Shown here piece by piece: positions 1 to 64,000 of a DNA stretch of 64,000 bases. Positions within the stretch are counted from its first letter, which is position 1. Every line of letters begins with the position of its first letter. The translations under genes were made by a program, and so were the position numbers. A model generated the notes under the pieces. That model was not told the origin of the DNA. It did no database searches and saw nothing but the letters and a program-made list of their open reading frames with translations. Origin of the DNA: Arcticibacter sp. (GTDB taxonomy: Bacteria > Bacteroidota > Bacteroidia > 2-12-FULL-35-15); contig JAJNQB010000006.1 in assembly GCA_021155045.1 (NCBI GenBank), positions 126,832-190,831 on the forward strand. The letters are read 5' to 3'.

Positions 1-140
1 CGCCCCATTCTTTTTCACTATCAATTGTTAGTTTAGAGACTAATTTTGGGAATTCATTTTTTAGAAAACTTAATTTATTCATTACTTCATTACTTCATTA
101 ATTAAATATTATCTTAAAAATACAAAAACAAAATATATTT

Positions 141-899
141 TTGCATAAATATTATATTATGAAAAAAATGAAATTCGGAAAGTGGTTAGGAGGAGGGTTA
201 GGCTGGGCTTTTGGGGGTCCGCTTGGAGGTGTTCTTGGTTTTGCATTAGGGTCAATGTTTGATTCTGCTGATATTTCAGTTCAAGCAAGTGCTGGTTCGG
301 ATATATCCTCTCCTAATCATGCAGGAAATTTTGCTGTTAGTTTGCTTGTACTTTCTGCTGCCGTAATGAAAAGTGATGGAAAAACAATGAAAAGCGAATT
401 AGAATATGTTCGCAAATTTTTACATAACCAATTTGGTGAAGAACACTCAAAACAGCAGATAGCTTTATTAAAAGAAATTTTAACTCAAGAAATTCCTTTG
501 CGTGATGTTTGCCTTCAAATTAAGCAATACATGCCTCACTCAGAGCGGTTACAATTAGTTCATTATTTGTTTGGCATCTCAAAAGCTGATGGGCACGTTC
601 ACGAATTAGAGTTACAAACAATACATTCAATTGCTACTTATTTAGGAGTTAGCTTTGCCGATTTTAATTCTTTAAAAGCAATGTATTTTAAAGATACAGA
701 TAGTGATTATAAAATTTTAGAAATTGAAAAATCAGCAACTGAAGACGAAATTAAAAAAGCGTATCGAAGAATGGCTGTAAAATACCATCCAGACAAGGTC
801 GCATCATTGGGCGAAGAAGTTCAAAAGGCTGCTAATGAAAAGTTTCAGAAAGTTCAACAGGCTTACGAAAATATTAAAAAACACAAGGGTTTTTCATAA
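141..899 (+). CDS. DjlA-like co-chaperone: Gly-rich membrane segment, central TerB-like domain and C-terminal J-domain
   Basis: C-terminal J-domain with HPD motif ('DYKILEIEKSATEDEIKKAYRRMAVKYHPDKV'). N-terminal Gly-rich hydrophobic stretch (GGGLGWAFGGPLGGVLGFALG). The true start may be an internal Met (MKKMKFGKW). Confidence 0.7.
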   Translation: MHKYYIMKKMKFGKWLGGGLGWAFGGPLGGVLGFALGSMFDSADISVQASAGSDISSPNHAGNFAVSLLVLSAAVMKSDGKTMKSELEYVRKFLHNQFGEEHSKQQIALLKEILTQEIPLRDVCLQIKQYMPHSERLQLVHYLFGISKADGHVHELELQTIHSIATYLGVSFADFNSLKAMYFKDTDSDYKILEIEKSATEDEIKKAYRRMAVKYHPDKVASLGEEVQKAANEKFQKVQQAYENIKKHKGFS

Positions 900-903
900 G
901 CAT

Positions 904-1128
904 TTATTTAAGGTTGGTATCAATGGATTCAATTGAATTTCTTGGAATGGCTTCGATGAATGATGAGTTATTCGTCTCTTTAAATAGACCTATGTTATAA
1001 TTGTAGATAAATTGAAAATCGTCATATTTAAGTGGCGTGTCAATTAAAACTCCATATATTCTTTTTCCATTTTTTAAATAAATAATTGCTTGTGTGATAG
1101 AGTAGTTTAGAATGTTATCAATAGTCAT
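904..1128 (-). CDS. small hypothetical protein
   Basis: 74-codon ORF convergent with the djlA-like gene. No recognisable motif. Confidence 0.3.
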   Translation of the reverse strand: MTIDNILNYSITQAIIYLKNGKRIYGVLIDTPLKYDDFQFIYNYNIGLFKETNNSSFIEAIPRNSIESIDTNLK

Positions 1129-1199
1129 AATGTCTTTTCTTTTTATACAAAGAAAGACTTATTATATTAAATGAAAATTAATTTCTTGTTATGAAAAAA

Positions 1200-1502
1200 C
1201 TAAATTCCTCTTTTTTTGTAGATGATGTCATCTATAGAGGTGTGAGGAGATGTGGATGTGCGAGCAAGCTTGCCTGCTTTTTTTAAGTTTCCACTATTGT
1301 TGTTATTTTGAGTTGTAGTATTAGGGGATATAATTCTAAAAATAACAATATTATTTTTTATTGTAGTATCACTTTCATTTGTAGTTTCATTGGCAGTGGG
1401 CTTTTCAGGATTAGTTCCTCCTTTTTTATTTGCGGCACTTAGTTTAGTGTTAAAAGCTATAGCAAGAATAAAGACTAAAAATAATTTTAAAGTGTACTTC
1501 AT
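1200..1502 (-). CDS. small secreted hypothetical protein (signal peptide, Thr/Asn-rich)
   Basis: The internal Met start (MKYTLKLFLVFILAIAFNTKLSA) gives a classic signal peptide. The ATG at 1502 is preferred over the longer ORF. Confidence 0.4.
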   Translation of the reverse strand: MKYTLKLFLVFILAIAFNTKLSAANKKGGTNPEKPTANETTNESDTTIKNNIVIFRIISPNTTTQNNNNSGNLKKAGKLARTSTSPHTSIDDIIYKKRGI

Positions 1503-1576
1503 TTGATTAGATATTTGATATTCAAATTTAATTAAATATAACTCATGGATATAATCATTAAGATTTATTAACAAAA

Positions 1577-1608
1577 AACATCCGCTTTTTTTGAGCGGAT
1601 GTTTTTTG
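1577..1608 (-). terminator. bidirectional rho-independent terminator hairpin (catccgc / gcggatg) flanked by A- and T-runs
   Basis: 'aaaaaacatccgctttttttgagcggatgttttttg', immediately downstream of the stop of the M43 protease gene. Confidence 0.55.
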
Positions 1609-1616
1609 TAAGTAAT

Positions 1617-4352
1617 TTATTCTGTTATAATCAGTTTTCTAGTAGTGCTTACATTATCGACAGTTAGCCTAATAAAGTAAACTCCATTTGAGAAGTTATT
1701 ATCAGTTTTCGAAAGATTTATTTTATAATCACCTTCCGACTGAGTTGTATTTACGGGAACAACAATTGTTTTTCCTAAAACATCAACAACTTCCAATTTA
1801 ACATTTCCTTTTTGAGTTAAATGATAGCTAACCGATGTTGATTGATTTGTAGGGTTAGGGAAAATCATCAAATCAAAAGTATTTGTATTTTCAGCAATAC
1901 CTACAACTCCATTGATGTTGATATCGTCAATGTATAAGTTGTTAGGCTCAGGACCTGCTTCAAACACAAATTTAAATCTTACATTTTGGTTGTTTGCAGA
2001 AGTAGGTAGGTTAATGGTCTTAGTAGTCCATTGACTTGCACTTGTAGGAGTAAAAAAACCAGCACTATAACCATTATTAGCCAATGTCGCATTGCTTATT
2101 GTTCCACTAGGTAAAATTGTCCACGAGTTTCCACAAGTAATAGAATAATAAACTTTAAGCGCATCCTGAATATCAGCAGCTACCGTTCCATGAGAAGAAC
2201 CTGCATACTTGAACGATAAAGTTGCTGGGGTAACATAAGCAAGATTGAAAGAAGGGCTTATAATCTCATCTACATCATTGTTGTAGTTTTGATAAGCATT
2301 CATCAATAAACTTTTTGAACTGTTATATCCAGTATAATTTACATGTGTAAATGTATTTGCGTTATTGTCCATGTTGTTAATCTTCCAATAATACCAAAAG
2401 CTATTTGCATTTTCAAAATTTTCGGTATAACCATTACCCATAAAATCACCCCAAGGGTTACTTACGGTTATGTATTCTGTTTTTACAACAGAATCAACAC
2501 CTGATGCGTTGGTAGCAACTAATGTTACGGGCCAAACTCCTACTTGGTCATAAACAACATTTACTGTTGCAGCAGTTGAGGTAGAAGTTGGAGTGGCAGT
2601 TGAACCTGGGAATCGCCATAATAAAGATGTCGGAGTTCCATGCATGATATTTTTTTGAAAAGTAATGGTTGTACCTTTGCAAATCCAGCGTTTATCTCCT
2701 GTTACAAAGAAATCTGGTTTTGCTTTACAATCAGCTGTTGCTGGAGAAATTCCTGTAGCAGTCAAATTTGAATTAATCCAAAGATTATTTCTTGCAGATA
2801 CTGTACTTTCGAGGGCTGTACGCATTCTTAATTTTTGGTCAGTTGTAAACAATTTAGAACAATATGAATATTCCATATAATTTTCTACATTTTCCATTGT
2901 TCCAAAAGTTCCAGAAATGGTAACATTATCAATTTCGAATGAGCCAGCAGCATCTTCAGCATTGAATCCATAAATACGGAAAGTTAAAGAATCGTATATG
3001 TTAGTATATGAAGCACCTGACAGGGTTATTTTACTGCCAGAAATTGCATTTGTTGTGTCCATAGTTATAAAAAAAGTATTACCAGCTTGCACGCTTAATA
3101 ATGGATTTGCAGGCGTAACACTAGATGTTAAATTAGCCGCAAAGCCGCCAACACTTGATCTAACTGCAAATGTTCTGACTCCAGAAGTATCACGTTTAAT
3201 ATTAAAGGTAATACCAGTTAAAGTCATCGCTTGACCTGCAATTGGTTTAACTTTAAACTCATAATATTTTGCTGTGTTTAAACTTCCAGTAAGATTTGCA
3301 TAAACAGTTTCTGCATTTAATGCTCCAGTATCCCAATCGCTAAATCCAAATGCTCCTGATACAGATGAATTTGCCGAAACACCCATTGCGTTGAAACTGG
3401 TTAGTTCTACTGCAAGATTTGATGTTGTATTAATTTGATTTGGTGTTGCTGTAGGGTCTATTGTGCCTGTTGAAGTTGTAACATTTGAAAAGTCGTAAAC
3501 AGCTGTTAATGTTTGACTATCGCAAAAATAATCAGTTCTGTTATTACAATTATCATGTCCTTTTGTAACTGGCGTATCATTTACTAAATCATCGCCACAA
3601 GCTACATTTGGGTTATTGGTTGATCCCCATGTATGAGGAAGATTTAACCAATGTCCTACTTCATGAGTTAAAGCTCTTGATCTAAAAACACTTCCTGTAC
3701 CCACGCTACCAATATAATCATGTAATATAATAATTCCATCAAAAGGAGATAAAAAACCGGATGTAGCTCCAGGGTAATAAGCATAACCTGCTGTTCCTAC
3801 ACTTTCCATTGATCTTACAACCCAAACATTTAAGTATTTGTTTCTTGGCCAAGGGTTTAATTTCGACAAATCATTTGCAGAATTTGTTTTGTGAGAATAA
3901 ATTCTGTCAATACCATTTGTACAATTTCCATTAGGGTCTAGTTTTGGTAACCTAAACTCGATTTTGGTATCGGCTGCTATTCCTTGAAAGAAAGGGATGG
4001 CAGCTGTAATATCAGCGTTTAGTTTTCTAAAATCTCTGTTTAGAATCGCAACTTGATCAAGAACTTGAGCATCAGAAATGTTTTCTGTGCCATACGTATG
4101 AATGATATGAAATACTACTGGAATAATATAAACGCTTTCCGTAGCCTTTTGTTCTTTTTTTTCAGCAGCAGCTTTTATTATTTCGTTATTGTAATCAATT
4201 TGTGCCTGACGCAATTCTGGATGTTGTTGATACAACTTTTCCATCATTAAGTCGGTTCCGCAATTGAACCCTTCCTGTGCATTAGCAGTTTGACTTTGTA
4301 CAGCTACCAGAGCTAGTCCTATTAAAGCATTTTTTAGTAAACGTGTTTTCAT
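1617..4352 (-). CDS. secreted M43 (pappalysin/cytophagalysin-like) zinc metalloprotease with T9SS type-A C-terminal sorting domain
   Basis: Signal peptide MKTRLLKNALIGLALVAVQSQTANA. Zinc-binding 'HEVGHWLNLPHTW' is an HExxHxxxxxH motif of the M43 type. The C-terminal ~80 aa form a Por/T9SS CTD (PNPTN...GVYFIRLTVDNVSTTRKLIITE). Confidence 0.8.
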   Translation of the reverse strand: MKTRLLKNALIGLALVAVQSQTANAQEGFNCGTDLMMEKLYQQHPELRQAQIDYNNEIIKAAAEKKEQKATESVYIIPVVFHIIHTYGTENISDAQVLDQVAILNRDFRKLNADITAAIPFFQGIAADTKIEFRLPKLDPNGNCTNGIDRIYSHKTNSANDLSKLNPWPRNKYLNVWVVRSMESVGTAGYAYYPGATSGFLSPFDGIIILHDYIGSVGTGSVFRSRALTHEVGHWLNLPHTWGSTNNPNVACGDDLVNDTPVTKGHDNCNNRTDYFCDSQTLTAVYDFSNVTTSTGTIDPTATPNQINTTSNLAVELTSFNAMGVSANSSVSGAFGFSDWDTGALNAETVYANLTGSLNTAKYYEFKVKPIAGQAMTLTGITFNIKRDTSGVRTFAVRSSVGGFAANLTSSVTPANPLLSVQAGNTFFITMDTTNAISGSKITLSGASYTNIYDSLTFRIYGFNAEDAAGSFEIDNVTISGTFGTMENVENYMEYSYCSKLFTTDQKLRMRTALESTVSARNNLWINSNLTATGISPATADCKAKPDFFVTGDKRWICKGTTITFQKNIMHGTPTSLLWRFPGSTATPTSTSTAATVNVVYDQVGVWPVTLVATNASGVDSVVKTEYITVSNPWGDFMGNGYTENFENANSFWYYWKINNMDNNANTFTHVNYTGYNSSKSLLMNAYQNYNNDVDEIISPSFNLAYVTPATLSFKYAGSSHGTVAADIQDALKVYYSITCGNSWTILPSGTISNATLANNGYSAGFFTPTSASQWTTKTINLPTSANNQNVRFKFVFEAGPEPNNLYIDDININGVVGIAENTNTFDLMIFPNPTNQSTSVSYHLTQKGNVKLEVVDVLGKTIVVPVNTTQSEGDYKINLSKTDNNFSNGVYFIRLTVDNVSTTRKLIITE

Positions 4353-4568
4353 TTTATAATTTATTGTGATAGGTTTAAAAATTTACATTTTTGTAATAGG
4401 CAATATTATGGATTTTTATTTACAAAAACAAGGCTCGTTCGTAATTATTAAAAATGTTAATAAATATGCTAAAAACCATAGGGTAAGATGATTTCAAATA
4501 TATTTTGTTTAGTTAATATAAAATCGAACTATATTTACGGTTCTTAAATTTTAAAAAAAACATTAAAA

Positions 4569-5459
4569 ATGAGCAAATATTCTAAATTTAAAGGCACTGG
4601 AGTAGCAATTGTAACGCCCTTTTTGAAAGATAGTAGCATTGATTATAAGTCTTTAACAAAAGTGGTTAATCATATTATTAAAGGTGGTGTAGAGTATGTT
4701 GTAGCAATGGGCACAACTGGCGAATCGGTAACGCTTACAAAGGAGGAAAAACAATTGGTTGTATCTCATGTGCTGGAAGTGGTGGATAATAGAGTTCCTG
4801 TTGTTCTTGGTCTTGGAGGAAATAATACACAAGAAATTTTAAATGCACTTAAAAAATCGAACGATTTTAAAGGGGTAGATGCTATTTTATCGGTTTCACC
4901 TTATTATAACAAACCTAATCAACGAGGAATATATCAGCATTATAAGGCTATTTCGGAGGCTTCTGATTTGCCAATAATTTTATATAATGTTCCGGGTAGA
5001 ACTAGTTCAAATATTTCGGCTGATACTACTATTAAACTAGCTACTGATTTTAAAAATATTATAGCCATAAAAGAAGCGTCAGGAAGCATTGAGCAGTGTA
5101 TGAAAATTATAAAATATCGTCCCAAAGATTTTTTAGTTATTTCAGGTGACGATATGATTACACTGCCAATTATAGCAAGTGGGGGGGATGGTGTTATTTC
5201 TGTTGTGGCAAATGCTTTTCCAAAAGATTTTTCTGAAATGACTCGCCAGATTTTGGCAGGCAATGTAAAAGAAGCTCAGAAACTTCATTATAAATTAACA
5301 GATATTACCGAACAACTGTTTGCTGATGGTAACCCTGCAGGAATAAAAGAAGCGCTTTCTATTTTAGGTATTTGTCAGCCACATGTGAGATTACCATTAG
5401 TTAACGTAAACAAAGCAACTCAAAATGCTTTAAAGGAAATGGTATCTATGTATAAATAG
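4569..5459 (+). CDS. dapA: 4-hydroxy-tetrahydrodipicolinate synthase
   Basis: 'GTGVAIVTPF', 'VAMGTTGESVTLT' and 'ILYNVPGRT' are DapA/NAL-family signatures. Length is 296 aa. Confidence 0.9.
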   Translation: MSKYSKFKGTGVAIVTPFLKDSSIDYKSLTKVVNHIIKGGVEYVVAMGTTGESVTLTKEEKQLVVSHVLEVVDNRVPVVLGLGGNNTQEILNALKKSNDFKGVDAILSVSPYYNKPNQRGIYQHYKAISEASDLPIILYNVPGRTSSNISADTTIKLATDFKNIIAIKEASGSIEQCMKIIKYRPKDFLVISGDDMITLPIIASGGDGVISVVANAFPKDFSEMTRQILAGNVKEAQKLHYKLTDITEQLFADGNPAGIKEALSILGICQPHVRLPLVNVNKATQNALKEMVSMYK

Positions 5460-5464
5460 TTTAT

Positions 5465-6259
5465 TTATTCAATTATTTTATACATTTCGTATGCTTCCAT
5501 TCGTGTACAGGAGTTAAAATGCCACCATTCTGTTGTTATTGGCATAAAGCCTGCTTCAATCATTATATCACGTAAGATGCGTCTGTTTAATAATTGTTTC
5601 ATGGTTAGTTTTCCTTCATTAAAAAGCCGATCTTCTTCTCTGGGATAAGCAAGTTCTCCAAAATAATCATAAGGAGTTCCCATATCTAATTCTATTCCGT
5701 TTTCATCTCTAATACTTAAATCAACAGCTGCTCCAAAATTATGTAAAGACGCATTTTCAGGATTGGATACGTATTTGGAACGGTCGTAATAAGGAACATC
5801 AATTGCTCCCCACATTTTGTACTGAACACTTCTTGGTCGTACACCATCAAATATAATTAAAGAATAATAAGGGAATTTTGTTTTTAATAATGTTTGTGCA
5901 AATACAATTTTATCTGCAACATCTTTTTGCAAATAACATTTTTGGAAATTACCATACATGTTTGTTTTTAAAAAATTATCGGTACCAGCATATTTTAAAT
6001 CAACATCAATTGTAGAATCCATTTTTTGAATATCTATCAAGCCTGCTTCAATTAATTTAGCTTCCATTTTCGAAGAATCATTATTTTCTTTATTTGAATT
6101 TAACGTGTAATTATGGAGTGTGTCAATTTTAGTTGATAAAACAAAATCGTTTTCCGCAACAGGTAATTTGTTTTTGTTGAAATCATTTTTACATGAAACG
6201 AATGAAAAACAAAATATAAATAGAAAATAAATTATGCGACTTATAAACATATCGAACAA
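5465..6259 (-). CDS. M15-family D-Ala-D-Ala dipeptidase-like lipoprotein (VanX-like)
   Basis: Signal peptide/lipobox (…CFSFVSC). 'NFGAAVDLSIRDENG' and C-terminal 'EWWHF' are typical of VanX/M15D. Confidence 0.65.
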   Translation of the reverse strand: MFDMFISRIIYFLFIFCFSFVSCKNDFNKNKLPVAENDFVLSTKIDTLHNYTLNSNKENNDSSKMEAKLIEAGLIDIQKMDSTIDVDLKYAGTDNFLKTNMYGNFQKCYLQKDVADKIVFAQTLLKTKFPYYSLIIFDGVRPRSVQYKMWGAIDVPYYDRSKYVSNPENASLHNFGAAVDLSIRDENGIELDMGTPYDYFGELAYPREEDRLFNEGKLTMKQLLNRRILRDIMIEAGFMPITTEWWHFNSCTRMEAYEMYKIIE

Positions 6260-6291
6260 AAATAAGGATTATTAAAAATCTTCGTTTACTT

Positions 6292-7200
6292 TTGTTTGCA
6301 ATGGAAAATTATCCTTCAAAAGTTTTAATGATTCGCCCTGTGCTTTTTGGTTATAATGAACAAACAGCAGCTAGCAATTCTTTTCAAAATTCAAAATTAA
6401 ATGAAAACGAAACGTATATACAAGGTCAAGCTTTGATTGAGTTTAATACTTTTTCTGAAAAACTTAGATTTGAAGGAATTGATGTTATAGAATTTGAAGA
6501 TACTGAAAAGCCGCATACTCCAGATTCAATTTTTCCGAATAATTGGATTTCTTTTCACGAAGATAATTTAATTGTATTGTATCCTATGCTAGCAGAAAAC
6601 AGAAGGCTTGAAAGAAGAAACGAAACGATAGATTTTTTTAAAAATGAAAAAACGCAAGTCATCGATTTTTCATCATTCGAAAAAGAAAATAAATTTTTAG
6701 AAGGCACAGGAAGTATCGTTTTTGATTATACCAATAAAGTTGCTTACGCAAATGTTTCTCCAAGAACAGATAAAAAATTGTTGCAGCAATTATGTGAAAA
6801 ATTGAATTACCAATGTGTAGTTTTTGCCGCTGTTGATAATGAAGGAAAGGATATTTACCATACAAATGTATTGATGTGTGTAGGGGCAACCTTTGCCGTT
6901 ATTTGTACCGAATGCATTAAAGATTCAAAAAATGTAATTCAATCATTGAAAAAAAGTAATAAAGAATTAATCGAAATTACTTGCGCTCAAATGAATTCTT
7001 TTGCTGGAAACATGTACCAATTGTTTAACGATAAAAATGAAAGTATCATTGTAATGAGTGAGCAAGCTTTTAAATCATTAAATGAAATACAGATAAATGA
7101 AATCCAAAAACATGGGAAAATATTACACTCCCCGCTTTATACTATCGAAAAGTATGGTGGGGGCAGTGCCCGTTGTATGATTGCAGATATCCGAAATTAA
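6292..7200 (+). CDS. amidinotransferase-superfamily protein (arginine deiminase-related / citrulline-utilisation hydrolase-like)
   Basis: C-terminal 'GGGSARCMIADI' has the catalytic-Cys motif typical of the ADI/DDAH/amidinotransferase fold. Length is 302 aa. Confidence 0.6.
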   Translation: MFAMENYPSKVLMIRPVLFGYNEQTAASNSFQNSKLNENETYIQGQALIEFNTFSEKLRFEGIDVIEFEDTEKPHTPDSIFPNNWISFHEDNLIVLYPMLAENRRLERRNETIDFFKNEKTQVIDFSSFEKENKFLEGTGSIVFDYTNKVAYANVSPRTDKKLLQQLCEKLNYQCVVFAAVDNEGKDIYHTNVLMCVGATFAVICTECIKDSKNVIQSLKKSNKELIEITCAQMNSFAGNMYQLFNDKNESIIVMSEQAFKSLNEIQINEIQKHGKILHSPLYTIEKYGGGSARCMIADIRN

Positions 7201-8603
7201 CCCAATAACGTTTTTTCTGCTGCTTTTAATATTGCAAAAGCTTTTTCTGTGTTTGCCGATTCTGCATAATTACGCAAAACAGGTTCAGTGCCTGAAGCAC
7301 GAATCATTAGCCATTCATCATTATCAAAGAAATATTTCCAACCGTCAATTGTTTCTAATCGTTTAACCTTATAATTGCCAAATGAATCGTATTTATTGGT
7401 TTTGCAATTTTCTACAATTTTATTTTTTACATCTTCTTTTAAGTGCATATCGCTACGTTCAAATTTGAATTCGCCAACAATTGAATATACTTCTGCAATT
7501 AATTCATCAAGCGTTTTTCCTGATTTTACCATGTATTCCCAAATGGTTAAACCCATCCAAATTCCATCGCGTTCAGGAATGTGACCTTTTATTGCTATTC
7601 CTCCACTTTCTTCACCTCCAAGTAAAACATCATCTGTAAGCATTATACCTGCAATATGTTTGAATCCAATTTGTACTACTTGATATTCCAACCCAAAATG
7701 TTCGCACATTTTTTTTACACGTGGAGTAACAGAAAATGCGTTTACAACTTTTCCTGTGAATTTTTTTTGCGTTACCAAGTAATTGATGAGTAATAGAATT
7801 ATATGATGTGAATCTACAAAATCGCCTTTGCTATCGTATAAGCCAATTCTGTCGGCATCACCATCAGTAGCTAAGCCACAATCTATATCGCCACTTTCTT
7901 TTATTAGTGTAGAAAATGGAATTAAATTTTTATGAATAGGTTCAGGTGCTTGACCTTCAAATCCTGGGTTGTAATCGCAATGCAAGAAGGTAATATCAGG
8001 CAATAACCTTCTCATCACATTTTGTCCAGCTCCATACATTGCGTCATAAGCAAAATTCATTTTGCTATTTCGAATTGCTTTCATGTCAAAATTTTTCTCA
8101 ACATGATTTACATACATTGTTTCTAAATCAATGTATTCAATTAAACCTTGTTTTTCAAAGTCAGCTATAGAAAGCTTTTCAACATCAATAGAATTTGTAT
8201 CAGGAATTAAATCTTCAACTTCTTGAATTTGTGCAGGTAATAACGGACCACCAAAATGACCTTTTAACTTATATCCATTATATGAAGGAGGATTGTGCGA
8301 TGCAGTAATAATAATACCCAACGATGCTCCATTTTGTTTTGTCCCTAATGATACCATTGGAGTGGATACAAAATCCTTTGCCAAATAAACTTTTATACCC
8401 GCATTGGCTAAAATTTTTGCGGTGGTTTCTGCAAATAATTCTCCTGCAAATCTGCAATCATGACCCACAACAACGCTTGGCTTTTTGAAATTAGCCTTTA
8501 ACCATTGTGCCGAAGCAATAGTAACACGAGCAACATTATCTACTGTAAAATCTTTGGCGATAATTGCTCTCCAACCGTCCGTTCCAAATTTTATTTTTGT
8601 CAT
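7197..8603 (-). CDS. alpha-D-phosphohexomutase (phosphoglucomutase/phosphomannomutase family)
   Basis: Active-site 'TASHNPPSYNGYK' and Mg-loop 'DGDADR'. Length is 468 aa. Confidence 0.85.
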   Translation of the reverse strand: MTKIKFGTDGWRAIIAKDFTVDNVARVTIASAQWLKANFKKPSVVVGHDCRFAGELFAETTAKILANAGIKVYLAKDFVSTPMVSLGTKQNGASLGIIITASHNPPSYNGYKLKGHFGGPLLPAQIQEVEDLIPDTNSIDVEKLSIADFEKQGLIEYIDLETMYVNHVEKNFDMKAIRNSKMNFAYDAMYGAGQNVMRRLLPDITFLHCDYNPGFEGQAPEPIHKNLIPFSTLIKESGDIDCGLATDGDADRIGLYDSKGDFVDSHHIILLLINYLVTQKKFTGKVVNAFSVTPRVKKMCEHFGLEYQVVQIGFKHIAGIMLTDDVLLGGEESGGIAIKGHIPERDGIWMGLTIWEYMVKSGKTLDELIAEVYSIVGEFKFERSDMHLKEDVKNKIVENCKTNKYDSFGNYKVKRLETIDGWKYFFDNDEWLMIRASGTEPVLRNYAESANTEKAFAILKAAEKTLLG

Positions 8604-8632
8604 AATTTTAATTTTTTACAAATATAATTTTC

Positions 8633-9688
8633 TTAATGAATATTTCGCTTATTTAAAGCATCTCTATATTTTTTTGCATAAATTTCGTGCTGGGCAGCCG
8701 TTTTTGCAAAGTAATGTTTGCCAGATAAATCCTCTTTAGCACACATAAAAATATAATCATGTTTTTCAAAATTTAATACGGCATCCAACGCTTTGGTATT
8801 TGCAAAGCCTATTGGTCCTGGAGGTAAACCATTAATAATGTAAGTATTATAAGGCGAATTAAATTTTAATTCTTCATAAGAAACCCTTCTATCCGAAAAA
8901 TCACCAATTGCAAAAATTACTGTTGGGTCCGATTGTAATTTCATTCCCATTTTTAAACGATTTAAATATAATCCAGCAATTGTTTTTTGTTCTTCCGTAT
9001 CGCAACATTGTTCACTTTGCACAATCGATGCTAAAGTGGAAACTTCAACCTGTGTTAGCTTGATTTTTTTTGCTTTTTGAATTCGTTCTTCCGTCCAATA
9101 TTTTTTATATTCTGTAGCCATACGTTCAAAAAATTCATCAACAGAAGTGTTCCAATAAAATTGGTACGTGTTTGGAAGAAACAATGCTTGTACATTATTT
9201 TTGTTAAACCCATATTTGCTTAAAAAGGCATTGTCATTAAAAGCATAATATAAATCCAAAGAATCCGCTTCAATTCGTTTTGCCACTCTTGCAATTAATT
9301 GATTCGTTGTTTTTAATCCATTGAAATTTATTTCAATTGGTTCTTGAATTCCAGCACGAAGCAAATTAATGAGAGCATTGTTACTCATGTTTGCTAAAAT
9401 TCTGTATTTACCAGCCTTTACAGCTGATTTATAATTCTTTTTTTCTGCAAGCCATTCAAAAGAAGTTTTGTTTGCTAAAATACTGTTTTCAGAAAGTATT
9501 TTTAAAACATCGGAAAAGGTTGAGCCAGTAGGAATATAAATTATTTGCGATTTTTTATCACCTAAATTTACATTGGATTGATAAATTGATTGATACGCAA
9601 AATAACCTCCAATACTTGTTGCCAGTACAAGTAAAACAAAAAAAGAAATAATTATTTTCTTAAAAAACGAACTCTTTTTTTTTGCCAT
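8633..9688 (-). CDS. mltG: endolytic murein transglycosylase MltG (YceG family)
   Basis: N-terminal TM anchor, YceG-like domain architecture, ~350 aa. Gene-symbol call is from overall similarity to the MltG family. Confidence 0.75.
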   Translation of the reverse strand: MAKKKSSFFKKIIISFFVLLVLATSIGGYFAYQSIYQSNVNLGDKKSQIIYIPTGSTFSDVLKILSENSILANKTSFEWLAEKKNYKSAVKAGKYRILANMSNNALINLLRAGIQEPIEINFNGLKTTNQLIARVAKRIEADSLDLYYAFNDNAFLSKYGFNKNNVQALFLPNTYQFYWNTSVDEFFERMATEYKKYWTEERIQKAKKIKLTQVEVSTLASIVQSEQCCDTEEQKTIAGLYLNRLKMGMKLQSDPTVIFAIGDFSDRRVSYEELKFNSPYNTYIINGLPPGPIGFANTKALDAVLNFEKHDYIFMCAKEDLSGKHYFAKTAAQHEIYAKKYRDALNKRNIH

Positions 9689-9714
9689 TTTTACGTTTTA
9701 CTTTATAAAAATAA

Positions 9715-9752
9715 AGTAAAAAACTCTTCATTAATTTCTGAAGAGTTTTTTT
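9715..9752 (-). terminator. rho-independent terminator downstream of glyA (actcttca/tgaagagt hairpin with flanking A/T runs)
   Basis: 'aaaaaactcttcattaatttctgaagagttttttt' lies between the glyA stop and the mltG start. Confidence 0.5.
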
Positions 9753-9770
9753 ATAAGTTGATTTATGTGT

Positions 9771-11063
9771 TTATGCAAACAAAGGAAAGTCCTTCATCAT
9801 TTTGTTTACCTCTTTACGAACTTCAAGAATAACTTTTTCATTGTCATTATTCATCAATACTTTATCAATCAGGTTTACAATTTTTGGAATGTGTTTTTCT
9901 TTCAATCCTCGGCTTGTAATTGCTGCTGTTCCAACACGAATGCCAGACGTTGTAAATGGTGATTTATCATCAAAAGGCACCATATTTTTATTTACTGTTA
10001 TATCGGCTTTTACAAGTGTGTTTTCTGCTAATTTACCAGTAAGTGTAGCTTGTCCGTTTGGTAGTTTTTTTGATCGCAAATCAATTAACATACAATGATT
10101 GTCAGTACCTCCACTTATAACTTTATAACCTTTATCTACAAAACATTGTGCCATTAGTTTTGCATTTTTCATTACTTGAACACAATATTTCAAGTAACTA
10201 TCTTCCAGCGCTTCACCATAAGCCACAGCTTTAGCAGCAATAACATGTTCCAATGGTCCTCCTTGTGTTCCAGGGAAAACAGCAGCATCGAGCAATTGCG
10301 ACATCATTTTTATTTCTCCTTTTGGCGTTTTTTCACCAAATGGATTAGGAAAATCTTTGCCCATCATTATCATTCCACCTCTTGGTCCGCGTAATGTTTT
10401 ATGAGTTGTTGTGGTTACAATATGACAATAGGGAAGAGGATCGTTTAATAAACCTCTTGCAATTAATCCTGCAGGATGTGCTATGTCTGCCATTAATAGG
10501 GCTCCAACTTTATCAGCAATTTTTCTAAATGTATTATAATCCCAATCACGTGAATAAGCAGATGCGCCACAAATAATTAATTTTGGTTTTTCGCGCAAAG
10601 CAATTTCCTCAACTTTTTTCATATTCACTCTTCCTGTTTTTTCGTCCACACCATAAAAACTAGGAACGTATAATTTTCCTGAATAATTTACAGGAGATCC
10701 GTGAGTTAAATGCCCACCGTGAGAAAGATCAAAGCCTAATATTTTGTCGCCAGGTTTTAATACAGCTAACATCACTGCTGCATTTGCTTGTGCTCCAGAA
10801 TGAGGTTGAACATTAACCCATTCAGCATTAAATAATTCTTTTGCTCTATCAATAGCAAGTTGTTCTACTTTATCTACTACTTCGCAACCACCATAATAAC
10901 GTTTATGAGGCAAACCCTCAGCATATTTGTTTGTTAGTACGCTACCCATCGCTTTCATTACTTGTTCGCTTACAAAATTTTCGGAAGCGATTAATTCTAT
11001 TCCAACAGTTTGGCGTTTTTTTTCTTCTGCTATTAAATTAAAAATTACGGTGTCTTTTTTCAT
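9771..11063 (-). CDS. glyA: serine hydroxymethyltransferase
   Basis: '[10 protein letters not shown]' and the PLP-lysine region '[15 protein letters not shown]'. Length is 430 aa. Confidence 0.95.
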
Positions 11064-11112
11064 ACGGGATTGAATTTTATTTTTTTTGAGAATGTAAAAG
11101 TATAAAAAAACA

Positions 11113-11598
11113 TTAAGCTTTATTGTTTAGATTTTCTTTTTCGGCAAACATAAAAATGGGAATCAGAATCATCATCATAAAAGGCGATTGTTCTAACCCC
11201 ATTAAAAACCTTGAGAGTTCGTACATGCGTTCTGACGTGTTTTCAAAAAAATAGCCTATTCCCATAAATATTGCAGAGATAACCATTATAGTTGCGTATA
11301 GAAAAATAGAAATAGTTCTATATTTTTTATTGTTAAATAAAATTTTCAAAACCAATAAAAGTATAATTAAAAATAAACCAGAAAACACAATTGTTAATAC
11401 CCATTTTAAATTCGTTACAGTATCATAATCGTAATTTTTCAAGAAAGATAAACTTGGATGAATGGGATAATCCATATCATAATCCCAAGCTTGTAGCAAG
11501 GCGTTGATGCTTCTGAAAACATAATCCCTGTAAAAGCTTAAAAATAATACTAAAGCGAGAATTAAAAATAGAGTCCCGTTTTTTTTTGATCGATTCAT
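11113..11598 (-). CDS. small polytopic membrane protein, function unknown
   Basis: 4 predicted TM segments. The internal Met ([16 protein letters not shown]) at 11598 is the likely start. Divergent from the giant T9SS gene. Confidence 0.45.
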
Positions 11599-11738
11599 AG
11601 ATAAAACAAAATTAATATAAATGTTAGTTTGTTTTAATTTTAATTCACACATCGATTAATAATTGTGTTTTGTCGAAATGTTTTGATTTTTAATTATTTA
11701 ACATTAAATTCGCTAACATTATTTACCCTTGATAAAAC

Positions 11739-14700
11739 ATGAATAAACAATTGTCACCCCTGTTGTTATTCTTGTTGTTTGCCTTTGCTGGATTTTTTGC
11801 TAATGCTCAAAGCATTGCAAATTATGCTTCTGTGCGTACAACAGGTATAACTTATGCTTCAATATCAACTTCTGGTAATGCAATAGATAGTTGGCGAAAC
11901 AATGGAGCTTTTTCTCAAGACGATAATCGTAGCAATGCTACCGATATTGGATTTGATTTTTGGTATAATGGAACTCGTTATACACAATTTAGTGTTTCCA
12001 CAAATGGATATGTCGATTTTTCTTCATCTACAGCTAATGGAGGGGCAACAAATGGCCCTTATGGTTATGATAATACACAATTTACCGGAAATGGTGCTGG
12101 TACCTGGTTAGCTTTGGCTCCTTTTTATGATGACATGACAGCACAAGGAGGAACTGCTGCTCTTGGTAATAGTATAAAATATTTAGTCTCAGGAACTGCG
12201 CCAAATCGTGTACTTACCATTGAATGGATAAACATGGCTGTTTATTTAAATACAACTCCTAGTTTAAATTTTCAAGTAAAATTATATGAAACCACTGGAG
12301 TAATTGATTTTGTGTATGGTACTATGACGCAGGGAACAGCGAATTTTACATATACCTGCGGGATAAATGCAGCTACTTTAGCCAATACGCCTACTGTTGC
12401 TCAGCTTAAATGTCAGCAAGCTGCTAATTCTAATACATTCAGTAATTTTGAACAGAATTCTCTAACGGCAATGCCTACGAGTAATTCTAGAATAACTTTT
12501 ACTCCGCCCGTTACTACTCCTGCTTCTCCATCTGGGACATTAACATTTACTGGAGTTTCTCAAACGGGTATGACTGTTAATTGGGTTAACTGGAGTACAA
12601 ATGAAGTTGCTTATGTTTTATACAACTCTACAGATAATATTAATTTCAGCTTTGCTGCGCAAACCGCTGCAAATGTGACTTCTTATGCTTCAACAGGTTT
12701 ATTGCCTGGAACAACTTATTACTGGAGATTATATGCTGTTACTGATGGGTATCTTAGCACTTCAATAAATGGAAATCAAATAACCAATGCTGCTGGAAAT
12801 GTAATTTCAATTGCAACCGGTAATTGGAATCAAACTACTACATGGAATTGTGGATGTATTCCTTCTGCAGGTGATAATGTAACCATTGCAAACACGCATA
12901 CGGTGAGTATCAATGTAAATGCAAATTGCAATAATTTAACTGTTGGACAAGGAACGTCCGGAATATTGAGATTTACAGGAGGCACCAATTTGACAATGAA
13001 TGTAAATAATAGTATAGTTGTGAACAATGGAGCCACATTTAATGTTCAAAATAATGCAGTACATCAGTTGTATTTGGGTGGGAGTTTAACAAATAATGGC
13101 GTTTTGGATTTTGGACAAAACGTTAATAGAGCTTGTAATTTAAATTTAATAAAAAACGGAAACTCTTTTCTGGCAGGTACTGGCAGCATTAATAGGTATA
13201 ACGATATTATATTGAGCATGGGAAATTCCATTAATAATACATTGGAAGTTTCATCTTCAGTTTTTACTATAAAATCTGACTTTTTATTTTTAAATACTGG
13301 TACTTTTAAACTTTCAACTCCCAATACAATATCCTTAATTCCATTTTCTGGAGTTTCAACAATAAACAATAATTCTGGAATTATTGTTAATAGTGCTACT
13401 GCAACAGTTACATTTGGTAATACAATAAATTTATATGGGAACTTAATTGTAAATGCCGGCACCGTTAATATTGGAAATGCGAATAATGAAAATGTGGCTT
13501 CAAATGGTGGTACATTTCAAATAAATGGAGGAACAGTAAATATTGCAGGGCAATACTATTCTGCAAATATTAACACACTTGCTAAATTTACGATGGCAGC
13601 AGGAACACTTACTTTACCCACCTCTGGTTGTACTTCTACAACCATTGCTCCTTTTCATATTGATGGAGCTGGCTCAACTTTTAACATGAGTGGAGGTACA
13701 ATTGTAATTCAACGAGAAGGAGGAGCAGGACCACAGAACTTAGGTTATACAGTTCTAAATATTGCAAACAGCGCTGTAACCGGAGGTACGCTTCAAATAG
13801 GAAATGCAACTACTCCCGCTGCTCATATAATGAATATTAATAGTTCTGCAAGGGTTGGAAATTTATTAGTGTCAAGTGCCAATGCAACAGGTATGCTTAA
13901 TACTAACTCCTTAACAGTTACAAATAATATTACAATTGCTTCTGGTATTTTAAATTCGAGCAATCTAAATTTTACGCTTGGTGGCATTTGGACTAACAAT
14001 TCAACATTCACAGCAGGTACAGGGACGGTTATTTTTAACGGTACTGTAGCACAAACGTTAACAGGAAGTGTAGTTACAACCTTTAATAATTTAACAATGA
14101 ATAACACCAGTGGAAGTGGTGTTACATTGGGAATAAATACAAATGTTGGAGGTATTTTAAATTTTATTTCAGGAGTAATAACAACAAATACATTTAGAGT
14201 GATTATAAATCCAACGGGTTCTGTAACAGGTGCGGGTACAGGAAGGTTTGTAAATGGCTTTTTACAAAAAAATGTTGCAACAGGAACAAACGTTACAAGA
14301 AATTACGAAGTTGGGTTTGGGTTTACAGATTATTTACCTGTTAGTTTAACATTCGCTAGTGTTACAACTGCTGGCAATGTAACAGCAAAAGTGTTTAATG
14401 GTGACCATCCTAATATTGCAACGTCATGCATTGATGATTTAAAGAGTGTAAATCGTTATTGGCAAATAACAAATACTGGAACTGCGTTTACAAATTATTC
14501 TGCAACTTGTAATTTTATTGGTGTAGGTTCAGATGCGGATGCTGGTTCAGTTCCTGCAAATTATTTTATGGCACTTTATAATGGTGCTGCTTGGACAACA
14601 TTAACACAAGGAACAACAGCTTCAACTTCCAATCAAGCTACTGTAATTACAGCAATTGGGGCACTACAAGTAGGAGAGAGAAGAGGTCCTGTAATTACAA

Positions 14701-17700
14701 CGCAGCCAATAAACGTAACTGCTTGCAATGGAAATCCTGCTACTTTTTCAGTTGTAGCTAGTGGTTTTGGACTAACATATCAATGGCAACAGAATACAGG
14801 TAGTGGTTTTACAAATTTAGCCAATGGTGGAATTTATTCGGGCGTTACTACTTCAACATTAAATATATCAGCAGTAACTACAGGTATGAATGGATATTTA
14901 TACCGTTGTATTGTAACTTCTACAACTTGTGGAGGAAGCACAACTTCATCTAATGCAACATTAACTGTAAATGCAGCCGCAGGAGCAAGCATTACAATTT
15001 CTGCGAGCCCATCGAATAACATTTGTGCAGGAACCTCGGTTACATTTACAGCAACTATTACCAATGGTGGTGCTACTCCTGCTTATCAATGGCAACTAAA
15101 TGGAACAAATGTAGGAACGAATTCACCTACTTATATTAATTCAACTTTAAATAATGGAGATGTTGTGATGTGTATTTTAACTTCATCTGCTAGTTGTGTT
15201 CCCGGTCCTGTAAATTCGAATAATATTACAATGACTGTGAATCCTATTGTTCCTGTAAGTGTTTCAATTGCTGCAGCTCCTTCTGGTACTATTTGTTTTG
15301 GAACAAATGTTTCATTTACTGCAACTCCTGTAAATGGAGGTGTAAGTCCTACCTATCAATGGAAATTAAATGGATTAAATGTTGGAACAAATTCACCTAG
15401 CTACTCAAATTCAACATTATTGAATGGTGATATAATATCCTGTGAACTCACGTCTAGTGAAACTTGTATAACAGGAAGCCCTGCTACAAGTAATGCTATT
15501 ACTCAATCGGTAACACTTCTTGGTACATGGTTAGGAACAGCTTCTTCTGATTGGAACAATGCTTCAAATTGGTGTGGAGGAATTCCAACAAACTTAATTA
15601 ATGTTACTATTCCTTCTGGAACTCCATTTTCACCTCAATTAACAGCTGCTGGAAATTGTAGAAATATTAATATTGCTGCTGGAGTAATTTTAGATTTGAA
15701 TAATAATATCTTAAATGTATTTGGTGCTTTTTCAGGAACGGGAGAATTAAGAGGCTCATTATCTTCGGCAATAGCAATTCAGAGTGGAGCAGGAAGTGCA
15801 GGAACATTTTATATGGATCAAACAACTGCAGGTGTAACAAATAATTTAGACGTTATTACTGTTAATAGAACTGGTTCAACATTAACAATTGCAAATCCTT
15901 TAAATGTAACAAGTACAATAAATATTCAAGCAGGAACTTTTGCCACTGGAAACAATTTAACACTTGTATCTAATTCAACAAAAACAGCTCGTGTAGCTCA
16001 ATTAAATGCTGGGGCAGACATAACTGGTAATGTTACCATGCAACGATACATACCAAGCGGAACAGATGGTTGGATATTTTTATGTGCCCCAGTTTCTGGA
16101 ATAACTTTACAACAATGGGATGATGATGTAATAACTGGAGGTTTCCCCGGTTCGCAGTATCCACCTCCAACAGTTACTAATTCTTCGATTTATTCCTATA
16201 ACGAAGCATTGCCTGGTATTTATGATGATGGCTATGTTACACCTTCCAATATTACAGACCCAATAACTCCTCGAAAAGGATATTGGATGTATATCATGGG
16301 AACACCTTTAATTTTCGATGTTACAGGACCTTTATTAAAAGGAACACAAAATTTTGCTGTTACTTATACAGATGATCCTGCACAACCTGCTTATGAAGAT
16401 GGTTGGAATTTAATTGCAAACCCTTATCCTTCCACAATTGATTGGGATGGGGCTGGTTGGACAAAAACAAATGTTGCGGATGCAGTATATATGTATAACC
16501 CTACTTTAGATCAATATACCAGCTATGTGGGTGGTATAGGAACAAATGGAGGCTCCAATTTGATAGCATCTTCTCAAGCGTTTTTAGTGCAAACAACAGG
16601 CGCAAGTCCTGTATTGCAATTAACAGAAGCTGCAAAAAATGCAACCGATGGAATTTTTATTCGTTCATCTTCATCAAGTACGGATGATATTTTGAAATTA
16701 AATTTATCAGGAAACAGCTTTACCGATGAAACAATTATTCGATTTAATTCAAACGCCACAAATTCTGTAGATATAGATTACGATGCTTTAAAATTTTATA
16801 GTTATGGTACGGCTGTCCCAAGTATTGGCTCCATGCTTATTGATACTACAAATTATTCGATTAATTCTATTCCTTTATTAACAGCCGATTTAGTTATTCC
16901 AATAAAAGTGAAAGTTGGACTTTCTGGAACGTATACAATCAATTTGGATAGCATTTCAAGAATACCCGAAGGCTCTTGTTTAATTCTTATTGATTTAAAA
17001 ACAGGAATTCAAACAGATTTAAGAACAACTCCAAGCTATTCGTTTTATATTGTTGATACCACTACTTATCCTCGTTTTAGATTAAATATTGGCAAACCAA
17101 TACAAACATCTTCAATTGCTTCGTCTTGTAGTGCAACACCAGACGGTTCTGCTACAGCAACAGGAAATGGAGTAGGGCCATTCACATACACTTGGCAAAA
17201 TTCTTTAGGAACTATTTTACAAACTTCATCCAATATTTTTGGCTCAAATACCTTGAATAATATTCCGTCAGGTGATTATACTGTTACTATTTCTGGAAAT
17301 TCAGGAGTTTGTAATACTGTTTCAACTATAGTTTTTGTTGATGGCTTAGATGTAATTAATGTGTCTAGTACTGTTTTCAATGCAAGTTGCTCTGGCATAG
17401 CAGATGGCGGTATCGTTATTGATACAACCACAGGAGGTGTTTCACCATATACTTATAGTTGGTCGAATGGAAGTACAACAACAAATAATATGGGAATTAC
17501 TTCAGGTAATTATCAATTAACAATAACAGATAGTATTGGTTGTGCTCAACAAATTAATTTTAATGTTCCTCAAAATTCTGCTATTTCTGCTGGATTTACT
17601 TCCAGCACAGATACTGTTTACTTGTTGAGCAATGCACCTGTTGATTTTACAAATACATCAAATGGAGCAATAACTTATACTTGGGATTTTGGTGATGGAT

Positions 17701-18110
17701 CTGCAAATGACAATAGTCAAAATCCTTCCTACATCTATAAAATAGAAGGAACTTATACTGTTACTTTGATTGTGTCTGATGGAAATTGCACGGATACAAT
17801 TACTCAAGTTATTTATGTAATTAATAGTATAGATCCAACTGGAATAAATGAAATAGATTTAGAAAGCCTAGTTTCTGTTTATTCAAACAACTTCAATAAT
17901 TCAATTGATATTTTATTTAATTTAAACACACAACAAAAAGTTAAGATTGAAATATTTAATTCAATCGGACAAAAAGTTGTTGCAGATAATGAATTACAAG
18001 CACAGAAGAATAAACATAGTATTGACTTTGCTGATAAAGCAAAAGGTGTTTATCATATTAGGCTTTTAATAGGCAAGGAATTGATAACAAAGAAAATTGT
18101 AACCAATTAA
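11739..18110 (+). CDS. giant (2123 aa) T9SS-secreted cell-surface adhesin-like protein: beta-helix-like N-region, 3 tandem Ig-like repeats, SprB repeats, PKD domain, T9SS type-A CTD
   Basis: Signal peptide. Three ~95-aa repeats (…YQWQxNGxNVGTNSPxYxNSTLxNGDxxxCxLTSSxxC…) lie at about aa 985-1270. SprB-type repeats (C..DG...GG.sPYTYSW) lie at about aa 1790-1900. PKD-like 'YTWDFGDGS' is present. The C-terminus 'KGVYHIRLLIGKELITKKIVTN' is a T9SS CTD. Confidence 0.85.
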   Translation: MNKQLSPLLLFLLFAFAGFFANAQSIANYASVRTTGITYASISTSGNAIDSWRNNGAFSQDDNRSNATDIGFDFWYNGTRYTQFSVSTNGYVDFSSSTANGGATNGPYGYDNTQFTGNGAGTWLALAPFYDDMTAQGGTAALGNSIKYLVSGTAPNRVLTIEWINMAVYLNTTPSLNFQVKLYETTGVIDFVYGTMTQGTANFTYTCGINAATLANTPTVAQLKCQQAANSNTFSNFEQNSLTAMPTSNSRITFTPPVTTPASPSGTLTFTGVSQTGMTVNWVNWSTNEVAYVLYNSTDNINFSFAAQTAANVTSYASTGLLPGTTYYWRLYAVTDGYLSTSINGNQITNAAGNVISIATGNWNQTTTWNCGCIPSAGDNVTIANTHTVSINVNANCNNLTVGQGTSGILRFTGGTNLTMNVNNSIVVNNGATFNVQNNAVHQLYLGGSLTNNGVLDFGQNVNRACNLNLIKNGNSFLAGTGSINRYNDIILSMGNSINNTLEVSSSVFTIKSDFLFLNTGTFKLSTPNTISLIPFSGVSTINNNSGIIVNSATATVTFGNTINLYGNLIVNAGTVNIGNANNENVASNGGTFQINGGTVNIAGQYYSANINTLAKFTMAAGTLTLPTSGCTSTTIAPFHIDGAGSTFNMSGGTIVIQREGGAGPQNLGYTVLNIANSAVTGGTLQIGNATTPAAHIMNINSSARVGNLLVSSANATGMLNTNSLTVTNNITIASGILNSSNLNFTLGGIWTNNSTFTAGTGTVIFNGTVAQTLTGSVVTTFNNLTMNNTSGSGVTLGINTNVGGILNFISGVITTNTFRVIINPTGSVTGAGTGRFVNGFLQKNVATGTNVTRNYEVGFGFTDYLPVSLTFASVTTAGNVTAKVFNGDHPNIATSCIDDLKSVNRYWQITNTGTAFTNYSATCNFIGVGSDADAGSVPANYFMALYNGAAWTTLTQGTTASTSNQATVITAIGALQVGERRGPVITTQPINVTACNGNPATFSVVASGFGLTYQWQQNTGSGFTNLANGGIYSGVTTSTLNISAVTTGMNGYLYRCIVTSTTCGGSTTSSNATLTVNAAAGASITISASPSNNICAGTSVTFTATITNGGATPAYQWQLNGTNVGTNSPTYINSTLNNGDVVMCILTSSASCVPGPVNSNNITMTVNPIVPVSVSIAAAPSGTICFGTNVSFTATPVNGGVSPTYQWKLNGLNVGTNSPSYSNSTLLNGDIISCELTSSETCITGSPATSNAITQSVTLLGTWLGTASSDWNNASNWCGGIPTNLINVTIPSGTPFSPQLTAAGNCRNINIAAGVILDLNNNILNVFGAFSGTGELRGSLSSAIAIQSGAGSAGTFYMDQTTAGVTNNLDVITVNRTGSTLTIANPLNVTSTINIQAGTFATGNNLTLVSNSTKTARVAQLNAGADITGNVTMQRYIPSGTDGWIFLCAPVSGITLQQWDDDVITGGFPGSQYPPPTVTNSSIYSYNEALPGIYDDGYVTPSNITDPITPRKGYWMYIMGTPLIFDVTGPLLKGTQNFAVTYTDDPAQPAYEDGWNLIANPYPSTIDWDGAGWTKTNVADAVYMYNPTLDQYTSYVGGIGTNGGSNLIASSQAFLVQTTGASPVLQLTEAAKNATDGIFIRSSSSSTDDILKLNLSGNSFTDETIIRFNSNATNSVDIDYDALKFYSYGTAVPSIGSMLIDTTNYSINSIPLLTADLVIPIKVKVGLSGTYTINLDSISRIPEGSCLILIDLKTGIQTDLRTTPSYSFYIVDTTTYPRFRLNIGKPIQTSSIASSCSATPDGSATATGNGVGPFTYTWQNSLGTILQTSSNIFGSNTLNNIPSGDYTVTISGNSGVCNTVSTIVFVDGLDVINVSSTVFNASCSGIADGGIVIDTTTGGVSPYTYSWSNGSTTTNNMGITSGNYQLTITDSIGCAQQINFNVPQNSAISAGFTSSTDTVYLLSNAPVDFTNTSNGAITYTWDFGDGSANDNSQNPSYIYKIEGTYTVTLIVSDGNCTDTITQVIYVINSIDPTGINEIDLESLVSVYSNNFNNSIDILFNLNTQQKVKIEIFNSIGQKVVADNELQAQKNKHSIDFADKAKGVYHIRLLIGKELITKKIVTN

Positions 18111-18210
18111 CTTATAGGGCAGGTCTAAAAATTTACATTTTCATCTCCCATCTATTAAGAGGGGAAAGGGGTGTGTAATTGAAAAGCACAAATTTTAGAA
18201 CTGCTATAGA

Positions 18211-18240
18211 AGAGGAAGCTTAAATAACTTCCTCTTTTTG
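18211..18240 (+). terminator. rho-independent terminator (agaggaag/cttcctct 8-bp stem + T5) downstream of the giant adhesin gene
   Basis: Perfect 8-bp inverted repeat followed by 'tttttg'. It overlaps the stop codon of the convergent xrtF. Confidence 0.5.
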
Positions 18241-18756
18241 TTTTAAACTTACTTTGTTTGTCCAAAGCATCCACATAAAAAAGATAAAGGCATAAATTAC
18301 AATTGTAAACGTGTAGGTATGATTAAATTCTGTCCATGCTCTAGACTTTGTATCTAATATTGCAAGTGTTACAATTCTAATGATATTCAATACTTCAATA
18401 GAAATAATTCCGATACTAATAAAAACTAATTTTTTCCACCATTTGCCTTTTGGATAAGCAACGATGAACCAAGTGAAAAGTGCAAACAAGGTAATGCCAT
18501 TGCAATTATCTCCAATCCAAAGTCCTCCTGTTCCATCAACACCAATAACACGTTCAACTCCTGTGAATACTCGGTAATTCATTAATTCTAAAACAAATTT
18601 GCTTATATCAACTGTTAGATTAATAACAAATAAATCTATTGTTTCGTTCGGATGTAGCCATAGATTATACACTAGATACCAGAGTATATAAAGAGAAAAC
18701 AGGCGGATAATAAATTTTACAATTGGATTTTTTAGGTACTCAAGAATAAGATTCAT
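18220..18756 (-). CDS. xrtF: exosortase-family transpeptidase, short Bacteroidetes type (XrtF-like)
   Basis: 178 aa polytopic membrane protein. The catalytic-Cys motif 'DNCNGITLF' is of the C-[SN]-G exosortase type. The conserved Arg motif 'NIIRIVTLAILD' and a downstream His/Asn ('EFNHTY') are present. Size and motifs match the short exosortase F class. Confidence 0.7.
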   Translation of the reverse strand: MNLILEYLKNPIVKFIIRLFSLYILWYLVYNLWLHPNETIDLFVINLTVDISKFVLELMNYRVFTGVERVIGVDGTGGLWIGDNCNGITLFALFTWFIVAYPKGKWWKKLVFISIGIISIEVLNIIRIVTLAILDTKSRAWTEFNHTYTFTIVIYAFIFFMWMLWTNKVSLKQKEEVI

Positions 18757-18772
18757 GAAGTAAAGTTACAAA

Positions 18773-18804
18773 GAAAAAATCCCGTTTTAAACGGGATTTT
18801 TTTT
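18773..18804 (-). terminator. weak hairpin + U-run (possible attenuator/terminator) between the 74-aa gene and xrtF
   Basis: 'aaaaaatcccgttttaaacgggatttttttt' is a 5-6 bp GC stem with A6/T8 flanks. The stop codon of the 74-aa ORF lies in the loop. Confidence 0.35.
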
Positions 18805-19011
18805 AGTTGAATCGTATATCTTTTTTGCTCCAAAAATAATTCCTACAGCAATGAGTAGCCAAACACTACTATCCAAAGGAACTGGACAAGGAGGAAATGG
18901 ACCTCCGCAGGGAGCAGGCGGTCCGCTACCCATACCTGCTTTAGCCGTATTTGCTAAAAAGGGAGAAAATAACAAGAACGATACTATAAATATTTTTACA
19001 ATTTTATTCAT
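18787..19011 (-). CDS. small secreted Gly/Pro/Cys-rich protein with C-terminal PEP-CTERM-like tripartite tail (candidate exosortase substrate)
   Basis: Signal peptide MNKIVKIFIVSFLLFSPFLANTAKA. Mature core GMGSGPPAPCGGPFPPCPVPLD. Then a hydrophobic helix SSVWLLIAVGIIFGA, then basic KKIY…KK. It is co-directional with xrtF and immediately upstream of it. Confidence 0.55.
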   Translation of the reverse strand: MNKIVKIFIVSFLLFSPFLANTAKAGMGSGPPAPCGGPFPPCPVPLDSSVWLLIAVGIIFGAKKIYDSTKKNPV

Positions 19012-19060
19012 ATAGCTTTTTAATTTAAGACAAAATTAAAATTTATTTGTTAATACACTA

Positions 19061-21469
19061 TTATTTAATAAATTTTTTAACAACAGCACCTTTTTGATTT
19101 TCTACTTTAATAATGTAAACACCATTAAAGTTTTCTGGTAAAGCAACAAATACACTTTGGTTGCTAGCCTGTACAGAAAGGTTTTCGATAATGTTTTGTC
19201 CTAAAATATTTGTAACACTTATAGTAGTATTGTATGTTTCATCAAAGTTGAAATAAACTGTATTTCCATTTGTGTTCTGTAAAATTTGAATATTGTTTTC
19301 AATAGTGTTAGCAATAGAAGCAGCACTAATCATTGATTTACAATTTCCATTTTTAGAGAAGTGTAATATAAAACGATTTTTGTTGTCGTTTGTGTTGTAA
19401 GAAAATGTATAAGAGTTTTGCTCGTTAAGATTAATAAAATTATTTAGTAATGCATCTTCCAAAACAACACATGAATAATCTCCTACAAATTCCAATCCTT
19501 TTGCATCAATTGTAAATGTTCCATTTAAAATTGAATTTACTTCCAGTGGAATAGAATATTCTTCATTGTAAGAATTAAAAGTGTTAATTACCGATTTTTT
19601 CCCATCAATTGAACAAGTAATGCTTGGTGCTTCTTTTACTGGACTTTTTCTGAACGGATGATCCTCGTTCATATCAAATCCATTTGAAGCAGTATTGTTA
19701 GCAGCAAATTTAATCGTATGACTGTATTTACTGTTGTTATTTGTTAAATCAAGCATAAAATAAGGCTGAATAACATTCATATTCCTTAATGAGCTATTAG
19801 AAGAAGCTGTTTTTGCAGATTCATTTATTATTAGTGTTGGAGCACCTGTTGAATAAACCCAAAAACCTTGCCCTGCACCAATTTCTGTTCCAGCACCAAA
19901 AGTTGAATAGTTACCAACTGTGTAATCAAAAACATCATACGTTCCGCTTAAATTTGAGGAAGCTGCTAGTACAGAATTCCAGGAAATACTAGATGCAAAT
20001 GGATTTCCAACCAAATTAGAGCCAGCATTTGAAAAAGAAACTAAACTACTTAAATTTTGGTCGCCTTGGTTTGGAGTTCCCAATGTTGTAAGGGTTGTAT
20101 TAGGTAAATCAGCATAATTATAATCACCAGAAAGATAAACTTCATAGCCTTTGCCTGGTGTTAAAGCTGTTGTGTTGGTTGTGATAGCTACAAAATCATC
20201 CAAAGGCTCACTATAAGAATATTGAGTTGGATAGCTTGCAGGGGGAGCATATACATAGTACCTTGCAGGTAATTCTGCATCCCAATCAGCAAAGGTAGAT
20301 GCTTGAACAGGCGAAGCCATATCAGCCCATGTTGCAACTCTTGAGTTAATGAATCTCTGTATTGTAAAACTTCCAGAAATAGCACCTGTTCCAGTAATAG
20401 GAGCAATTCTTGCTGTTTGTCCAGCAGTTGATGTCATTGTAAAGCTAAGTCCATTAGTGTTAAATGTCCCATTGCTAATTGTTAGTACTTCATTCAAAAT
20501 ATAGGTTCCGCTCGAAAGGGAAACTCCAGAAGTATTATTTACAGCTAATCCTGTAAAAGTTGTTGTTCCTCCTCCAGAAAGGGTTTGTGCTGCGGATCCA
20601 TTAAAAGTAACAGTTCTTCCAGCACTTGCAGTAAAGTTTCCGTTCTTAACCCAATTTCCGCCAACGGTTAAATCAAAATTATTTGAATTTAAAGTGTTAT
20701 TGGCATTTATAGTTAAATTGTTTGCAACTATGGTGTTTGAAGGTAGTGTTTTTGTATTTGAAATAGTACCTGATAGTATAAGATTATTATAACCAGATGT
20801 TGTTAAAGGGATATTTCCATTAGTATTATATTTTAAATCAACGGTATTTCCAGATGCTGATGCAGTAAATGTTCTGCCTAACATAAAATTGGTTGCTGTT
20901 AGTGTAAGAATAGCGTTTGTACCATTAATAAAAGTTGCTCCAACTGCAGTAGGAACATTAGAAATTGTTAAACTCCCCAAATTAGTGACAGTTGCATTTG
21001 AAATACTAAAACTAGTTCGTTTTGTTATTGTTGTTCCTGCAGAAATAGTTCTAGATGACCCACTTGCAAAAGTATATCTAACACCTGTTCCAGATGATGA
21101 AAATGTACCACTACCAGAAATCGTTAATCCTGGGGTGTTGGGAAAAATGATTGCCCCATTGTTACCTGCTTCAGTACCATTTACAGTATAATTGCCCCAA
21201 ATTTGAAGAACACCAGGACTATTGACTGTGATTGTGCCTAAAACTGTTAATGCTAAACAGTAGCTTGATGTATTATTTGTAATGTTGTGGCCAGCTAAAA
21301 TAGTCAAGTTATCATCATAATCAGGAATTCCATCAGCATCAAATCCAACAACAGTCCAAGAAGCTGGGGTATTCCAATTGCCAGCTACAACATTAGAAGT
21401 AAAAGTTGCGGAATTAGAAATCAAGAATGAAAAAGTGGCAAAACAAAAAAGTAGGATAATTTTTTTCAT
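19061..21469 (-). CDS. T9SS-secreted surface protein (802 aa), truncated paralog of the 2123-aa adhesin
   Basis: Signal peptide. The segment 'FDLTVGGNWVKNGNFTASAGRTVTFNGSAAQTLSGGGTTTFTGLAVNNTSG' aligns with 'FTLGGIWTNNSTFTAGTGTVIFNGTVAQTLTGSVVTTFNNLTMNNTSG' of the giant protein. A second shared module surrounds 'PGKGYEVYLSG' / 'PRKGYWMYIMG'. T9SS CTD 'NGVYIIKVENQKGAVVKKFIK'. Confidence 0.8.
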   Translation of the reverse strand: MKKIILLFCFATFSFLISNSATFTSNVVAGNWNTPASWTVVGFDADGIPDYDDNLTILAGHNITNNTSSYCLALTVLGTITVNSPGVLQIWGNYTVNGTEAGNNGAIIFPNTPGLTISGSGTFSSSGTGVRYTFASGSSRTISAGTTITKRTSFSISNATVTNLGSLTISNVPTAVGATFINGTNAILTLTATNFMLGRTFTASASGNTVDLKYNTNGNIPLTTSGYNNLILSGTISNTKTLPSNTIVANNLTINANNTLNSNNFDLTVGGNWVKNGNFTASAGRTVTFNGSAAQTLSGGGTTTFTGLAVNNTSGVSLSSGTYILNEVLTISNGTFNTNGLSFTMTSTAGQTARIAPITGTGAISGSFTIQRFINSRVATWADMASPVQASTFADWDAELPARYYVYAPPASYPTQYSYSEPLDDFVAITTNTTALTPGKGYEVYLSGDYNYADLPNTTLTTLGTPNQGDQNLSSLVSFSNAGSNLVGNPFASSISWNSVLAASSNLSGTYDVFDYTVGNYSTFGAGTEIGAGQGFWVYSTGAPTLIINESAKTASSNSSLRNMNVIQPYFMLDLTNNNSKYSHTIKFAANNTASNGFDMNEDHPFRKSPVKEAPSITCSIDGKKSVINTFNSYNEEYSIPLEVNSILNGTFTIDAKGLEFVGDYSCVVLEDALLNNFINLNEQNSYTFSYNTNDNKNRFILHFSKNGNCKSMISAASIANTIENNIQILQNTNGNTVYFNFDETYNTTISVTNILGQNIIENLSVQASNQSVFVALPENFNGVYIIKVENQKGAVVKKFIK

Positions 21470-21635
21470 AGTGTAATAGTTTAATAAAAAATAATATATA
21501 AAAGTAGGTATTTTATTTCAAATTTTACTCCTAAAAATCTAAAATATTCTAACAATAAATAAAATAACTAATGTTAAGATATTTAATTTCTTTGTTTTAA
21601 TTATACGTTTTTAATATACACAAGGTTACATTTTA

Positions 21636-21668
21636 ACATAAATTAGATGGATATATTTTTTATATTTG
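21636..21668 (+). promoter_or_regulatory. candidate Bacteroidetes sigmaA-type promoter (-33 TTTTAA … -7 TATATTTG) upstream of wzc
   Basis: 'TATATTTG' at 21661-21668 matches the Bacteroidetes -7 consensus TAnnTTTG exactly. It lies ~35 nt upstream of the wzc start codon, with a T-rich element ~25 nt further upstream. Confidence 0.3.
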
Positions 21669-21702
21669 CACACTATATAGGTTATATAATTCGTAATATT
21701 TT

Positions 21703-24051
21703 ATGATAGAGAAAAGAAAAGATAATTTAATAGAAATTGAAGATTTAAGAAAATTTTTAAAAATTTTTTCTAGAAATTGGATTGTTATTTTATTATTTAT
21801 TTCAGTTTCTTTTCTCGGGTCTTATGTATATACACACAAGCTTCCCGATATTTATGGGGCAAAAGCTCAAGTTTTATTGAAAAATAACGAAACGTATGAT
21901 TATCAAAACCAAATTTATAAGGGAATTGGTTATTATGCCACTTATCAAGACAATGCAAATCAAATTAGAGTATTAACCTCGAATGACCTAATCGCTCAGG
22001 TTATTTCTAAATTAAATTTAGATGTTTCTTATTTTATTATCGGAAGATTAAAAAAAACAGAAGTCTTTCAATCTGTTCCTTTTGAGGTAAAAATAAAAAC
22101 AATAAATCCTGCACTTTATGAGACGCCCATAAAAATTACAATCATTGACGAAGAACATTTTTCTTTAAGTTATTTAAAGAATGGGAGTTCAATGACTAAG
22201 AAATTTATGTTTAACAAATCTATCGAGGATCAGGATTTTTATATGATTGTAGAAAAAAATTCAATCATAAACAAGAACTCTATAGCCTCTTTAAATGAAA
22301 CGGATTATGAAATAGTTGTTTCGTCAAATGCATCATTAGTTGCAAAGTTTAAGAATAATCTTAGGGTTAATGAGATTGAAAGCACCACTATTTTAGAGCT
22401 GTTTTTAGAAGACGAAATACCTCTGAGGGCAATCAGTTTTTTAGATACGCTATCAAAAGTTTACATAGATTATACTTCAAAGTCCCAAATTATTATAAAC
22501 AATAATACAATTGATAATATTGATAAACAATTAAAAGAAATAACAGATGTACTTAAATCGATTGAGGATGACATGGAACTTTACCGTTCCGAAAAAGGTA
22601 TTTTAGACATAAATAGACAGCAAGATAATTATTTTGAAAAGCTAATTGATTTTGACACCAAAAAACGAGAACTAGAACTTTGGTCACAATCTTTGGAATC
22701 TTTACAAAAGTATATTATTTCGGTAGGTGATATATCAGACGAAAAACTTTTGCCCCCATCTTATTATATTGAACAGGGGGACGATTATTTAAAAGCAGCT
22801 TTGGGTAAATTGTATACCCTTCAAATGGATAGAAACCAACGATTAAATGGTTCAACTTTAAAGAATAGAAATATAAATGAAATTGATCAAGAACTTGATT
22901 TATTAAAAAAGAATATTTTAACGTATATTGATAATTCAAAAAAAGGCTTGAAAGACAGAATAACAGATATATCTAAACAGATTCAAGAATATACATCCAT
23001 TATAAAAACTGTTCCCAAAACTCAAAGAGATTTATTAAATATTCAACGTAAATTAGATGTGAACCAAAAAATGTATTCCTATCTTTTGGAAAAAAGAGCG
23101 AGTACTTTAATAGCAAAGGCTGGTATTTTACCTGAAACAAATGTTATAGAAGCTGCTCACAGTGTTGGAATTGTTGCCCCGAATAAGCGAAAGATAACAT
23201 ATTATTTTTTAGTTATTTCTTTATTTATTTCTGCTATTATTATATTTATTCGTCAAGTTTTTTATTATAGAATAGAAAATATTAATGAACTTAAAAGGCT
23301 TACAAATATTCCTGTTTTAGGAGAAATAATTCTTAATGATGCAAATCAAGAAAATTATATAATAGTGGATAAAGAAGTAAAATCGGCTATAACTGAAAGT
23401 TTTAGAGCAATCCGAACAGGATTGGAATATTTTGCAAGCAGTAACTCTTCCAAAATTGTTTTGCTTACATCTTATAACCCAGGAGAAGGTAAAACTTTTT
23501 GTTCTGTCAATCTTGCAACAATTTTGGCAAAAGGCGGAAAAAAAGTATTGTTGCTAGAATTGGACTTACATAAACCTAAAGTTCAGAAAGCATTTGATAT
23601 AGATGTTTCTGAAGGGATAACAAATGTATTAATTGGTAAATCTTCTATTGAATCTGTTGTAAAACAAACACATGTTGAAAATTTATCAGTTATGTTGGCA
23701 GGGCCAATTCCACCGAATGCTTCAGAATTAATTTTGAGCAAACACCTTTCTGAAATTTTTAACTATGGAAGACAAAATTTTGATTACGTAATTATTGACA
23801 CTCCTCCAATTGGTTTAATAACAGATGCATTTGTTATGATTAAAGATGTGGACATATCTCTCTTTGTAATAAATTCAAAAGTTGCAAGAAAACAAATAAT
23901 AAATATTGTGGAAGAAATGGTTGAAACAAATAAATTTCAAAATTTTGCCCTCTTACTTAATGGTGTGAAAAGAAACCGATCAAAATACTATTATAATTAT
24001 GGTTATGGTTATGGTTATGGTTATGGAAATTCACCAAAGTCTAAAAAGTAA
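21703..24051 (+). CDS. wzc: polysaccharide co-polymerase / BY-family tyrosine autokinase (Wzc-like)
   Basis: N-terminal Wzz-like domain with TM segments. Walker A 'GEGKTFCSVNLATILAKGGKKVLLLELDLHKP' and Walker B-like 'VIIDTPP'. Tyrosine-rich tail 'YYYNYGYGYGYGYGNSPKSKK'. Confidence 0.85.
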   Translation: MIEKRKDNLIEIEDLRKFLKIFSRNWIVILLFISVSFLGSYVYTHKLPDIYGAKAQVLLKNNETYDYQNQIYKGIGYYATYQDNANQIRVLTSNDLIAQVISKLNLDVSYFIIGRLKKTEVFQSVPFEVKIKTINPALYETPIKITIIDEEHFSLSYLKNGSSMTKKFMFNKSIEDQDFYMIVEKNSIINKNSIASLNETDYEIVVSSNASLVAKFKNNLRVNEIESTTILELFLEDEIPLRAISFLDTLSKVYIDYTSKSQIIINNNTIDNIDKQLKEITDVLKSIEDDMELYRSEKGILDINRQQDNYFEKLIDFDTKKRELELWSQSLESLQKYIISVGDISDEKLLPPSYYIEQGDDYLKAALGKLYTLQMDRNQRLNGSTLKNRNINEIDQELDLLKKNILTYIDNSKKGLKDRITDISKQIQEYTSIIKTVPKTQRDLLNIQRKLDVNQKMYSYLLEKRASTLIAKAGILPETNVIEAAHSVGIVAPNKRKITYYFLVISLFISAIIIFIRQVFYYRIENINELKRLTNIPVLGEIILNDANQENYIIVDKEVKSAITESFRAIRTGLEYFASSNSSKIVLLTSYNPGEGKTFCSVNLATILAKGGKKVLLLELDLHKPKVQKAFDIDVSEGITNVLIGKSSIESVVKQTHVENLSVMLAGPIPPNASELILSKHLSEIFNYGRQNFDYVIIDTPPIGLITDAFVMIKDVDISLFVINSKVARKQIINIVEEMVETNKFQNFALLLNGVKRNRSKYYYNYGYGYGYGYGNSPKSKK
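24001..24026 (+). repeat. (GGTTAT)x4.3 in-frame hexanucleotide tandem repeat encoding the (GY)n tail of Wzc
   Basis: 'ggttatggttatggttatggttatgg' read directly from the sequence. Confidence 0.9.
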
Positions 24052-24057
24052 TCTATT

Positions 24058-24909
24058 ATGGATTTAAATGGCAATTGGGATGTTGTAATTCAACCAAGAA
24101 CTAAATCTTTTGATTTTGGATTAAAAAATGTATGGCGTTATAAAGATTTATTGTTTCTTTTTATTAGACGTGATTTTATTGCTTTATACAAACAAACAAT
24201 ATTGGGACCTATTTGGTTTTTTTTACAACCTGTTATATCTGCTTTAGTCTTTACTGTTATTTTTGGATATTTTGCTAAATTAGATACAGAAGACGTTCCT
24301 CCAATTTTATTTTATCTAGGAGGACTTACCCTTTGGAATTATTTTGCCGAGTGTTTAAGTAAAACTTCTGAAACTTTTATTCAAAATCAGAATATATTTG
24401 GGAAAGTTTATTTTCCAAGATTAATTGTACCCATTTCAATTATTTTGTCAACTATGTTAAAGCTAGCAATACAGTTTTTTGTATTTCTGCTTTTTTGGTG
24501 TTATTATTATTTTTCAGGTAATAAAAACATTAATCCACAGCTTACAATTTTACTTTTTCCTGTATTAGTATTAATAATGGCTGGCTTAAGTTTAGGTTTT
24601 GGAATTATATTTTCATCTTTAACAACTAAATACAGAGATATAAAGTTTTTATTACAATTTGCAATACAGCTAATGATGTATTTATCATCAGTAGTAATAC
24701 CACTTTCTCAAATTCCTGAAAAGTATAAATTCTTAATTAAATTAAATCCAGTTGTGGCGGTTATTGAAACTTTTAAGCATGGTTTTTTAGGATCAGGGAT
24801 ATTCGATTTTTATAATTTAGTGTATAGCTTTTTATTTATGATAATTACTATTTTTATAGGATTGTTTTTATTTAGTAAAGTTGAAAAATCGTTTATGGAT
24901 ACTGTTTAA
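24058..24909 (+). CDS. wzm: ABC-2 type polysaccharide export permease (Wzm/KpsM-like)
   Basis: 6-TM ABC-2 permease, 283 aa, immediately upstream of the ATPase. Confidence 0.8.
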   Translation: MDLNGNWDVVIQPRTKSFDFGLKNVWRYKDLLFLFIRRDFIALYKQTILGPIWFFLQPVISALVFTVIFGYFAKLDTEDVPPILFYLGGLTLWNYFAECLSKTSETFIQNQNIFGKVYFPRLIVPISIILSTMLKLAIQFFVFLLFWCYYYFSGNKNINPQLTILLFPVLVLIMAGLSLGFGIIFSSLTTKYRDIKFLLQFAIQLMMYLSSVVIPLSQIPEKYKFLIKLNPVVAVIETFKHGFLGSGIFDFYNLVYSFLFMIITIFIGLFLFSKVEKSFMDTV

Positions 24910-24922
24910 AAAAATGTAATAA

Positions 24923-26179
24923 TTGAGCACAGTAATTAAAGTAGAAAATATAGGAAAACAATACCGCTTGGGACAAGTGGGAACAGGTACACTTTCTCAT
25001 GATCTTAATCGTTTTTGGCACCGTGTGCGAGGCAAAGATGATCCTTATTTAAAAATAGGTGAAATGAACGATCGTTCTGTTAAAGGGGCAAGCGATTGGG
25101 TTTGGGCTTTAAAAAATATCAGCTTTGATGTGAAACAAGGAGAAGTACTTGGCATTATTGGTAAAAATGGAGCAGGTAAATCTACTTTATTAAAACTTTT
25201 GTCTCAAGTTACACTGCCTTCAGAAGGTAATATTAAAATTAAAGGCAGAATAGCATCCTTACTTGAAGTGGGTACAGGGTTTCATCCAGAATTAACAGGT
25301 CGCGAAAATATATTTCTGAATGGGGCCATATTGGGAATGACCAAAGTCGAAATAAAAAGTAAGTTGGATGAAATTGTTGACTTTAGCGGAGTTGAAAAAT
25401 ATCTGGATACTCCAGTAAAACGTTACTCTTCAGGAATGATGGTGCGTTTAGGTTTTGCAGTAGCAGCACATTTGGAACCTGAAATTTTAATTGTGGATGA
25501 AGTGTTGGCAGTTGGAGATGCGGAGTTTCAAAAAAAATGTGTTGGTAAAATGAAAGATGTGAGTAGCGCAGGAAGAACTGTTTTGTTTGTAAGTCATCAA
25601 ATGGGAATTATAAATCAATTATGTGATAGAGCTATATTGTTAAAGGCTGGAAATATATTTGCTGACGGGGCAACAAAAAAAATAGTTGATCAGTATTTGA
25701 ATCTGGATGGAAATGATGCACAGTTTATTTATACCTGTACTCCGGAAAATTTGAAAAAGGAGAATGTAATTACAGAAGTAAGACCTTTAAATTTAAAAGG
25801 AGAGGATACTTCCAATTTTTCTTTTGAGGAATCCATTTCAATGCAAATTGTTTTTAAGGCAAATAGTCAAATTTCTGGGCTTAAGCTTGGGGTGGCTTTA
25901 ACTGATAATGTTCAAAACAGGGTTTTTACAGTTGTAAAAGATGTTGCTGAATTTAAAAAAATAAATAATACATATAACCAAAAAGTTATCTTTCAACCAG
26001 GGATGATCGCCCCAAATAATTATTCATTTATCATTGCTCTATTCGTTCCTGGAAAGCAAAATTATGAAGTTGTAGAAAATGTTTGTCCAATAAAAATTCA
26101 TGATGATGGTTCAAAATTAGCATTGTTCGAAGGACAAAATTATGGAAGCTTAATTATGAAAGAAATTTGGGAGTTATAG
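24923..26179 (+). CDS. wzt: polysaccharide ABC exporter ATP-binding protein with C-terminal extension (Wzt-like)
   Basis: Walker A 'GKNGAGKSTLLKLL', signature 'YSSGMMVRLGFA', Walker B 'ILIVDE'. An additional ~170-aa C-terminal domain, as in Wzt proteins with a carbohydrate-binding module. Uses a TTG start at 24923; the upstream ATG at 24914 is followed immediately by a stop. Confidence 0.85.
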   Translation: MSTVIKVENIGKQYRLGQVGTGTLSHDLNRFWHRVRGKDDPYLKIGEMNDRSVKGASDWVWALKNISFDVKQGEVLGIIGKNGAGKSTLLKLLSQVTLPSEGNIKIKGRIASLLEVGTGFHPELTGRENIFLNGAILGMTKVEIKSKLDEIVDFSGVEKYLDTPVKRYSSGMMVRLGFAVAAHLEPEILIVDEVLAVGDAEFQKKCVGKMKDVSSAGRTVLFVSHQMGIINQLCDRAILLKAGNIFADGATKKIVDQYLNLDGNDAQFIYTCTPENLKKENVITEVRPLNLKGEDTSNFSFEESISMQIVFKANSQISGLKLGVALTDNVQNRVFTVVKDVAEFKKINNTYNQKVIFQPGMIAPNNYSFIIALFVPGKQNYEVVENVCPIKIHDDGSKLALFEGQNYGSLIMKEIWEL

Positions 26180-26195
26180 TTAGAACAGGAAGAAA

Positions 26196-26813
26196 ATGAT
26201 TAAAAAATTTTTAAAGAATATTTTATTGAAAATTATTTCGGCTGAAGAAATTTCCTTGCTATTAAATCAAAGTAGAATTAATAAGTGTAGTAGGAATGTT
26301 ATTCTTGGAGAAAAATCTTATTTTTATAGCGAGGCAAAAGTGTTTAATTTTAGAAATGTTAAATCCGCTATTGAAATAGGAAATGGTTCACATATTAGAG
26401 GTGAGTTGCTAACATTTGCTAGTGGAGGTAATATCAAAATAGGCTCTGATACTTATATTGGAGAAGGAACAAGGATTTGGTCTGAAAACGAAATAATTAT
26501 TGGAGATAATGTATTAGTATCTCATAATTGCAATATTATTGATACTGATTCCCATGAAATAGACCATGATATCAGAGCAATTAATTTTAAAAAGATGGTT
26601 GAAAAAGGGCATTCAAAAGAAAAACGGGATGTCGCAACTCGACCGATTTTTATTGGAGATCATGCATGGATCAGTTATAATGTATCTATATTAAAAGGTG
26701 TAAAAGTTGGTAAGGGAGCAATTGTCGGAGCAGGAAGTGTTGTAACCAAAGATGTATTAGACTTTACTATAGTTGCAGGTAACCCGGCTGTTTTAATAAA
26801 AAATATAAAATGA
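26196..26813 (+). CDS. hexapeptide-repeat (LbH) O-acetyltransferase
   Basis: Left-handed beta-helix repeats 'IGDNVLVSHNCNII', 'IGDHAWISYNVSI', 'VGKGAIVGAGSVV'. Confidence 0.8.
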   Translation: MIKKFLKNILLKIISAEEISLLLNQSRINKCSRNVILGEKSYFYSEAKVFNFRNVKSAIEIGNGSHIRGELLTFASGGNIKIGSDTYIGEGTRIWSENEIIIGDNVLVSHNCNIIDTDSHEIDHDIRAINFKKMVEKGHSKEKRDVATRPIFIGDHAWISYNVSILKGVKVGKGAIVGAGSVVTKDVLDFTIVAGNPAVLIKNIK

Positions 26814-27703
26814 AAAAAATAACAGATAAGCTAAAGAATAAGGCAGCCAGTATACTTCCTTCCTTTTCTAAACCACTTTCATTGGAAGAAAAGGTAAATA
26901 ATTACGTCAATGCCGGAAGAATCCCCTGGTCTAAAGGGTATGAAGAATACAAGTATCAGTTTATTAAAAATGAAATTAATTCTACTAAATCCCTTTCGTT
27001 TTTTAAAAACAAATCATTGCCTGATAACTATGCTGTTGGTTTAGATGAAAGAAGTGTTGAATATCCGTGGATATTTTCAAAGATCTCTGAAAACAAAAGT
27101 ATAATTCTTGATGCCGGTTCAACTTTTAATTTTGATTTTGTAGTTGAGCATCCTCAAATCAAAAAGAAAGATCTAACTATATATACTTTTTATCCTGAAA
27201 AAAATTGTTTTTTCAAAAATAGAATTAGTTATGTTTATGGTGATTTAAGGAATCTCTATTTTAAAGAAGAATCTTTCGATGAAATAGTATCCCAATCGAC
27301 CATAGAGCATATTGATATGGATAATTCTATATACGGTTATGACGAAAAAAATACAAAGGAAGAAAAATCTTATGAATTTTTAAAAGCAGTTAGGGAAATG
27401 TTACGAGTATTAAAACCTGGAGGAAAACTATTGATCACATTTCCGTTTGGTAAATATGAATATCACGGTTTTTTTCAACAGTTTGATGATGAAATGTTAC
27501 AAAAGATACTTAATTTGTTTCTTGATAGAGGAAAATTCATAGTTGAATTTATAAAATATGAAAAAAGTGGTTGGCGATTTGCTACTAAGGATGAATTGTC
27601 TCAAATAGAATCGTATAATCCTCATACTGGAAAAGGCAAAGGTATTGATGGTGCAGCCCATTGCAGAAGTATTGCTTGTATAGAATTCATAAAAAACTGT
27701 TAA
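26810..27703 (+). CDS. class I SAM-dependent methyltransferase
   Basis: Motif I-like 'IILDAGS', 'FDEIVSQSTIEHI' and 'LKPGGKLLITFP'. Confidence 0.55.
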   Translation: MKKITDKLKNKAASILPSFSKPLSLEEKVNNYVNAGRIPWSKGYEEYKYQFIKNEINSTKSLSFFKNKSLPDNYAVGLDERSVEYPWIFSKISENKSIILDAGSTFNFDFVVEHPQIKKKDLTIYTFYPEKNCFFKNRISYVYGDLRNLYFKEESFDEIVSQSTIEHIDMDNSIYGYDEKNTKEEKSYEFLKAVREMLRVLKPGGKLLITFPFGKYEYHGFFQQFDDEMLQKILNLFLDRGKFIVEFIKYEKSGWRFATKDELSQIESYNPHTGKGKGIDGAAHCRSIACIEFIKNC

Positions 27704-28575
27704 TGACTTGGGAGGAAACCATACAATTCATACGTACAAAACCCGAATACAAAGCACTTGTTGAGTTGGCTTATTTTGAGGCTGATCTTCCTTTAAATTT
27801 AGAACGCTTCAGGAACAGTGAAGAGTATATTGAAACGAAAAAATTAATATTACAGTATGTACCATTAACACCTTCTTCAAACCTGCTCGACATTGGTAGT
27901 GGCAATGGAATTAGTTCTGCTGCATTTGCTCTTGATGGTGTTCAGGTAGTTTCAGTTGAACCAGATCCCAGTCAAACCATTGGTGCAGGGGCAATCGAAA
28001 AATTAAAAGAACATTATCAATTATCAAATTTGAGCATACATCAAGCATTTGCAGAGGAATTAAAATTTCCTGATAATAACTTTGATATTGTTTATGCCAG
28101 ACAGTGCATGCATCATGCATATAATCTCAAACAGTTTTTGAAAGAATGTGCGCGAGTTTTAAAAAAAGGAGGATTGCTTATTACTGTTAGAGATCATGTG
28201 GTGTTTAACGATGCTGATAAAAAGTGGTTTTTAGAAAACCATCCTTTACAGAAATTTTATGGAGGAGAAAATGCGTTCACTTCAATGGAATATAAATCCG
28301 CAATGGTTAACGTTGGTTTGGAAATAAAACAAGAACTAAAACATTTTGATAGTGTAATCAATTATTTTCCTTTAAGTAAGACAGAGAAGGAAAATGCAGA
28401 GGCGAAAAGCAAAGGATTTGCAGATTCAATTGTGAAAAAGAGGTTGGGTGCAATAGGTAAAATAGATATCTTCAGGAATCTTGCTTTGAAATACGTTGTA
28501 AATAAGCTAGGAAAGGTACATGATGAAAATAATGTACCGGGTAGGATGTATACCTTTTTAGCAATAAAAAAATAA
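27703..28575 (+). CDS. class I SAM-dependent methyltransferase
   Basis: Motif I 'LLDIGSGNGISS', 'FDIVYARQCMHH' and 'LKKGGLLI'. The start was moved to MTWEE… (ATG at 27703), which overlaps the upstream stop as TAATG. Confidence 0.75.
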   Translation: MTWEETIQFIRTKPEYKALVELAYFEADLPLNLERFRNSEEYIETKKLILQYVPLTPSSNLLDIGSGNGISSAAFALDGVQVVSVEPDPSQTIGAGAIEKLKEHYQLSNLSIHQAFAEELKFPDNNFDIVYARQCMHHAYNLKQFLKECARVLKKGGLLITVRDHVVFNDADKKWFLENHPLQKFYGGENAFTSMEYKSAMVNVGLEIKQELKHFDSVINYFPLSKTEKENAEAKSKGFADSIVKKRLGAIGKIDIFRNLALKYVVNKLGKVHDENNVPGRMYTFLAIKK

Positions 28576-28576
28576 A

Positions 28577-29470
28577 ATGAAAATTCTTGTAATTGGCTCT
28601 AAAGGTTTTATAGGCTCGCATTGCGCTACTCATTTTTCCACACTCGGTCATGAGGTTGTGGGCTGTGATATCTTTCAATCTGAAGAACAAAATTACATTG
28701 ATCTGAAGTCGATTAACAATGATTTTAATCAACCGTTTTCTGAGCAACAATTTGATTTTTGCATTAATGCAGCAGGCTCGGCACATGTAAACTATTCCTT
28801 TCAATATCCGGAAAAAGATTTTGAGCTAAACGTTTCTTTGGTAATAAACCTTTTGGGAGCAATTAAAAATCACTCGGTTAATTGCAAATTCATTAATTTT
28901 TCGAGTGCTGCTGTTTATGGTAATCCAACAGTTTTGCCAGTTGCTGAAAGTGAAGAAACCAATCCATTATCTCCCTATGGCTATCATAAATTATTAAGTG
29001 AAAAATTGTTGCATGAATATCATCGTTTTTTTAATTTAAAAACCGTTAGCTTAAGAGTCTTTTCCGCTTATGGCGATGGATTAAAAAAGCAATTGTTTTG
29101 GGATATTTACAAGAAATCTATGGACTCCCAATCCATCCGTTTGTTTGGAACAGGATTGGAATCGCGTGATTTTATTTACGTTCATGATGTGATTGCAATT
29201 GTGGAAGTAATAATGAAAAATGCAAAATTTGAGGGAGAAGTATATAATGTAGCCAATGGTGAAGAAATATTAATTAAGGATGCCGTAAATATATTCTTAA
29301 AAGAATTAGGATGGTTTGGAAATGTTGTATTTTCGGGTGAAGAAAAAATTGGTGATCCAATCAATTGGAAAGCGAATATTAGCAAAATACAGAAATTGGG
29401 GTACTCAAGAAAATATAGTTTTGTTGAAGGGATAAAAAAAGAGTGTGAATGGCTAAAAGGCTTAAAATAG
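28577..29470 (+). CDS. NAD-dependent epimerase/dehydratase (extended SDR)
   Basis: Rossmann 'MKILVIGSKGFIGSH' and a catalytic YxxxK region ('YGYHKLLSEK'). Confidence 0.85.
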   Translation: MKILVIGSKGFIGSHCATHFSTLGHEVVGCDIFQSEEQNYIDLKSINNDFNQPFSEQQFDFCINAAGSAHVNYSFQYPEKDFELNVSLVINLLGAIKNHSVNCKFINFSSAAVYGNPTVLPVAESEETNPLSPYGYHKLLSEKLLHEYHRFFNLKTVSLRVFSAYGDGLKKQLFWDIYKKSMDSQSIRLFGTGLESRDFIYVHDVIAIVEVIMKNAKFEGEVYNVANGEEILIKDAVNIFLKELGWFGNVVFSGEEKIGDPINWKANISKIQKLGYSRKYSFVEGIKKECEWLKGLK

Positions 29471-30627
29471 GACTTGTATACAGCTACAATAAAGATTGGG
29501 TAGCAGGAGCCTACTACATTATAAATTTAATTCAGGCATTAAATAAACAAAGTGATGAAACTAAACCAGAGCTCATTATTTTGTCGCACTCTCAGGAGGA
29601 ATTTCAGACAGTAAAAAATACCGGTTACCCTTATTTAAAATTCCAACAACTATTTGAAAAAGATTTTTGGGTGACCTATACATTACCTGAGCGAATTGTA
29701 AATAAAATATCTCGTCTTTTGGTTGGAAAAAATATTATAAACAGGGAGCAGACACACAAACGCTTAGGCATAAAGCTTGATTTGCTTTTTCCAGCATCAA
29801 CACACATTTATTTTTCTGATGTAAAAAACAAATTATTCTGGATTCCCGATTTTCAGGAACATTTTTTACCGCAGTTCTTTTCTGAAGAGGAAATACAATC
29901 ACGCAAAGCCTATCAACAATCATTAGCCGATAACTCTTGTTCAATTGTTTTTAGCAGTAATAATGCACTAGAGCATTTTAAAGAAATATACCCAAGCTCG
30001 AGATCCAAAACATTTGTATTGCAGTTTGCAGTAACTCACCCCAACTACAAAAGTATTTCTACCGACAGGTTGTTTGTTAAATACAGTATTGATAAGCCTT
30101 ATTTCTTTTGCCCCAATCAGGTGTGGGCGCATAAAAATCATATAGCAGTTTTAAAGGCCGTTAAAATTTTGAAGGCGGAAGGCGCTAAGGATTTACTGGT
30201 AGTTTTTTCAGGAAAAGAAGTTGATTATAGAAATCCTGCTTTTTTTGGAGAATTAAAGAATTACATATCAGAAAACGGGATTGAAGATTGTGTAAAGTTT
30301 TTAGGTTTTATTGACAGAGAAGATCAATTGCAGTTAATGAATAATTCGATAAGTGTAATACAACCATCTTTATTTGAAGGTTGGAGTACAGTAATTGAAG
30401 ATGCAAAGTCAATGAATCAATACGTGATAGCATCTGATATAGAACTTCATAAAGAACAATTAAAATATAATGTTTCTTTTTTTCAGCCAAATGATTTTAC
30501 TGAATTAGCAAACTTACTAATAAAATTTAGTGTTGAAGAACCTGAAAAATTAAAGGTTGATTATCACAGTAATGTAAAAAAGTTTGGTCAAACTTTTTTA
30601 AAAATCGTAAAAGAGTTGGACTCATAG
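29449..30627 (+). CDS. putative glycosyltransferase (GT1/GT4-like C-terminal domain)
   Basis: C-terminal 'SLFEGWSTVIEDAKSMNQYVIASD' resembles the GT4 E-x7-E motif. The N-domain is not recognisable. Confidence 0.45.
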   Translation: MAKRLKIGLVYSYNKDWVAGAYYIINLIQALNKQSDETKPELIILSHSQEEFQTVKNTGYPYLKFQQLFEKDFWVTYTLPERIVNKISRLLVGKNIINREQTHKRLGIKLDLLFPASTHIYFSDVKNKLFWIPDFQEHFLPQFFSEEEIQSRKAYQQSLADNSCSIVFSSNNALEHFKEIYPSSRSKTFVLQFAVTHPNYKSISTDRLFVKYSIDKPYFFCPNQVWAHKNHIAVLKAVKILKAEGAKDLLVVFSGKEVDYRNPAFFGELKNYISENGIEDCVKFLGFIDREDQLQLMNNSISVIQPSLFEGWSTVIEDAKSMNQYVIASDIELHKEQLKYNVSFFQPNDFTELANLLIKFSVEEPEKLKVDYHSNVKKFGQTFLKIVKELDS

Positions 30628-30922
30628 TGTTTTTTTGAACTATTTTTTAAAAGTTTTATGTTTATAAAGATTGTTTAAAACTAAACTCAGATTTAGCCAT
30701 CACCTTGATGGGTTGAACTATAAAATATGCAACTTTAAGAGTTCATTATACCAATTTTTTAATAAAAAACAGGGATTAACGCAGTTAAGGTTGTACATAT
30801 CATTAACATTTTTAGCTCTTTTTATATAAAATCCACTATTATAAATGATATTTTGGGAAATACCTGCATTTGTACTAAATTAGCACATTGTTTTTGACAC
30901 AAATGCAAAAAAAGTTTAAAAT

Positions 30923-32647
30923 ATGAAAACCAACAGTGCTATTTTAATTTTACTTATTACAAGTTACATAAATGTAAATGCTCAAAATTGGGAATGGGTT
31001 CAAACAATTAGACCAGGTGGTAACGAATACTGCTGGTCCATTGCAAATGATATTTATGGTAATATTTATACTACAGGTAGGGTAAAAGCTAATTCTACTT
31101 TTGGTTCGGGAACAAATATTCAGTCTCCTCCATATATTACGGTAAACCAAACAGATGTTTTTGTAGCCAAATATCGTTCTGATGGAACATTGGTTTGGGT
31201 AAAAAGAGATGGTGGTAAGGAAGCAGATTGGGGAAGAGACATAGCTGTAGATAAGTACAGTAATACTTATGTTGTAGGTGATTATACCGATACTGCAAAT
31301 TTTGGAACATTTCAAATAATCGGATATGGAGGGGCTAGTAATAGGAATATTTTCTTAGCAAAATATGACAGTTCTGGGGTTTGTCTTTGGGCAAAAACAG
31401 CTGGAAATTCTTCGATGGCTTCCAAAGGGTATGCCGTTACAGTCGATTCTATTGGCAATTCTTATATAACAGGTTATGTAGGGGGTGTTACTAGTTTTGA
31501 TGGAATATCTTTTGGTACCGCTGGAAAAACTTTGGCTTTTATTGCTAAATTTAATTCTATCGGGACTTGTCTCTTTGTAAAAACACTTAGTGCTCAATAT
31601 TTAAGTGAAGGTCAGGATATAAAAATAAATAAAAATGACGATGTTTATTTAACTGGTGATTATAGAGGAACTCTATATGTGAATGCTCTTACATTCCCTG
31701 GTAACAGTTCTTCTTGGAGCGATGTCTTTTTGATTAAAATGGATACTTTGGGTAATTTTATATGGGCAACAACTGCAATTGGAGCGTACCAAGATCAGGC
31801 AAATTCTGTAGATTTCGATTCTAATGGAAATATATATATAGCAGGTACTTATGCAAATGATTTGACATTTGGCACAACAACTATTAATAGTCTCGGTTGG
31901 GCATCAACAGCATCTACTGCAAATGCAAAAGCCGATAGTTTTATTGCTAAATATGATGCTAACGGAAATTTTAAATGGGTAAAAACAATTCGCAATAATA
32001 TAGTTTCTCCTTTAAATCCAAATGATTTATCTTCGGATGATTTACATGTTGATAGGAATAATAATGTGCTAATCTCTGGGTATGTTATTGGAAATTCCGA
32101 TTTTGATGGAGCTTTAATCCTTCTGGACAGCACCCATGAAACAGGCTACGTTACCGCTTTCGATACGGTTGGAAATATAGTTTGGAATAAGTTAACTGGC
32201 AATTCAAACAACTCTGCATTTGTTGCAAGAGGAGTTTGTTCTGATGTTACAGGGAAATATTATGTTGGTGGAGAATTTTATGGAACTCCATATTTTAATT
32301 TTGATACAATTACAGAACAATCATACAATGGATGGGACGGTTTTATCGGAAGATTTTACTACCCAATAATTACGTCCACTGTTCTTAAGGATAATGATGA
32401 AAAAGTTTTGATTTTTCCAAATCCTACTGAGTATTTTATAAACATTGAAATTCCGAATTTCAAACCAAATGACTCTTACTTTTTAACGATTTACAATTTG
32501 TTTGGTGGGATTGCATTAAGTCAGATAAAAATAACATCTTCTCTTTCTAAAGTGCAAGTTTCAAATTTAAATTCAGGAATATATTTTTTAGAAATATATT
32601 CTAAAGAAAATAATAAAAGAGAAATACAAAAGATTATAATTAAGTAA
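30923..32647 (+). CDS. T9SS-secreted SBBP (beta-propeller) repeat protein
   Basis: Signal peptide. There are 7-8 repeats of the Y..G…DFGTF.Y.SDG..W.K type (SBBP-like). T9SS CTD '…KVLIFPNPTEYFINIEI…GIYFLEIYSKENNKREIQKIIIK'. Confidence 0.7.
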   Translation: MKTNSAILILLITSYINVNAQNWEWVQTIRPGGNEYCWSIANDIYGNIYTTGRVKANSTFGSGTNIQSPPYITVNQTDVFVAKYRSDGTLVWVKRDGGKEADWGRDIAVDKYSNTYVVGDYTDTANFGTFQIIGYGGASNRNIFLAKYDSSGVCLWAKTAGNSSMASKGYAVTVDSIGNSYITGYVGGVTSFDGISFGTAGKTLAFIAKFNSIGTCLFVKTLSAQYLSEGQDIKINKNDDVYLTGDYRGTLYVNALTFPGNSSSWSDVFLIKMDTLGNFIWATTAIGAYQDQANSVDFDSNGNIYIAGTYANDLTFGTTTINSLGWASTASTANAKADSFIAKYDANGNFKWVKTIRNNIVSPLNPNDLSSDDLHVDRNNNVLISGYVIGNSDFDGALILLDSTHETGYVTAFDTVGNIVWNKLTGNSNNSAFVARGVCSDVTGKYYVGGEFYGTPYFNFDTITEQSYNGWDGFIGRFYYPIITSTVLKDNDEKVLIFPNPTEYFINIEIPNFKPNDSYFLTIYNLFGGIALSQIKITSSLSKVQVSNLNSGIYFLEIYSKENNKREIQKIIIK

Positions 32648-32768
32648 TTTCATTATTACTGTAAAATAGATGGAAGGAATACCTAATCAGTTGTTTTAAT
32701 TATATTTTAAAAGCTTGAATTGATGGTAAAAGTCAAGTGCACCAACTAAAATATATTGTTATTTTAAA

Positions 32769-33680
32769 TTAATTCTTGCTTTTAAAGTATAATTGCGTTT
32801 TTACGACTGCATATAGAAATAAATGTTTGATTGCAATGTCTGGTGTTTCAAAAATATAAAAGAAAAATGCTTTAAATAATTTAGCTGAATTATGGTTCAT
32901 TCGCAAGTTTAAGAACAAACAATTAATACAACTTTTTTTTACTTTTTTATAAAATTCAAGATTGATAATCTTCAGATTATTCTTAACGAAATCACTTTGT
33001 AAAGTGTCTTCAATAAAATGGATGTTCCCTATAGCACTTTTGGCGTCCTGATGGCGCCTGAAATAAGTATAATATTCATCCACGTATTCAAATTTATAAT
33101 TGTGTGCTGCAATTTTTAGCCAAAAATCTACGTCCATTGAATAATGCAGTTTTTCGTCTAAGGGTCCCAATTCTTTATAAATTTTCATACTAAAGAAAGA
33201 GCTTGGCTGGTTAACGATGCAGTTATTTGTACATGGTAAATACTCGTTATTGTTTATTAGTTTGCTTTTTATCTGAGAGTCTAGTAAATTGTCATTTTTA
33301 TCAACAAAATAGCAATTGCCTACTAAATAATTGAACGGTTTTCTTTTCCATATATCTGACACTTTTTTTAAAGTGTCTGGCAAGAAATAGTCATCAGAAT
33401 TCAGCCATGTTGCAATTTCGCCCGTTGCAATAGATAAACCTTTATTAATAGCATGGCTTTGTCCATTATCCTTTTTACTTTCCCAAAAATGAATTTTCGA
33501 TTCATACTTTCTTAAAATGTCAATACTTCCATCTTTGCTACCACCATCTATTATTATGTATTCTAAATTAGGATAGTTTTGATTCAAAACAGATACAATA
33601 GTCTTTTCAAGAAATTCAGCCTGATTGAATGAAGGAGTAATAATGCTAATTTTAGGAAATTCTTCTTGCGATTGTACCAT
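32769..33680 (-). CDS. GT2 family glycosyltransferase
   Basis: 'ISIITPSFNQAEFLEKTIVSVLNQNYPNLEYIIIDGGSKDGS' and DxD 'NSDDYF'. Confidence 0.85.
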   Translation of the reverse strand: MVQSQEEFPKISIITPSFNQAEFLEKTIVSVLNQNYPNLEYIIIDGGSKDGSIDILRKYESKIHFWESKKDNGQSHAINKGLSIATGEIATWLNSDDYFLPDTLKKVSDIWKRKPFNYLVGNCYFVDKNDNLLDSQIKSKLINNNEYLPCTNNCIVNQPSSFFSMKIYKELGPLDEKLHYSMDVDFWLKIAAHNYKFEYVDEYYTYFRRHQDAKSAIGNIHFIEDTLQSDFVKNNLKIINLEFYKKVKKSCINCLFLNLRMNHNSAKLFKAFFFYIFETPDIAIKHLFLYAVVKTQLYFKSKN

Positions 33681-33996
33681 TTTTTGTATCTTTAAAATGT
33701 GAATTTAATACTTAAATTGTTTTGCAAATGTATTCAATAAAAAAAACAGAAAAAAGTTATCTTATTCATGGTATTTGATGTTTGTGAAAAAGCATATAGA
33801 TTTGTTGCAATGAATTGCCTTTGCTTGAAAATAGTTGGGTAAAATGTAGTATCCTTGATCAAAACAGAATTGAGCATTATATTACGTATGTGAGTGATGT
33901 AGAAAAATTCAAAAGCCGTCTTTAGATTGGAAGTATAACTAATAGATGGTTCAGATTATTACTGAAATGATACAGGTAGCATAGAAAGTATAAGAT

Positions 33997-34893
33997 ATGG
34001 TAATTGTAAAATTAATGGGTGGTATGGGGAATCAAATGTTTCAATATGCATTTGGATTTTTTCTAGCTAAAAAAAACAGAAAAACTTTGAAATTAGATTT
34101 AAGTTTTTTGCAAGACAGAAGAGAAAAAAAAAAAATTGTATTCAGAGAATTCGATTTAACGATTTTTAATGTGTCAGAAGAGGTTATTGCAACTAAAGAA
34201 GAAATAGCTTATTATTCAGGTGTTTCGCCCAATGGAAAATCATTGAACTTAATAATAACATTAAAAAGAAAACTTTCACTTCCTCATCATCTAATTGATT
34301 ATTCTCTTAAATATCATCCTGAATATAAATTGATAACTTCAAATATATATCTGGAAGGCTATTTTCAGTCGCCTGCCTATTTTTCTGAGATAGAGGAAGA
34401 CATTCGTAAAGAATTCATATTCAAGAATAAAATTTTACCGATTTCAAATGAATTAGCCGAAAAAATTAAAATGTCTAATTCTGTTTGTTTACATGTTCGT
34501 AGAACAGATTTTGTGGAGGAGGATTTAGGTAAAAACATACATGGATTTGTAGAAGAAATGTATTACTTTAATGCTGTAAAATTCATTAAAGAGAAAGTAC
34601 ATAAACCAGAATTGTTTATTTTCTCAGATGATATAGAGTGGTGTCAGAACAACCTTGTTTTTGATTTGCCAACTCGTTTTGTATTGAATGAACACAATGG
34701 AGAAAAAATTAGTAATTACCTGCAATTGATGACCTTGTGCAAGCATTTTATCATTCCCAATAGTACATTTGCTTGGTGGGCTGCTTGGCTTTCTGAAAGC
34801 CCCGATAAATTGGTAGTCGCACCTCTGAAATGGATGATTAATTCAGAAAAGGATGAAACAGATTTAATACCAAAAAGTTGGATAAGACTATGA
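33997..34893 (+). CDS. GT11 alpha-1,2-fucosyltransferase
   Basis: N-terminal 'VIVKLMGGMGNQMFQYAFGFFLAKK' and 'CLHVRRTDFV' are hallmark GT11 motifs. Confidence 0.85.
   Translation: MVIVKLMGGMGNQMFQYAFGFFLAKKNRKTLKLDLSFLQDRREKKKIVFREFDLTIFNVSEEVIATKEEIAYYSGVSPNGKSLNLIITLKRKLSLPHHLIDYSLKYHPEYKLITSNIYLEGYFQSPAYFSEIEEDIRKEFIFKNKILPISNELAEKIKMSNSVCLHVRRTDFVEEDLGKNIHGFVEEMYYFNAVKFIKEKVHKPELFIFSDDIEWCQNNLVFDLPTRFVLNEHNGEKISNYLQLMTLCKHFIIPNSTFAWWAAWLSESPDKLVVAPLKWMINSEKDETDLIPKSWIRL
34124..34135 (+). repeat. A12 homopolymeric tract inside the GT11 fucosyltransferase ORF (encodes KKK)
   Basis: 'gagaaaaaaaaaaaattg' read directly. Confidence 0.9.
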
Positions 34894-35888
34894 AAGGAAG
34901 TCCACTCGTTTCAGTTCTTATGCCAGTATTCAATGCAGAGCAATATCTTAGCCAGTCAATTGAAAGCATCCTCAACCAAACGTACATAGATTTTAATTTT
35001 TATATTGTTAATGACGGATCAACTGACGCCTCTGAAAAAATAATACTCTCTTATAAAGATGAGCGAATTATTTATGTAAAGAATGAAATAAACAAAGGAT
35101 TGATTTATTCCCTCAACAAAGGATTTGAAATTATTCAGAGTAAGTATTTGGTGCGAATGGATGCAGATGATATTTCATTGCCTGAAAGGATTGAAGAGCA
35201 GTTTAAATTTATGGAAAAACATTCAGATGTATGCCTTTGTGCATCTCAGGTTGAATATTTTGGACAGGTGCAAAAAACATCAAAATTCCCTACAACTCAT
35301 GAGGCGATTTCAGCATCTTTATTATTTGGGAATTGTATCGCTCACTCAAGCGTCATCATGCGAATGGAGAAGATTCGAAAAAATAGACTGAATTTTAATT
35401 CGAATTTTATTCATATTGAAGATTATGAATTGTGGATTCGCTTAGCAAAAGTAAGTAAAATAGCATTAATTGATAAAGTCCTTCTTCGATACAGAATGGA
35501 AGGGCAAAATATTACCATAAACAACTGGCAAACAAGGAAAGTAAGATTGTTTTTGGTGTATAAACAACTATTGATTGATCTCGGGATTCCCTTAACAGAA
35601 GAAAGGTTGAATATGCACATTGAACTCAGTGGAAACACAGAAACAATAGGAGGAATTGATGGTTTAATAAATTATACTAATGAAATTCGCAGACAGAATG
35701 AGTTGAAAAAAAGTTATGCTGTTTCAGAATTGAACGATGTTTTAAATCTAAATTGGCAGCAACTATTTTTTAAAGTTGTAAAAAATGGCTGGAAGGAAGT
35801 AGTAAAATATTGGTGGTTTACAAAAAATATTTCTAAATTACAAATTCGCTATATCATTGGGCATTATAAATCAACTTGGTTAAATTAA
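34878..35888 (+). CDS. GT2 family glycosyltransferase
   Basis: 'VSVLMPVFNAEQYLSQSIESILNQTY…IVNDGSTD' and 'RMDADD'. Confidence 0.85.
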   Translation: MDKTMKGSPLVSVLMPVFNAEQYLSQSIESILNQTYIDFNFYIVNDGSTDASEKIILSYKDERIIYVKNEINKGLIYSLNKGFEIIQSKYLVRMDADDISLPERIEEQFKFMEKHSDVCLCASQVEYFGQVQKTSKFPTTHEAISASLLFGNCIAHSSVIMRMEKIRKNRLNFNSNFIHIEDYELWIRLAKVSKIALIDKVLLRYRMEGQNITINNWQTRKVRLFLVYKQLLIDLGIPLTEERLNMHIELSGNTETIGGIDGLINYTNEIRRQNELKKSYAVSELNDVLNLNWQQLFFKVVKNGWKEVVKYWWFTKNISKLQIRYIIGHYKSTWLN

Positions 35889-35892
35889 TTTA

Positions 35893-37116
35893 TTGTTAAG
35901 TATTATGAGCAAGTTTCTATATTTCTTTACTGCCGAATTTCCCTTTGGGAAAGGAGAAAGTTTTATTGAAAATGAAATTCCAGTTTCTTCCAATTATTTT
36001 GAGAAAATATATTTGTTTCCTCACAGTAATAGAAGTTCGGAATGTCGGAATCTTGTGGTTAATGCAGAAGTAGTAAAAATGAATTATGGAGAAAACATAC
36101 ATTCAAAATCAATTTTAATAAATAATTATTTTTTTATTGCAAAAACTCACTTGTTTGAGTTTGTGAATTGTTCAAATAAACTTTTTTTTATTAAAAACAT
36201 TCGGTATTTAAATTCACTATTAATTAGGGGTATACATGATGCAGAATTGATTGCTCGATCAATAAAGCATCCTTTAGATGAAGTTATTTTTTATTCTTAC
36301 TGGATGAATGATTGGGCATTGGCATTATCCGTCTTAAAAGAAAAAAAAATCATTAAAAATTTTGTTTTTAGATGCGGTGGTTTTGATATTTATGATGAAA
36401 GATATGTAGGTAATTATTTACCTTTCCGTTATTTTATTTATAAAAATGCTTCCGGAATATTTCCGAATTCAAAAATGGGAGAAGCGTACATTAAAAAAAA
36501 AAAAATATTTCCTGATAAGGTAGTAGCAAAATATTGGGGAACAACCGACAATGGTGAAGGAAAGTTTGACGAAAAGACTACCTTTACTTTAGTATCTTGC
36601 TCAAGCATAATTCCTTTAAAAAGAGTTCATTTGATTGTTGAAATCCTTAAAAATATTAAGTTTGAAATGCATTGGATTCATTTTGGTGATGGTGAATGTG
36701 CTGATAAAATAAAAAATATTGCAAAAGAATTATTACCAATAAATGTAAAATATTCATTTAAAGGAGGGGTAAGTAATCAGGAAGTAATAAGCTTTTATAA
36801 AACAAATACGGTGAATTTATTTATTACAACTAGCGAAACAGAAGGTTTACCTGTATCAATTCAGGAAGCAATAAGTTTTGGAATACCTATTGTTGCTACA
36901 AATGTTGGTGGAGTTTCTGAGATAGTGAATGAGAAAACAGGTTTTTTAATAACTAAAAATTTTGAGGTTAAAGAGGTTGCGAAGCTTATTAGCCAATTTA
37001 GAATAAGTTCTAAGAATTCAAAAATATTTAGAGAAAATGTAAGGAACTTCTGGAAAGAAAATTTTAATGCGGAAAAAGTTTATGCAAATTTTTCAGAAAC
37101 GATTAAAAAAGGTTAA
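35893..37116 (+). CDS. GT4 family glycosyltransferase
   Basis: 'TSETEGLPVSIQEAISFGIPIVATNVGGVSEIV' is the E-x7-E motif of retaining GT4. Confidence 0.8.
   Translation: MLSIMSKFLYFFTAEFPFGKGESFIENEIPVSSNYFEKIYLFPHSNRSSECRNLVVNAEVVKMNYGENIHSKSILINNYFFIAKTHLFEFVNCSNKLFFIKNIRYLNSLLIRGIHDAELIARSIKHPLDEVIFYSYWMNDWALALSVLKEKKIIKNFVFRCGGFDIYDERYVGNYLPFRYFIYKNASGIFPNSKMGEAYIKKKKIFPDKVVAKYWGTTDNGEGKFDEKTTFTLVSCSSIIPLKRVHLIVEILKNIKFEMHWIHFGDGECADKIKNIAKELLPINVKYSFKGGVSNQEVISFYKTNTVNLFITTSETEGLPVSIQEAISFGIPIVATNVGGVSEIVNEKTGFLITKNFEVKEVAKLISQFRISSKNSKIFRENVRNFWKENFNAEKVYANFSETIKKG
36493..36505 (+). repeat. A13 homopolymeric tract (encodes KKKK) inside the GT4 gene; a second A9 tract lies at 36341-36349 in the same ORF
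   Basis: 'cattaaaaaaaaaaaaatattt' read directly. Confidence 0.9.
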
Positions 37117-37184
37117 TACTGCTGATTTAAGATTCATAGAGATCACGAATTTTTTAAAAAAAGAATAACAAATTAATAAGTAAT

Positions 37185-37958
37185 ATGAAGTTGTCCACCT
37201 TAAAAATAATTCTTAAGAATTGCTTGCTTCAACGAAGAACATTAGGGTCTTATATTGCAACCAATACTGTCTATAGAAAAACAGATTTGAATGTAATTGA
37301 TGGACCTTTTAAAGGGCTGCAATATATCGAAAATAGTACAGGAGGAGCATATTTTCCTAAATTATTAGGAATCTATGAAAAAGAATTGACACCCAAAATT
37401 AATGAACTTTCAAAAATAAATTTTGAAGAAATCATTAATGTAGGAGGAGGAGAAGGTTGTTTTGCGGTTGGTTTTGCAACCAAATGCAAGGATGCAAATA
37501 TTCTTGCTTTTGAACCCGGTTTTTATGGTTGCTATTTGATGCAAAAAATGGCAGAGAAAAATAATGTTGCTAATCGAGTTTCAATAAAGGCACAACTGTG
37601 TTTTCCCGAAGATTTACAAGCTGCCATAAAGCCGACTAAAAAAACATTGATTTTTATGGATGTGGAGGGTGCAGAGCTACAATTGCTAAATCCAGACATT
37701 GTTCCAGCACTTTCAAAATGTTATATTATGGTGGAAATACATGATACTGTTTCACCAATCTTGGGAAATACGATTAAAAATAGGTTTTCAAAAACACATA
37801 AATTAACCGAAATATGGCAGGAAGAACGCACTATAAAAGATATTACAATTACTACCTTATGGAAATCGGTGCTTAAAAAGCAATTTGAAAAAATAATACA
37901 TGAAGGAAGGGGAAATAAAATGAGATGGTTTGTATTTGAACCAATAATTAATCTTTAG
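37185..37958 (+). CDS. FkbM-family methyltransferase
   Basis: 'NVGGGEGCFAVGFA…ANILAFEP' matches the FkbM 'D.GAN.G…A.EP' pattern. Confidence 0.55.
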   Translation: MKLSTLKIILKNCLLQRRTLGSYIATNTVYRKTDLNVIDGPFKGLQYIENSTGGAYFPKLLGIYEKELTPKINELSKINFEEIINVGGGEGCFAVGFATKCKDANILAFEPGFYGCYLMQKMAEKNNVANRVSIKAQLCFPEDLQAAIKPTKKTLIFMDVEGAELQLLNPDIVPALSKCYIMVEIHDTVSPILGNTIKNRFSKTHKLTEIWQEERTIKDITITTLWKSVLKKQFEKIIHEGRGNKMRWFVFEPIINL

Positions 37959-37970
37959 CATTTTATTTTT

Positions 37971-39227
37971 ATGCGAATTCTACTTTTATCATTGTATTAT
38001 CCTCCACTTAACACTATCGCTGCGCTAAGAATAAAAGCATTTGAAAAATATCTGACTGAGTTCGGTTTTACTGTAGATGTGATTACCAGATATTATGACT
38101 CAGAGCAACAAAAAGGACAAAGTATGTTTTTGGGAAACCAATCGGCAAAAGATTTTAAAGAAGATTATTTTAAAATTAACAATGTAATATATACCAATTT
38201 TGATGAAAACAATGAAAAGTTGGATTTCTCAAATAAATTACCAGCTATTGTTAAGGGGCTTTATAATTATTTAAATATAGACGTATTTCATTATGGTTGG
38301 ATAAAATATGCTTTGAATGCTTTCGATAATGAGTTGAGCCATAATAAATATGATTTTGTTATTGCCTCTTATGGTCCTCCTGTTTCAATGCTTTTAGCTA
38401 ATAAGCTATTTAAAAAATATAAAATTCCTTTTCTGATTGATTTCAGAGATAGTTATATTAATGAAAAAGATGTTTCTTTTCATTTAACAATGAAGCAAAA
38501 AGTTTTAAATGCTATGCTCAAAAGATCTTCGGGGCTTATTTTTTCTACGGAAGGAATGAAAGATTATTTTCTTTTGAAAACGTCACAGAATTTACAGAGG
38601 ATTCCTTCATGCATTGTTTATAATGGCGTAGAGGAGTTGTCGCAAAATGGAGATATTGAAGAAAAAAAAATAACTGAATTTTGGAAAATCCACTCTAAAC
38701 ATGATTTAATATTATTGCACGCAGGAACTTTGTATCCAGGTCAAAATGTTTCTTTTTTTATAAATTCAACAAGTAAGTTTAATACTGAAAACAATAAAAA
38801 TGTAGGAATAATATTTTTAGGGCTATCAGAAAATCGCATGAATGAAATCGAACCACTTCCTTTTATTCATTTTTTACCAAAATCAAATTATTCTACATCG
38901 TTATTCCTTCAGAAAGAGGCTGACGCCTTGATTTTGCCTATTTGGAATGGGAGGTATACTGGATTTTCAGGAAAAACTCAAGAGTATTTATATTCTGGTA
39001 ATTTTATTATTACTAGCCCAAACCCTCAGAATGATTTGAAATTATTTCTTGATATTTCACCAAATGTTAGAATTAGCAATGACTATGATTCGTTTTCAAA
39101 ATTTTTAGATGACATAATAAGTGGAAATTGTACTAAATTGCAGCTTAATAATAAAGAAAAATTATATCGATTTTTTTGGGTGAAGAGATTAGCTGAATTT
39201 TTAAGAAAATTAAAAACAAATGAATAA
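37971..39227 (+). CDS. hypothetical protein, possible GT-B fold glycosyltransferase
   Basis: N-terminal 'RILLLSLYYPPLNTIAALR' resembles a GT4 N-domain start. No clear C-terminal motif. Confidence 0.35.
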   Translation: MRILLLSLYYPPLNTIAALRIKAFEKYLTEFGFTVDVITRYYDSEQQKGQSMFLGNQSAKDFKEDYFKINNVIYTNFDENNEKLDFSNKLPAIVKGLYNYLNIDVFHYGWIKYALNAFDNELSHNKYDFVIASYGPPVSMLLANKLFKKYKIPFLIDFRDSYINEKDVSFHLTMKQKVLNAMLKRSSGLIFSTEGMKDYFLLKTSQNLQRIPSCIVYNGVEELSQNGDIEEKKITEFWKIHSKHDLILLHAGTLYPGQNVSFFINSTSKFNTENNKNVGIIFLGLSENRMNEIEPLPFIHFLPKSNYSTSLFLQKEADALILPIWNGRYTGFSGKTQEYLYSGNFIITSPNPQNDLKLFLDISPNVRISNDYDSFSKFLDDIISGNCTKLQLNNKEKLYRFFWVKRLAEFLRKLKTNE

Positions 39228-40266
39228 TCAATCATTATATTGGGTTGATAAGGCAAGGGTATGGGCATCTTTTGCTGTTGTTGTAATTCATATTAATGCC
39301 CTTTTTCTAAATATATATAGTCAAGAAATTCCAGCATTTTGGGCTTTTTCAAATTTTACTGGATCGTTGGTTCGTTGGTCAGTTCCTTTGTTTGTAATGC
39401 TTAGTGGTTTTTTATTGCTTTCATCTCAATCTCAATCATTGAGAGATTTTTTAAATAAAAAAATGAAAAGAATATTATTTCCGTTAATTGGGTGGTCTGC
39501 CATTTATTATTTGTATTTTTTTTTTAGAGCAAAATATTTGAATGGTAGTCCTTTAGTTCTTAGTAATGTGGTAAATAACTTTTTGTTGGGGAAACCATAT
39601 TATCATCTATATTTTTTGTTTTTAATTTTTGGTTTATATTTGGCAACCCCAATTTTAAAAGTATTTATTCAAAATGCATCACAGAACTTGATTAAATATT
39701 TCGTTTTTTTTTCATTATCTGTGGTTGTTATTCCTGTATTTTTAGATTATTTTTTACCCAATAAATGGTTTGGAGCAATAGTTTTAGGGAATGATTCCAT
39801 GTTTAATTTTTTTATTCAATATTTAGGTTATTTTTTGGCAGGTTTTTATATTGCAAACTATACTAGAATAACCACTTACAATGTAATTAGAGTTTGGATT
39901 ATTTTATTTTTTTCAATTTTAGTTACGATGATAGGTACTTATATATACCATGATACAGGATATTTTTACTCATATTTAAGCATAAATGTAATGTTAATGT
40001 CTCTTGCGGTATATTATTTGTTTTTTTATTACAAAAATCCTACTTCTTTTACATTTGAAAAAATTATTAGGTTTATCGCTCCGAATACATTGGGAATTTA
40101 TTTAATTCATCCTATAATATTTGAATTATTCCCCAATATTCATCAATTATCATTTAAGGTAGGTCCATTAATTGGAACGCTAATTATTTCGGTAATAGTT
40201 TATTTAATTTCACTGATTTTAGTTATTATTGCTAGAAGAATTCCAGTTGTAAGGAATATTGTATAA
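39220..40266 (+). CDS. acyltransferase family 3 membrane O-acyltransferase
   Basis: 'WVDKARVWASFAVVVIHI' and about 10 TM segments, typical of the OafA/WecH-type AT3 family. Confidence 0.8.
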   Translation: MNNQSLYWVDKARVWASFAVVVIHINALFLNIYSQEIPAFWAFSNFTGSLVRWSVPLFVMLSGFLLLSSQSQSLRDFLNKKMKRILFPLIGWSAIYYLYFFFRAKYLNGSPLVLSNVVNNFLLGKPYYHLYFLFLIFGLYLATPILKVFIQNASQNLIKYFVFFSLSVVVIPVFLDYFLPNKWFGAIVLGNDSMFNFFIQYLGYFLAGFYIANYTRITTYNVIRVWIILFFSILVTMIGTYIYHDTGYFYSYLSINVMLMSLAVYYLFFYYKNPTSFTFEKIIRFIAPNTLGIYLIHPIIFELFPNIHQLSFKVGPLIGTLIISVIVYLISLILVIIARRIPVVRNIV

Positions 40267-40274
40267 AAATAGAT

Positions 40275-40886
40275 ATGAGGCTAAAATTATATTCATTTTA
40301 TTATATCAAGTTGAGTGGCATTTATTTGCCCTTTAAGATTTGGCATACATCAAAAATAAAAATTAGAAGTACTGCTCAAATAAAATTGGGTGGGAGAATT
40401 AGTTTAGGCAATCCTGATAAAAAAAGTGCAGTAGTATCATGTTTGCCAATCAATATTTATTTTGGTGAAAATTCAAATATAAATATTGATCATTCCGTTT
40501 CTATTGGTCCGGGAGTTAATCTAATTGTAAAAGATAGTGCAAAACTTAGTATTGGAAATAACACTTATTTTACGTCCGATATGCATATAGAAGCTGTGAA
40601 CTCTCTTTCTATAGGAAACGATTGTGCGATAAGTTGGGGAGTAACAATTATTGATGATGATCATCATGAAATGCATGGTACTGAAAAGCGGGAACAGAAG
40701 AACAGCATAGTTTCTATCGGAAATAAAGTTTGGATAGGATGCAATGTTACCATTTTGAAAAACACTCATATTGGAAATAATTGTGTAATAGCTGCAGGAA
40801 GTGTTGTGAAAGGTAATTTTCCTGATAACACTTTAATCGCAGGTAATCCTGCGAAAGTAGTAAAGCAAAATATTGATTGGAAATAA
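40275..40886 (+). CDS. hexapeptide-repeat (LbH) acetyltransferase
   Basis: 'IGNDCAISWGVTII', 'IGNKVWIGCNVTILKNTHIGNNCVIAAGSVV'. Confidence 0.8.
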   Translation: MRLKLYSFYYIKLSGIYLPFKIWHTSKIKIRSTAQIKLGGRISLGNPDKKSAVVSCLPINIYFGENSNINIDHSVSIGPGVNLIVKDSAKLSIGNNTYFTSDMHIEAVNSLSIGNDCAISWGVTIIDDDHHEMHGTEKREQKNSIVSIGNKVWIGCNVTILKNTHIGNNCVIAAGSVVKGNFPDNTLIAGNPAKVVKQNIDWK

Positions 40887-40895
40887 TTAATATTT

Positions 40896-41831
40896 ATGGA
40901 TAAAAAACGCGGAATACTCATCATTGCCCAAGGCAAACAACGCTATATACACATGGCTCGCCAAATTGCTGTTTCACTTGCTTTAAGCAATCCTCATATT
41001 TCAAGAGCCCTGGTTACTGATTCTCAGGATGAGGAACTAAAAAAATATTATGATATCATCATTCCTATTGATAAGTCTTTTGGTGTTGGTTACAGCCAAA
41101 AATTATACATGAATAAATACAGTCCGTTTACTAAAACCATGTTTATTGATGTGGATTGTTTGGTAATAGATTCTATCGATTGGCTTTTTGAGCGTTTTGA
41201 TGAACATCCAGTAAGTGTGATTGGAAAAAATATAACGGCAGGACCATTGTTAGGAACAACTGTCGAAATTTTAAAATCAAAACTCGACATCAATTATTTG
41301 CCGACATTTAATGGTGGAGTCTATTATTTTGAAAAAGGAGAGAAGTCCGAACGTGTTTTTAATGAAGCTTTAGACATATTTTATAATAAATACGATGAAT
41401 TGAATTTATGGAAATTCAGCGGGCAAGCAGGAGATGAGCCTGCTATGTCAATAGCAATGGCAATGCATAATATGCAACCAATAGATGATTCGGCAAAAGG
41501 AATGTACACTCCCGTTGGACAAAGCGGAGTTTTTAAAATGGACGCATTAAAAGGATATTGCGAATTTTATAAGCATGGAGAAAAAGTTACACCGGCAATC
41601 ATGCATTTTGGCGGTGGTTACCCTGAAGCTTTTCATTACAGACGGGAAACAACAAAACTAAGCTGGGTGTATCATTATAAAATTCCCAAAGCTTTCACAA
41701 GTTTTGTGGTGAATACAATTTATAATCCTCTTTACATTGTATATGTCTTTTTATATAGGATAGTTAAAAAAATAGTGAAAGGTGGCGAACTTAAATTCAC
41801 CCCGATAATGCCTATGTTTAGATTTGAATAA
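40896..41831 (+). CDS. hypothetical protein, possible GT-A-like nucleotide-sugar transferase
   Basis: 'FIDVDCLV' may be a DxD motif. Otherwise no recognisable signature. Confidence 0.3.
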   Translation: MDKKRGILIIAQGKQRYIHMARQIAVSLALSNPHISRALVTDSQDEELKKYYDIIIPIDKSFGVGYSQKLYMNKYSPFTKTMFIDVDCLVIDSIDWLFERFDEHPVSVIGKNITAGPLLGTTVEILKSKLDINYLPTFNGGVYYFEKGEKSERVFNEALDIFYNKYDELNLWKFSGQAGDEPAMSIAMAMHNMQPIDDSAKGMYTPVGQSGVFKMDALKGYCEFYKHGEKVTPAIMHFGGGYPEAFHYRRETTKLSWVYHYKIPKAFTSFVVNTIYNPLYIVYVFLYRIVKKIVKGGELKFTPIMPMFRFE

Positions 41832-42992
41832 ATGAAAAAACAAATTCTAATCGTATATGCAAAAAGCACTGATGAAATTTTTAATCGTCAGTCGGCTTTA
41901 GGTTCCTACATCCATTGTCTGGCAGGCATCCTTGTTAAAAATGGATATGGCGTAAGAATCAATGAGATTGAATTTGATTCTATTCCCGAACAGGAAACTA
42001 GGTCGGTGGTTGCAAGCGGGCAATCTTCTTTCAAAAAATTTCTGCCGGCATTTATTAAAGAGTATTGGAGAGACAAACGCATGTATTCCTGGTTGGGGAG
42101 CTTATATACCAATATTGACAATGGAAAACCTTTTGATAAAATAGTAGAGTTTTATACTTATGGTTCTGATATAGGCTACAAGTTATCGAAAAAATACAAG
42201 AAACCTTTGTTACTGGTTTACGACAACCCTGTATTGGAAGAACATGCTTTTTTTCATACCGGACAGCTGTTCTTTAAAAAAAAGGCAGCCGAACTAGAGC
42301 AATATAGCCTGCTTCAATCACAGGCAATTGTAGTTTATTCTGAGGCTGTTAAAAATTTTCTGACGAAAAAATTCAATCGCCCGCTTCCTTGTTTCATTCA
42401 TCAAAATGTTGATTATACACGTTTTGAATATGTTGAAAATAAAACAATCGATGATGGTGTTATAAATATCGGATTTATTGGTTCTTTTCTTAAATGGCAC
42501 AGAGTAGATCTTCTGCTAAAAGCTTTTACAACATTAAAAAATGAAGGACACAATGTAAAATTGTTCTTATTGGGAAATGGGATGGATTATGAAAACATAA
42601 AACAGCAGGCAAAAAACAACAAATATGCTTCAGCTATAGAAATGCCGGGATTTATGGATGGACAGCAACTTTTAAATTATAAAATAAAATTACATATTGG
42701 TGTGATGCCCGGTTCAAACTGGTATGGCGCTCCCAACAAAATATTTGAGTACGGAGCTGCTAAAATGGCTGTCGTTGCTCCGGATACTCCTACCATCAAA
42801 AGTTTATTTAATCACAATGAAGAATTACTGCTTTTTAAACAAGACGATGAAAATGATCTAATAGCAAAACTTCGTCTTTTTATTAATGACATTGAATTGT
42901 TGAAGAAATATGCAGAAACCCTTCAGATAAAAATTAAAAACAAGTATTCCGAAAACATTACCTTTGGGTTTTATCATCAACTCCTGGAGTAA
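41832..42992 (+). CDS. GT4 family glycosyltransferase
   Basis: C-domain 'APNKIFEYGAAKMAVVAPDTPTI'. Confidence 0.7.
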   Translation: MKKQILIVYAKSTDEIFNRQSALGSYIHCLAGILVKNGYGVRINEIEFDSIPEQETRSVVASGQSSFKKFLPAFIKEYWRDKRMYSWLGSLYTNIDNGKPFDKIVEFYTYGSDIGYKLSKKYKKPLLLVYDNPVLEEHAFFHTGQLFFKKKAAELEQYSLLQSQAIVVYSEAVKNFLTKKFNRPLPCFIHQNVDYTRFEYVENKTIDDGVINIGFIGSFLKWHRVDLLLKAFTTLKNEGHNVKLFLLGNGMDYENIKQQAKNNKYASAIEMPGFMDGQQLLNYKIKLHIGVMPGSNWYGAPNKIFEYGAAKMAVVAPDTPTIKSLFNHNEELLLFKQDDENDLIAKLRLFINDIELLKKYAETLQIKIKNKYSENITFGFYHQLLE

Positions 42993-43009
42993 ATTTGGTT
43001 TAAGAATTT

Positions 43010-43999
43010 ATGAATAGTCCTAAAAATATTCCCGTATTAAATTCTTTAAGAGCTTTTGCTGCTTTGTCTGTTTGTATATTTCATTATGTATGCACAGTTA
43101 CTGGTTTTGTTACTAATGAAATAATTTTGTCAATATTTTCATTTGGGCATTACGGAGTTCAAATGTTTTTTGTAATCTCTGGGTTTATTATACCATGGTC
43201 CATGTATAACAGTAAATATAAGATTCGCAACTTCTTTACATTTACAGCAAAACGATTGATTCGACTCGAGCCTCCTTATCTTATTTCTTTGCTTATTGCT
43301 ATTGTTCATACCTATGCAAGGACATTAGGTCCGCATTATAATGGTGTGGATATTACTCCATCAGGAAAAGAAATTCTCCTTCATTTTGGTTACTTGGTTC
43401 CATTTTTTGAGGGAGCTACTTGGATACGTCCTGTTTATTGGACGCTGGCAATTGAATTTCAATATTACCTTGCAATTGGATTGCTGTTTGGGTTTATTTC
43501 CAGTAATAAAATATGGCTGAGAATTATTATCTACATACTTTTTTTATCAGGACCAGTATTGCTTAAGTCTAATTTTTTACCTTTTCATTTACCTGTTTTT
43601 TTATTGGGTATAATTGTGTATTTATATAAAACAGATATTATAAAAAGTATTGAATTATATTCCGTAGCTACTACAATACTTGTTTTTATTGGTATATTCA
43701 ATAATTTGCCTACACTGTTTTTTGCAGGATTTACATTTTTAATAATTATGTATTTTAGTCATGTGAAAAGTGCGGTAGGTGATTTTTTAGGAAATATATC
43801 TTACTCTATTTATTTATTTCATAGTTTAACAGGAATGCTCTTGCTTAATTATTTTGCTCATTCTGCTACCTCAGCCTTAATTAAACTTTTATTAATAATA
43901 GTAGCTGTGCTTGTTACTATTCTAGCATCCTGGGTAGTGTATCGTTTTGTGGAAAAGCCTTCTAAGGAATTGTCATCAAGAATAAAATATAAAAAATGA
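43010..43999 (+). CDS. acyltransferase family 3 membrane O-acyltransferase
   Basis: 'IPVLNSLRAFAALSVCIFH' and multiple TM segments. Confidence 0.8.
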   Translation: MNSPKNIPVLNSLRAFAALSVCIFHYVCTVTGFVTNEIILSIFSFGHYGVQMFFVISGFIIPWSMYNSKYKIRNFFTFTAKRLIRLEPPYLISLLIAIVHTYARTLGPHYNGVDITPSGKEILLHFGYLVPFFEGATWIRPVYWTLAIEFQYYLAIGLLFGFISSNKIWLRIIIYILFLSGPVLLKSNFLPFHLPVFLLGIIVYLYKTDIIKSIELYSVATTILVFIGIFNNLPTLFFAGFTFLIIMYFSHVKSAVGDFLGNISYSIYLFHSLTGMLLLNYFAHSATSALIKLLLIIVAVLVTILASWVVYRFVEKPSKELSSRIKYKK

Positions 44000-45144
44000 G
44001 AATAGCATTACTAACCGATGGTATCTATCCTTATGTTATTGGAGGAATGCAGAAACATTCATTCTACCTTGCCCGTTATTTTGCTCAGAATAAAATCGAA
44101 GTGGATTTGTACCATACTGCTACTGATTTTGAAGGCGCAAATCGATTAAGCTGTTTTTCTGAAAAAGAAAAAAAATACATTCATTCCATACTTATCCCTT
44201 TTCCAAAATTTGATAAATTCCCTGGTCATTATATTCGAGAAATGTATGCATATTCTAAGAATATTTTTGAACATTTAAAAATGCGTCAGAAACCAGATTT
44301 TATATATGTACAAGGTTTATGTGGGATGAAACTATTTGAAAATAGAAATCAAATTAATGCCCCAATTGGCGTTAATTTTCATGGTTTGGAAATGTTTCAA
44401 AAGGCTGCCGACATTAAAACAAAGCTGGAACAATATTTTTTTAAAGGACCAGTATTGAAATCAATGAAAAATGCGGATGTTGTTTTTTCATTGGGAGGAA
44501 AACTCAGTAAAATAATTAGTGATCAAGGAGTTTCAAAAAAAAAAATTATAGAGATTCCGATTGGAGTGGACGAAAGTTGGTTGAAAAAAAACGATCTTGT
44601 TTTTAATGATAAACGAAAATTTGTTTTTATCGGTAGATATGAAAGAAGAAAAGGAATTGAAGAGTTGTCAAATGTTATAAAAAAGCTAACGAAGCAGATT
44701 GAATTTGATTTCGATTTTATTGGCGATATACCTAAGAATAAACAAATTAAACAGAGTAACATAAAATATTACGGAAGTATTAAGGACGCTGAAAAAATAA
44801 AAGAAATTCTTAATACTGCCGATGTTTTAGTTTGTCCTAGTTATAGCGAAGGTATGCCAACTGTAATTTTAGAAGCAATGGCTTCTGGACTTGCGGTTAT
44901 AGCTACAGATGTTGGTGCTGTGAGGGAACAAGTGGATAAAACTAATGGCTTATTGATTCAACCTGGAAATATTAGACAATTAAAAGAGGTTGTTAATAAG
45001 TTTATTCAAATGGAAGGAAAAGATTTAATGAAATTAAAGTTAAACTCCATTGAAAAAATAAAAAGTAAGTTTCTTTGGAATTTTATAATTTCTCAAACAA
45101 TAAAAGAAATCGAGTTAGTAGTAAATTATAGTAAAAAGTACTAA
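43996..45144 (+). CDS. GT4 family glycosyltransferase
   Basis: 'VCPSYSEGMPTVILEAMASGLAVIATDVGAVRE' is the E-x7-E motif. Contains an A11 tract at 44535-44545. Confidence 0.85.
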   Translation: MRIALLTDGIYPYVIGGMQKHSFYLARYFAQNKIEVDLYHTATDFEGANRLSCFSEKEKKYIHSILIPFPKFDKFPGHYIREMYAYSKNIFEHLKMRQKPDFIYVQGLCGMKLFENRNQINAPIGVNFHGLEMFQKAADIKTKLEQYFFKGPVLKSMKNADVVFSLGGKLSKIISDQGVSKKKIIEIPIGVDESWLKKNDLVFNDKRKFVFIGRYERRKGIEELSNVIKKLTKQIEFDFDFIGDIPKNKQIKQSNIKYYGSIKDAEKIKEILNTADVLVCPSYSEGMPTVILEAMASGLAVIATDVGAVREQVDKTNGLLIQPGNIRQLKEVVNKFIQMEGKDLMKLKLNSIEKIKSKFLWNFIISQTIKEIELVVNYSKKY

Positions 45145-45170
45145 ATTTACAAGCATATAAATTTAAAGTA

Positions 45171-45854
45171 ATGAACGAAATAAAAATATTTATAGCAGAC
45201 AATCTTTCGGGTTTTTCGCCTAAAACCATTCCTAATTTTATTTTTAGCTTTATTGTTTGTGCGGTTTTAGCTTTTTTACTTGGAAAATTATATATTAGAT
45301 ATGGAAACTCAATATCGAATAGAAAACAATTTGCTAGAAATTTTATGGTTTTAGCAATTACAACAATGTTTATAATTTCTGTTGTAAAATCTTCTTTAGC
45401 CTTGTCTTTAGGATTGGTTGGTGCGCTTTCCATTGTTCGATTTCGATCTGCAATAAAAGAGCCAGAAGAATTAACATATCTGTTTTTGACTATTTCTATT
45501 GGATTAGGTTGCGGAGCTGGAATGTCTATTTTAACCATAATTGCTTTTATGGGATTTGCTTTAATAATTTGGATTAATGGAAAGCTTAAACAAAAAACCG
45601 ATTCTCAAAATCTTTATCTAACCATATCCTCGAATGACCCACAAAATATTAATCTAACAACAATTGTAGAGCATTTAAAAAAAGAATGTGATTATATTAA
45701 ACTTAAAAGATCAGATGAAACCCCAAATGGTATAGAAGTTTCTTTTTTTGTTGAATTTGAGACGTTTGAAAAACTGGAAAAAGTAAAAAGCGAACTTAAA
45801 ACACTACACCCAGATATTTCTATAACCTTCATGGACAATACCAGAGAATTATAA
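45171..45854 (+). CDS. DUF4956-family membrane protein
   Basis: 'LGLVGALSIVRFRSAIKEPEELTYLFLTISIGLGCGAG' is the conserved DUF4956 core. 4 TM segments. Confidence 0.6.
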   Translation: MNEIKIFIADNLSGFSPKTIPNFIFSFIVCAVLAFLLGKLYIRYGNSISNRKQFARNFMVLAITTMFIISVVKSSLALSLGLVGALSIVRFRSAIKEPEELTYLFLTISIGLGCGAGMSILTIIAFMGFALIIWINGKLKQKTDSQNLYLTISSNDPQNINLTTIVEHLKKECDYIKLKRSDETPNGIEVSFFVEFETFEKLEKVKSELKTLHPDISITFMDNTREL

Positions 45855-46546
45855 TGAATTCTATCGAAAAGAAACTGGTTGAAAATTTACGATATGAACG
45901 TAAGTACTTAACTATGGAATATTCTGTTGGAGAAGTTGAACAGATTCTAAAGTATAACATTGGTTGTTTTTCCGAAATATATTCTCCCAGAACAGTTAAT
46001 AATATCTATTTTGATACATTAGATTTCCATAGCTATAATGAAAATGTGACTGGAGATAAGGAAAGACTCAAAATTAGAATAAGATGGTATGGATCTCTTT
46101 TTGGCGAAATCAAAAGTCCTCAGTTAGAATTTAAAATAAAAAATGGTTTGTTAGGTTACAAAAAAAATTATGAACTAAACCCATTTGTTCTAGATTCTAA
46201 CTTTAATCAATCTCAAATAAATGCTGCTATTTATAATTTACCCATTAGTATTAGAAATCAAATATCAGCCAATTATCCTACTTTGTTAAATTCTTATTTT
46301 CGAAAATATTATATATCTAAAGATAAAAAAATTAGAGTAACAATTGATTCGAATTTGAAGTATTATAAAATTAACTATACTCAAAATTATTTCTTAAATA
46401 AAACACTCAACGATAAATCTGTTATTGTTGAATTAAAATATGGAGAGTCCGATATTGAAGAAGCCATGCAAATTTCAAATGATTTTCCTTTCACATTAAC
46501 AAAAAATTCAAAATATTTAACAGGTGTTGATCGTGTGCTTTTTTAA
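45854..46546 (+). CDS. VTC (polyphosphate-polymerase/CYTH-like triphosphate tunnel) domain protein
   Basis: 'RYERKYL…IYFDTLDFHSYNEN…RLKIRIRWYG' has the VTC/CYTH-like signature. Soluble, 230 aa. Confidence 0.6.
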   Translation: MNSIEKKLVENLRYERKYLTMEYSVGEVEQILKYNIGCFSEIYSPRTVNNIYFDTLDFHSYNENVTGDKERLKIRIRWYGSLFGEIKSPQLEFKIKNGLLGYKKNYELNPFVLDSNFNQSQINAAIYNLPISIRNQISANYPTLLNSYFRKYYISKDKKIRVTIDSNLKYYKINYTQNYFLNKTLNDKSVIVELKYGESDIEEAMQISNDFPFTLTKNSKYLTGVDRVLF

Positions 46547-46555
46547 AGAAACAAA

Positions 46556-48304
46556 ATGAAACCAGTACTTAATAGAAGGAATAATAATGAGTTGAATCGG
46601 AAATATATAAAAATATTTTTTTTTATTGTGTTAGCCGCTTTCTTTTGTTTCTTTTTTTTGTTTTATTTTTATTCAGAAACAGATAAGATAAATTCTGCTT
46701 TAGCTTTATCAGAAAAACTAGAAAGACCCACTTCCACACAAGAGAGCGGGTTGTATAATTCCCCTATCTTATTGAAATTAGAAGATAATAATAATACTAC
46801 TCAAATATTCTATACGCTTGATGGAAGTGAGCCATCAGTTAACTCTATTGAATATAAAAAACCTTTTAAAATAGAATGTAATAATAATACAAATCATTTA
46901 TCTAATATTCCCACTTCTCCTAGATGGAAGCCTCCGATTGGAGATGTTTTTAAAGGAACCATTTTAAGGGCTATTTGCGTTGATAAAATTAATAATATTA
47001 AAAGTAAAGAGCTGATTAAATCATTCTTTATAAATGCAGAGGAAAAAAATGAATATTCTATCCCTGTTGTTTCTATTGTAATTAATAAAGAAGATTTTTT
47101 TTCATATAAAAAAGGGATATACGTTTTAGGGAAAAATTATGAAGACAAGAGTGATTATATTAAAAAAAAATATAGTTTGGATATGCCATGGTGGTCTTAT
47201 CCTGCAAACTATTTGTCTAAGGGAAAAAATGCAGGCAGAAAGATTTGGATTGAATATATAAATACAAATAATACAGTTTCTTTTTCTACTTATGCTGAAG
47301 CAAAAATAAATGGAAATGCAACTAGGGGCTTTGCTCAAAAATCTTTAAGAATTTCATTAGATTCAAAAATGGGGAAAGAACATGTTGATGGAATTAAGAT
47401 AGACACCATTTTTAAAAATAAAATTTATTCTTTTGTATTAAGAAATTCGGGGAACGACTGGGATAAAACTTTATTTAGAGATGAGTTTATGCAGTCATTA
47501 ATGGTAAAAACTAATTTATCAACTCAAAGTTCTATTCCTGTGCTTGTTTTTATAAATGGTGAATATTGGGGAATTCATCATTTGAAAGAAAAAATTGATG
47601 AATTTTATTTTTCTGAAAAGTATGGTTTGAATATAGATAGTTTAACTATATTAGAAAACATGGGAACTTTAGTTTACGGCAGTAAACAGGATAGTAAAGA
47701 ATTTGAAAAATTACTTGATTTTTGCAAAAATAAAGACCTATCATTGAAAATCAATTACGATTATCTCTCAAAAAAGATTGACATCGAAAATTTTATGGAT
47801 ATGATAATTGCCAATGTTTATTTCTGTAATTCTGATTGGCCAAACAATAATGTGAAATATTGGAGAAATAATAATAAGGTTGTTTGTGCTGATTCCATAA
47901 GGGCTGGAGATGGGAGGTGGCGCTGGATATTATTTGATACAGATTGGGGATTTGGGTACACTAGTAGCAATGCTTATGAGTTGGATTTGCTTGATAAGGC
48001 TAAGCATGTAGGTAGCGTTGGGGTGATTTTTAGCTCATTATTAAAAAATCAAGATTTTTTAACTAAATTTAAAATAAGGTTCAATTATCATTTATTAAAT
48101 ACTTTTGATAATGAAAAAGTGGAGCACCTGATTAATGATTTTCAAAAAAAATATTCTCCAGAAATACAAGAACATATAAATCGATGGAGAATAATTGGTT
48201 CGGTTAAAAATTGGGATAAAAATGTTGAAGATTTGAAAATATTTTCTAAAAAGAGAATGGAAATACAAAAAAAGCAATTAGATTTTTTTTTAAAAAATCA
48301 ATAA
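46556..48304 (+). CDS. CotH-family atypical protein kinase, N-terminally membrane-anchored
   Basis: 'FVLRNSGNDWDKTLFRDEFMQS…VLVFINGEYWGIHHLKEKID' and 'NVYFCNSDWPNNNVKYW…RWRWILFDTDWGFGY' are CotH motifs. N-terminal TM. Confidence 0.75.
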   Translation: MKPVLNRRNNNELNRKYIKIFFFIVLAAFFCFFFLFYFYSETDKINSALALSEKLERPTSTQESGLYNSPILLKLEDNNNTTQIFYTLDGSEPSVNSIEYKKPFKIECNNNTNHLSNIPTSPRWKPPIGDVFKGTILRAICVDKINNIKSKELIKSFFINAEEKNEYSIPVVSIVINKEDFFSYKKGIYVLGKNYEDKSDYIKKKYSLDMPWWSYPANYLSKGKNAGRKIWIEYINTNNTVSFSTYAEAKINGNATRGFAQKSLRISLDSKMGKEHVDGIKIDTIFKNKIYSFVLRNSGNDWDKTLFRDEFMQSLMVKTNLSTQSSIPVLVFINGEYWGIHHLKEKIDEFYFSEKYGLNIDSLTILENMGTLVYGSKQDSKEFEKLLDFCKNKDLSLKINYDYLSKKIDIENFMDMIIANVYFCNSDWPNNNVKYWRNNNKVVCADSIRAGDGRWRWILFDTDWGFGYTSSNAYELDLLDKAKHVGSVGVIFSSLLKNQDFLTKFKIRFNYHLLNTFDNEKVEHLINDFQKKYSPEIQEHINRWRIIGSVKNWDKNVEDLKIFSKKRMEIQKKQLDFFLKNQ

Positions 48305-48308
48305 AATT

Positions 48309-49646
48309 ATGTTAGCCTATTACAAATCAAATTTACAGTTTATTTTTTTGTTATTAATTTGGCTGTTAGTTGGTATATACGCTGGCAATGTAATCTTTTT
48401 ACTATTACCTATATCAATGATTCTTCTAAAGCAAAAATATAGGATAGAAGAATTAATTTTAGGTTATCTTTTTATCTTAATTTTATCCGACAGCTTAGAG
48501 CCGAGTTTATTATTTGCAAAATCCATAAAGAATGTTTATATCACTTTATTGGCGATTTTCTTTTTTCTTGATTTAAAATCGTTTAAACCTTATAATAAAC
48601 TATTTTTAATATTTGGTTTCTTTTTTATTTTTTCTGTAATAACAATGCTGACAAGTGTGAACGAAACTTTTTTTTTAACTAGTCTGCAAAAAACAATTTC
48701 TTATTTTTTAACATTTTTAATAATCCCTAATTATATACTTCTTATTTATAGGGAAAAAGGTGACGATTTTTTAAGATCAATTACCTACTTTTTGGTTACA
48801 GGGCTATTTCTTGGTGTGGCTTTTAAGTTTTTTGCCCATGATTTAGCTTATATTCAAGGAGGAAGATATAGAGGTATTATGGGAAATCCTAATGGGATGG
48901 GTATCGTTGCAGTTTTGTTCTTTATAATATTTTTTATTTTTGATAGCACCAAACCGATTCTTTTTACAAAAAATGAAAAAATATTTTTTTACTGCATAAT
49001 TTTTTTCACCATATATGCTACTGGTTCTCGAAATGCTATTATTGCTATTGTTATTTTTTATTTATTGCAAAAATTTTATAAAATATCTCCTTTCTTAGGG
49101 TTTATACTTTTTTTACTTTTAATTTTTGTGGTGGAAATCATTTCAAATAATTTAATTTCTATTTTAGCCAGTATTGGTTTAAATGATTTATTTCGAATAA
49201 ATACGATTGATAACGGAAGTGGAAGATACATTGCATGGAATTTTGCTTGGATTCAAATCCAAAATAATTTATTTATTGGAAAAGGTTTTGGATATAATGA
49301 ATTTTACATGCGACAGCATTATGGCGAATTATCTAAACTTGGACATCAAGGTGGGATACATAACTCTTTTTTAACTTTTTGGATGGATCAAGGTTTAGTT
49401 GGTTTATTGTTATATTTACAAGCATTTGTTTATTTGTTTTTAAAAGCGGCTAAAAAAACGAAATTCGCTTTACCTATAATGTTTACTATAGCCTTTACTG
49501 CTATATTTGAGTCTTGGTTAGTAGGCTCTTTGAGTGCATTTGCTTTTCTAAGTGTTTTTATTTTTACGCTGTTAAATGATGATGAAATACTTTTTGATAA
49601 AATAGAAAATAAAGAGGTTCAACCTGAAATTCAATTGGAACCTTGA
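48309..49646 (+). CDS. O-antigen ligase / Wzy-type polymerase family membrane protein
   Basis: About 11 TM segments. 'GGIHNSFLTFWMDQGLVGLLLY' matches the Wzy_C/O-antigen ligase domain. Confidence 0.7.
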   Translation: MLAYYKSNLQFIFLLLIWLLVGIYAGNVIFLLLPISMILLKQKYRIEELILGYLFILILSDSLEPSLLFAKSIKNVYITLLAIFFFLDLKSFKPYNKLFLIFGFFFIFSVITMLTSVNETFFLTSLQKTISYFLTFLIIPNYILLIYREKGDDFLRSITYFLVTGLFLGVAFKFFAHDLAYIQGGRYRGIMGNPNGMGIVAVLFFIIFFIFDSTKPILFTKNEKIFFYCIIFFTIYATGSRNAIIAIVIFYLLQKFYKISPFLGFILFLLLIFVVEIISNNLISILASIGLNDLFRINTIDNGSGRYIAWNFAWIQIQNNLFIGKGFGYNEFYMRQHYGELSKLGHQGGIHNSFLTFWMDQGLVGLLLYLQAFVYLFLKAAKKTKFALPIMFTIAFTAIFESWLVGSLSAFAFLSVFIFTLLNDDEILFDKIENKEVQPEIQLEP

Positions 49647-49658
49647 AAAATTAATTTT

Positions 49659-52238
49659 ATGCTTATCTCCGGAAAACAAAATAAAATGTATAAAAAAATA
49701 GTTTCAAGAAAAAATGTATTGCTTTTTCTTGTTTTATTAACTGTTGTTTCACTATTTGAATTTAATTCAATTGTTAAGTCAAAGAACTATAATAATCTTT
49801 ATGATTTTATCTCAACAGTTGTTTCTAATTACAAAAATAGCTGGGATGCAAAACCTGAAACAATTTCAATAGAAATAAAAGATAAAGATTTTAAAAAATT
49901 AGAAAAAAATAGAAAGCAAGCTTTAGAAAGAGGCGTTATTATAAATGATATGGATGGTGATTATGTATCAGCTGTGATTGAATATAATGGAAAAAAAATA
50001 AATTCGAAACTTCGATTAAAAGGGCATATGACAGATCACTTGCAAAATAACAAATGGTCGTTTCGAGTTAAAATTAAAGAGAACGATGAAACCTTTATGG
50101 GTATGAAACGTTTTTCTTTACAACATCCTGGCACCCGAGGATATATTTATGAATGGCTTTATCATGAGTTGATGAAACGAGAAGATGTTATTGCTTTACG
50201 CTATAAGTTTATTAATGTAAAAGTTAATGGAGACGATTGGGGGATTTATGCTGTGGAAGAAAATTTCGAAAATGAATTGTTAGCAAATAACAACAGATTA
50301 ACAGGACCAATTATTCGTTTTAACCCTGATTTATATTGGGTAAATCGTTATAATGAATATCAGAGAATTAATTCTTTTGACGAATTCGCTTCTTATTACT
50401 CTGCAAACCCTGAAGCTTATAGAGAAGAAAAAGTTTTAAAAGATTCCGTTCAAAAGGAATATTATCTAAAAGCTATTGCTTTGATTGAGGGCTTAAGAAG
50501 CAAACAAATATCTGTTGATGTGGCTTTTGACATACCAAGGCTTGCGAAATTTCACGCAATAATTGATTTAGTTGGCGGTGTTCATAGTATTGATTGGAGC
50601 GATATTAAATATTATTATAACCCTGTTACAGCAAAACTTGAGCCTGTTGCTTACGAAAGTTTTACCGTGCTTAATTCTAAAAACATTTCCTCCCAATATA
50701 AATTTGTTAGTTTAGACTCATCTGCAAACTATGAAGATTGGCACTCCATGATTTTTAGTGATAAGACTTTTTTCAAAGAATATATAAAACAGGTTGAACG
50801 AATTTGTTCTGCAGATTATTTAACCACATTTTTTGATGAATCGAATAAAGAACTCAAAAATAATTTAGCAATTATCTATAAAGAATTTCCGTATAAGAAG
50901 TTTGATAAGGAAGATTATTTTAAAAGAGTCAAACAAATTCAGCGAGTATTAAATCCACCGAAAGCTGTTCATGCTTACTTACAGAATATTGAAAATAACA
51001 TTGCAACAGTTCAAGTTGCTGCTATTGATGCACTTCCGGTTGAAATAAAATCTATTCAAATAGATGGTAATAATTATAAGCTTAGTGAAGATGTAATTCT
51101 TCCAAGTAAAAAAGCAAATTCCTTTTTAGTATATACTACTGTTAAATTTAAATTAAATGCAGATTTTGTATGGAAGGCTTCATATTCCGATTCTTTAAAA
51201 ATTAACTATTCCATTTTAGGTTCTTCCTTAAATAAAGAAGTTAAACTATTTCCATTTCCACATACGGATAGTGAATTTATAAATGAGGAGTTAAAAAACA
51301 AGAAATCTACAATAGAAAATGATGAAAATTTTATAGTAGATGAAAAAACTAAGATGATTCAATTAAAATCAAATAAAACTACTATTAGCAATGATGTTGT
51401 TGTTCCAGCAGGCTATGTGTTTTTTGTGAGAGCTGGGGCTGTGATAGATTTTAAAAAAAAGGCTAAACTTATTTCGTATTCGCCTTTGTCATTTATTGGA
51501 AATGTTGATTTTCCCATAACTGTTACATCAAGCGATTCATCATCTCAAGGAATTGAAATAATTAATTCAGAAAAATCTATTTTAAGTTATGTTGTGTTTA
51601 AAGGCTTTCCTATAATTGCAGATTTTCAATGGAAAAGAAGTGGTACTCTTACTTTTTATGAATCCGAAGTAGAAATTAAAAATTGCAGTTTTTATAACTT
51701 CAAATCAGAAGATGTAATCAATGTAATTCGTTCAAAATTTTTAATCCAAAATTGTTTGTTTCAAAACTGTAAAAATGATGGATTTGATGCTGATTTTTCT
51801 GAAGGGACAATCGAGGGTTGTGCTTTTGAGGATTGCATTGAAAACGCAATTGATATTACAAAAAGCAAAGTATTGTTGAAATCTATTTATATAAGTGGTT
51901 CCATGAATAAGGGATTAAATTTTAAAGATGGCTCTGAAATAATAGCCAATGACCTGAAAATTAAAAATTCTTATATCGGAGTTTCTGCAGAAGATTATAG
52001 CCTTGTGAAGATAAATGACATTGAGTTAACAAATAATGAGTATGGTTTAGTTTCTTATAAAAATAAACCTTCAGCTGGGCATGCAGATATAACCGTTGTT
52101 AAGATAAAGTTAGTTAATGTAAAAAAAGACTACTTGAAAGAAAGAAAGTCTCTAATTAATATTGATGGAGCAGAGATAAAAGAAGATATAAACGATGTAG
52201 AGCTAATCATTAAGAAAAATGGTAAAAAGAAAAAATAA
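49659..52238 (+). CDS. CotH-family kinase fused to a C-terminal right-handed beta-helix domain, N-terminal membrane anchor
   Basis: CotH-like 'FSLQHPGTRGYIYEWLYHELMKRE…INVKVNGDDWGIYAVEENFE' and 'GVHSIDWSDIKYYYN'. C-terminal repeats 'NCSFYNF…NCLFQNC…GCAFEDC' form a parallel beta-helix. Confidence 0.6.
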   Translation: MLISGKQNKMYKKIVSRKNVLLFLVLLTVVSLFEFNSIVKSKNYNNLYDFISTVVSNYKNSWDAKPETISIEIKDKDFKKLEKNRKQALERGVIINDMDGDYVSAVIEYNGKKINSKLRLKGHMTDHLQNNKWSFRVKIKENDETFMGMKRFSLQHPGTRGYIYEWLYHELMKREDVIALRYKFINVKVNGDDWGIYAVEENFENELLANNNRLTGPIIRFNPDLYWVNRYNEYQRINSFDEFASYYSANPEAYREEKVLKDSVQKEYYLKAIALIEGLRSKQISVDVAFDIPRLAKFHAIIDLVGGVHSIDWSDIKYYYNPVTAKLEPVAYESFTVLNSKNISSQYKFVSLDSSANYEDWHSMIFSDKTFFKEYIKQVERICSADYLTTFFDESNKELKNNLAIIYKEFPYKKFDKEDYFKRVKQIQRVLNPPKAVHAYLQNIENNIATVQVAAIDALPVEIKSIQIDGNNYKLSEDVILPSKKANSFLVYTTVKFKLNADFVWKASYSDSLKINYSILGSSLNKEVKLFPFPHTDSEFINEELKNKKSTIENDENFIVDEKTKMIQLKSNKTTISNDVVVPAGYVFFVRAGAVIDFKKKAKLISYSPLSFIGNVDFPITVTSSDSSSQGIEIINSEKSILSYVVFKGFPIIADFQWKRSGTLTFYESEVEIKNCSFYNFKSEDVINVIRSKFLIQNCLFQNCKNDGFDADFSEGTIEGCAFEDCIENAIDITKSKVLLKSIYISGSMNKGLNFKDGSEIIANDLKIKNSYIGVSAEDYSLVKINDIELTNNEYGLVSYKNKPSAGHADITVVKIKLVNVKKDYLKERKSLINIDGAEIKEDINDVELIIKKNGKKKK

Positions 52239-53271
52239 AACAATCTTTTTTTTATTTTGTGTTTTGAGTTTTTTATCGTTCTATGTTAAATCTCAAACGG
52301 TTTCTCCTTTTAATGGATTAAAAATTAATGATACACTTAAAAACTATTCGTTTATTGTTAGTGGACATTTTCATGGACAATCGAATAATATTTCTACTTT
52401 TCCTGCAGCTTCTCTACTTGCAAATATTGATACACTTAATAGTATTAAACCAAATTTTTTAGTCAGTTTAGGCGATTTGTTTCTTGATGTTAATGATGAA
52501 TATATCAATCATTACAACAAAAGTTTTTTTAATAAAATTTCTTTTCCAATGTTTAATGTGGTTGGGAATCACGATATATCCAATGGAAACGTATATGAAA
52601 AAAAATATGGAAAAACTTTTTTCTCATTTATATTAAACTCAGAGCTGTATATTTTTTTAAATACAGAAATTAATGATGGTAGTATAAAAGGAGAACAATT
52701 TGATTTTTTTAAACAAACTTTAAGTGTTAGTTCTTTAGATAATATTAAAAATATTTTTATTTTTTCTCACCGTCCGATATGGGCAGAGCGAATTTTGAAA
52801 TACGAAAAATTATTCTTGGAAAACACTCGCACTTCAATAGGAAAAAATAATTTTACGGAAGACATATTGCCATTATTTCAAAATATAAAACATAAAAATA
52901 TTTTTTGGATGTCTGGTTCAATGGGTGGCGGAGCTTCCTCTTTTTTTTATGATAAAAACAATGAATTAGGTATCACTTTTATTCAAACGGCTATTAGAGA
53001 TACTCCTAGAGATGCGATGTTGAAAGTAACCGTGAATAAAAAGAATGTTTCTTTTGACGGTATTTCATTAACAGGGAATAAAATTGAACCTATTGAAAAT
53101 TATAATGTTGATTTTTGGTTAAATTCTTCTTCGCCCGAAAATGATTTTAATTATAGATTATTGCCATACTTGACAAAACAAATGTTGTTACATCGTTATT
53201 TTTGGTTTGGATTTGTAACCGCATTACTTTTAATATTCATGTTTGCTTTTATTAAAAGAGGGCGCAAATGA
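52219..53271 (+). CDS. calcineurin-like metallophosphoesterase with signal peptide and C-terminal TM anchor
   Basis: 'FIVSGHFHGQ', 'SLGDLF', 'VVGNHD' and 'FIFSHRP' are metallophosphoesterase motifs. Overlaps the upstream CotH gene by 20 nt. Confidence 0.75.
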   Translation: MVKRKNKTIFFLFCVLSFLSFYVKSQTVSPFNGLKINDTLKNYSFIVSGHFHGQSNNISTFPAASLLANIDTLNSIKPNFLVSLGDLFLDVNDEYINHYNKSFFNKISFPMFNVVGNHDISNGNVYEKKYGKTFFSFILNSELYIFLNTEINDGSIKGEQFDFFKQTLSVSSLDNIKNIFIFSHRPIWAERILKYEKLFLENTRTSIGKNNFTEDILPLFQNIKHKNIFWMSGSMGGGASSFFYDKNNELGITFIQTAIRDTPRDAMLKVTVNKKNVSFDGISLTGNKIEPIENYNVDFWLNSSSPENDFNYRLLPYLTKQMLLHRYFWFGFVTALLLIFMFAFIKRGRK

Positions 53272-54311
53272 AAATCCTTTTTTTATATACCGAAATAGCA
53301 GATTATTTTTTAGCTGGTTGTAAAGAGCTTATTAATAAAGCTGCTGATGTTCATGTTGTGAGATGGCAAGTGAATCAAGAAGCTCCTTTTCAGTTTAATT
53401 ATCCCAATGGTTTAAATGTATATGATAAAAATAATTATAGTGGAATTAGACTACTTCAATTGGTAGATAAAATAAATCCCGATATAATTATTTGTAGTGG
53501 CTGGGTTGATAAAGATTATTTAGCAGTCTGCAAAAAATATAAAAATAAAGCTATTACAATTTTAACCTTAGATAACCAATGGAAAGGAAGTCTAAAACAA
53601 CTGTTCGCATCCATTATTAGTCCATTTTATTTAAAATTTCGTTTTAATAAATGTTGGGTGCCTGGAGAGTTACAAAAAAAATATGCACGTAAATTGGGTT
53701 TCGAAAATGAAAACATTATTGATGGGTTTTACACTTGTGATTTTAATTTATTTCAGAATCAATACTTGAAAAATAGAATTGAAAAAGAAAAAAACTTTCC
53801 AAAACGTTTTATTTTTGTTGGTAGGTATTATGAGTTTAAAGGCATTCGAGATTTATGGCAAGCTTTTATTGAACTTCATAATGAAAGTCCGAACGACTGG
53901 GAGTTGTGGTGTTTAGGAACAGGAACTATTGATCCGATAAAGCATGAAAAAATAAAACATTTTGGTTTTGTTCAGCCGAAAGATTTGCCTCACTATATCA
54001 AAGAAACTGGAGTTTTTGTTTTACCTAGTCATTTTGAGCCATGGGGAGTGGTTGTTCATGAATTTGCATCTGCTGGGTTTCCACTAATTTGTTCAAATGA
54101 AGTAGGTGCAAAAACAGCTTTTGTTGAAGATGCTGTAAACGGTTATATTTACAAAGCAGGTGATATTCAGCAATTGAAATCAAAAATGAAATTAATGATG
54201 AATGAAAGCTCTGAAAAATTAATTTCGATGGGATTAAAAAGCGTTGAAAAAGCTAAAAAGAATACTCCCGAAATATGGGCTGATAAGTTGATAAGAATGA
54301 TTAGTAAATAG
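53268..54311 (+). CDS. GT4-like glycosyltransferase
   Basis: 'VLPSHFEPWGVVVHEFASAGFPLICSNEVGA' is of the E-x7-E type. Confidence 0.7.
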   Translation: MKILFLYTEIADYFLAGCKELINKAADVHVVRWQVNQEAPFQFNYPNGLNVYDKNNYSGIRLLQLVDKINPDIIICSGWVDKDYLAVCKKYKNKAITILTLDNQWKGSLKQLFASIISPFYLKFRFNKCWVPGELQKKYARKLGFENENIIDGFYTCDFNLFQNQYLKNRIEKEKNFPKRFIFVGRYYEFKGIRDLWQAFIELHNESPNDWELWCLGTGTIDPIKHEKIKHFGFVQPKDLPHYIKETGVFVLPSHFEPWGVVVHEFASAGFPLICSNEVGAKTAFVEDAVNGYIYKAGDIQQLKSKMKLMMNESSEKLISMGLKSVEKAKKNTPEIWADKLIRMISK

Positions 54312-54394
54312 GGATAAGCGAATAGTAAATAGTAAATAGGGTGTAGGAGAGAGGTTAATTTAAGTGCTATCTCAACGGATTTATAAATTTTATT

Positions 54395-56283
54395 ATGTGC
54401 GGAATTAATGGTATCATAGGAATTCAAAATGTTGTTATTGCAAAAGAAAAAATTATTGCAATGAACAATCGCATGAGTCATCGCGGACCTGATGATGAAG
54501 GAATATTTGTTGATGAAAATATTGCGTTGGGACATAGAAGACTTTCAATTATTGATTTGTCGTCTGCTGGACATCAGCCCATGCAATCGTTTGATGGACG
54601 TTATCAAATTATATACAATGGTGAGTTATACAATTACAAAGAATTGAAATTTGAATTACAAAGAGTTGTTGCAGGTTCAAATCAACAAGCATATATTTTT
54701 CAGACAAATACAGATACAGAAGTTATCATTGCTGCATTTGCAAGATGGGGAATAGATTGTGTAAAAAGATTTAATGGAATGTTTGCTTTTGCTATTTGGG
54801 ATAACCAAAATAAAGAATTATTTATTGCAAGAGACAGATTAGGAATTAAGCCTTTGTATTATTTATATGTGAATGAGATTTTTGCTTTTTCTTCAGAAAT
54901 ACGTTCATTGCTTGCTAGTAATTTAATTTCGAGAAAGCTTGATCAGAATAGTTTAGTTGATTATTTGAGATACCAAACTGTTCATGCGCCTAATACAATA
55001 GTAAAAGGCATTAAAATGCTAATGCCTGGTCATTTCATTTCCATGAAAAATAATGAATTGAGAATTAAAAAGTATTGGGACATAAATTCCTTTATAAAAC
55101 CAGCAGATGCAAAAGCAAGTTACAATGAAATTTGTAAAAATGTAAATGAATTACTCACTAAATCGGTAGAAAGAAGATTAATTGCAGATGTTCCTTTTGG
55201 AGCTTTTTTGTCTGGGGGAATTGATTCGAGTGCTATAGTTGGTTTAATGAGTAAAGTGTCAACTGAAAAGATTAAAACATTTAATATATCGTTTGATGAA
55301 AGTGAATTTTCGGAGGCTAAGTACGCTACTTTAATTGCTAAAAAATTTAATACCGATCATCACGAAATACGATTAACTCCTCAGGATTTTTTAAATGATT
55401 TACCTAGTGCATTAAAGGCAATGGATCATCCAAGTGGTGATGGGCCGAACTCGTATGTTGTTTCTAAGGCTACCAAAAGAGCTGGAATAACAATGGCTTT
55501 ATCTGGGTTAGGAGGAGATGAATTATTTGGAGGTTATGATGTTTTCAAGCGCAATTTAGATTTAAATAAAAAAGCATGGCTGAATGGAATACCAAAAATT
55601 GCCCGTTCTTTCGGTGGAGAAGTTTTAACAACAATAAAACCATCAATTGCTTCCGAAAAAATTGCAGAACTATTAAGGAAAAATAAAATTAATTTTCAAT
55701 CTTTTTATCCGATCACACGACAAGTGTTAATGGATAAGCAAATTTTAAATATTATAAATAGGAATCAATTAACAAAAAATAGAGTTGCTGAAATCATAGA
55801 AGAATCTCACATCTCACATCTCACATCTCACAAGTCTCCATTGCCGAGATTTCTACTTATATGCAAAATGTTTTGCTCCGAGATACAGACCAAATGAGTA
55901 TGGCTCATGCGCTAGAAGTAAGGGTTCCTTTTATTGATTATACATTGGTGGAATATGTGCTTGGAATTCCTGATAAGTATAAAAATGTGTCGAGTCCCAA
56001 AAAACTTTTAATAGATGCACTGGGTGATTTATTGCCAGATGAAGTTGTAAATCGGACTAAAATGGGTTTTACATTTCCATGGAAGCATTGGATGAAGAAC
56101 GAATTAAAATATTTTTGCGAAAGTAATATAGTGTCTCTATCAAAACGAGCGATGTTTAATGAAAGTGCTATAATTGCCATGTGGAATAATTTTTTGGCGG
56201 ATAAAAAAATAGTTACTTGGTCTCGTATTTGGCATTTAGTTGTGCTGGAAAATTGGTTACAAGAAAATAACATTGAGGAATAG
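54395..56283 (+). pseudogene. asnB: asparagine synthase (glutamine-hydrolysing) family amidotransferase, split by a frameshift at a heptanucleotide repeat (frame 2 to frame 1 near 55805-55832)
   Basis: N-terminus 'MCGINGI' is a class-II GATase Cys2. 'SGGIDSS' is the PP-loop. The second ORF (55861-56283) continues the C-terminal AsnB domain ('DQMSMAHALEVRVPFIDY'). Frame 1 is open through the repeat, reading '…ISQVSIAEISTYMQNVLLRD…'. Confidence 0.8.
55805..55832 (+). repeat. (TCTCACA)x4 perfect heptanucleotide tandem repeat at the asnB frameshift point
   Basis: 'tctcacatctcacatctcacatctcaca' read directly. A gain of one unit or a loss of two units would restore a single ~630-aa ORF. Confidence 0.95.
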
Positions 56284-57428
56284 TGGATCATAAAAAGAAA
56301 ATTTTAATATTTATCGATTGGTATTTGCCTGGGTTCAAAGCTGGCGGACCAATTCAATCTATTTCTAATTTAGTTTCACACTTATCAGGTGATTTTGATT
56401 TTTACATAGTTACCAGAGATACGGATTATTGTGAATCGATTCCATATAAGTCCATTAAAAGTGATGACTGGAACGATTCAGAAAATGGGACGAAAGTTTA
56501 TTACTTTTCTCAAAATAATTTAAATAGAATTGGAATTAGGAATTTGTTAAGAAAAACTGATTTTGATGTTGTTTATTTAAACGGTATTTATTCTTTTTAT
56601 TTTACATTGCTACCACTTATATATTTAAGAAAAAAACACAATAAAAAAGTTGTTGTTGCAGCAAGAGGTATGCTTGCAGCAAGTGCATTGGGTGTTAAGA
56701 AAAATAAAAAATCGTTTTTTATTAGGGCTGTAAAAATTTTAAGTTTATTTGACAATGTTATTTTTCATGCCACTAATGAAAATGAAAAAAATGATATACA
56801 AAACGTTTTAGGAGAAAAATATAAAATTAAAGTAGCTGCAAATTTACCTCCATCAAAGGCTTATGACACTAATCCTAATAGAATTAAGGATGCTGGTTTT
56901 GTACGTATTGTTAATGTTGCTAGAGTTGCACCAGAAAAAAATTTATTGTTTGCATTAAAAGCATTAATGCTTTGTAGAGTAAATGTTGAATTTGATTTTT
57001 ATGGACCAATTTACAATCAAGAATATTGGAATGAATGTAAAGAAGTAATGAATAATTTGCCTCAAAATGTTAAAGTTATTTATAAAGGTAGCGTAGAAAG
57101 TGAAAAAGTTTTTGATGTTCTAAAAGAATATCATTTTATGTTTATGCCAACACAAGGAGAAAATTTTGGACATATTATATTGCAATCTTTTATGGCTGGT
57201 TGCCCAGTAATAATAAGCGATAAAACCCCCTGGAAGAATTTAGAAGAAAAAAATATTGGTTGGGATATACCATTAAATGATATTGAAAAATTTGCAAACA
57301 TAATTGAGAATACATCAAAAATGAATCAAGATGATTTTAATTTAATTTCCAAATCAACCTTTGAATTTGCTCAACAATATTTGGATAATGTTGAAATTGT
57401 AAATCAAAGCAAGAGTCTTTTTCATTAA
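56283..57428 (+). CDS. GT4 family glycosyltransferase
   Basis: 'MFMPTQGENFGHIILQSFMAGCPVIISD' is the E-x7-E motif. Confidence 0.75.
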   Translation: MDHKKKILIFIDWYLPGFKAGGPIQSISNLVSHLSGDFDFYIVTRDTDYCESIPYKSIKSDDWNDSENGTKVYYFSQNNLNRIGIRNLLRKTDFDVVYLNGIYSFYFTLLPLIYLRKKHNKKVVVAARGMLAASALGVKKNKKSFFIRAVKILSLFDNVIFHATNENEKNDIQNVLGEKYKIKVAANLPPSKAYDTNPNRIKDAGFVRIVNVARVAPEKNLLFALKALMLCRVNVEFDFYGPIYNQEYWNECKEVMNNLPQNVKVIYKGSVESEKVFDVLKEYHFMFMPTQGENFGHIILQSFMAGCPVIISDKTPWKNLEEKNIGWDIPLNDIEKFANIIENTSKMNQDDFNLISKSTFEFAQQYLDNVEIVNQSKSLFH

Positions 57429-57489
57429 ATTTCACTTGCATCATTACTATTCTTCATTAACTTTGTTTCACAAACTTTTATCGAATATT

Positions 57490-59214
57490 ATGTATATTTT
57501 AGGATTAAATGCTTTTCACGGAGATTCCTCTGCTTGTATATTAAAAAATGGAGAAGTTATTGTTGCTTTGGAAGAAGAAAGAATAAGAAGAATAAAGCAC
57601 TGGGCAGGCTTTCCTATTGAAGCAATTAAATACTGCTTAAAAGATGCCGGAATATCCATTAAAGACGTTGATTATATTGCCATTTCAAGAGATCCTTCTG
57701 CGAATGTTTTACATAAAATTAAGCATACTCTTAAAAATAAAGTTTCTGTAGGAGCTATATTCGATAGATATCTAAATTCAAAAAAAGTAAAATCAATTAA
57801 ATCTATATTGGCTGAAGAATTTAATATAGAAGCAAATGAAATTAAGGCAAAAATTCATAATATTGAACATCACCGTTCACACTTAGGAAGCTCCTTTTTT
57901 GCATCTCCTTTTGAGAAATCGGCATTGCTTTCAATCGATGGATTTGGGGATTTTACCTCAACAATGACTGCAATAGGAAATGGTAATAAAATTGAGATTA
58001 TAGATTCTGTTCTTTTCCCACATTCTGTTGGAATTTTCTATACATCATTCACACAATACTTAGGTTTTCCAAAATATGGAGATGAGTATAAAGTTATGGG
58101 TTTAGCTCCTTATGGGAAACCTATATATATAGATAAATTAAAAGATGTAATTCAATTTACTGATGATGGATTCTTTAAATTAAACCTAAAATATTTTAAG
58201 CACCATAAAGATGGTGTAAAAATGAGTTGGGAAAGTGGTGAGCCCGATATTCAAAGCATTTTTAGTGATTATATGATAGAAAAATTTGGTCCAGTTAGAA
58301 ATCGAGAGGACGAATTAACTCAATATCATAAAGATATTGCTGCTTCTGTTCAAAAAATCACAGAAGAATTGATTTTTCATATCTTAAATAATTTGCATAA
58401 AAAAGCAGGAATTGAAAATTTATGTATTGCTGGAGGTGTTGCTCAAAATTCGGTTGCAAATGGAAAAATATTAAAGAATACTCCTTTTAAAAATGTTTAT
58501 ATACCTCCAGCAGGACACGATGCAGGAACATCAATTGGGTCGGCTTTATTTTTATATAATCAAATATTGAATGAAAAGAGGGTTTCTCCGACTTATTCAG
58601 GTTCAATGGGTAGTTGTTTTACTGATAATGAAATTGAAAAATATTTGATTGAAAAAAAAATACCCTTTAAAAAATATTCTGATGCAGAATTGTATGATAA
58701 AGTAACTGATTGTATCATAAATAGTGGAGTTGTTGGCTGGTTTCAAGGGCGATCTGAATTTGGTCCGAGGGCTCTAGGACATAGGTCAATTCTTGCAGAC
58801 CCAAGAAGATATGATGCAAAAGAAATTTTAAATCTGAAAATTAAAAGGAGAGAGTCATTTCGTCCTTTTGCCCCTTCAATATTAAAAGAATATACTAAAG
58901 ATTATTTTGAGGATGCAGATAATGTTCCTTTTATGGAAAAGGTCTATTTGATAAAAGAATCTATGAGAAATAAAATTCCAGCCGTAACGCATGTTGATGG
59001 TACTGGCAGGCTGCAAACAGTAGATAAATTAGTTGAGCCTAGGTATCATGAATTAATATCAAAATTCTATGAAAAAACTGGGGTTCCGATTTTATTAAAT
59101 ACTTCTTTTAATGAAAATGAACCAATTGTTAATTCACCCGAAAATGCTTTAGATTGTTTCCTAAGAACCAAGATGGACATGATTGTTTTAGAAAATTATG
59201 TTGTAGCAAGATAA
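57490..59214 (+). CDS. carbamoyltransferase (NodU/CmcH family)
   Basis: 'MYILGLNAFHGDSSACIL…GEVIVALEEERIRRIKHWAGFP' (Carbam_trans_N) and 'GRSEFGPRALGHRSIL' (C-domain). The start was moved to the ATG at 57490. Confidence 0.85.
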   Translation: MYILGLNAFHGDSSACILKNGEVIVALEEERIRRIKHWAGFPIEAIKYCLKDAGISIKDVDYIAISRDPSANVLHKIKHTLKNKVSVGAIFDRYLNSKKVKSIKSILAEEFNIEANEIKAKIHNIEHHRSHLGSSFFASPFEKSALLSIDGFGDFTSTMTAIGNGNKIEIIDSVLFPHSVGIFYTSFTQYLGFPKYGDEYKVMGLAPYGKPIYIDKLKDVIQFTDDGFFKLNLKYFKHHKDGVKMSWESGEPDIQSIFSDYMIEKFGPVRNREDELTQYHKDIAASVQKITEELIFHILNNLHKKAGIENLCIAGGVAQNSVANGKILKNTPFKNVYIPPAGHDAGTSIGSALFLYNQILNEKRVSPTYSGSMGSCFTDNEIEKYLIEKKIPFKKYSDAELYDKVTDCIINSGVVGWFQGRSEFGPRALGHRSILADPRRYDAKEILNLKIKRRESFRPFAPSILKEYTKDYFEDADNVPFMEKVYLIKESMRNKIPAVTHVDGTGRLQTVDKLVEPRYHELISKFYEKTGVPILLNTSFNENEPIVNSPENALDCFLRTKMDMIVLENYVVAR

Positions 59215-59961
59215 ATGCTTAAAATTTCTATAATCACGGTATCTTATAATAGTTCCAAAACTATTGAAAAAACAATTGATTCGGTTGTTTCTCAAAATTA
59301 TTCGAATATAGAGTATATTGTTATTGATGGAAAATCTACGGATAATACATTAGAGCTTATTAATAAATATCAATCAAAAATTTCGAAAATAATTTCTGAA
59401 AAAGATGCTGGTATTTATGATGCTTTAAATAAAGGAATTAAACTAGCTACTGGAAACATTGTTGGAATTATTCACGCAGATGATTTTTATACTTCAGATA
59501 CTATTATTTCCGAAGTAATTGAATTGTTCCAAAATAAAAAAACAGATTGTGTTTATGGCGATTTGCAGTATGTTGATAGAAACAACACAGATATTGTTAA
59601 GCGTAATTGGATTTCTGGAGAATATAAAAAAGAAAAATTTTTGAAAGGATGGATGCCTCCACACCCTGCTTTTTTTGTGCGAAAAGAATGTTATGAAAAA
59701 TATGGTATGTTTAATACTGAATTTAAGTCAGCAGCTGACTATGAATTAATGCTTCGTTTTTTGTATAAGCATAATTGTACTGTTGCTTACTTGCCGAAAC
59801 TTATAGTGAAAATGAGAGTAGGAGGAAAGAGTAATATTTCGCTTACAAACAGAATAAAAGCAAACAGAGAAGATAAAAAGGCTTGGGAAATAAATGGGTT
59901 AAAACCAGCTTTATTTACATTTATTCAAAAACCTCTTTCAAAATTAGGTCAGTTTTTTTAA
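59215..59961 (+). CDS. GT2 family glycosyltransferase
   Basis: 'ISIITVSYNSSKTIEKTIDSVVSQNYSNIEYIVIDGKSTDNT' and 'HADDFY'. Confidence 0.85.
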   Translation: MLKISIITVSYNSSKTIEKTIDSVVSQNYSNIEYIVIDGKSTDNTLELINKYQSKISKIISEKDAGIYDALNKGIKLATGNIVGIIHADDFYTSDTIISEVIELFQNKKTDCVYGDLQYVDRNNTDIVKRNWISGEYKKEKFLKGWMPPHPAFFVRKECYEKYGMFNTEFKSAADYELMLRFLYKHNCTVAYLPKLIVKMRVGGKSNISLTNRIKANREDKKAWEINGLKPALFTFIQKPLSKLGQFF

Positions 59962-59965
59962 ATCA

Positions 59966-60397
59966 CTAAATCTCTTTTATAAAATGATATCCTCTTTTTC
60001 TAAAACCTTCTCGTTCGTAAAATGCATGAGCTTTTTCATTTTCGAGATAAGCATCTAACATTAGTCTTTTACAATTATTTTCTATTGCTTTTTTTTCGCA
60101 CCAATCGCATAGTATTTTTCCAACGCCTTTTGAACGATATTGTGGATGAACTATAACATTATCCATTTCTAAATATTTATTGGAATATAATTTTGTATTT
60201 ATCCAAAAACCTGAAATTGCAATACATTTTTCGTTTTCAAAAACGGCAACTTGACCATAACCGTTTTGTAACATTTCATTTAGCATTTTTGAATATTCTA
60301 ATTCCGACAAATTGGGTACAAGTTCATGAATGATAGAAATTTGTTCTGTCATTTCATTTACATTTAAAAGTTCTTTTATTATAAAATTATTAGGCAT
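59966..60397 (-). CDS. GNAT family N-acetyltransferase
   Basis: 'VIVHPQYRSKGVGKILCDWCEK' is the acetyl-CoA binding motif A. Confidence 0.8.
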   Translation of the reverse strand: MPNNFIIKELLNVNEMTEQISIIHELVPNLSELEYSKMLNEMLQNGYGQVAVFENEKCIAISGFWINTKLYSNKYLEMDNVIVHPQYRSKGVGKILCDWCEKKAIENNCKRLMLDAYLENEKAHAFYEREGFRKRGYHFIKEI

Positions 60398-60475
60398 TGT
60401 TTGTTTTGTCTGCTTTTGGGGGCATTGGAAATGTGTTATTAGTAGGTGTTTTTGAATAACAATAAGGTCATTATT

Positions 60476-63400
60476 TTATTTTCGAATGTTAGATCTTTCT
60501 TTTCCTAAAGATACAGAGTACCCTTTTTCAGTGCTTGTTAGTTTAAGATTTATATATCGAATTTTTTTCTGATTATTTTTATATTGTATTTCATCTTCGT
60601 CTTCTCTTCCTGAAATATTGTCATCGTTGTTTGTTATATTTAATTTTTGTTTTGCGATTTGAGTAACCAATTTGCAAGGTATTTTTAAATAATATTCCAT
60701 ATTCATGCTCATATCTTGTTTTCCTGAAATTTCAAGAAAACCAAGTGATGAATTAATGACCATATTAGGAACTGTTATTATTCCATTTTTTAAACTAAAA
60801 TTATTGCTTAATGTGTCAAACAAGACATTATTAAGATTTTTATCTTTAAAATAATCGGTTAATGCGTCTAATGGTTTGTAGTGTTTTAGTTTCCCGTTTA
60901 CAATTTGTACACTCATATTTATTTCAGAATCATCAATTTTAATAACTAAATCAGGGTGGACGTGTATTTTTCCTGTTAATTGACCAGATAATTTTCCATT
61001 TAAGTTGTCGGAAAGAACTTCATCCTGTCCAAAGTTGTCAAATTTGAACATAAGTTTTTCCAAATCAATATTATTAAATATAATTTTGGGGTTTAAGTAA
61101 ATTTTATTTTTATCAGAACCATTAAAATAACCATTCATATTAACTGTTCCATCTGCAATGCCCATATTTAATGTATCTACATATATATAATGATTCCTTT
61201 GAATTCTTAATTTGGAATAAAAATTTTTAATTAAATATTTATGATAATTTAAATATTTAATATCAAATGAAATTGACATATCTGTAAAAGGTAAATCGTA
61301 AATATTAAAAATAGCTTCATGATCTACTGTTTTTTCTTTATTTGAAACAGGAGGAGGATTGTATTTAAATAACTCATCAAAATCAATATGCGAAGATTTT
61401 AAATATAGATAATTATCCTTTTTTTTGAGATCTGGTTTTGATCCAGTATAATACTGTAGGTTTGCAAGTATATTTGAATTGCCAAGTTTCCCATAAAAAT
61501 TTTCGAATAATAGATGTTCATTTTGATAGTGGATTCGACCTTTTAGTTCTTCAATTTTTAGTGGGTGAATTTTCATGTTTGCCGAAAATTTTTGAAGAAC
61601 CACATCAATAAAATACAAGCTGTCGTTAAAATTCAAATCAGCAATTGCCGACAAGTTGAGGTTTTTAAATATTTCATGTCGATAATCTTCGGGAACGTAA
61701 TTTTCGCCTTTATATGCAAAAAGATCTTCTAGTTTTAACATTTTTGAATTAATACTAAATTCAATTTTGGTATCGCCTTTTGGTTTATCTTCAAACCAAA
61801 TATTATAGTTTTTTAATTTACCATTAAAATGAAAATCGCTTTTGTCAATTATGCCATTAAAATCAATTATTCTAAAATCTTGCTCTTCAATTAAAACATC
61901 TGCGTGAAAATCATGAAGTTTGTGTGGATAATGATTGAATTTTGTGTTTAAATTGTCAATAAAAAATTCTCCAATTGGAAGAGTTTTTGAATTAGAAAAA
62001 GTATTTGCCTTACTTATAAATGAAAAAGACAAACTAGTTTTTTCTAATTGTTCATCAATAGGTTTAGAGTTAGTTTTCTTTGTATTAGTTAATTCAAATA
62101 AATCTATAAAATTTGATTTAATTAAAAGATTGGATTTAACTATATTGTTGTTATGATGAAGTATAGCAGGTAAGTCGCTAACTTCGCCAGATATTGAAAT
62201 GTCTGATTTTCCTATTTTGGCATTAAAATAATCCACTTTTGCTTTGTGCCCATCCACAGTTATTTTTACGTCAATATCATGAATTGGCAAATGAAAATCA
62301 GGACTTTCAAAACTAAGATTTTCAACTAGGAGTTCGGTGAAATAAGATTCATTAAATTTTTCAATAGCTTTCTCCGGCATATTTAAGTCAATAATGTCAT
62401 GAAAGTTCATTGTTAAATTTACATTACCTTTTAAGTTTTTTAGGTCTTTGAGATTCAAGAAATTGGATAGAAAATCTAAATCGAATTCAGATTTTATTTT
62501 TGTTTGAATATCTGGTGATTCAAAATTTTTGACTTTTAAAAAGCCAGTAAAGGTACCAGCTTCTGGCCTTGCTGAAAAATCAATAAGAGAAAATTCCATA
62601 GTAGATAGTTTTCTCTCAGAACCATTTGTAAAATGACCTTTAAAATACAGTTGATCAAGTTTTTTTTGAGAATTGGTATTTTTAAAAAATGCATTTTCAC
62701 AACCAAAGTTTACATTTATATAAGGCTGGTTTCCATTTGCAATTTTTCCCTTGAGTAAAGCTTCAAAATAAACTTTTCCACTTTGATCATATTTTTCTAG
62801 TGCAGGAACAATTTCTTCAGGAGCAAAAGCTATAAATAGGTCAAAGTTGGGTTTGTTTCCTTGTATTTTAATATTCAGATTCATACTATCTTTTATGTCA
62901 ATGTTGCCTTCAAATCCAAATATGGCTTTTTCCATATTTAGTTCGGAAGTCTCTATTGTTAATAGTTCGTTTTCTTTGTCAAAAATAATTGAGGATTTTA
63001 GTTTAACATGTTTATGCTTAAAAAAAGTGGTATCATTATTTTTTAATACATTTAATAACAAGCTGCTTTCTAGGCTTATCGAAAGATTCGAGTTCGATGT
63101 TTTAAATTTCGATTCTGTATTATATATAAAAGCTTCAACCAGAATTTTGTTTTCTTCGTTTAATTTGGTGAAATCAATGTCGTTTAATAAAATTGATTTA
63201 ATATCAAGATGAAATTCTTTATCAACGTTTTCAATTTTATTTTCTGTTGTAAAAGCTTTGGTTATATTAAATTCACCGTTTTTATCTTGAACAATATCAA
63301 TATTTCCTTTACTTAATTTGATGAGTTTTATTTCAAATTCTTGACTTAACAAACTTGAAATTTCAAACCCTAAATAGACATCCTTTATTCTTAATAATGG

Positions 63401-63661
63401 TGGTGTTTTTTTTAATTTGTTCTCATAAAGTTTAACATCTTCAAGATCTATCGATATGTATGGGAAATTTTCAAATGGAGAAATATGGCTATCATTAATT
63501 TGTATTTCTCCCTTGAAATCTTTATTAACAGTATTTAATAGTTGTTGCACAATTGCATCTTGCTGCCAATAGACAATAATAATTAGAAGAGATATGAAAA
63601 GAATTGGAATAAAGAGTATTCCCCAAATTATTCGTTTCCATATCTTTTTATTCTTAAACAT
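60476..63661 (-). CDS. large AsmA-family-like membrane-anchored protein (1061 aa)
   Basis: Single N-terminal TM anchor (IIWGILFIPILFISLLIIIVYW) followed by a long beta-rich, Asn/Lys-rich region typical of AsmA/TamB-like proteins. The assignment is tentative. Confidence 0.45.
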   Translation of the reverse strand: MFKNKKIWKRIIWGILFIPILFISLLIIIVYWQQDAIVQQLLNTVNKDFKGEIQINDSHISPFENFPYISIDLEDVKLYENKLKKTPPLLRIKDVYLGFEISSLLSQEFEIKLIKLSKGNIDIVQDKNGEFNITKAFTTENKIENVDKEFHLDIKSILLNDIDFTKLNEENKILVEAFIYNTESKFKTSNSNLSISLESSLLLNVLKNNDTTFFKHKHVKLKSSIIFDKENELLTIETSELNMEKAIFGFEGNIDIKDSMNLNIKIQGNKPNFDLFIAFAPEEIVPALEKYDQSGKVYFEALLKGKIANGNQPYINVNFGCENAFFKNTNSQKKLDQLYFKGHFTNGSERKLSTMEFSLIDFSARPEAGTFTGFLKVKNFESPDIQTKIKSEFDLDFLSNFLNLKDLKNLKGNVNLTMNFHDIIDLNMPEKAIEKFNESYFTELLVENLSFESPDFHLPIHDIDVKITVDGHKAKVDYFNAKIGKSDISISGEVSDLPAILHHNNNIVKSNLLIKSNFIDLFELTNTKKTNSKPIDEQLEKTSLSFSFISKANTFSNSKTLPIGEFFIDNLNTKFNHYPHKLHDFHADVLIEEQDFRIIDFNGIIDKSDFHFNGKLKNYNIWFEDKPKGDTKIEFSINSKMLKLEDLFAYKGENYVPEDYRHEIFKNLNLSAIADLNFNDSLYFIDVVLQKFSANMKIHPLKIEELKGRIHYQNEHLLFENFYGKLGNSNILANLQYYTGSKPDLKKKDNYLYLKSSHIDFDELFKYNPPPVSNKEKTVDHEAIFNIYDLPFTDMSISFDIKYLNYHKYLIKNFYSKLRIQRNHYIYVDTLNMGIADGTVNMNGYFNGSDKNKIYLNPKIIFNNIDLEKLMFKFDNFGQDEVLSDNLNGKLSGQLTGKIHVHPDLVIKIDDSEINMSVQIVNGKLKHYKPLDALTDYFKDKNLNNVLFDTLSNNFSLKNGIITVPNMVINSSLGFLEISGKQDMSMNMEYYLKIPCKLVTQIAKQKLNITNNDDNISGREDEDEIQYKNNQKKIRYINLKLTSTEKGYSVSLGKERSNIRK

Positions 63662-63680
63662 GCATTATTGTTATAAATAG

Positions 63681-63917
63681 TTATTGTGTTTTTTTTGGCA
63701 TTGGACCACGTTTATAGATAATCAATCCGTTTAAAAAATTACGTAGCAATTGGTCGCCACACTCTTTATAATTTCTATGGTCTGGAGTGCGATACAATGC
63801 GTTGATTTCACTTTTTGTAATATCAAAATCTACTAGCTTTAAAATTTTGATAATATCATCATCTCTTAATTCAAGCGCTACTCGAAGTTTTTTTAATATA
63901 TCGTTGTTGGATAACAT
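63681..63917 (-). CDS. DUF1456-family small protein
   Basis: 78 aa. 'NDILKKLRVALELRDDDIIKIL…ITKSEINA' resembles the YehS/DUF1456 repeat. Confidence 0.45.
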   Translation of the reverse strand: MLSNNDILKKLRVALELRDDDIIKILKLVDFDITKSEINALYRTPDHRNYKECGDQLLRNFLNGLIIYKRGPMPKKTQ

Positions 63918-64000
63918 GATTTTGAATGTTTAAGTTAAGAGTGAAAATTAATAGAATAATTTTAGTTTAATAAAAAATCACTCCACTAATGCTGATTAAA

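Follow-up and report, generated by a model that had tools for sequence, protein, structure and literature searches.

Genes for a CotH protein, a 'polyphosphate polymerase' of the VTC family and a DUF4956 membrane protein are known as accessory genes adjoining the pelDEADAFG loci of Gram-positive bacteria (Whitfield et al. 2020), as is the case for SIR_1592-1594 of S. intermedius (mBio 2025). In S. intermedius, deletion of the DUF4956 and CotH homologues leads to less Pel and less aggregation, and synteny of the trio was found by the authors only at Pel loci (mBio 2025). The CotH protein of this set is predicted to be secreted, its DUF4956 protein is described as containing four transmembrane (TM) helices and an ACT domain, and a separate DUF4832 hydrolase is the glycan-cleaving partner.

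In a 2025 review, VTC figures as the polyphosphate polymerase of eukaryotic type and PPK as its prokaryotic counterpart. The eukaryotic VTC complex combines the catalytic tunnel of Vtc4 with a membrane channel formed by Vtc1/3/4. In yeast, it translocates polyphosphate as it is synthesized, and polyphosphatases are encountered by the chain once it has crossed the membrane. Nine residues are required for Vtc4 activity, and one of them, K458, is replaced by Ile or Leu in Vtc2 and Vtc3, which are inactive paralogues (bioRxiv 10.1101/2023.01.27.525886). As for CotH proteins, the family includes the Bacillus spore-coat kinase (PDB 5JD9/5JDA), and its sole demonstrated activity is the ATP-dependent phosphorylation of serine in proteins (PMC7821199). 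The catalytic and the metal-binding Asp of B. subtilis CotH are D228 and D251, respectively (PMC7821199).

Kinase-fold enzymes are also found in glycan pathways. WbdD, encoded in ABC-transporter-type glycan loci, is a cytoplasmic kinase that acts before export, where it caps O-antigen chains, and includes a methyltransferase and a coiled coil. FAM20B, a xylose kinase, and POMK phosphorylate glycans outside the cytosol, ATP being imported into the Golgi/ER lumen; no polyphosphate polymerase is involved in their case, and any sequence relationship with the proteins analyzed here would be remote.

We report here on a trio of the same three families encoded in a 64,000-nt DNA stretch (hereafter, the window) of the Bacteroidota member Arcticibacter sp. 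The original prediction had regarded the biochemical role of this trio as unassigned; the combination itself has already been described, with a deletion phenotype, beside Gram-positive Pel loci.

Results

The cassette and its setting

The first gene of the cassette (45171..45854, + strand, as are all genes given below with coordinates) encodes a DUF4956 membrane protein (Pfam DUF4956, 2.9e-18), for which a role as membrane partner of, or conduit for, VTC is proposed. It is followed by the gene for a stand-alone VTC (Vtc4-like triphosphate-tunnel) protein (45854..46546; Pfam VTC PF09359, 3.4e-26), a candidate polyphosphate polymerase, and by that for CotH1 (46556..48304; Pfam CotH PF08757, 1.2e-43, with N-terminal Fn3_assoc and CHB_HEX_C_1 domains). 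Downstream are encoded a Wzy_C / O-antigen-ligase-like polytopic membrane protein (48309..49646; Pfam Wzy_C, 2.7e-14), a second CotH protein fused to a beta-helix, CotH2 (49659..52238; Pfam CotH, 8.3e-14, residues 119-431; Beta_helix, 2.7e-17, residues 625-760), a metallophosphoesterase-like protein (52219..53271) that represents a candidate (poly)phosphatase, and a GT4 glycosyltransferase (53268..54311; Pfam Glycos_transf_1, 1.5e-20), the last conserved member. The CotH2 and phosphoesterase genes overlap by 20 nt, as had been predicted; the remaining junctions are, in gene order, -1, 9, 4 and 12 nt, and then -4 nt between the phosphoesterase and GT4 genes.

The six genes from DUF4956 to the phosphoesterase had been recognized in the original prediction. 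All of them are present as ORFs and match the Pfam families named, including the three (CotH, VTC, DUF4956) for which an HMM scan had been suggested, and the membrane anchors, the operon-like packing and the glycan-locus setting are borne out by hydropathy, gene junctions and neighboring Pfam families. The Pfam match of the phosphoesterase (Metallophos, PF00149) is only marginal (21.6 bits, cut-off 21.5). The unit itself had been drawn too small, the conserved cassette comprising seven genes, Wzy_C and the downstream GT4 included.

Co-directional GT2/GT4/GT11, acyltransferase, AsnB and carbamoyltransferase genes surround the cassette from position 33997 to 59961. The upstream part, which is variable (33997..45144), includes genes for GT11, GT2, GT4, an FkbM-like methyltransferase, two Acyl_transf_3 proteins and a hexapeptide transferase (Pfam, NCBIfam); the downstream part, likewise variable (54395..59961), includes an AsnB-like amidotransferase gene split into two ORFs, and GT4, carbamoyltransferase and GT2 genes (Pfam). 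Export genes lie upstream of the cassette (21703..26179) and encode a Wzc-like chain-length/tyrosine-kinase protein, Wzm, and Wzt with a Wzt_C domain (Pfam), two methyltransferase genes being located beside wzt.

As in the Pel accessory set, genes of the three families are adjacent and co-directional (DUF4956, VTC and CotH1) near exopolysaccharide genes, and a partner of glycan-cleaving type is present. Unlike that set, the window belongs to a Gram-negative phylum and shows an ABC-transporter and Wzc setting: Pfam scans of the ORFs across the window identified neither Pel nor DUF4832 families, and no contiguous pelDEADAFG. Moreover, there are two CotH paralogues, the beta-helix is fused to CotH instead of there being a separate hydrolase, and Wzy_C, phosphoesterase and GT4 genes are added to the trio.

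Conservation and distribution of the cassette

The complete seven-gene cassette (45171–54311) is found in the same order in about 25 other Bacteroidota genomes, the proteins being 45-75% identical to those of the window, while the flanking glycan genes differ and the upstream glycan gene content varies among genomes with the same cassette. Wzy_C occupies the same position between the two CotH genes in these approximately 25 loci, and a GT4 homologue lies directly 3' of the phosphoesterase gene in window-type loci. In one genome (L001), an unrelated PDDEXK_3 gene is located inside the cassette.

On a broader scale, we considered the 45 VTC loci, from Bacteria and Archaea, that are non-redundant and have 4.5 kb or more of flank on each side; at 44 of them, both DUF4956 and CotH are encoded within three genes of VTC. 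This linkage, together with the gene order shared by about 25 genomes, indicates that the arrangement is not due to chance. In contrast to the Pel-only synteny reported for S. intermedius, the trio is widespread outside Pel loci. The cross-phylum core consists of DUF4956, VTC and the beta-helix-fused CotH, not CotH1; the latter is an add-on restricted to the window cassette type, Rufibacter and two further loci (L069 and L080). Most trios do not include a Wzy_C gene, and a phosphoesterase gene accompanies the CotH2 gene in window-type and Flavobacteriaceae-type loci. Polysaccharide deacetylase genes recur beside the trio (L005, L022, L046, L051, L053, L057, L058, L074). Among the carriers are cultured organisms, namely Rufibacter immobilis, Agaribacillus aureus, Winogradskyella sp. 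and Methanosarcina sp.

If the trio occurred equally often outside glycan loci, a coincidental insertion had been considered the explanation. Window-type cassettes have glycan genes at their flanks in nearly all cases. In other lineages, glycan genes are enriched near the bare trio (65 of 244 genes within 6 kb versus 4 of 45 genes at 6-10 kb, p = 0.012), but the trio often stands alone; glycan genes are missing from the surrounding 6 kb at 7 of 29 bare-trio loci, and 10 of 23 look like stand-alone units.

In one database entry, P0500, CotH, beta-helix and VTC are joined in a single polypeptide with no intervening TM helix; the Arg/Gly-rich linker of this protein is suggestive of a frameshift artefact. 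A genuine fusion would have the CotH and VTC domains share one side of the membrane, which would count against the topology proposed below.

VTC and DUF4956

The VTC protein (92.7 bits, Pfam cut-off 23) covers positions 2-232 of the 235 of the model, and its family profile matches yeast Vtc4 (3g3q, E 4e-6). Residues K17, R75, R77, K94, Y148, R150, E193, S219 and K220 align with K200, R264, R266, K281, Y359, R361, E426, S457 and K458 of Vtc4, the pairs toward the C-terminus (E193, S219, K220) lying in a stretch that scores weakly by itself but that the Pfam model matches in full. These nine tunnel residues are invariant in 30 homologues. Judged by them, the active site of this candidate polymerase of the Vtc4 type is intact. 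With 230 amino acids and neither TM helix nor signal peptide according to hydropathy, it is predicted to be cytoplasmic.

The arrangement resembles that of the eukaryotic VTC complex in the tunnel-domain family, in the presence of all nine catalytic residues and, as predicted, in that the catalytic domain faces the compartment that contains ATP and phosphoesterase-type enzymes (Ppn1 and Ppn2 in yeast) are located across the membrane. It differs in that the VTC domain constitutes a protein of its own: neither an SPX domain nor a C-terminal TM segment of the DUF202 type was found in the window VTC (Pfam, hydropathy). The membrane partner is here the unrelated DUF4956, and kinase-fold proteins are among the partners predicted on the far side.

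Of all components, DUF4956 shows the highest conservation, and a segment of 30 residues in it hardly varies across phyla. Hydropathy predicts about 4-5 TM helices, followed by a C-terminal ACT/MgtC-C-like cytoplasmic domain, an organization like that described for the Pel set. ACT/MgtC-C-like domains are typical of regulated membrane proteins, and the architecture of DUF4956 resembles that of MgtC/YhiD. No family-level sequence match to MgtC/SapB/YhiD was obtained, and no solved membrane homologue of DUF4956 was found; the protein is unrelated to the DUF202-type membrane part of the eukaryotic complex.

The proteins predicted to face outward

Topologies of the cassette proteins were assigned by hydropathy and the positive-inside rule only. 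CotH1 has a K/R-rich N-terminus followed by a TM helix (residues 20-38), and its kinase domain is predicted to be periplasmic. It scores 150.4 bits (Pfam CotH cut-off, 23.8), and its profile matches B. cereus CotH (5jd9, E 2.9e-8). CotH1 residues D427 and N432 align with the catalytic D224 and N229 of the B. cereus protein, onto which we tentatively mapped D228 and D251 of B. subtilis CotH by their 23-residue spacing; D461-x-D463 corresponds to WDYD, a stretch that HMMER split and that was matched by eye. K262, D427 and D461 do not vary among 25 orthologues, and N432 and D463 vary very little. By this alignment, the canonical kinase residues (catalytic Lys, Asp and Asn, and DxD) are kept in CotH1. 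Its Ig-like Fn3_assoc/CHB_HEX_C_1 region corresponds to hexosaminidase-associated domains.

CotH2 also shows a K/R-rich N-terminus and one N-terminal anchor, followed by a divergent CotH-fold domain, predicted to be extracytoplasmic, an Ig-like sandwich and a right-handed beta-helix. Its assignment to the CotH family relies on a score of 52.3 bits (same cut-off), a profile match to 5jd9 (E 1.6e-13) and an AF2 model (pLDDT 87) for which Foldseek matches CotH 5jda (E 1.4e-11, target-normalised TM-score 0.66). The family motif reads H309-x5-N/D315...N321-P...E328-P...D/E333. At the sequence level, the canonical catalytic Asp is missing: its position is occupied by S, P, A or G, and the residue before it is H309 in 47 of 56 sequences. 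The metal-binding position is acidic (E333 in the window; E or D in 51/56 sequences), and D312 shows full conservation in the window-type cassette only.

In Foldseek searches, the beta-helix matches a GH87 glucanase, AlgG, PL6 lyases and NosD; in the model, it resembles glycan hydrolases, lyases and epimerases. It displays a strongly conserved acidic face (D626, D685, D707, D710, D712, D732, D779), a feature more in keeping with the binding of a glycan or of cations than with direct contacts to polyphosphate.

Both proteins share Pfam family and fold with Bacillus CotH, and CotH1 shares its catalytic residues as well. Unlike the spore-coat kinase, they are membrane-anchored, predicted to be extracytoplasmic, fused to glycan-type domains and encoded in a polysaccharide locus of Bacteroidota, a phylum in which we know of no endospore formers; CotH2 differs further in the family-wide absence of the catalytic Asp.

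For the phosphoesterase, hydropathy indicates a signal peptide and a TM helix at the C-terminus, and the protein is predicted to be periplasmic. Among solved structures, its profile comes closest to SMPDL3A (2.2e-5), followed by purple acid phosphatases (5.6e-5). The motifs GD (85-86), GNHD (116-119) and H184 are invariant, whereas motif I (G-H50-x-H(Y)) and motif V, which is devoid of histidines, are non-canonical with respect to DxH and GHxH; given these two motifs, the protein may be inactive. The Wzy_C protein (O-antigen ligase/polymerase superfamily; 53.6 bits, Pfam cut-off 31.7) has at least 10 hydrophobic segments, and its H351-N-X9-G-X-X-G would fit the WaaL motif.

Discussion

We propose, as a plausible reading that still falls somewhat short of probable, that VTC makes polyphosphate, that DUF4956 passes the chain outward, and that, at the glycan, it is used or trimmed by the CotH proteins and the phosphoesterase; the cassette would be a trans-membrane phosphate-chemistry module of a surface-polysaccharide pathway. 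VTC would polymerize polyphosphate from cytoplasmic ATP; the ACT-like domain of DUF4956 would dock VTC, and the chain would be passed across the membrane much as by the TM part of the VTC complex in yeast. CotH1 would then take polyphosphate as phosphoryl donor and phosphorylate the exported glycan in the periplasm, a compartment in which ATP is normally lacking. The CotH2 beta-helix would hold or cut the glycan, and its divergent CotH domain, with the conserved His at the catalytic-Asp site, would bind or transfer the polyphosphate end. The phosphoesterase would trim polyphosphate or remove phosphate, as lumenal polyphosphatases do beside yeast VTC, and Wzy_C and GT4 would provide a cassette-specific glycan step at the same membrane face.

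A bolder version, which we hold as tentative and rather doubtful, is that of a prokaryotic VTC-type machine present in Bacteria and Archaea: the Vtc4-like polymerase and DUF4956 would make polyphosphate and thread it across the cytoplasmic membrane, outward CotH-fold enzymes would use it, instead of ATP, as phosphoryl donor for glycans, and the phosphoesterase would trim it. This would amount to a polyphosphate-fuelled system for phosphorylation outside the cytoplasm. The proposed reading has against it that, to our knowledge, no CotH protein uses polyphosphate or acts on sugars and that MgtC-like proteins have been described as regulators instead of channels.

A phosphate- or polyphosphate-linked step on the glycan, as originally predicted, remains the most economical reading. 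Two of the ideas attached to it call for revision. To call the CotH-beta-helix fusion a new carbohydrate-directed kinase is premature: as the canonical catalytic Asp is absent across the family, CotH2, the core partner, may not be a phosphotransferase. Secondly, the analogy to WbdD extends to a kinase-fold enzyme whose gene lies in a glycan locus of the ABC-transporter type and to a Wzt C-terminal domain of the kind that recognizes capped chain ends. It fails on topology, because WbdD acts in the cytoplasm whereas both CotH domains are predicted to be periplasmic. Wzt with its glycan-binding domain and two methyltransferases are also already at hand for cytoplasmic chain termination. The CotH proteins, moreover, have a signal anchor, lack a methyltransferase domain and belong to another kinase family.

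The missing Asp of the core CotH also fits an unlikely, although serious, alternative in which exported polyphosphate is the product itself, deposited on, or ionically cross-linking, a possibly cationic, de-N-acetylated exopolysaccharide. CotH2 would then be a non-kinase handler or anchor of polyphosphate, the phosphoesterase would set chain length, and no sugar would be phosphorylated. The recurrent deacetylase genes, the cationic nature of the Pel polymer that the Gram-positive trio accompanies, the parallel between the far-side phosphoesterase and yeast Ppn1 and Ppn2, and the 10 of 23 stand-alone bare trios are consistent with it. However, the full set of canonical kinase residues in the window CotH1 argues for real phosphotransfer, the acidic beta-helix face is better suited to a glycan or cations than to polyphosphate, and export by DUF4956 is no better supported here than when polyphosphate serves as donor.

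It is decidedly unlikely, in our view, that the CotH proteins are extracytoplasmic protein kinases acting on polysaccharide machinery or matrix proteins, with VTC and DUF4956 forming only a cytoplasmic, MgtC-like pair that senses (poly)phosphate or regulates. Such a role would agree with the only characterized CotH activity (PMC7821199), with the regulation through protein phosphorylation suggested by the authors of the Pel study, with the MgtC/YhiD-like architecture of DUF4956 and with the Wzc-like tyrosine-kinase co-polymerase encoded nearby. It would nonetheless place the CotH domains where ATP is absent, their fusion partners are glycan-type modules and not protein-interaction domains, and the pairing of an intact polyphosphate polymerase with an outward CotH at 44 of 45 loci would be left unexplained.

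Improbable as well is a lipid-linked donor, that is, undecaprenyl diphosphate (Und-PP) or Und-PP-glycan from the Wzy_C reaction used in an LpxT-like manner, the phosphoesterase recycling the carrier and the polyphosphate made by VTC staying cytoplasmic. Known periplasmic phosphoryl donors are indeed lipids (Und-PP for LpxT, phosphatidylethanolamine for EptA), and the two CotH genes of the window-type cassette are separated by Wzy_C, with GT4 following the phosphoesterase. Nevertheless, Wzy_C is missing from most trios whereas the VTC and DUF4956 pairing persists, and we know of no kinase-fold enzyme that uses Und-PP. Finally, that the trio lies in a glycan locus by mere coincidence, as the inserted PDDEXK_3 gene and the stand-alone bare trios might suggest, is scarcely credible in view of seven genes that keep their order and overlapping stops and starts in about 25 genomes with differing flanking glycan genes, and that include a GT4 and a Wzy_C gene of their own.

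These results extend the module beyond Pel loci, the sole setting reported before, and identify the beta-helix-fused CotH, not the canonical one, as its cross-phylum core partner. The cassette bears on how bacteria place polyphosphate outside the cell and on which phosphoryl donor serves secreted kinase-fold proteins in surroundings without ATP; the intact Vtc4-like site, the near-obligatory linkage to an outward CotH and the existence of cultured carriers make both questions accessible to direct experiment. If glycan phosphorylation proves true, it would represent a new modification route for surface polysaccharides of Bacteroidota.

Gene content and setting of the cassette

The seven genes at 45171-54311 (+) encode, in order, DUF4956, VTC, CotH1, Wzy_C, CotH2/beta-helix, phosphoesterase and GT4 proteins. 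The six ORFs described in the original prediction were recovered exactly where it had placed them, and Pfam upheld each of its family assignments: DUF4956 (2.9e-18), VTC (45854-46546; 3.4e-26, full length), CotH1 (46556-48304; CotH 1.2e-43, with Fn3_assoc and CHB_HEX_C_1 N-terminal to the CotH domain), Wzy_C (2.7e-14), CotH2 (49659-52238; CotH 8.3e-14 and Beta_helix 2.7e-17) and, marginally, the phosphoesterase (Metallophos, 21.6 bits for a cut-off of 21.5). The successive junctions, from DUF4956 through GT4, measure -1, 9, 4, 12, -20 and -4 nt, the fifth being the 20-nt overlap between CotH2 and the phosphoesterase that had been claimed.

The cassette lies within a co-directional gene run (33997-59961) which, according to Pfam, also encodes GT11, GT2, GT4, acyltransferases, an AsnB-like amidotransferase and a carbamoyltransferase. 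The window has a G+C content of about 30% and encodes T9SS sorting domains, two features that point to a genome of the Bacteroidota. A promoter and terminator scan, of a kind unsuited to Bacteroidota promoters, gave matches at chance level. Genes for Wzc, Wzm and Wzt were identified by Pfam at 21703-26179. Wzt carries a C-terminal Wzt_C glycan-binding domain, and after it come genes for a hexapeptide transferase and two methyltransferases (24923-28575, +), a layout that suggests, by analogy with E. coli O8/O9a-type systems, export gated by a chain-terminating modification.

Other features of the window were recorded in passing. Two overlapping ORFs, 500 and 140 aa long (54395-55897 and 55861-56283, +), make up the AsnB-like amidotransferase and match the N-terminal and C-terminal parts of Asn_synthase, respectively; an intact homologue in another genome (locus L004) has 630 aa. 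The split is probably a frameshift, from either a pseudogene or a sequencing error; the junction shows no evident homopolymer run. A 178-aa ORF (18220-18756, -) immediately upstream of the polysaccharide region matches only positions 103-251 of the 254 in the exosortase (EpsH) model, the C-terminal two-thirds; it is a truncated gene or else encodes a short exosortase-like protein. T9SS C-terminal sorting domains are present in four large proteins (1617-4352, -; 11739-18110, +; 19061-21469, -; 30923-32647, +) that flank and interrupt the region; one of the four, 2123 aa long, has PKD and Ig domains, and another is an M43 peptidase. At the locus end, adjoining a GNAT acetyltransferase gene, a 1061-aa protein (60476-63661, -) has as its sole match a weak N-terminal DUF748, under the curated cut-off.

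Conservation of the unit across genomes

The genes around VTC homologues with about 50% identity to that of the window were inspected. In unrelated MAGs of Bacteroidota, the same seven genes recur in an unchanged order (DUF4956, VTC, CotH1, Wzy_C, CotH2/beta-helix, a protein of about 350 aa, GT4), and the glycan genes around them vary from genome to genome. The nearest VTC homologue is 57% identical. The family comprises 2186 cluster representatives at E <= 1e-10; nearly all of the best 150 of these are stand-alone proteins of about 230 aa.

One genome per species was scanned; 80 VTC loci were retained and annotated with iterated HMMs, and three architectures were distinguished among them. The window type, the seven-gene cassette, accounts for about 25 loci. 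The widespread type (DUF4956, CotH2/beta-helix, VTC) occurs in bacteria (Saprospiraceae, Cyclobacteriaceae, Bacteroidales, Planctomycetota, Poribacteria, Ignavibacteriales and Nannocystaceae) and in archaea (Methanosarcina, Nanoarchaeota and Woesearchaeota). The Flavobacteriaceae type consists of phosphoesterase, CotH2/beta-helix, VTC, DUF4956 and a second CotH. Of the non-redundant loci, 45 have 4.5 kb or more on each side of VTC, and in 44 of these both DUF4956 and a CotH gene lie at most three genes from VTC. From the three architectures and this linkage it follows that the core trio shared across phyla includes the beta-helix-fused CotH; in the window's type of cassette, CotH1, Wzy_C and GT4 have been added to it. 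Proteins of the CotH1 type are also present in Rufibacter and at two further loci (L069, L080).

Two loci of methanogenic archaea (L074, on the chromosome of Methanosarcina sp. Mfa9, and L084) carry the trio of DUF4956, CotH-beta-helix and VTC, which means that a Gram-negative periplasm cannot be required for its function. Individual loci showed further arrangements: two complete trios in opposite orientations in a Nanoarchaeota single-cell genome (L077, 6634-9974, +, and 12469-16588, -), four tandem CotH paralogues after the trio in a Saprospiraceae MAG (L048, 6660-17681), and a PDDEXK_3 nuclease-like gene between VTC and CotH1 in an otherwise intact cassette (L001, 11028-11363). Long 'DUF4956' ORFs at L036 and L067 were rejected as fusions, being upstream ORF extensions.

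As to genomic setting, the window-type cassette is flanked almost always by glycosyltransferase, acyltransferase and aminotransferase genes. Of the 29 loci of other architectures, 7 have no glycan gene within 6 kb. At least one is found within that distance in 22/29 and at least three in 13/29, and glycan genes make up 27% of genes within 6 kb versus 9% at 6-10 kb (p = 0.012). Pfam annotation of 138 neighbouring proteins returned epimerases, GT2, DegT, Polysacc_synt_2 and MBOAT, together with unrelated housekeeping genes; for 10 of 23 trios, no neighbouring gene in the same orientation lies within 150 nt. The association between trio and glycan genes is real, not obligatory.

Conserved residues and predicted structures

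A profile of 30 VTC homologues matches the catalytic domain of yeast Vtc4 (E 4e-6). The nine residues essential in Vtc4 (K200, R264, R266, K281, Y359, R361, E426, S457 and K458; 10.1101/2023.01.27.525886) align with K17, R75, R77, K94, Y148, R150, E193, S219 and K220, all invariant in the 30 homologues. Vtc2 and Vtc3, paralogues that are inactive, have Ile or Leu in place of K458 (10.1101/2023.01.27.525886); the window protein has Lys (K220). Unlike Vtc4, it lacks the SPX and membrane domains. VTC was classed as a eukaryote-type polymerase in a 2025 review.

DUF4956 is the most conserved cassette member (69-76% identity to its nearest relatives), and its segment VKSSLALSLGLVGALSIVRFRxAIKEPEEL is at least 90% conserved in 81 sequences, some of them archaeal. 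In the model (pLDDT 76), helices extend to residue 143, and a C-terminal beta-alpha-beta-beta-alpha-beta domain resembles ACT domains, PII-like domains and the C-terminal domain of MgtC. At the sequence level, similarity to MgtC/YhiD falls far short of the family threshold, and searches turned up no solved homologue for the membrane part.

B. subtilis CotH requires D228 and D251 (PMC7821199), which, from their 23-residue spacing, we infer to be D224 (NFDGF) and D247 (WDYD) of the B. cereus structure. Searching the PDB with the CotH1 sequence alone gave nothing relevant, and matches came only with profiles, in which D427 and N432 align with the B. cereus catalytic D224 and N229. HMMER split the stretch with the WDYD counterpart, D461-x-D463, which was therefore aligned by eye. 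Across 25 orthologues, K262, D427 and D461 do not vary.

The CotH2 family motif is H309-x5-N/D315-x-R-F-Y-Y-N321-P...L-E328-P-I-x-[FY]-[DE]333. Its Asn, Asn, Glu and acidic anchors have spacing identical to that of B. cereus CotH, and where the canonical catalytic Asp would sit the family has S, P, A or G, beside a conserved His. In an alternative profile-profile alignment, CotH1 D427 pairs with CotH2 D312, which is invariant only in the window-type cassette. Loci of the Flavobacteriaceae type carry a second CotH that likewise resembles CotH2. The CotH2 model (pLDDT 87), built on database homologues 44-65% identical and less diverse than the surveyed loci, matches B. cereus CotH (E 1.4e-11); its C-terminal beta-helix matches GH87 glucanase, AlgG, AlgE, PL6 lyases, NosD and phage tailspikes, and has a highly conserved acidic face.

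The phosphoesterase has invariant GD and GNHD motifs and an invariant H184; its motif I reads G-H-x-H, and histidine is missing from motif V. The closest solved relatives by profile are SMPDL3A and purple acid phosphatases (about 1e-5). Yeast Ppn1, mentioned as background and not counted as evidence, probably belongs to the acid-sphingomyelinase-like phosphoesterase branch.

Predicted topology

Topology was assigned from hydropathy and charge only. DUF4956 has about four TM helices followed by a soluble C-terminal domain, and VTC has no hydrophobic segment. CotH1 and CotH2 each have a K/R-rich N-terminus and one TM helix, which predicts the remainder to lie outside the membrane. The phosphoesterase combines a signal peptide with a C-terminal TM helix, after which comes the sequence KRGRK. 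This pattern would therefore place the polymerase-like VTC on the ATP side and the kinase-like and phosphatase-like domains on the opposite side. The analogy with WbdD in the original prediction does not hold, because WbdD is cytoplasmic and the CotH domains are predicted outside.

In a metagenomic protein of 1110 aa (P0500), CotH-beta-helix and VTC appear to be fused, and no TM helix separates them; the fusion, if real, would bear on this topology. Because of its Arg/Gly-rich linker, we judged it a probable rather than proven frameshift or read-through artefact of overlapping genes.

Proposed mechanism and relation to known systems

The gene arrangement on which the original prediction was built is thus confirmed, and its interpretation, a phosphorylation or polyphosphate-linked step acting on the glycan, is partly supported. 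In the most economical mechanism, which we advance tentatively and by analogy with yeast, VTC would make polyphosphate from ATP and DUF4956 would pass it outward, as the yeast VTC membrane channel does (10.1101/2023.01.27.525886). The outward-facing CotH enzymes would then use it on the glycan, and the phosphoesterase would trim it, as lumenal polyphosphatases do in yeast. The mechanism has its direct basis in the genes present, their synteny, the conserved residues and the predicted topology; every further step is what we infer. That exported polyphosphate is a matrix component in its own right appears rather unlikely, and that the CotH proteins are protein kinases regulating the polysaccharide machinery, quite unlikely; a lipid diphosphate as phosphoryl donor is improbable. 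Coincidental insertion of the trio into a glycan locus is disfavoured by the synteny and hardly credible.

A set of cotH, 'polyphosphate polymerase' and DUF4956 genes has been reported beside Gram-positive Pel loci (Whitfield et al. 2020), and the same set in C. perfringens NELoc-2. In S. intermedius, cells make less Pel and aggregate less when the DUF4956 and CotH homologues are deleted, and the authors reported trio synteny at Pel loci only (mBio 2025). Membership of the cassette in a Pel locus was ruled out because the window contains no Pel genes. A literature search for a paper assigning a mechanism to the trio found none. The cassette is thus a wider definition, and a variant, of a module noticed before and never characterised, for which the polyphosphate mechanism proposed here would offer a specific, testable hypothesis.

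Follow-up and report, generated by a model that had tools for sequence, protein, structure and literature searches.

The analysed sequence (the window, 64 kb) has a GC content of 30.5% and encodes T9SS-tailed proteins, both of which fit the Bacteroidota. A polysaccharide locus extends from ~21.7 to 60 kb of the window and encodes a Wzc-like BY-kinase, a Wzm/Wzt ABC transporter, glycosyltransferases of families GT1, GT2 and GT11, two Acyl_transf_3 proteins, hexapeptide transferases, two methyltransferases, an epimerase, a Wzy_C protein and two CotH proteins with VTC and DUF4956. In the same locus are an asnB gene, a GT1 gene, a carbamoyltransferase gene and a GT2 gene.

The asnB gene was found in two open reading frames, both on the + strand: ORF1 (54395-55897, 500 aa) and ORF2 (55861-56283, 140 aa). 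Their junction is at a perfect heptanucleotide microsatellite, (TCTCACA)x4, on the + strand (55805-55832), and the number of units determines the frame in which the gene is read. The 470 codons upstream of the tract (54395-55804, + strand) encode the N-terminal portion of an AsnB-family amidotransferase, with the MCG N-terminal nucleophile, GATase_6/7, the PP-loop LSGGIDSS and the first part of Asn_synthase. In the 4-copy reading, the tract is followed by an out-of-frame tail (KSPLPRFLLICKMFCSEIQTK) and a premature TGA (55833-55897, + strand), with which the truncated product closes at 500 aa. The C-terminal third of the synthetase domain (QVSIAEISTYMQNVLLRDTDQMSMAHALEVRVPF...; 55833-56283, + strand) lies in the other frame and is fused to the N-terminal part only at 2, 5 or 8 units. 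This C-terminal frame opens at 55792; the first ATG within it (55861, the start of ORF2) encodes a conserved Met (MQNVLL). Pfam profiles assigned GATase_6/7 and Asn_synthase profile positions 2-153 to ORF1, and positions 220-354 to ORF2; as the Asn_synthase profile continues from one into the other, the two are consecutive parts of one protein. The tract starts at codon 471 of 631, i.e. 75% along the gene.

The tract was characterised with Tandem Repeats Finder, which reported positions 55804-55832 with period 7, 4.1 copies and 100% matches; the A just 5' of the tract prolongs the 7-nt periodicity by one base, giving a periodic stretch of 29 nt. On the + strand of the 64 kb, TCTCACA occurs only in these four units. 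The longest period-7 run in the window had 22 matches; in 200 Markov-1 simulations the longest runs averaged 9.2 and never exceeded 13, and the tract was therefore not attributed to chance. It is a simple sequence repeat (SSR): a perfect tandem repeat, within coding sequence, with a unit not divisible by 3.

For the assessment of reading frames, the gene was rebuilt with 0-8 units. Single ORFs of 624, 631 and 638 aa were obtained with 2, 5 and 8 copies, respectively, and truncated products (493-518 aa) with 0, 1, 3, 4, 6 and 7 copies, so that by computation the gain or loss of units toggles the gene between a full-length and a truncated product. The 4-copy product consists of 479 native and 21 aberrant residues and is devoid of the C-terminal third of the synthetase domain; for this reason the window allele was scored as OFF. 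A preliminary description of this DNA, made from the sequence alone, had reported the (TCTCACA)x4 array at 55805-55832, the two-frame split and its ORF coordinates, the improbability of such an array arising by chance, and a frame arithmetic in which 5 or 2 copies fuse the halves into a protein of ~630 aa and 4 copies are OFF. All of these were confirmed on re-analysis.

The enzyme was assigned with domain and family profiles. The protein begins MCGINGI..., matches GATase_6 (E=1.7e-43) and GATase_7 (E=4.2e-43), as expected of a class-II glutamine amidotransferase, and its PP-loop has the SGGxDS pattern; the Asn_synthase domain is complete only when the halves are fused. The fused protein scored 479.8 bits against TIGR01536 (asparagine synthase, glutamine-hydrolysing; cutoff 267). 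Both the TIGR03108 XrtA/PEP-CTERM-associated proteins and those of the WbpS/WbtH type are AsnB-family amidotransferases of polysaccharide loci. The window protein shares with the members of polysaccharide loci (TIGR01536) the Ntn-type glutaminase with N-terminal Cys, the PP-loop synthetase and the glycosyltransferase neighbours. It differs from the TIGR03108 group, against which it scored 468.4 bits for a cutoff of 816.9, although the match was end-to-end. Residues ~382-492, which include the tract, did not align to solved AsnB-family structures. The preliminary description had proposed uronic acids as the substrate of amidation, with a resulting change in glycan charge; none of the window ORFs scanned was a UDP-sugar 6-dehydrogenase or another uronic-acid-forming dehydrogenase, and the proposal is plausible but unsupported.

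Two explanations would allow an active enzyme to be made from the 4-copy sequence. In the first, the 500-aa and 140-aa products associate into a functional split amidotransferase, which would be helped by the start of ORF2 at the conserved Met and by the position of the break in a variable linker. The break nevertheless falls within the Asn_synthase domain, between profile positions 153 and 220, ORF1 ends in the 21 aberrant residues, and no orthologue in long, checked loci is so organised; this arrangement was judged highly improbable. In the second, the full-length enzyme is produced by recoding, through programmed -1/+2 frameshifting or transcriptional slippage. The overlap of the ORFs, with the second frame open for 106 nt (55792-55897), would permit it, but neither X XXY YYZ nor any XXXYYYZ motif was present in any register of this zone, no frameshift is required in orthologues, and exactly one repeat unit is missing. 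Programmed ribosomal frameshifting was rejected on the missing slippery heptamer, and RNA polymerase is not known to slip on heptamer units. Recoding was considered the least probable of all the explanations weighed here.

For comparison with relatives, a homologue search was run with the fused protein; it returned thousands of matches. The best 120 homologues were 69-79% identical, mostly 631 or 630 aa long, and came from freshwater or environmental Bacteroidota MAGs. The 5-copy translation of the tract, EESHISHLTSHISQVSIAEIS (in longer context ...AEIIEESHISHLTSHISQVSIAEISTYMQNVLL...), aligned without gaps to the closest homologues, whose corresponding segments read EESQVSSLTSHISQVS (P0001), EASHISHLTSLISQVS (P0002) and EESHISKHQSQISQVS (P0003). 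Because the 5-unit form matches these proteins without a gap, five units are predicted to be the ancestral, functional length, with the window allele short of exactly one unit. The tract site is a variable linker; further homologues have, exactly there, insertions or deletions ranging from -2 to +18 aa, and length changes in the ON state should therefore be tolerated.

Three syntenic loci (L001-L003) have the gene order CotH / Wzy_C / CotH-beta-helix / 350-aa protein / GT1 / asnB / GT1 and ~75% DNA identity to the window, and their tract site consists of five in-frame heptamer units of degenerate sequence. The units are TCTCACA TCTCGCA TCTTACA TCTCTCA TCTCTCA in L001, TCTCAAG TCTCAAG TCTCACA TCTCACA TCTCTCA in L002 and TCTCACA TCTCGAA ACATCAA TCTCAAA TTTCTCA in L003; in a further locus, L008, they are TCTCAAA (three times), TCTCAGA and TCTCAGC. 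The survey of orthologues covered 68 genome loci and at least 80 metagenome loci, and the frame was scored in those in which a conserved anchor 3' of the tract could be located. Reading was in frame across the site in every orthologous locus with the anchor (~90 of ~90), and most tracts were degenerate. The degenerate in-frame tracts argue against upkeep for mutability in most lineages.

In the close clade (11 loci, e.g. L008, L077 and L016, the last with units of the TTTCAAA type), the 35-nt tract had 18-26 period-7 matches out of 28, and the period-7 score of each of the 11 tracts was in the top ~1.2% of windows within its own gene. The period-7 signal was absent from the site in relatives at 62% identity or less. 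Distances between units were smaller within species than between species (2.1 vs 3.0 overall; 2.05 vs 2.37 in the TCTCA clade), and lineage-specific variants were common to neighbouring units of the orthologue tracts. The shared variants and the unit distances are suggestive of repeated slippage, in which units would have been lost and regained with a return to five.

Several searches were carried out for further alleles. With ORF2 as query, many C-terminal-only fragments were found among relatives, among them products of 139-141 aa, and 15 of ~100 start exactly at MQNVLL, which from proteins alone could reflect either a frameshifted allele or the effect of a contig edge on gene calling. An exact-flank DNA pattern with variable gaps had no matches in JGI metagenome contigs, and a protein-guided metagenome scan gave relatives at 74% identity or less among the matches listed. 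GTDB-representative genomes included none of the same species (best match 76% aa). An exact look-up of the 500-aa product of the window was empty, and the cluster to which it belongs is a singleton of NCBI origin.

Copy number in other sequencing runs was assessed on Logan contigs, which were found by exact look-up of the flanking glycosyltransferases. Logan contigs are k=31 graph assemblies of distinct 31-mers from which singletons have been dropped (PMC12424806). A left contig (SRR22387982, 31,837 nt) matched window positions 33996-55832 with 100.000% identity and 0 gaps, and a right contig (SRR16980155, 15,113 nt, in two samples) matched positions 55804-64000 equally well. Over the ~30 kb compared there were zero substitutions or indels, and all 15 homopolymers of at least 9 nt (9-13 nt) were the same in both assemblies; the tract was the sole difference detected. 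The left contig stops inside the tract (...GAAGAA(TCTCACA)4T, where the window has A in place of the final T) and the right contig opens inside it (CA(TCTCACA)4AGTCTCC..., where the window has A in place of the C).

These ends were compared with simulated k=31 unitigs of single alleles and of mixtures of copy numbers. With 4 or 5 copies alone, assembly proceeded straight through the tract, and mixtures with an abundant 4-copy allele gave ends unlike those observed; only alleles of at least 6 copies, alone or mixed with 5, reproduced them. The Logan runs thus carry at least 5 and most likely at least 6 copies, compared with 4 in the window, as judged from contig ends (one diagnostic base each) and simulation and not from reads through the tract. 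The sample amounts to three strain observations, namely one NCBI assembly (4 copies) and two Logan runs (at least 6 copies). Copy number therefore differs across samples in otherwise identical DNA, by the indirect measure of contig ends and not of spanning reads. Such a length change is what would be expected of a hypermutable tract and is the main new evidence for the switch reading. A literature search on runs SRR22387982 and SRR16980155 found nothing.

The same observations were weighed against an assembly artefact, in which the true tract is longer (at least 6 units, possibly 8, which would be ON), was shortened to 4 by the assembler, and the split gene does not occur in cells. The Logan runs agree with this in pointing to at least 6 copies without a dominant 4-copy allele, and a second SSR of the locus seems to show a similar pattern. 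This second repeat, (TTATGG)5 at 23997-24026, lies in the gene of the Wzc-like kinase and encodes the (YG)n of its Tyr cluster. The far end of the left Logan contig, placed by its 31,837 nt, falls at window position 23997, which is the k=31 expectation for at least 6 hexamer units; of the gene products, the 782-aa kinase has an NCBI entry only, whereas eight of its neighbours turn up in NCBI and Logan alike. It seems that (TTATGG)n is longer in the Logan run than in the window, which fits either a general instability of SSRs or a systematic shortening of repeats in the assembly of the window. By our own arithmetic, both window tracts (29 and 30 periodic nt) are also just as long as the shortest path through such a repeat in a graph of k=27-29.

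Against such shortening, the source contig measures 343,716 nt and the k=31 contigs 15-32 kb, and from this difference it must have been built with long k or with long reads that span tracts of 28-60 nt. Common assemblers break at unresolved loops rather than collapsing them. The agreement of all 15 long homopolymers with the short-read contigs also speaks against it, as does the finding of no other frameshifted gene among the window genes examined. Shortening by the assembler was therefore rated improbable. General sloppiness of the assembly was a separate candidate and was rejected: the adjacent ORFs 26810-27703 and 27661-28575, a pair that resembled a split gene, are two separate methyltransferases, and the homopolymers match the Logan contigs.

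If the tract length is real, as it probably is, a true heptanucleotide microsatellite of unstable length occupies a weakly conserved linker of an AsnB-family, glutamine-dependent amidotransferase. The length change could still be non-adaptive. In that case the site would be a slippage hotspot or the gene a recent pseudogene, with real but rare changes in length and a 4-copy loss-of-function allele drifting or sweeping in one population. The shortness of the tract (4 to at least 6 units) is compatible with this, and so are the uniformly in-frame, mostly decayed tracts of the orthologues. The enzyme also modifies an accessory glycan, and the gene content of its locus varies between relatives (a carbamoyltransferase stands here where L001-L003 have a hexapeptide transferase). 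On the other side, the tract differs by at least 2 units amid ~30 kb of flanking DNA with zero substitutions, from which its mutation rate must be orders of magnitude above background; both gene halves are otherwise intact and conserved; and the units are perfectly homogenised, unlike those of the orthologues. Non-adaptive slippage or decay was on balance considered unlikely, with a larger share of probability than an assembly artefact.

The preferred reading, given a probability of roughly 0.6, is a slipped-strand ON/OFF (phase-variation) switch of the amidotransferase, with the window in the OFF state. The preliminary description had put forward such a switch and had suggested comparing copy numbers in related assemblies. 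Compared in this way, the Logan runs have at least 5 and most likely at least 6 copies to the window's 4, and the switch is further supported by a 5-copy product of the modal orthologue length and by the five in-frame units of orthologues. In the proposed mechanism, slipped-strand mispairing during replication would add or remove units and, because 7 is not a multiple of 3, would change the reading frame. Copy numbers of the 3n+2 class (2, 5, 8) would give the full-length enzyme, and all others would stop soon after the tract; the gain of one unit by the window allele would restore the ancestral 5-unit, 631-aa ON form. Switching would be reversible and frequent enough to maintain ON and OFF cells in a population, and the OFF state would abolish a glycan amidation.

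An effect on neighbouring genes may be added to this. The GT1-family glycosyltransferase gene downstream of asnB (56283-57428, + strand) has a GTG start that shares one base with the asnB stop codon. With this overlap, the premature stop 386 nt upstream could reduce GT1 expression by polarity or uncoupling, which is offered here by inference only; OFF alleles might thereby also lower the output of the glycosyltransferase, carbamoyltransferase and GT2 genes that follow.

Among known systems, the closest analogues are NeuO and icaC. NeuO is the phage-borne K1 capsule O-acetyltransferase of E. coli, whose gene contains a translated heptanucleotide repeat (AAGACTC, 3-53 copies) (PMC13001214). Like the window gene, neuO has a coding heptanucleotide in an enzyme that decorates a surface polysaccharide, the frame is set by strand slippage (in the window gene presumably), one copy class modulo 3 is ON, and in-frame repeats are translated (PMC13001214). 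The likeness to a NeuO-type translated heptad repeat extends to unit length and coding location and does not extend to position, ON class or copies. In neuO the repeat is at the 5' end, has 3-53 copies, is ON when their number is divisible by 3, and its switching has been measured. In the window gene the tract lies at 75% of the gene with 4 to at least 6 copies, ON corresponds to n = 2 mod 3, and switching is deduced from sequence; moreover, the enzyme is an AsnB-type amidotransferase, the host a free-living freshwater Bacteroidota and the context chromosomal instead of phage-borne. By analogy with NeuO, the 5- and 8-unit ON states might differ in activity.

In S. aureus, a short coding TTTA repeat in icaC causes reversible switching of the PNAG exopolysaccharide, and its RecA-independence was shown experimentally (PMC4117637). 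The resemblance lies in a low-copy coding SSR (4-6 units) of an exopolysaccharide gene, in truncation by unit gain or loss and in variants among natural isolates (PMC4117637). The icaC unit has 4 nt and that of the window gene 7, and reversibility is experimental in icaC and presumed here. In a survey of H. influenzae, heptamer units were accepted as mediators of phase variation with a threshold of 3 units (PMC2651432). The heptanucleotide SSRs of that species (hmw promoters; AACAACC in the ORF of a TonB-dependent receptor) differ from the window tract in being mostly promoter-located or of 6-38 copies, and in their host-restricted pathogen. With four to six units, the tract is short beside classic contingency loci, which counts against the switch reading.

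A broader proposal is more tentative and was thought rather doubtful. The tract might be the active member of a clade-wide, long-lived contingency site, where a heptamer-periodic stretch at the same codons in many freshwater Bacteroidota species would be re-homogenised by cycles of loss and regain. Switchable amidation would then be an old form of bet-hedging against phages or grazers in lake bacteria, perhaps polar on the downstream glycosyltransferase and carbamoyltransferase, and the kinase-borne (YG)n repeat would be a second variable SSR by which that polysaccharide is adjusted.

SSR-driven phase variation of surface glycans is textbook knowledge for host-adapted pathogens (Haemophilus, Neisseria, Campylobacter, E. 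coli K1). Bacteroidota mainly use invertible promoters, and SSR-based phase variation is not the usual mode there, a point against the switch reading; to our knowledge it has scarcely been described from environmental, free-living bacteria or from Bacteroidota, a group better known for DNA inversion. Short-k assemblies break at tracts of this kind and a MAG consensus shows a single allele; where a MAG gene is split at a perfect SSR, the reads should therefore be consulted before it is set aside as a pseudogene or an error. If confirmed by reads, the asnB tract would offer a specific case, open to testing, in an uncultured lake bacterium, in which surface-glycan heterogeneity could be tracked in metagenomic time series, e.g. 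against phage dynamics.

At the position of the asnB gene where the window carries its heptanucleotide tract, a five-unit heptamer-periodic stretch was kept in the orthologues of many species of the clade (asnB loci L001, L002, L005, L008, L016, L017, L025, L027, L029, L034 and L077), where the tract site precedes the VSIAEIS codons by about 35 nt. The heptamer units differed by lineage (TCTCAAA, TTTCAAA, CAACATC, GTCAATT and others), and heptamer periodicity at this asnB site was absent from more distant relatives.

Roughly 100 C-terminal-only AsnB fragments were present in the protein collection, and 15 of these (139-141 aa) began exactly at a conserved MQNVLL, which is also the start of the downstream open reading frame (ORF2) of the window; the remaining start points were evenly spread. 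The MQNVLL-start fragments, all from relatives and outside the window (P0137, P0142, P0149, P0150, P0175, P0187, P0189, P0200, P0228 and others), could be frameshifted (OFF) alleles in those relatives, or could reflect a gene-calling edge effect.

A perfect hexanucleotide repeat, (TTATGG)x5 (23997-24026), was found in the Wzc-like BY-kinase gene (21703-24051), where it encodes (YG)5 within the C-terminal tyrosine cluster of the 782-aa product (...KYYYNYGYGYGYGYGNSPKSKK*). The 31,837-nt Logan contig, assembled with k=31 from another sequencing run (SRR22387982), apparently ended exactly at position 23997, where at least six TTATGG units in that sample would be expected to place the contig end. 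The 782-aa product was found in NCBI only, and the neighbouring products were common to NCBI and Logan. (TTATGG)n may be a second length-variable simple sequence repeat of the polysaccharide locus, in this case in-frame. Long homopolymers of A12 (34124-34135), A13 (36493-36505), A11 (44535-44545) and T10 (39516-39525) fall within genes of this locus for glycosyltransferases and acyltransferases and are potential slippage sites; each of the four tracts was the same in the Logan contig as in the window, and every gene carrying one was intact.

The locus also includes a conserved block encoding DUF4956, VTC domain, CotH, Wzy_C and CotH-beta-helix proteins (45171-52238), syntenic in relatives (870-7879 in L001); VTC proteins of the polyphosphate type and CotH kinase-like proteins are unusual partners for glycan genes. 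The window carries a NodU/CmcH-type carbamoyltransferase gene (57436-59214, 592 aa) downstream of asnB and of the GT1-family glycosyltransferase gene, whereas the same position in three relatives is occupied by a gene for a hexapeptide transferase of 183-184 aa (L001, 13198-13749; L002, 7083-7637; L003, 8055-8606). The decoration-gene content of the polysaccharide locus varies among species.
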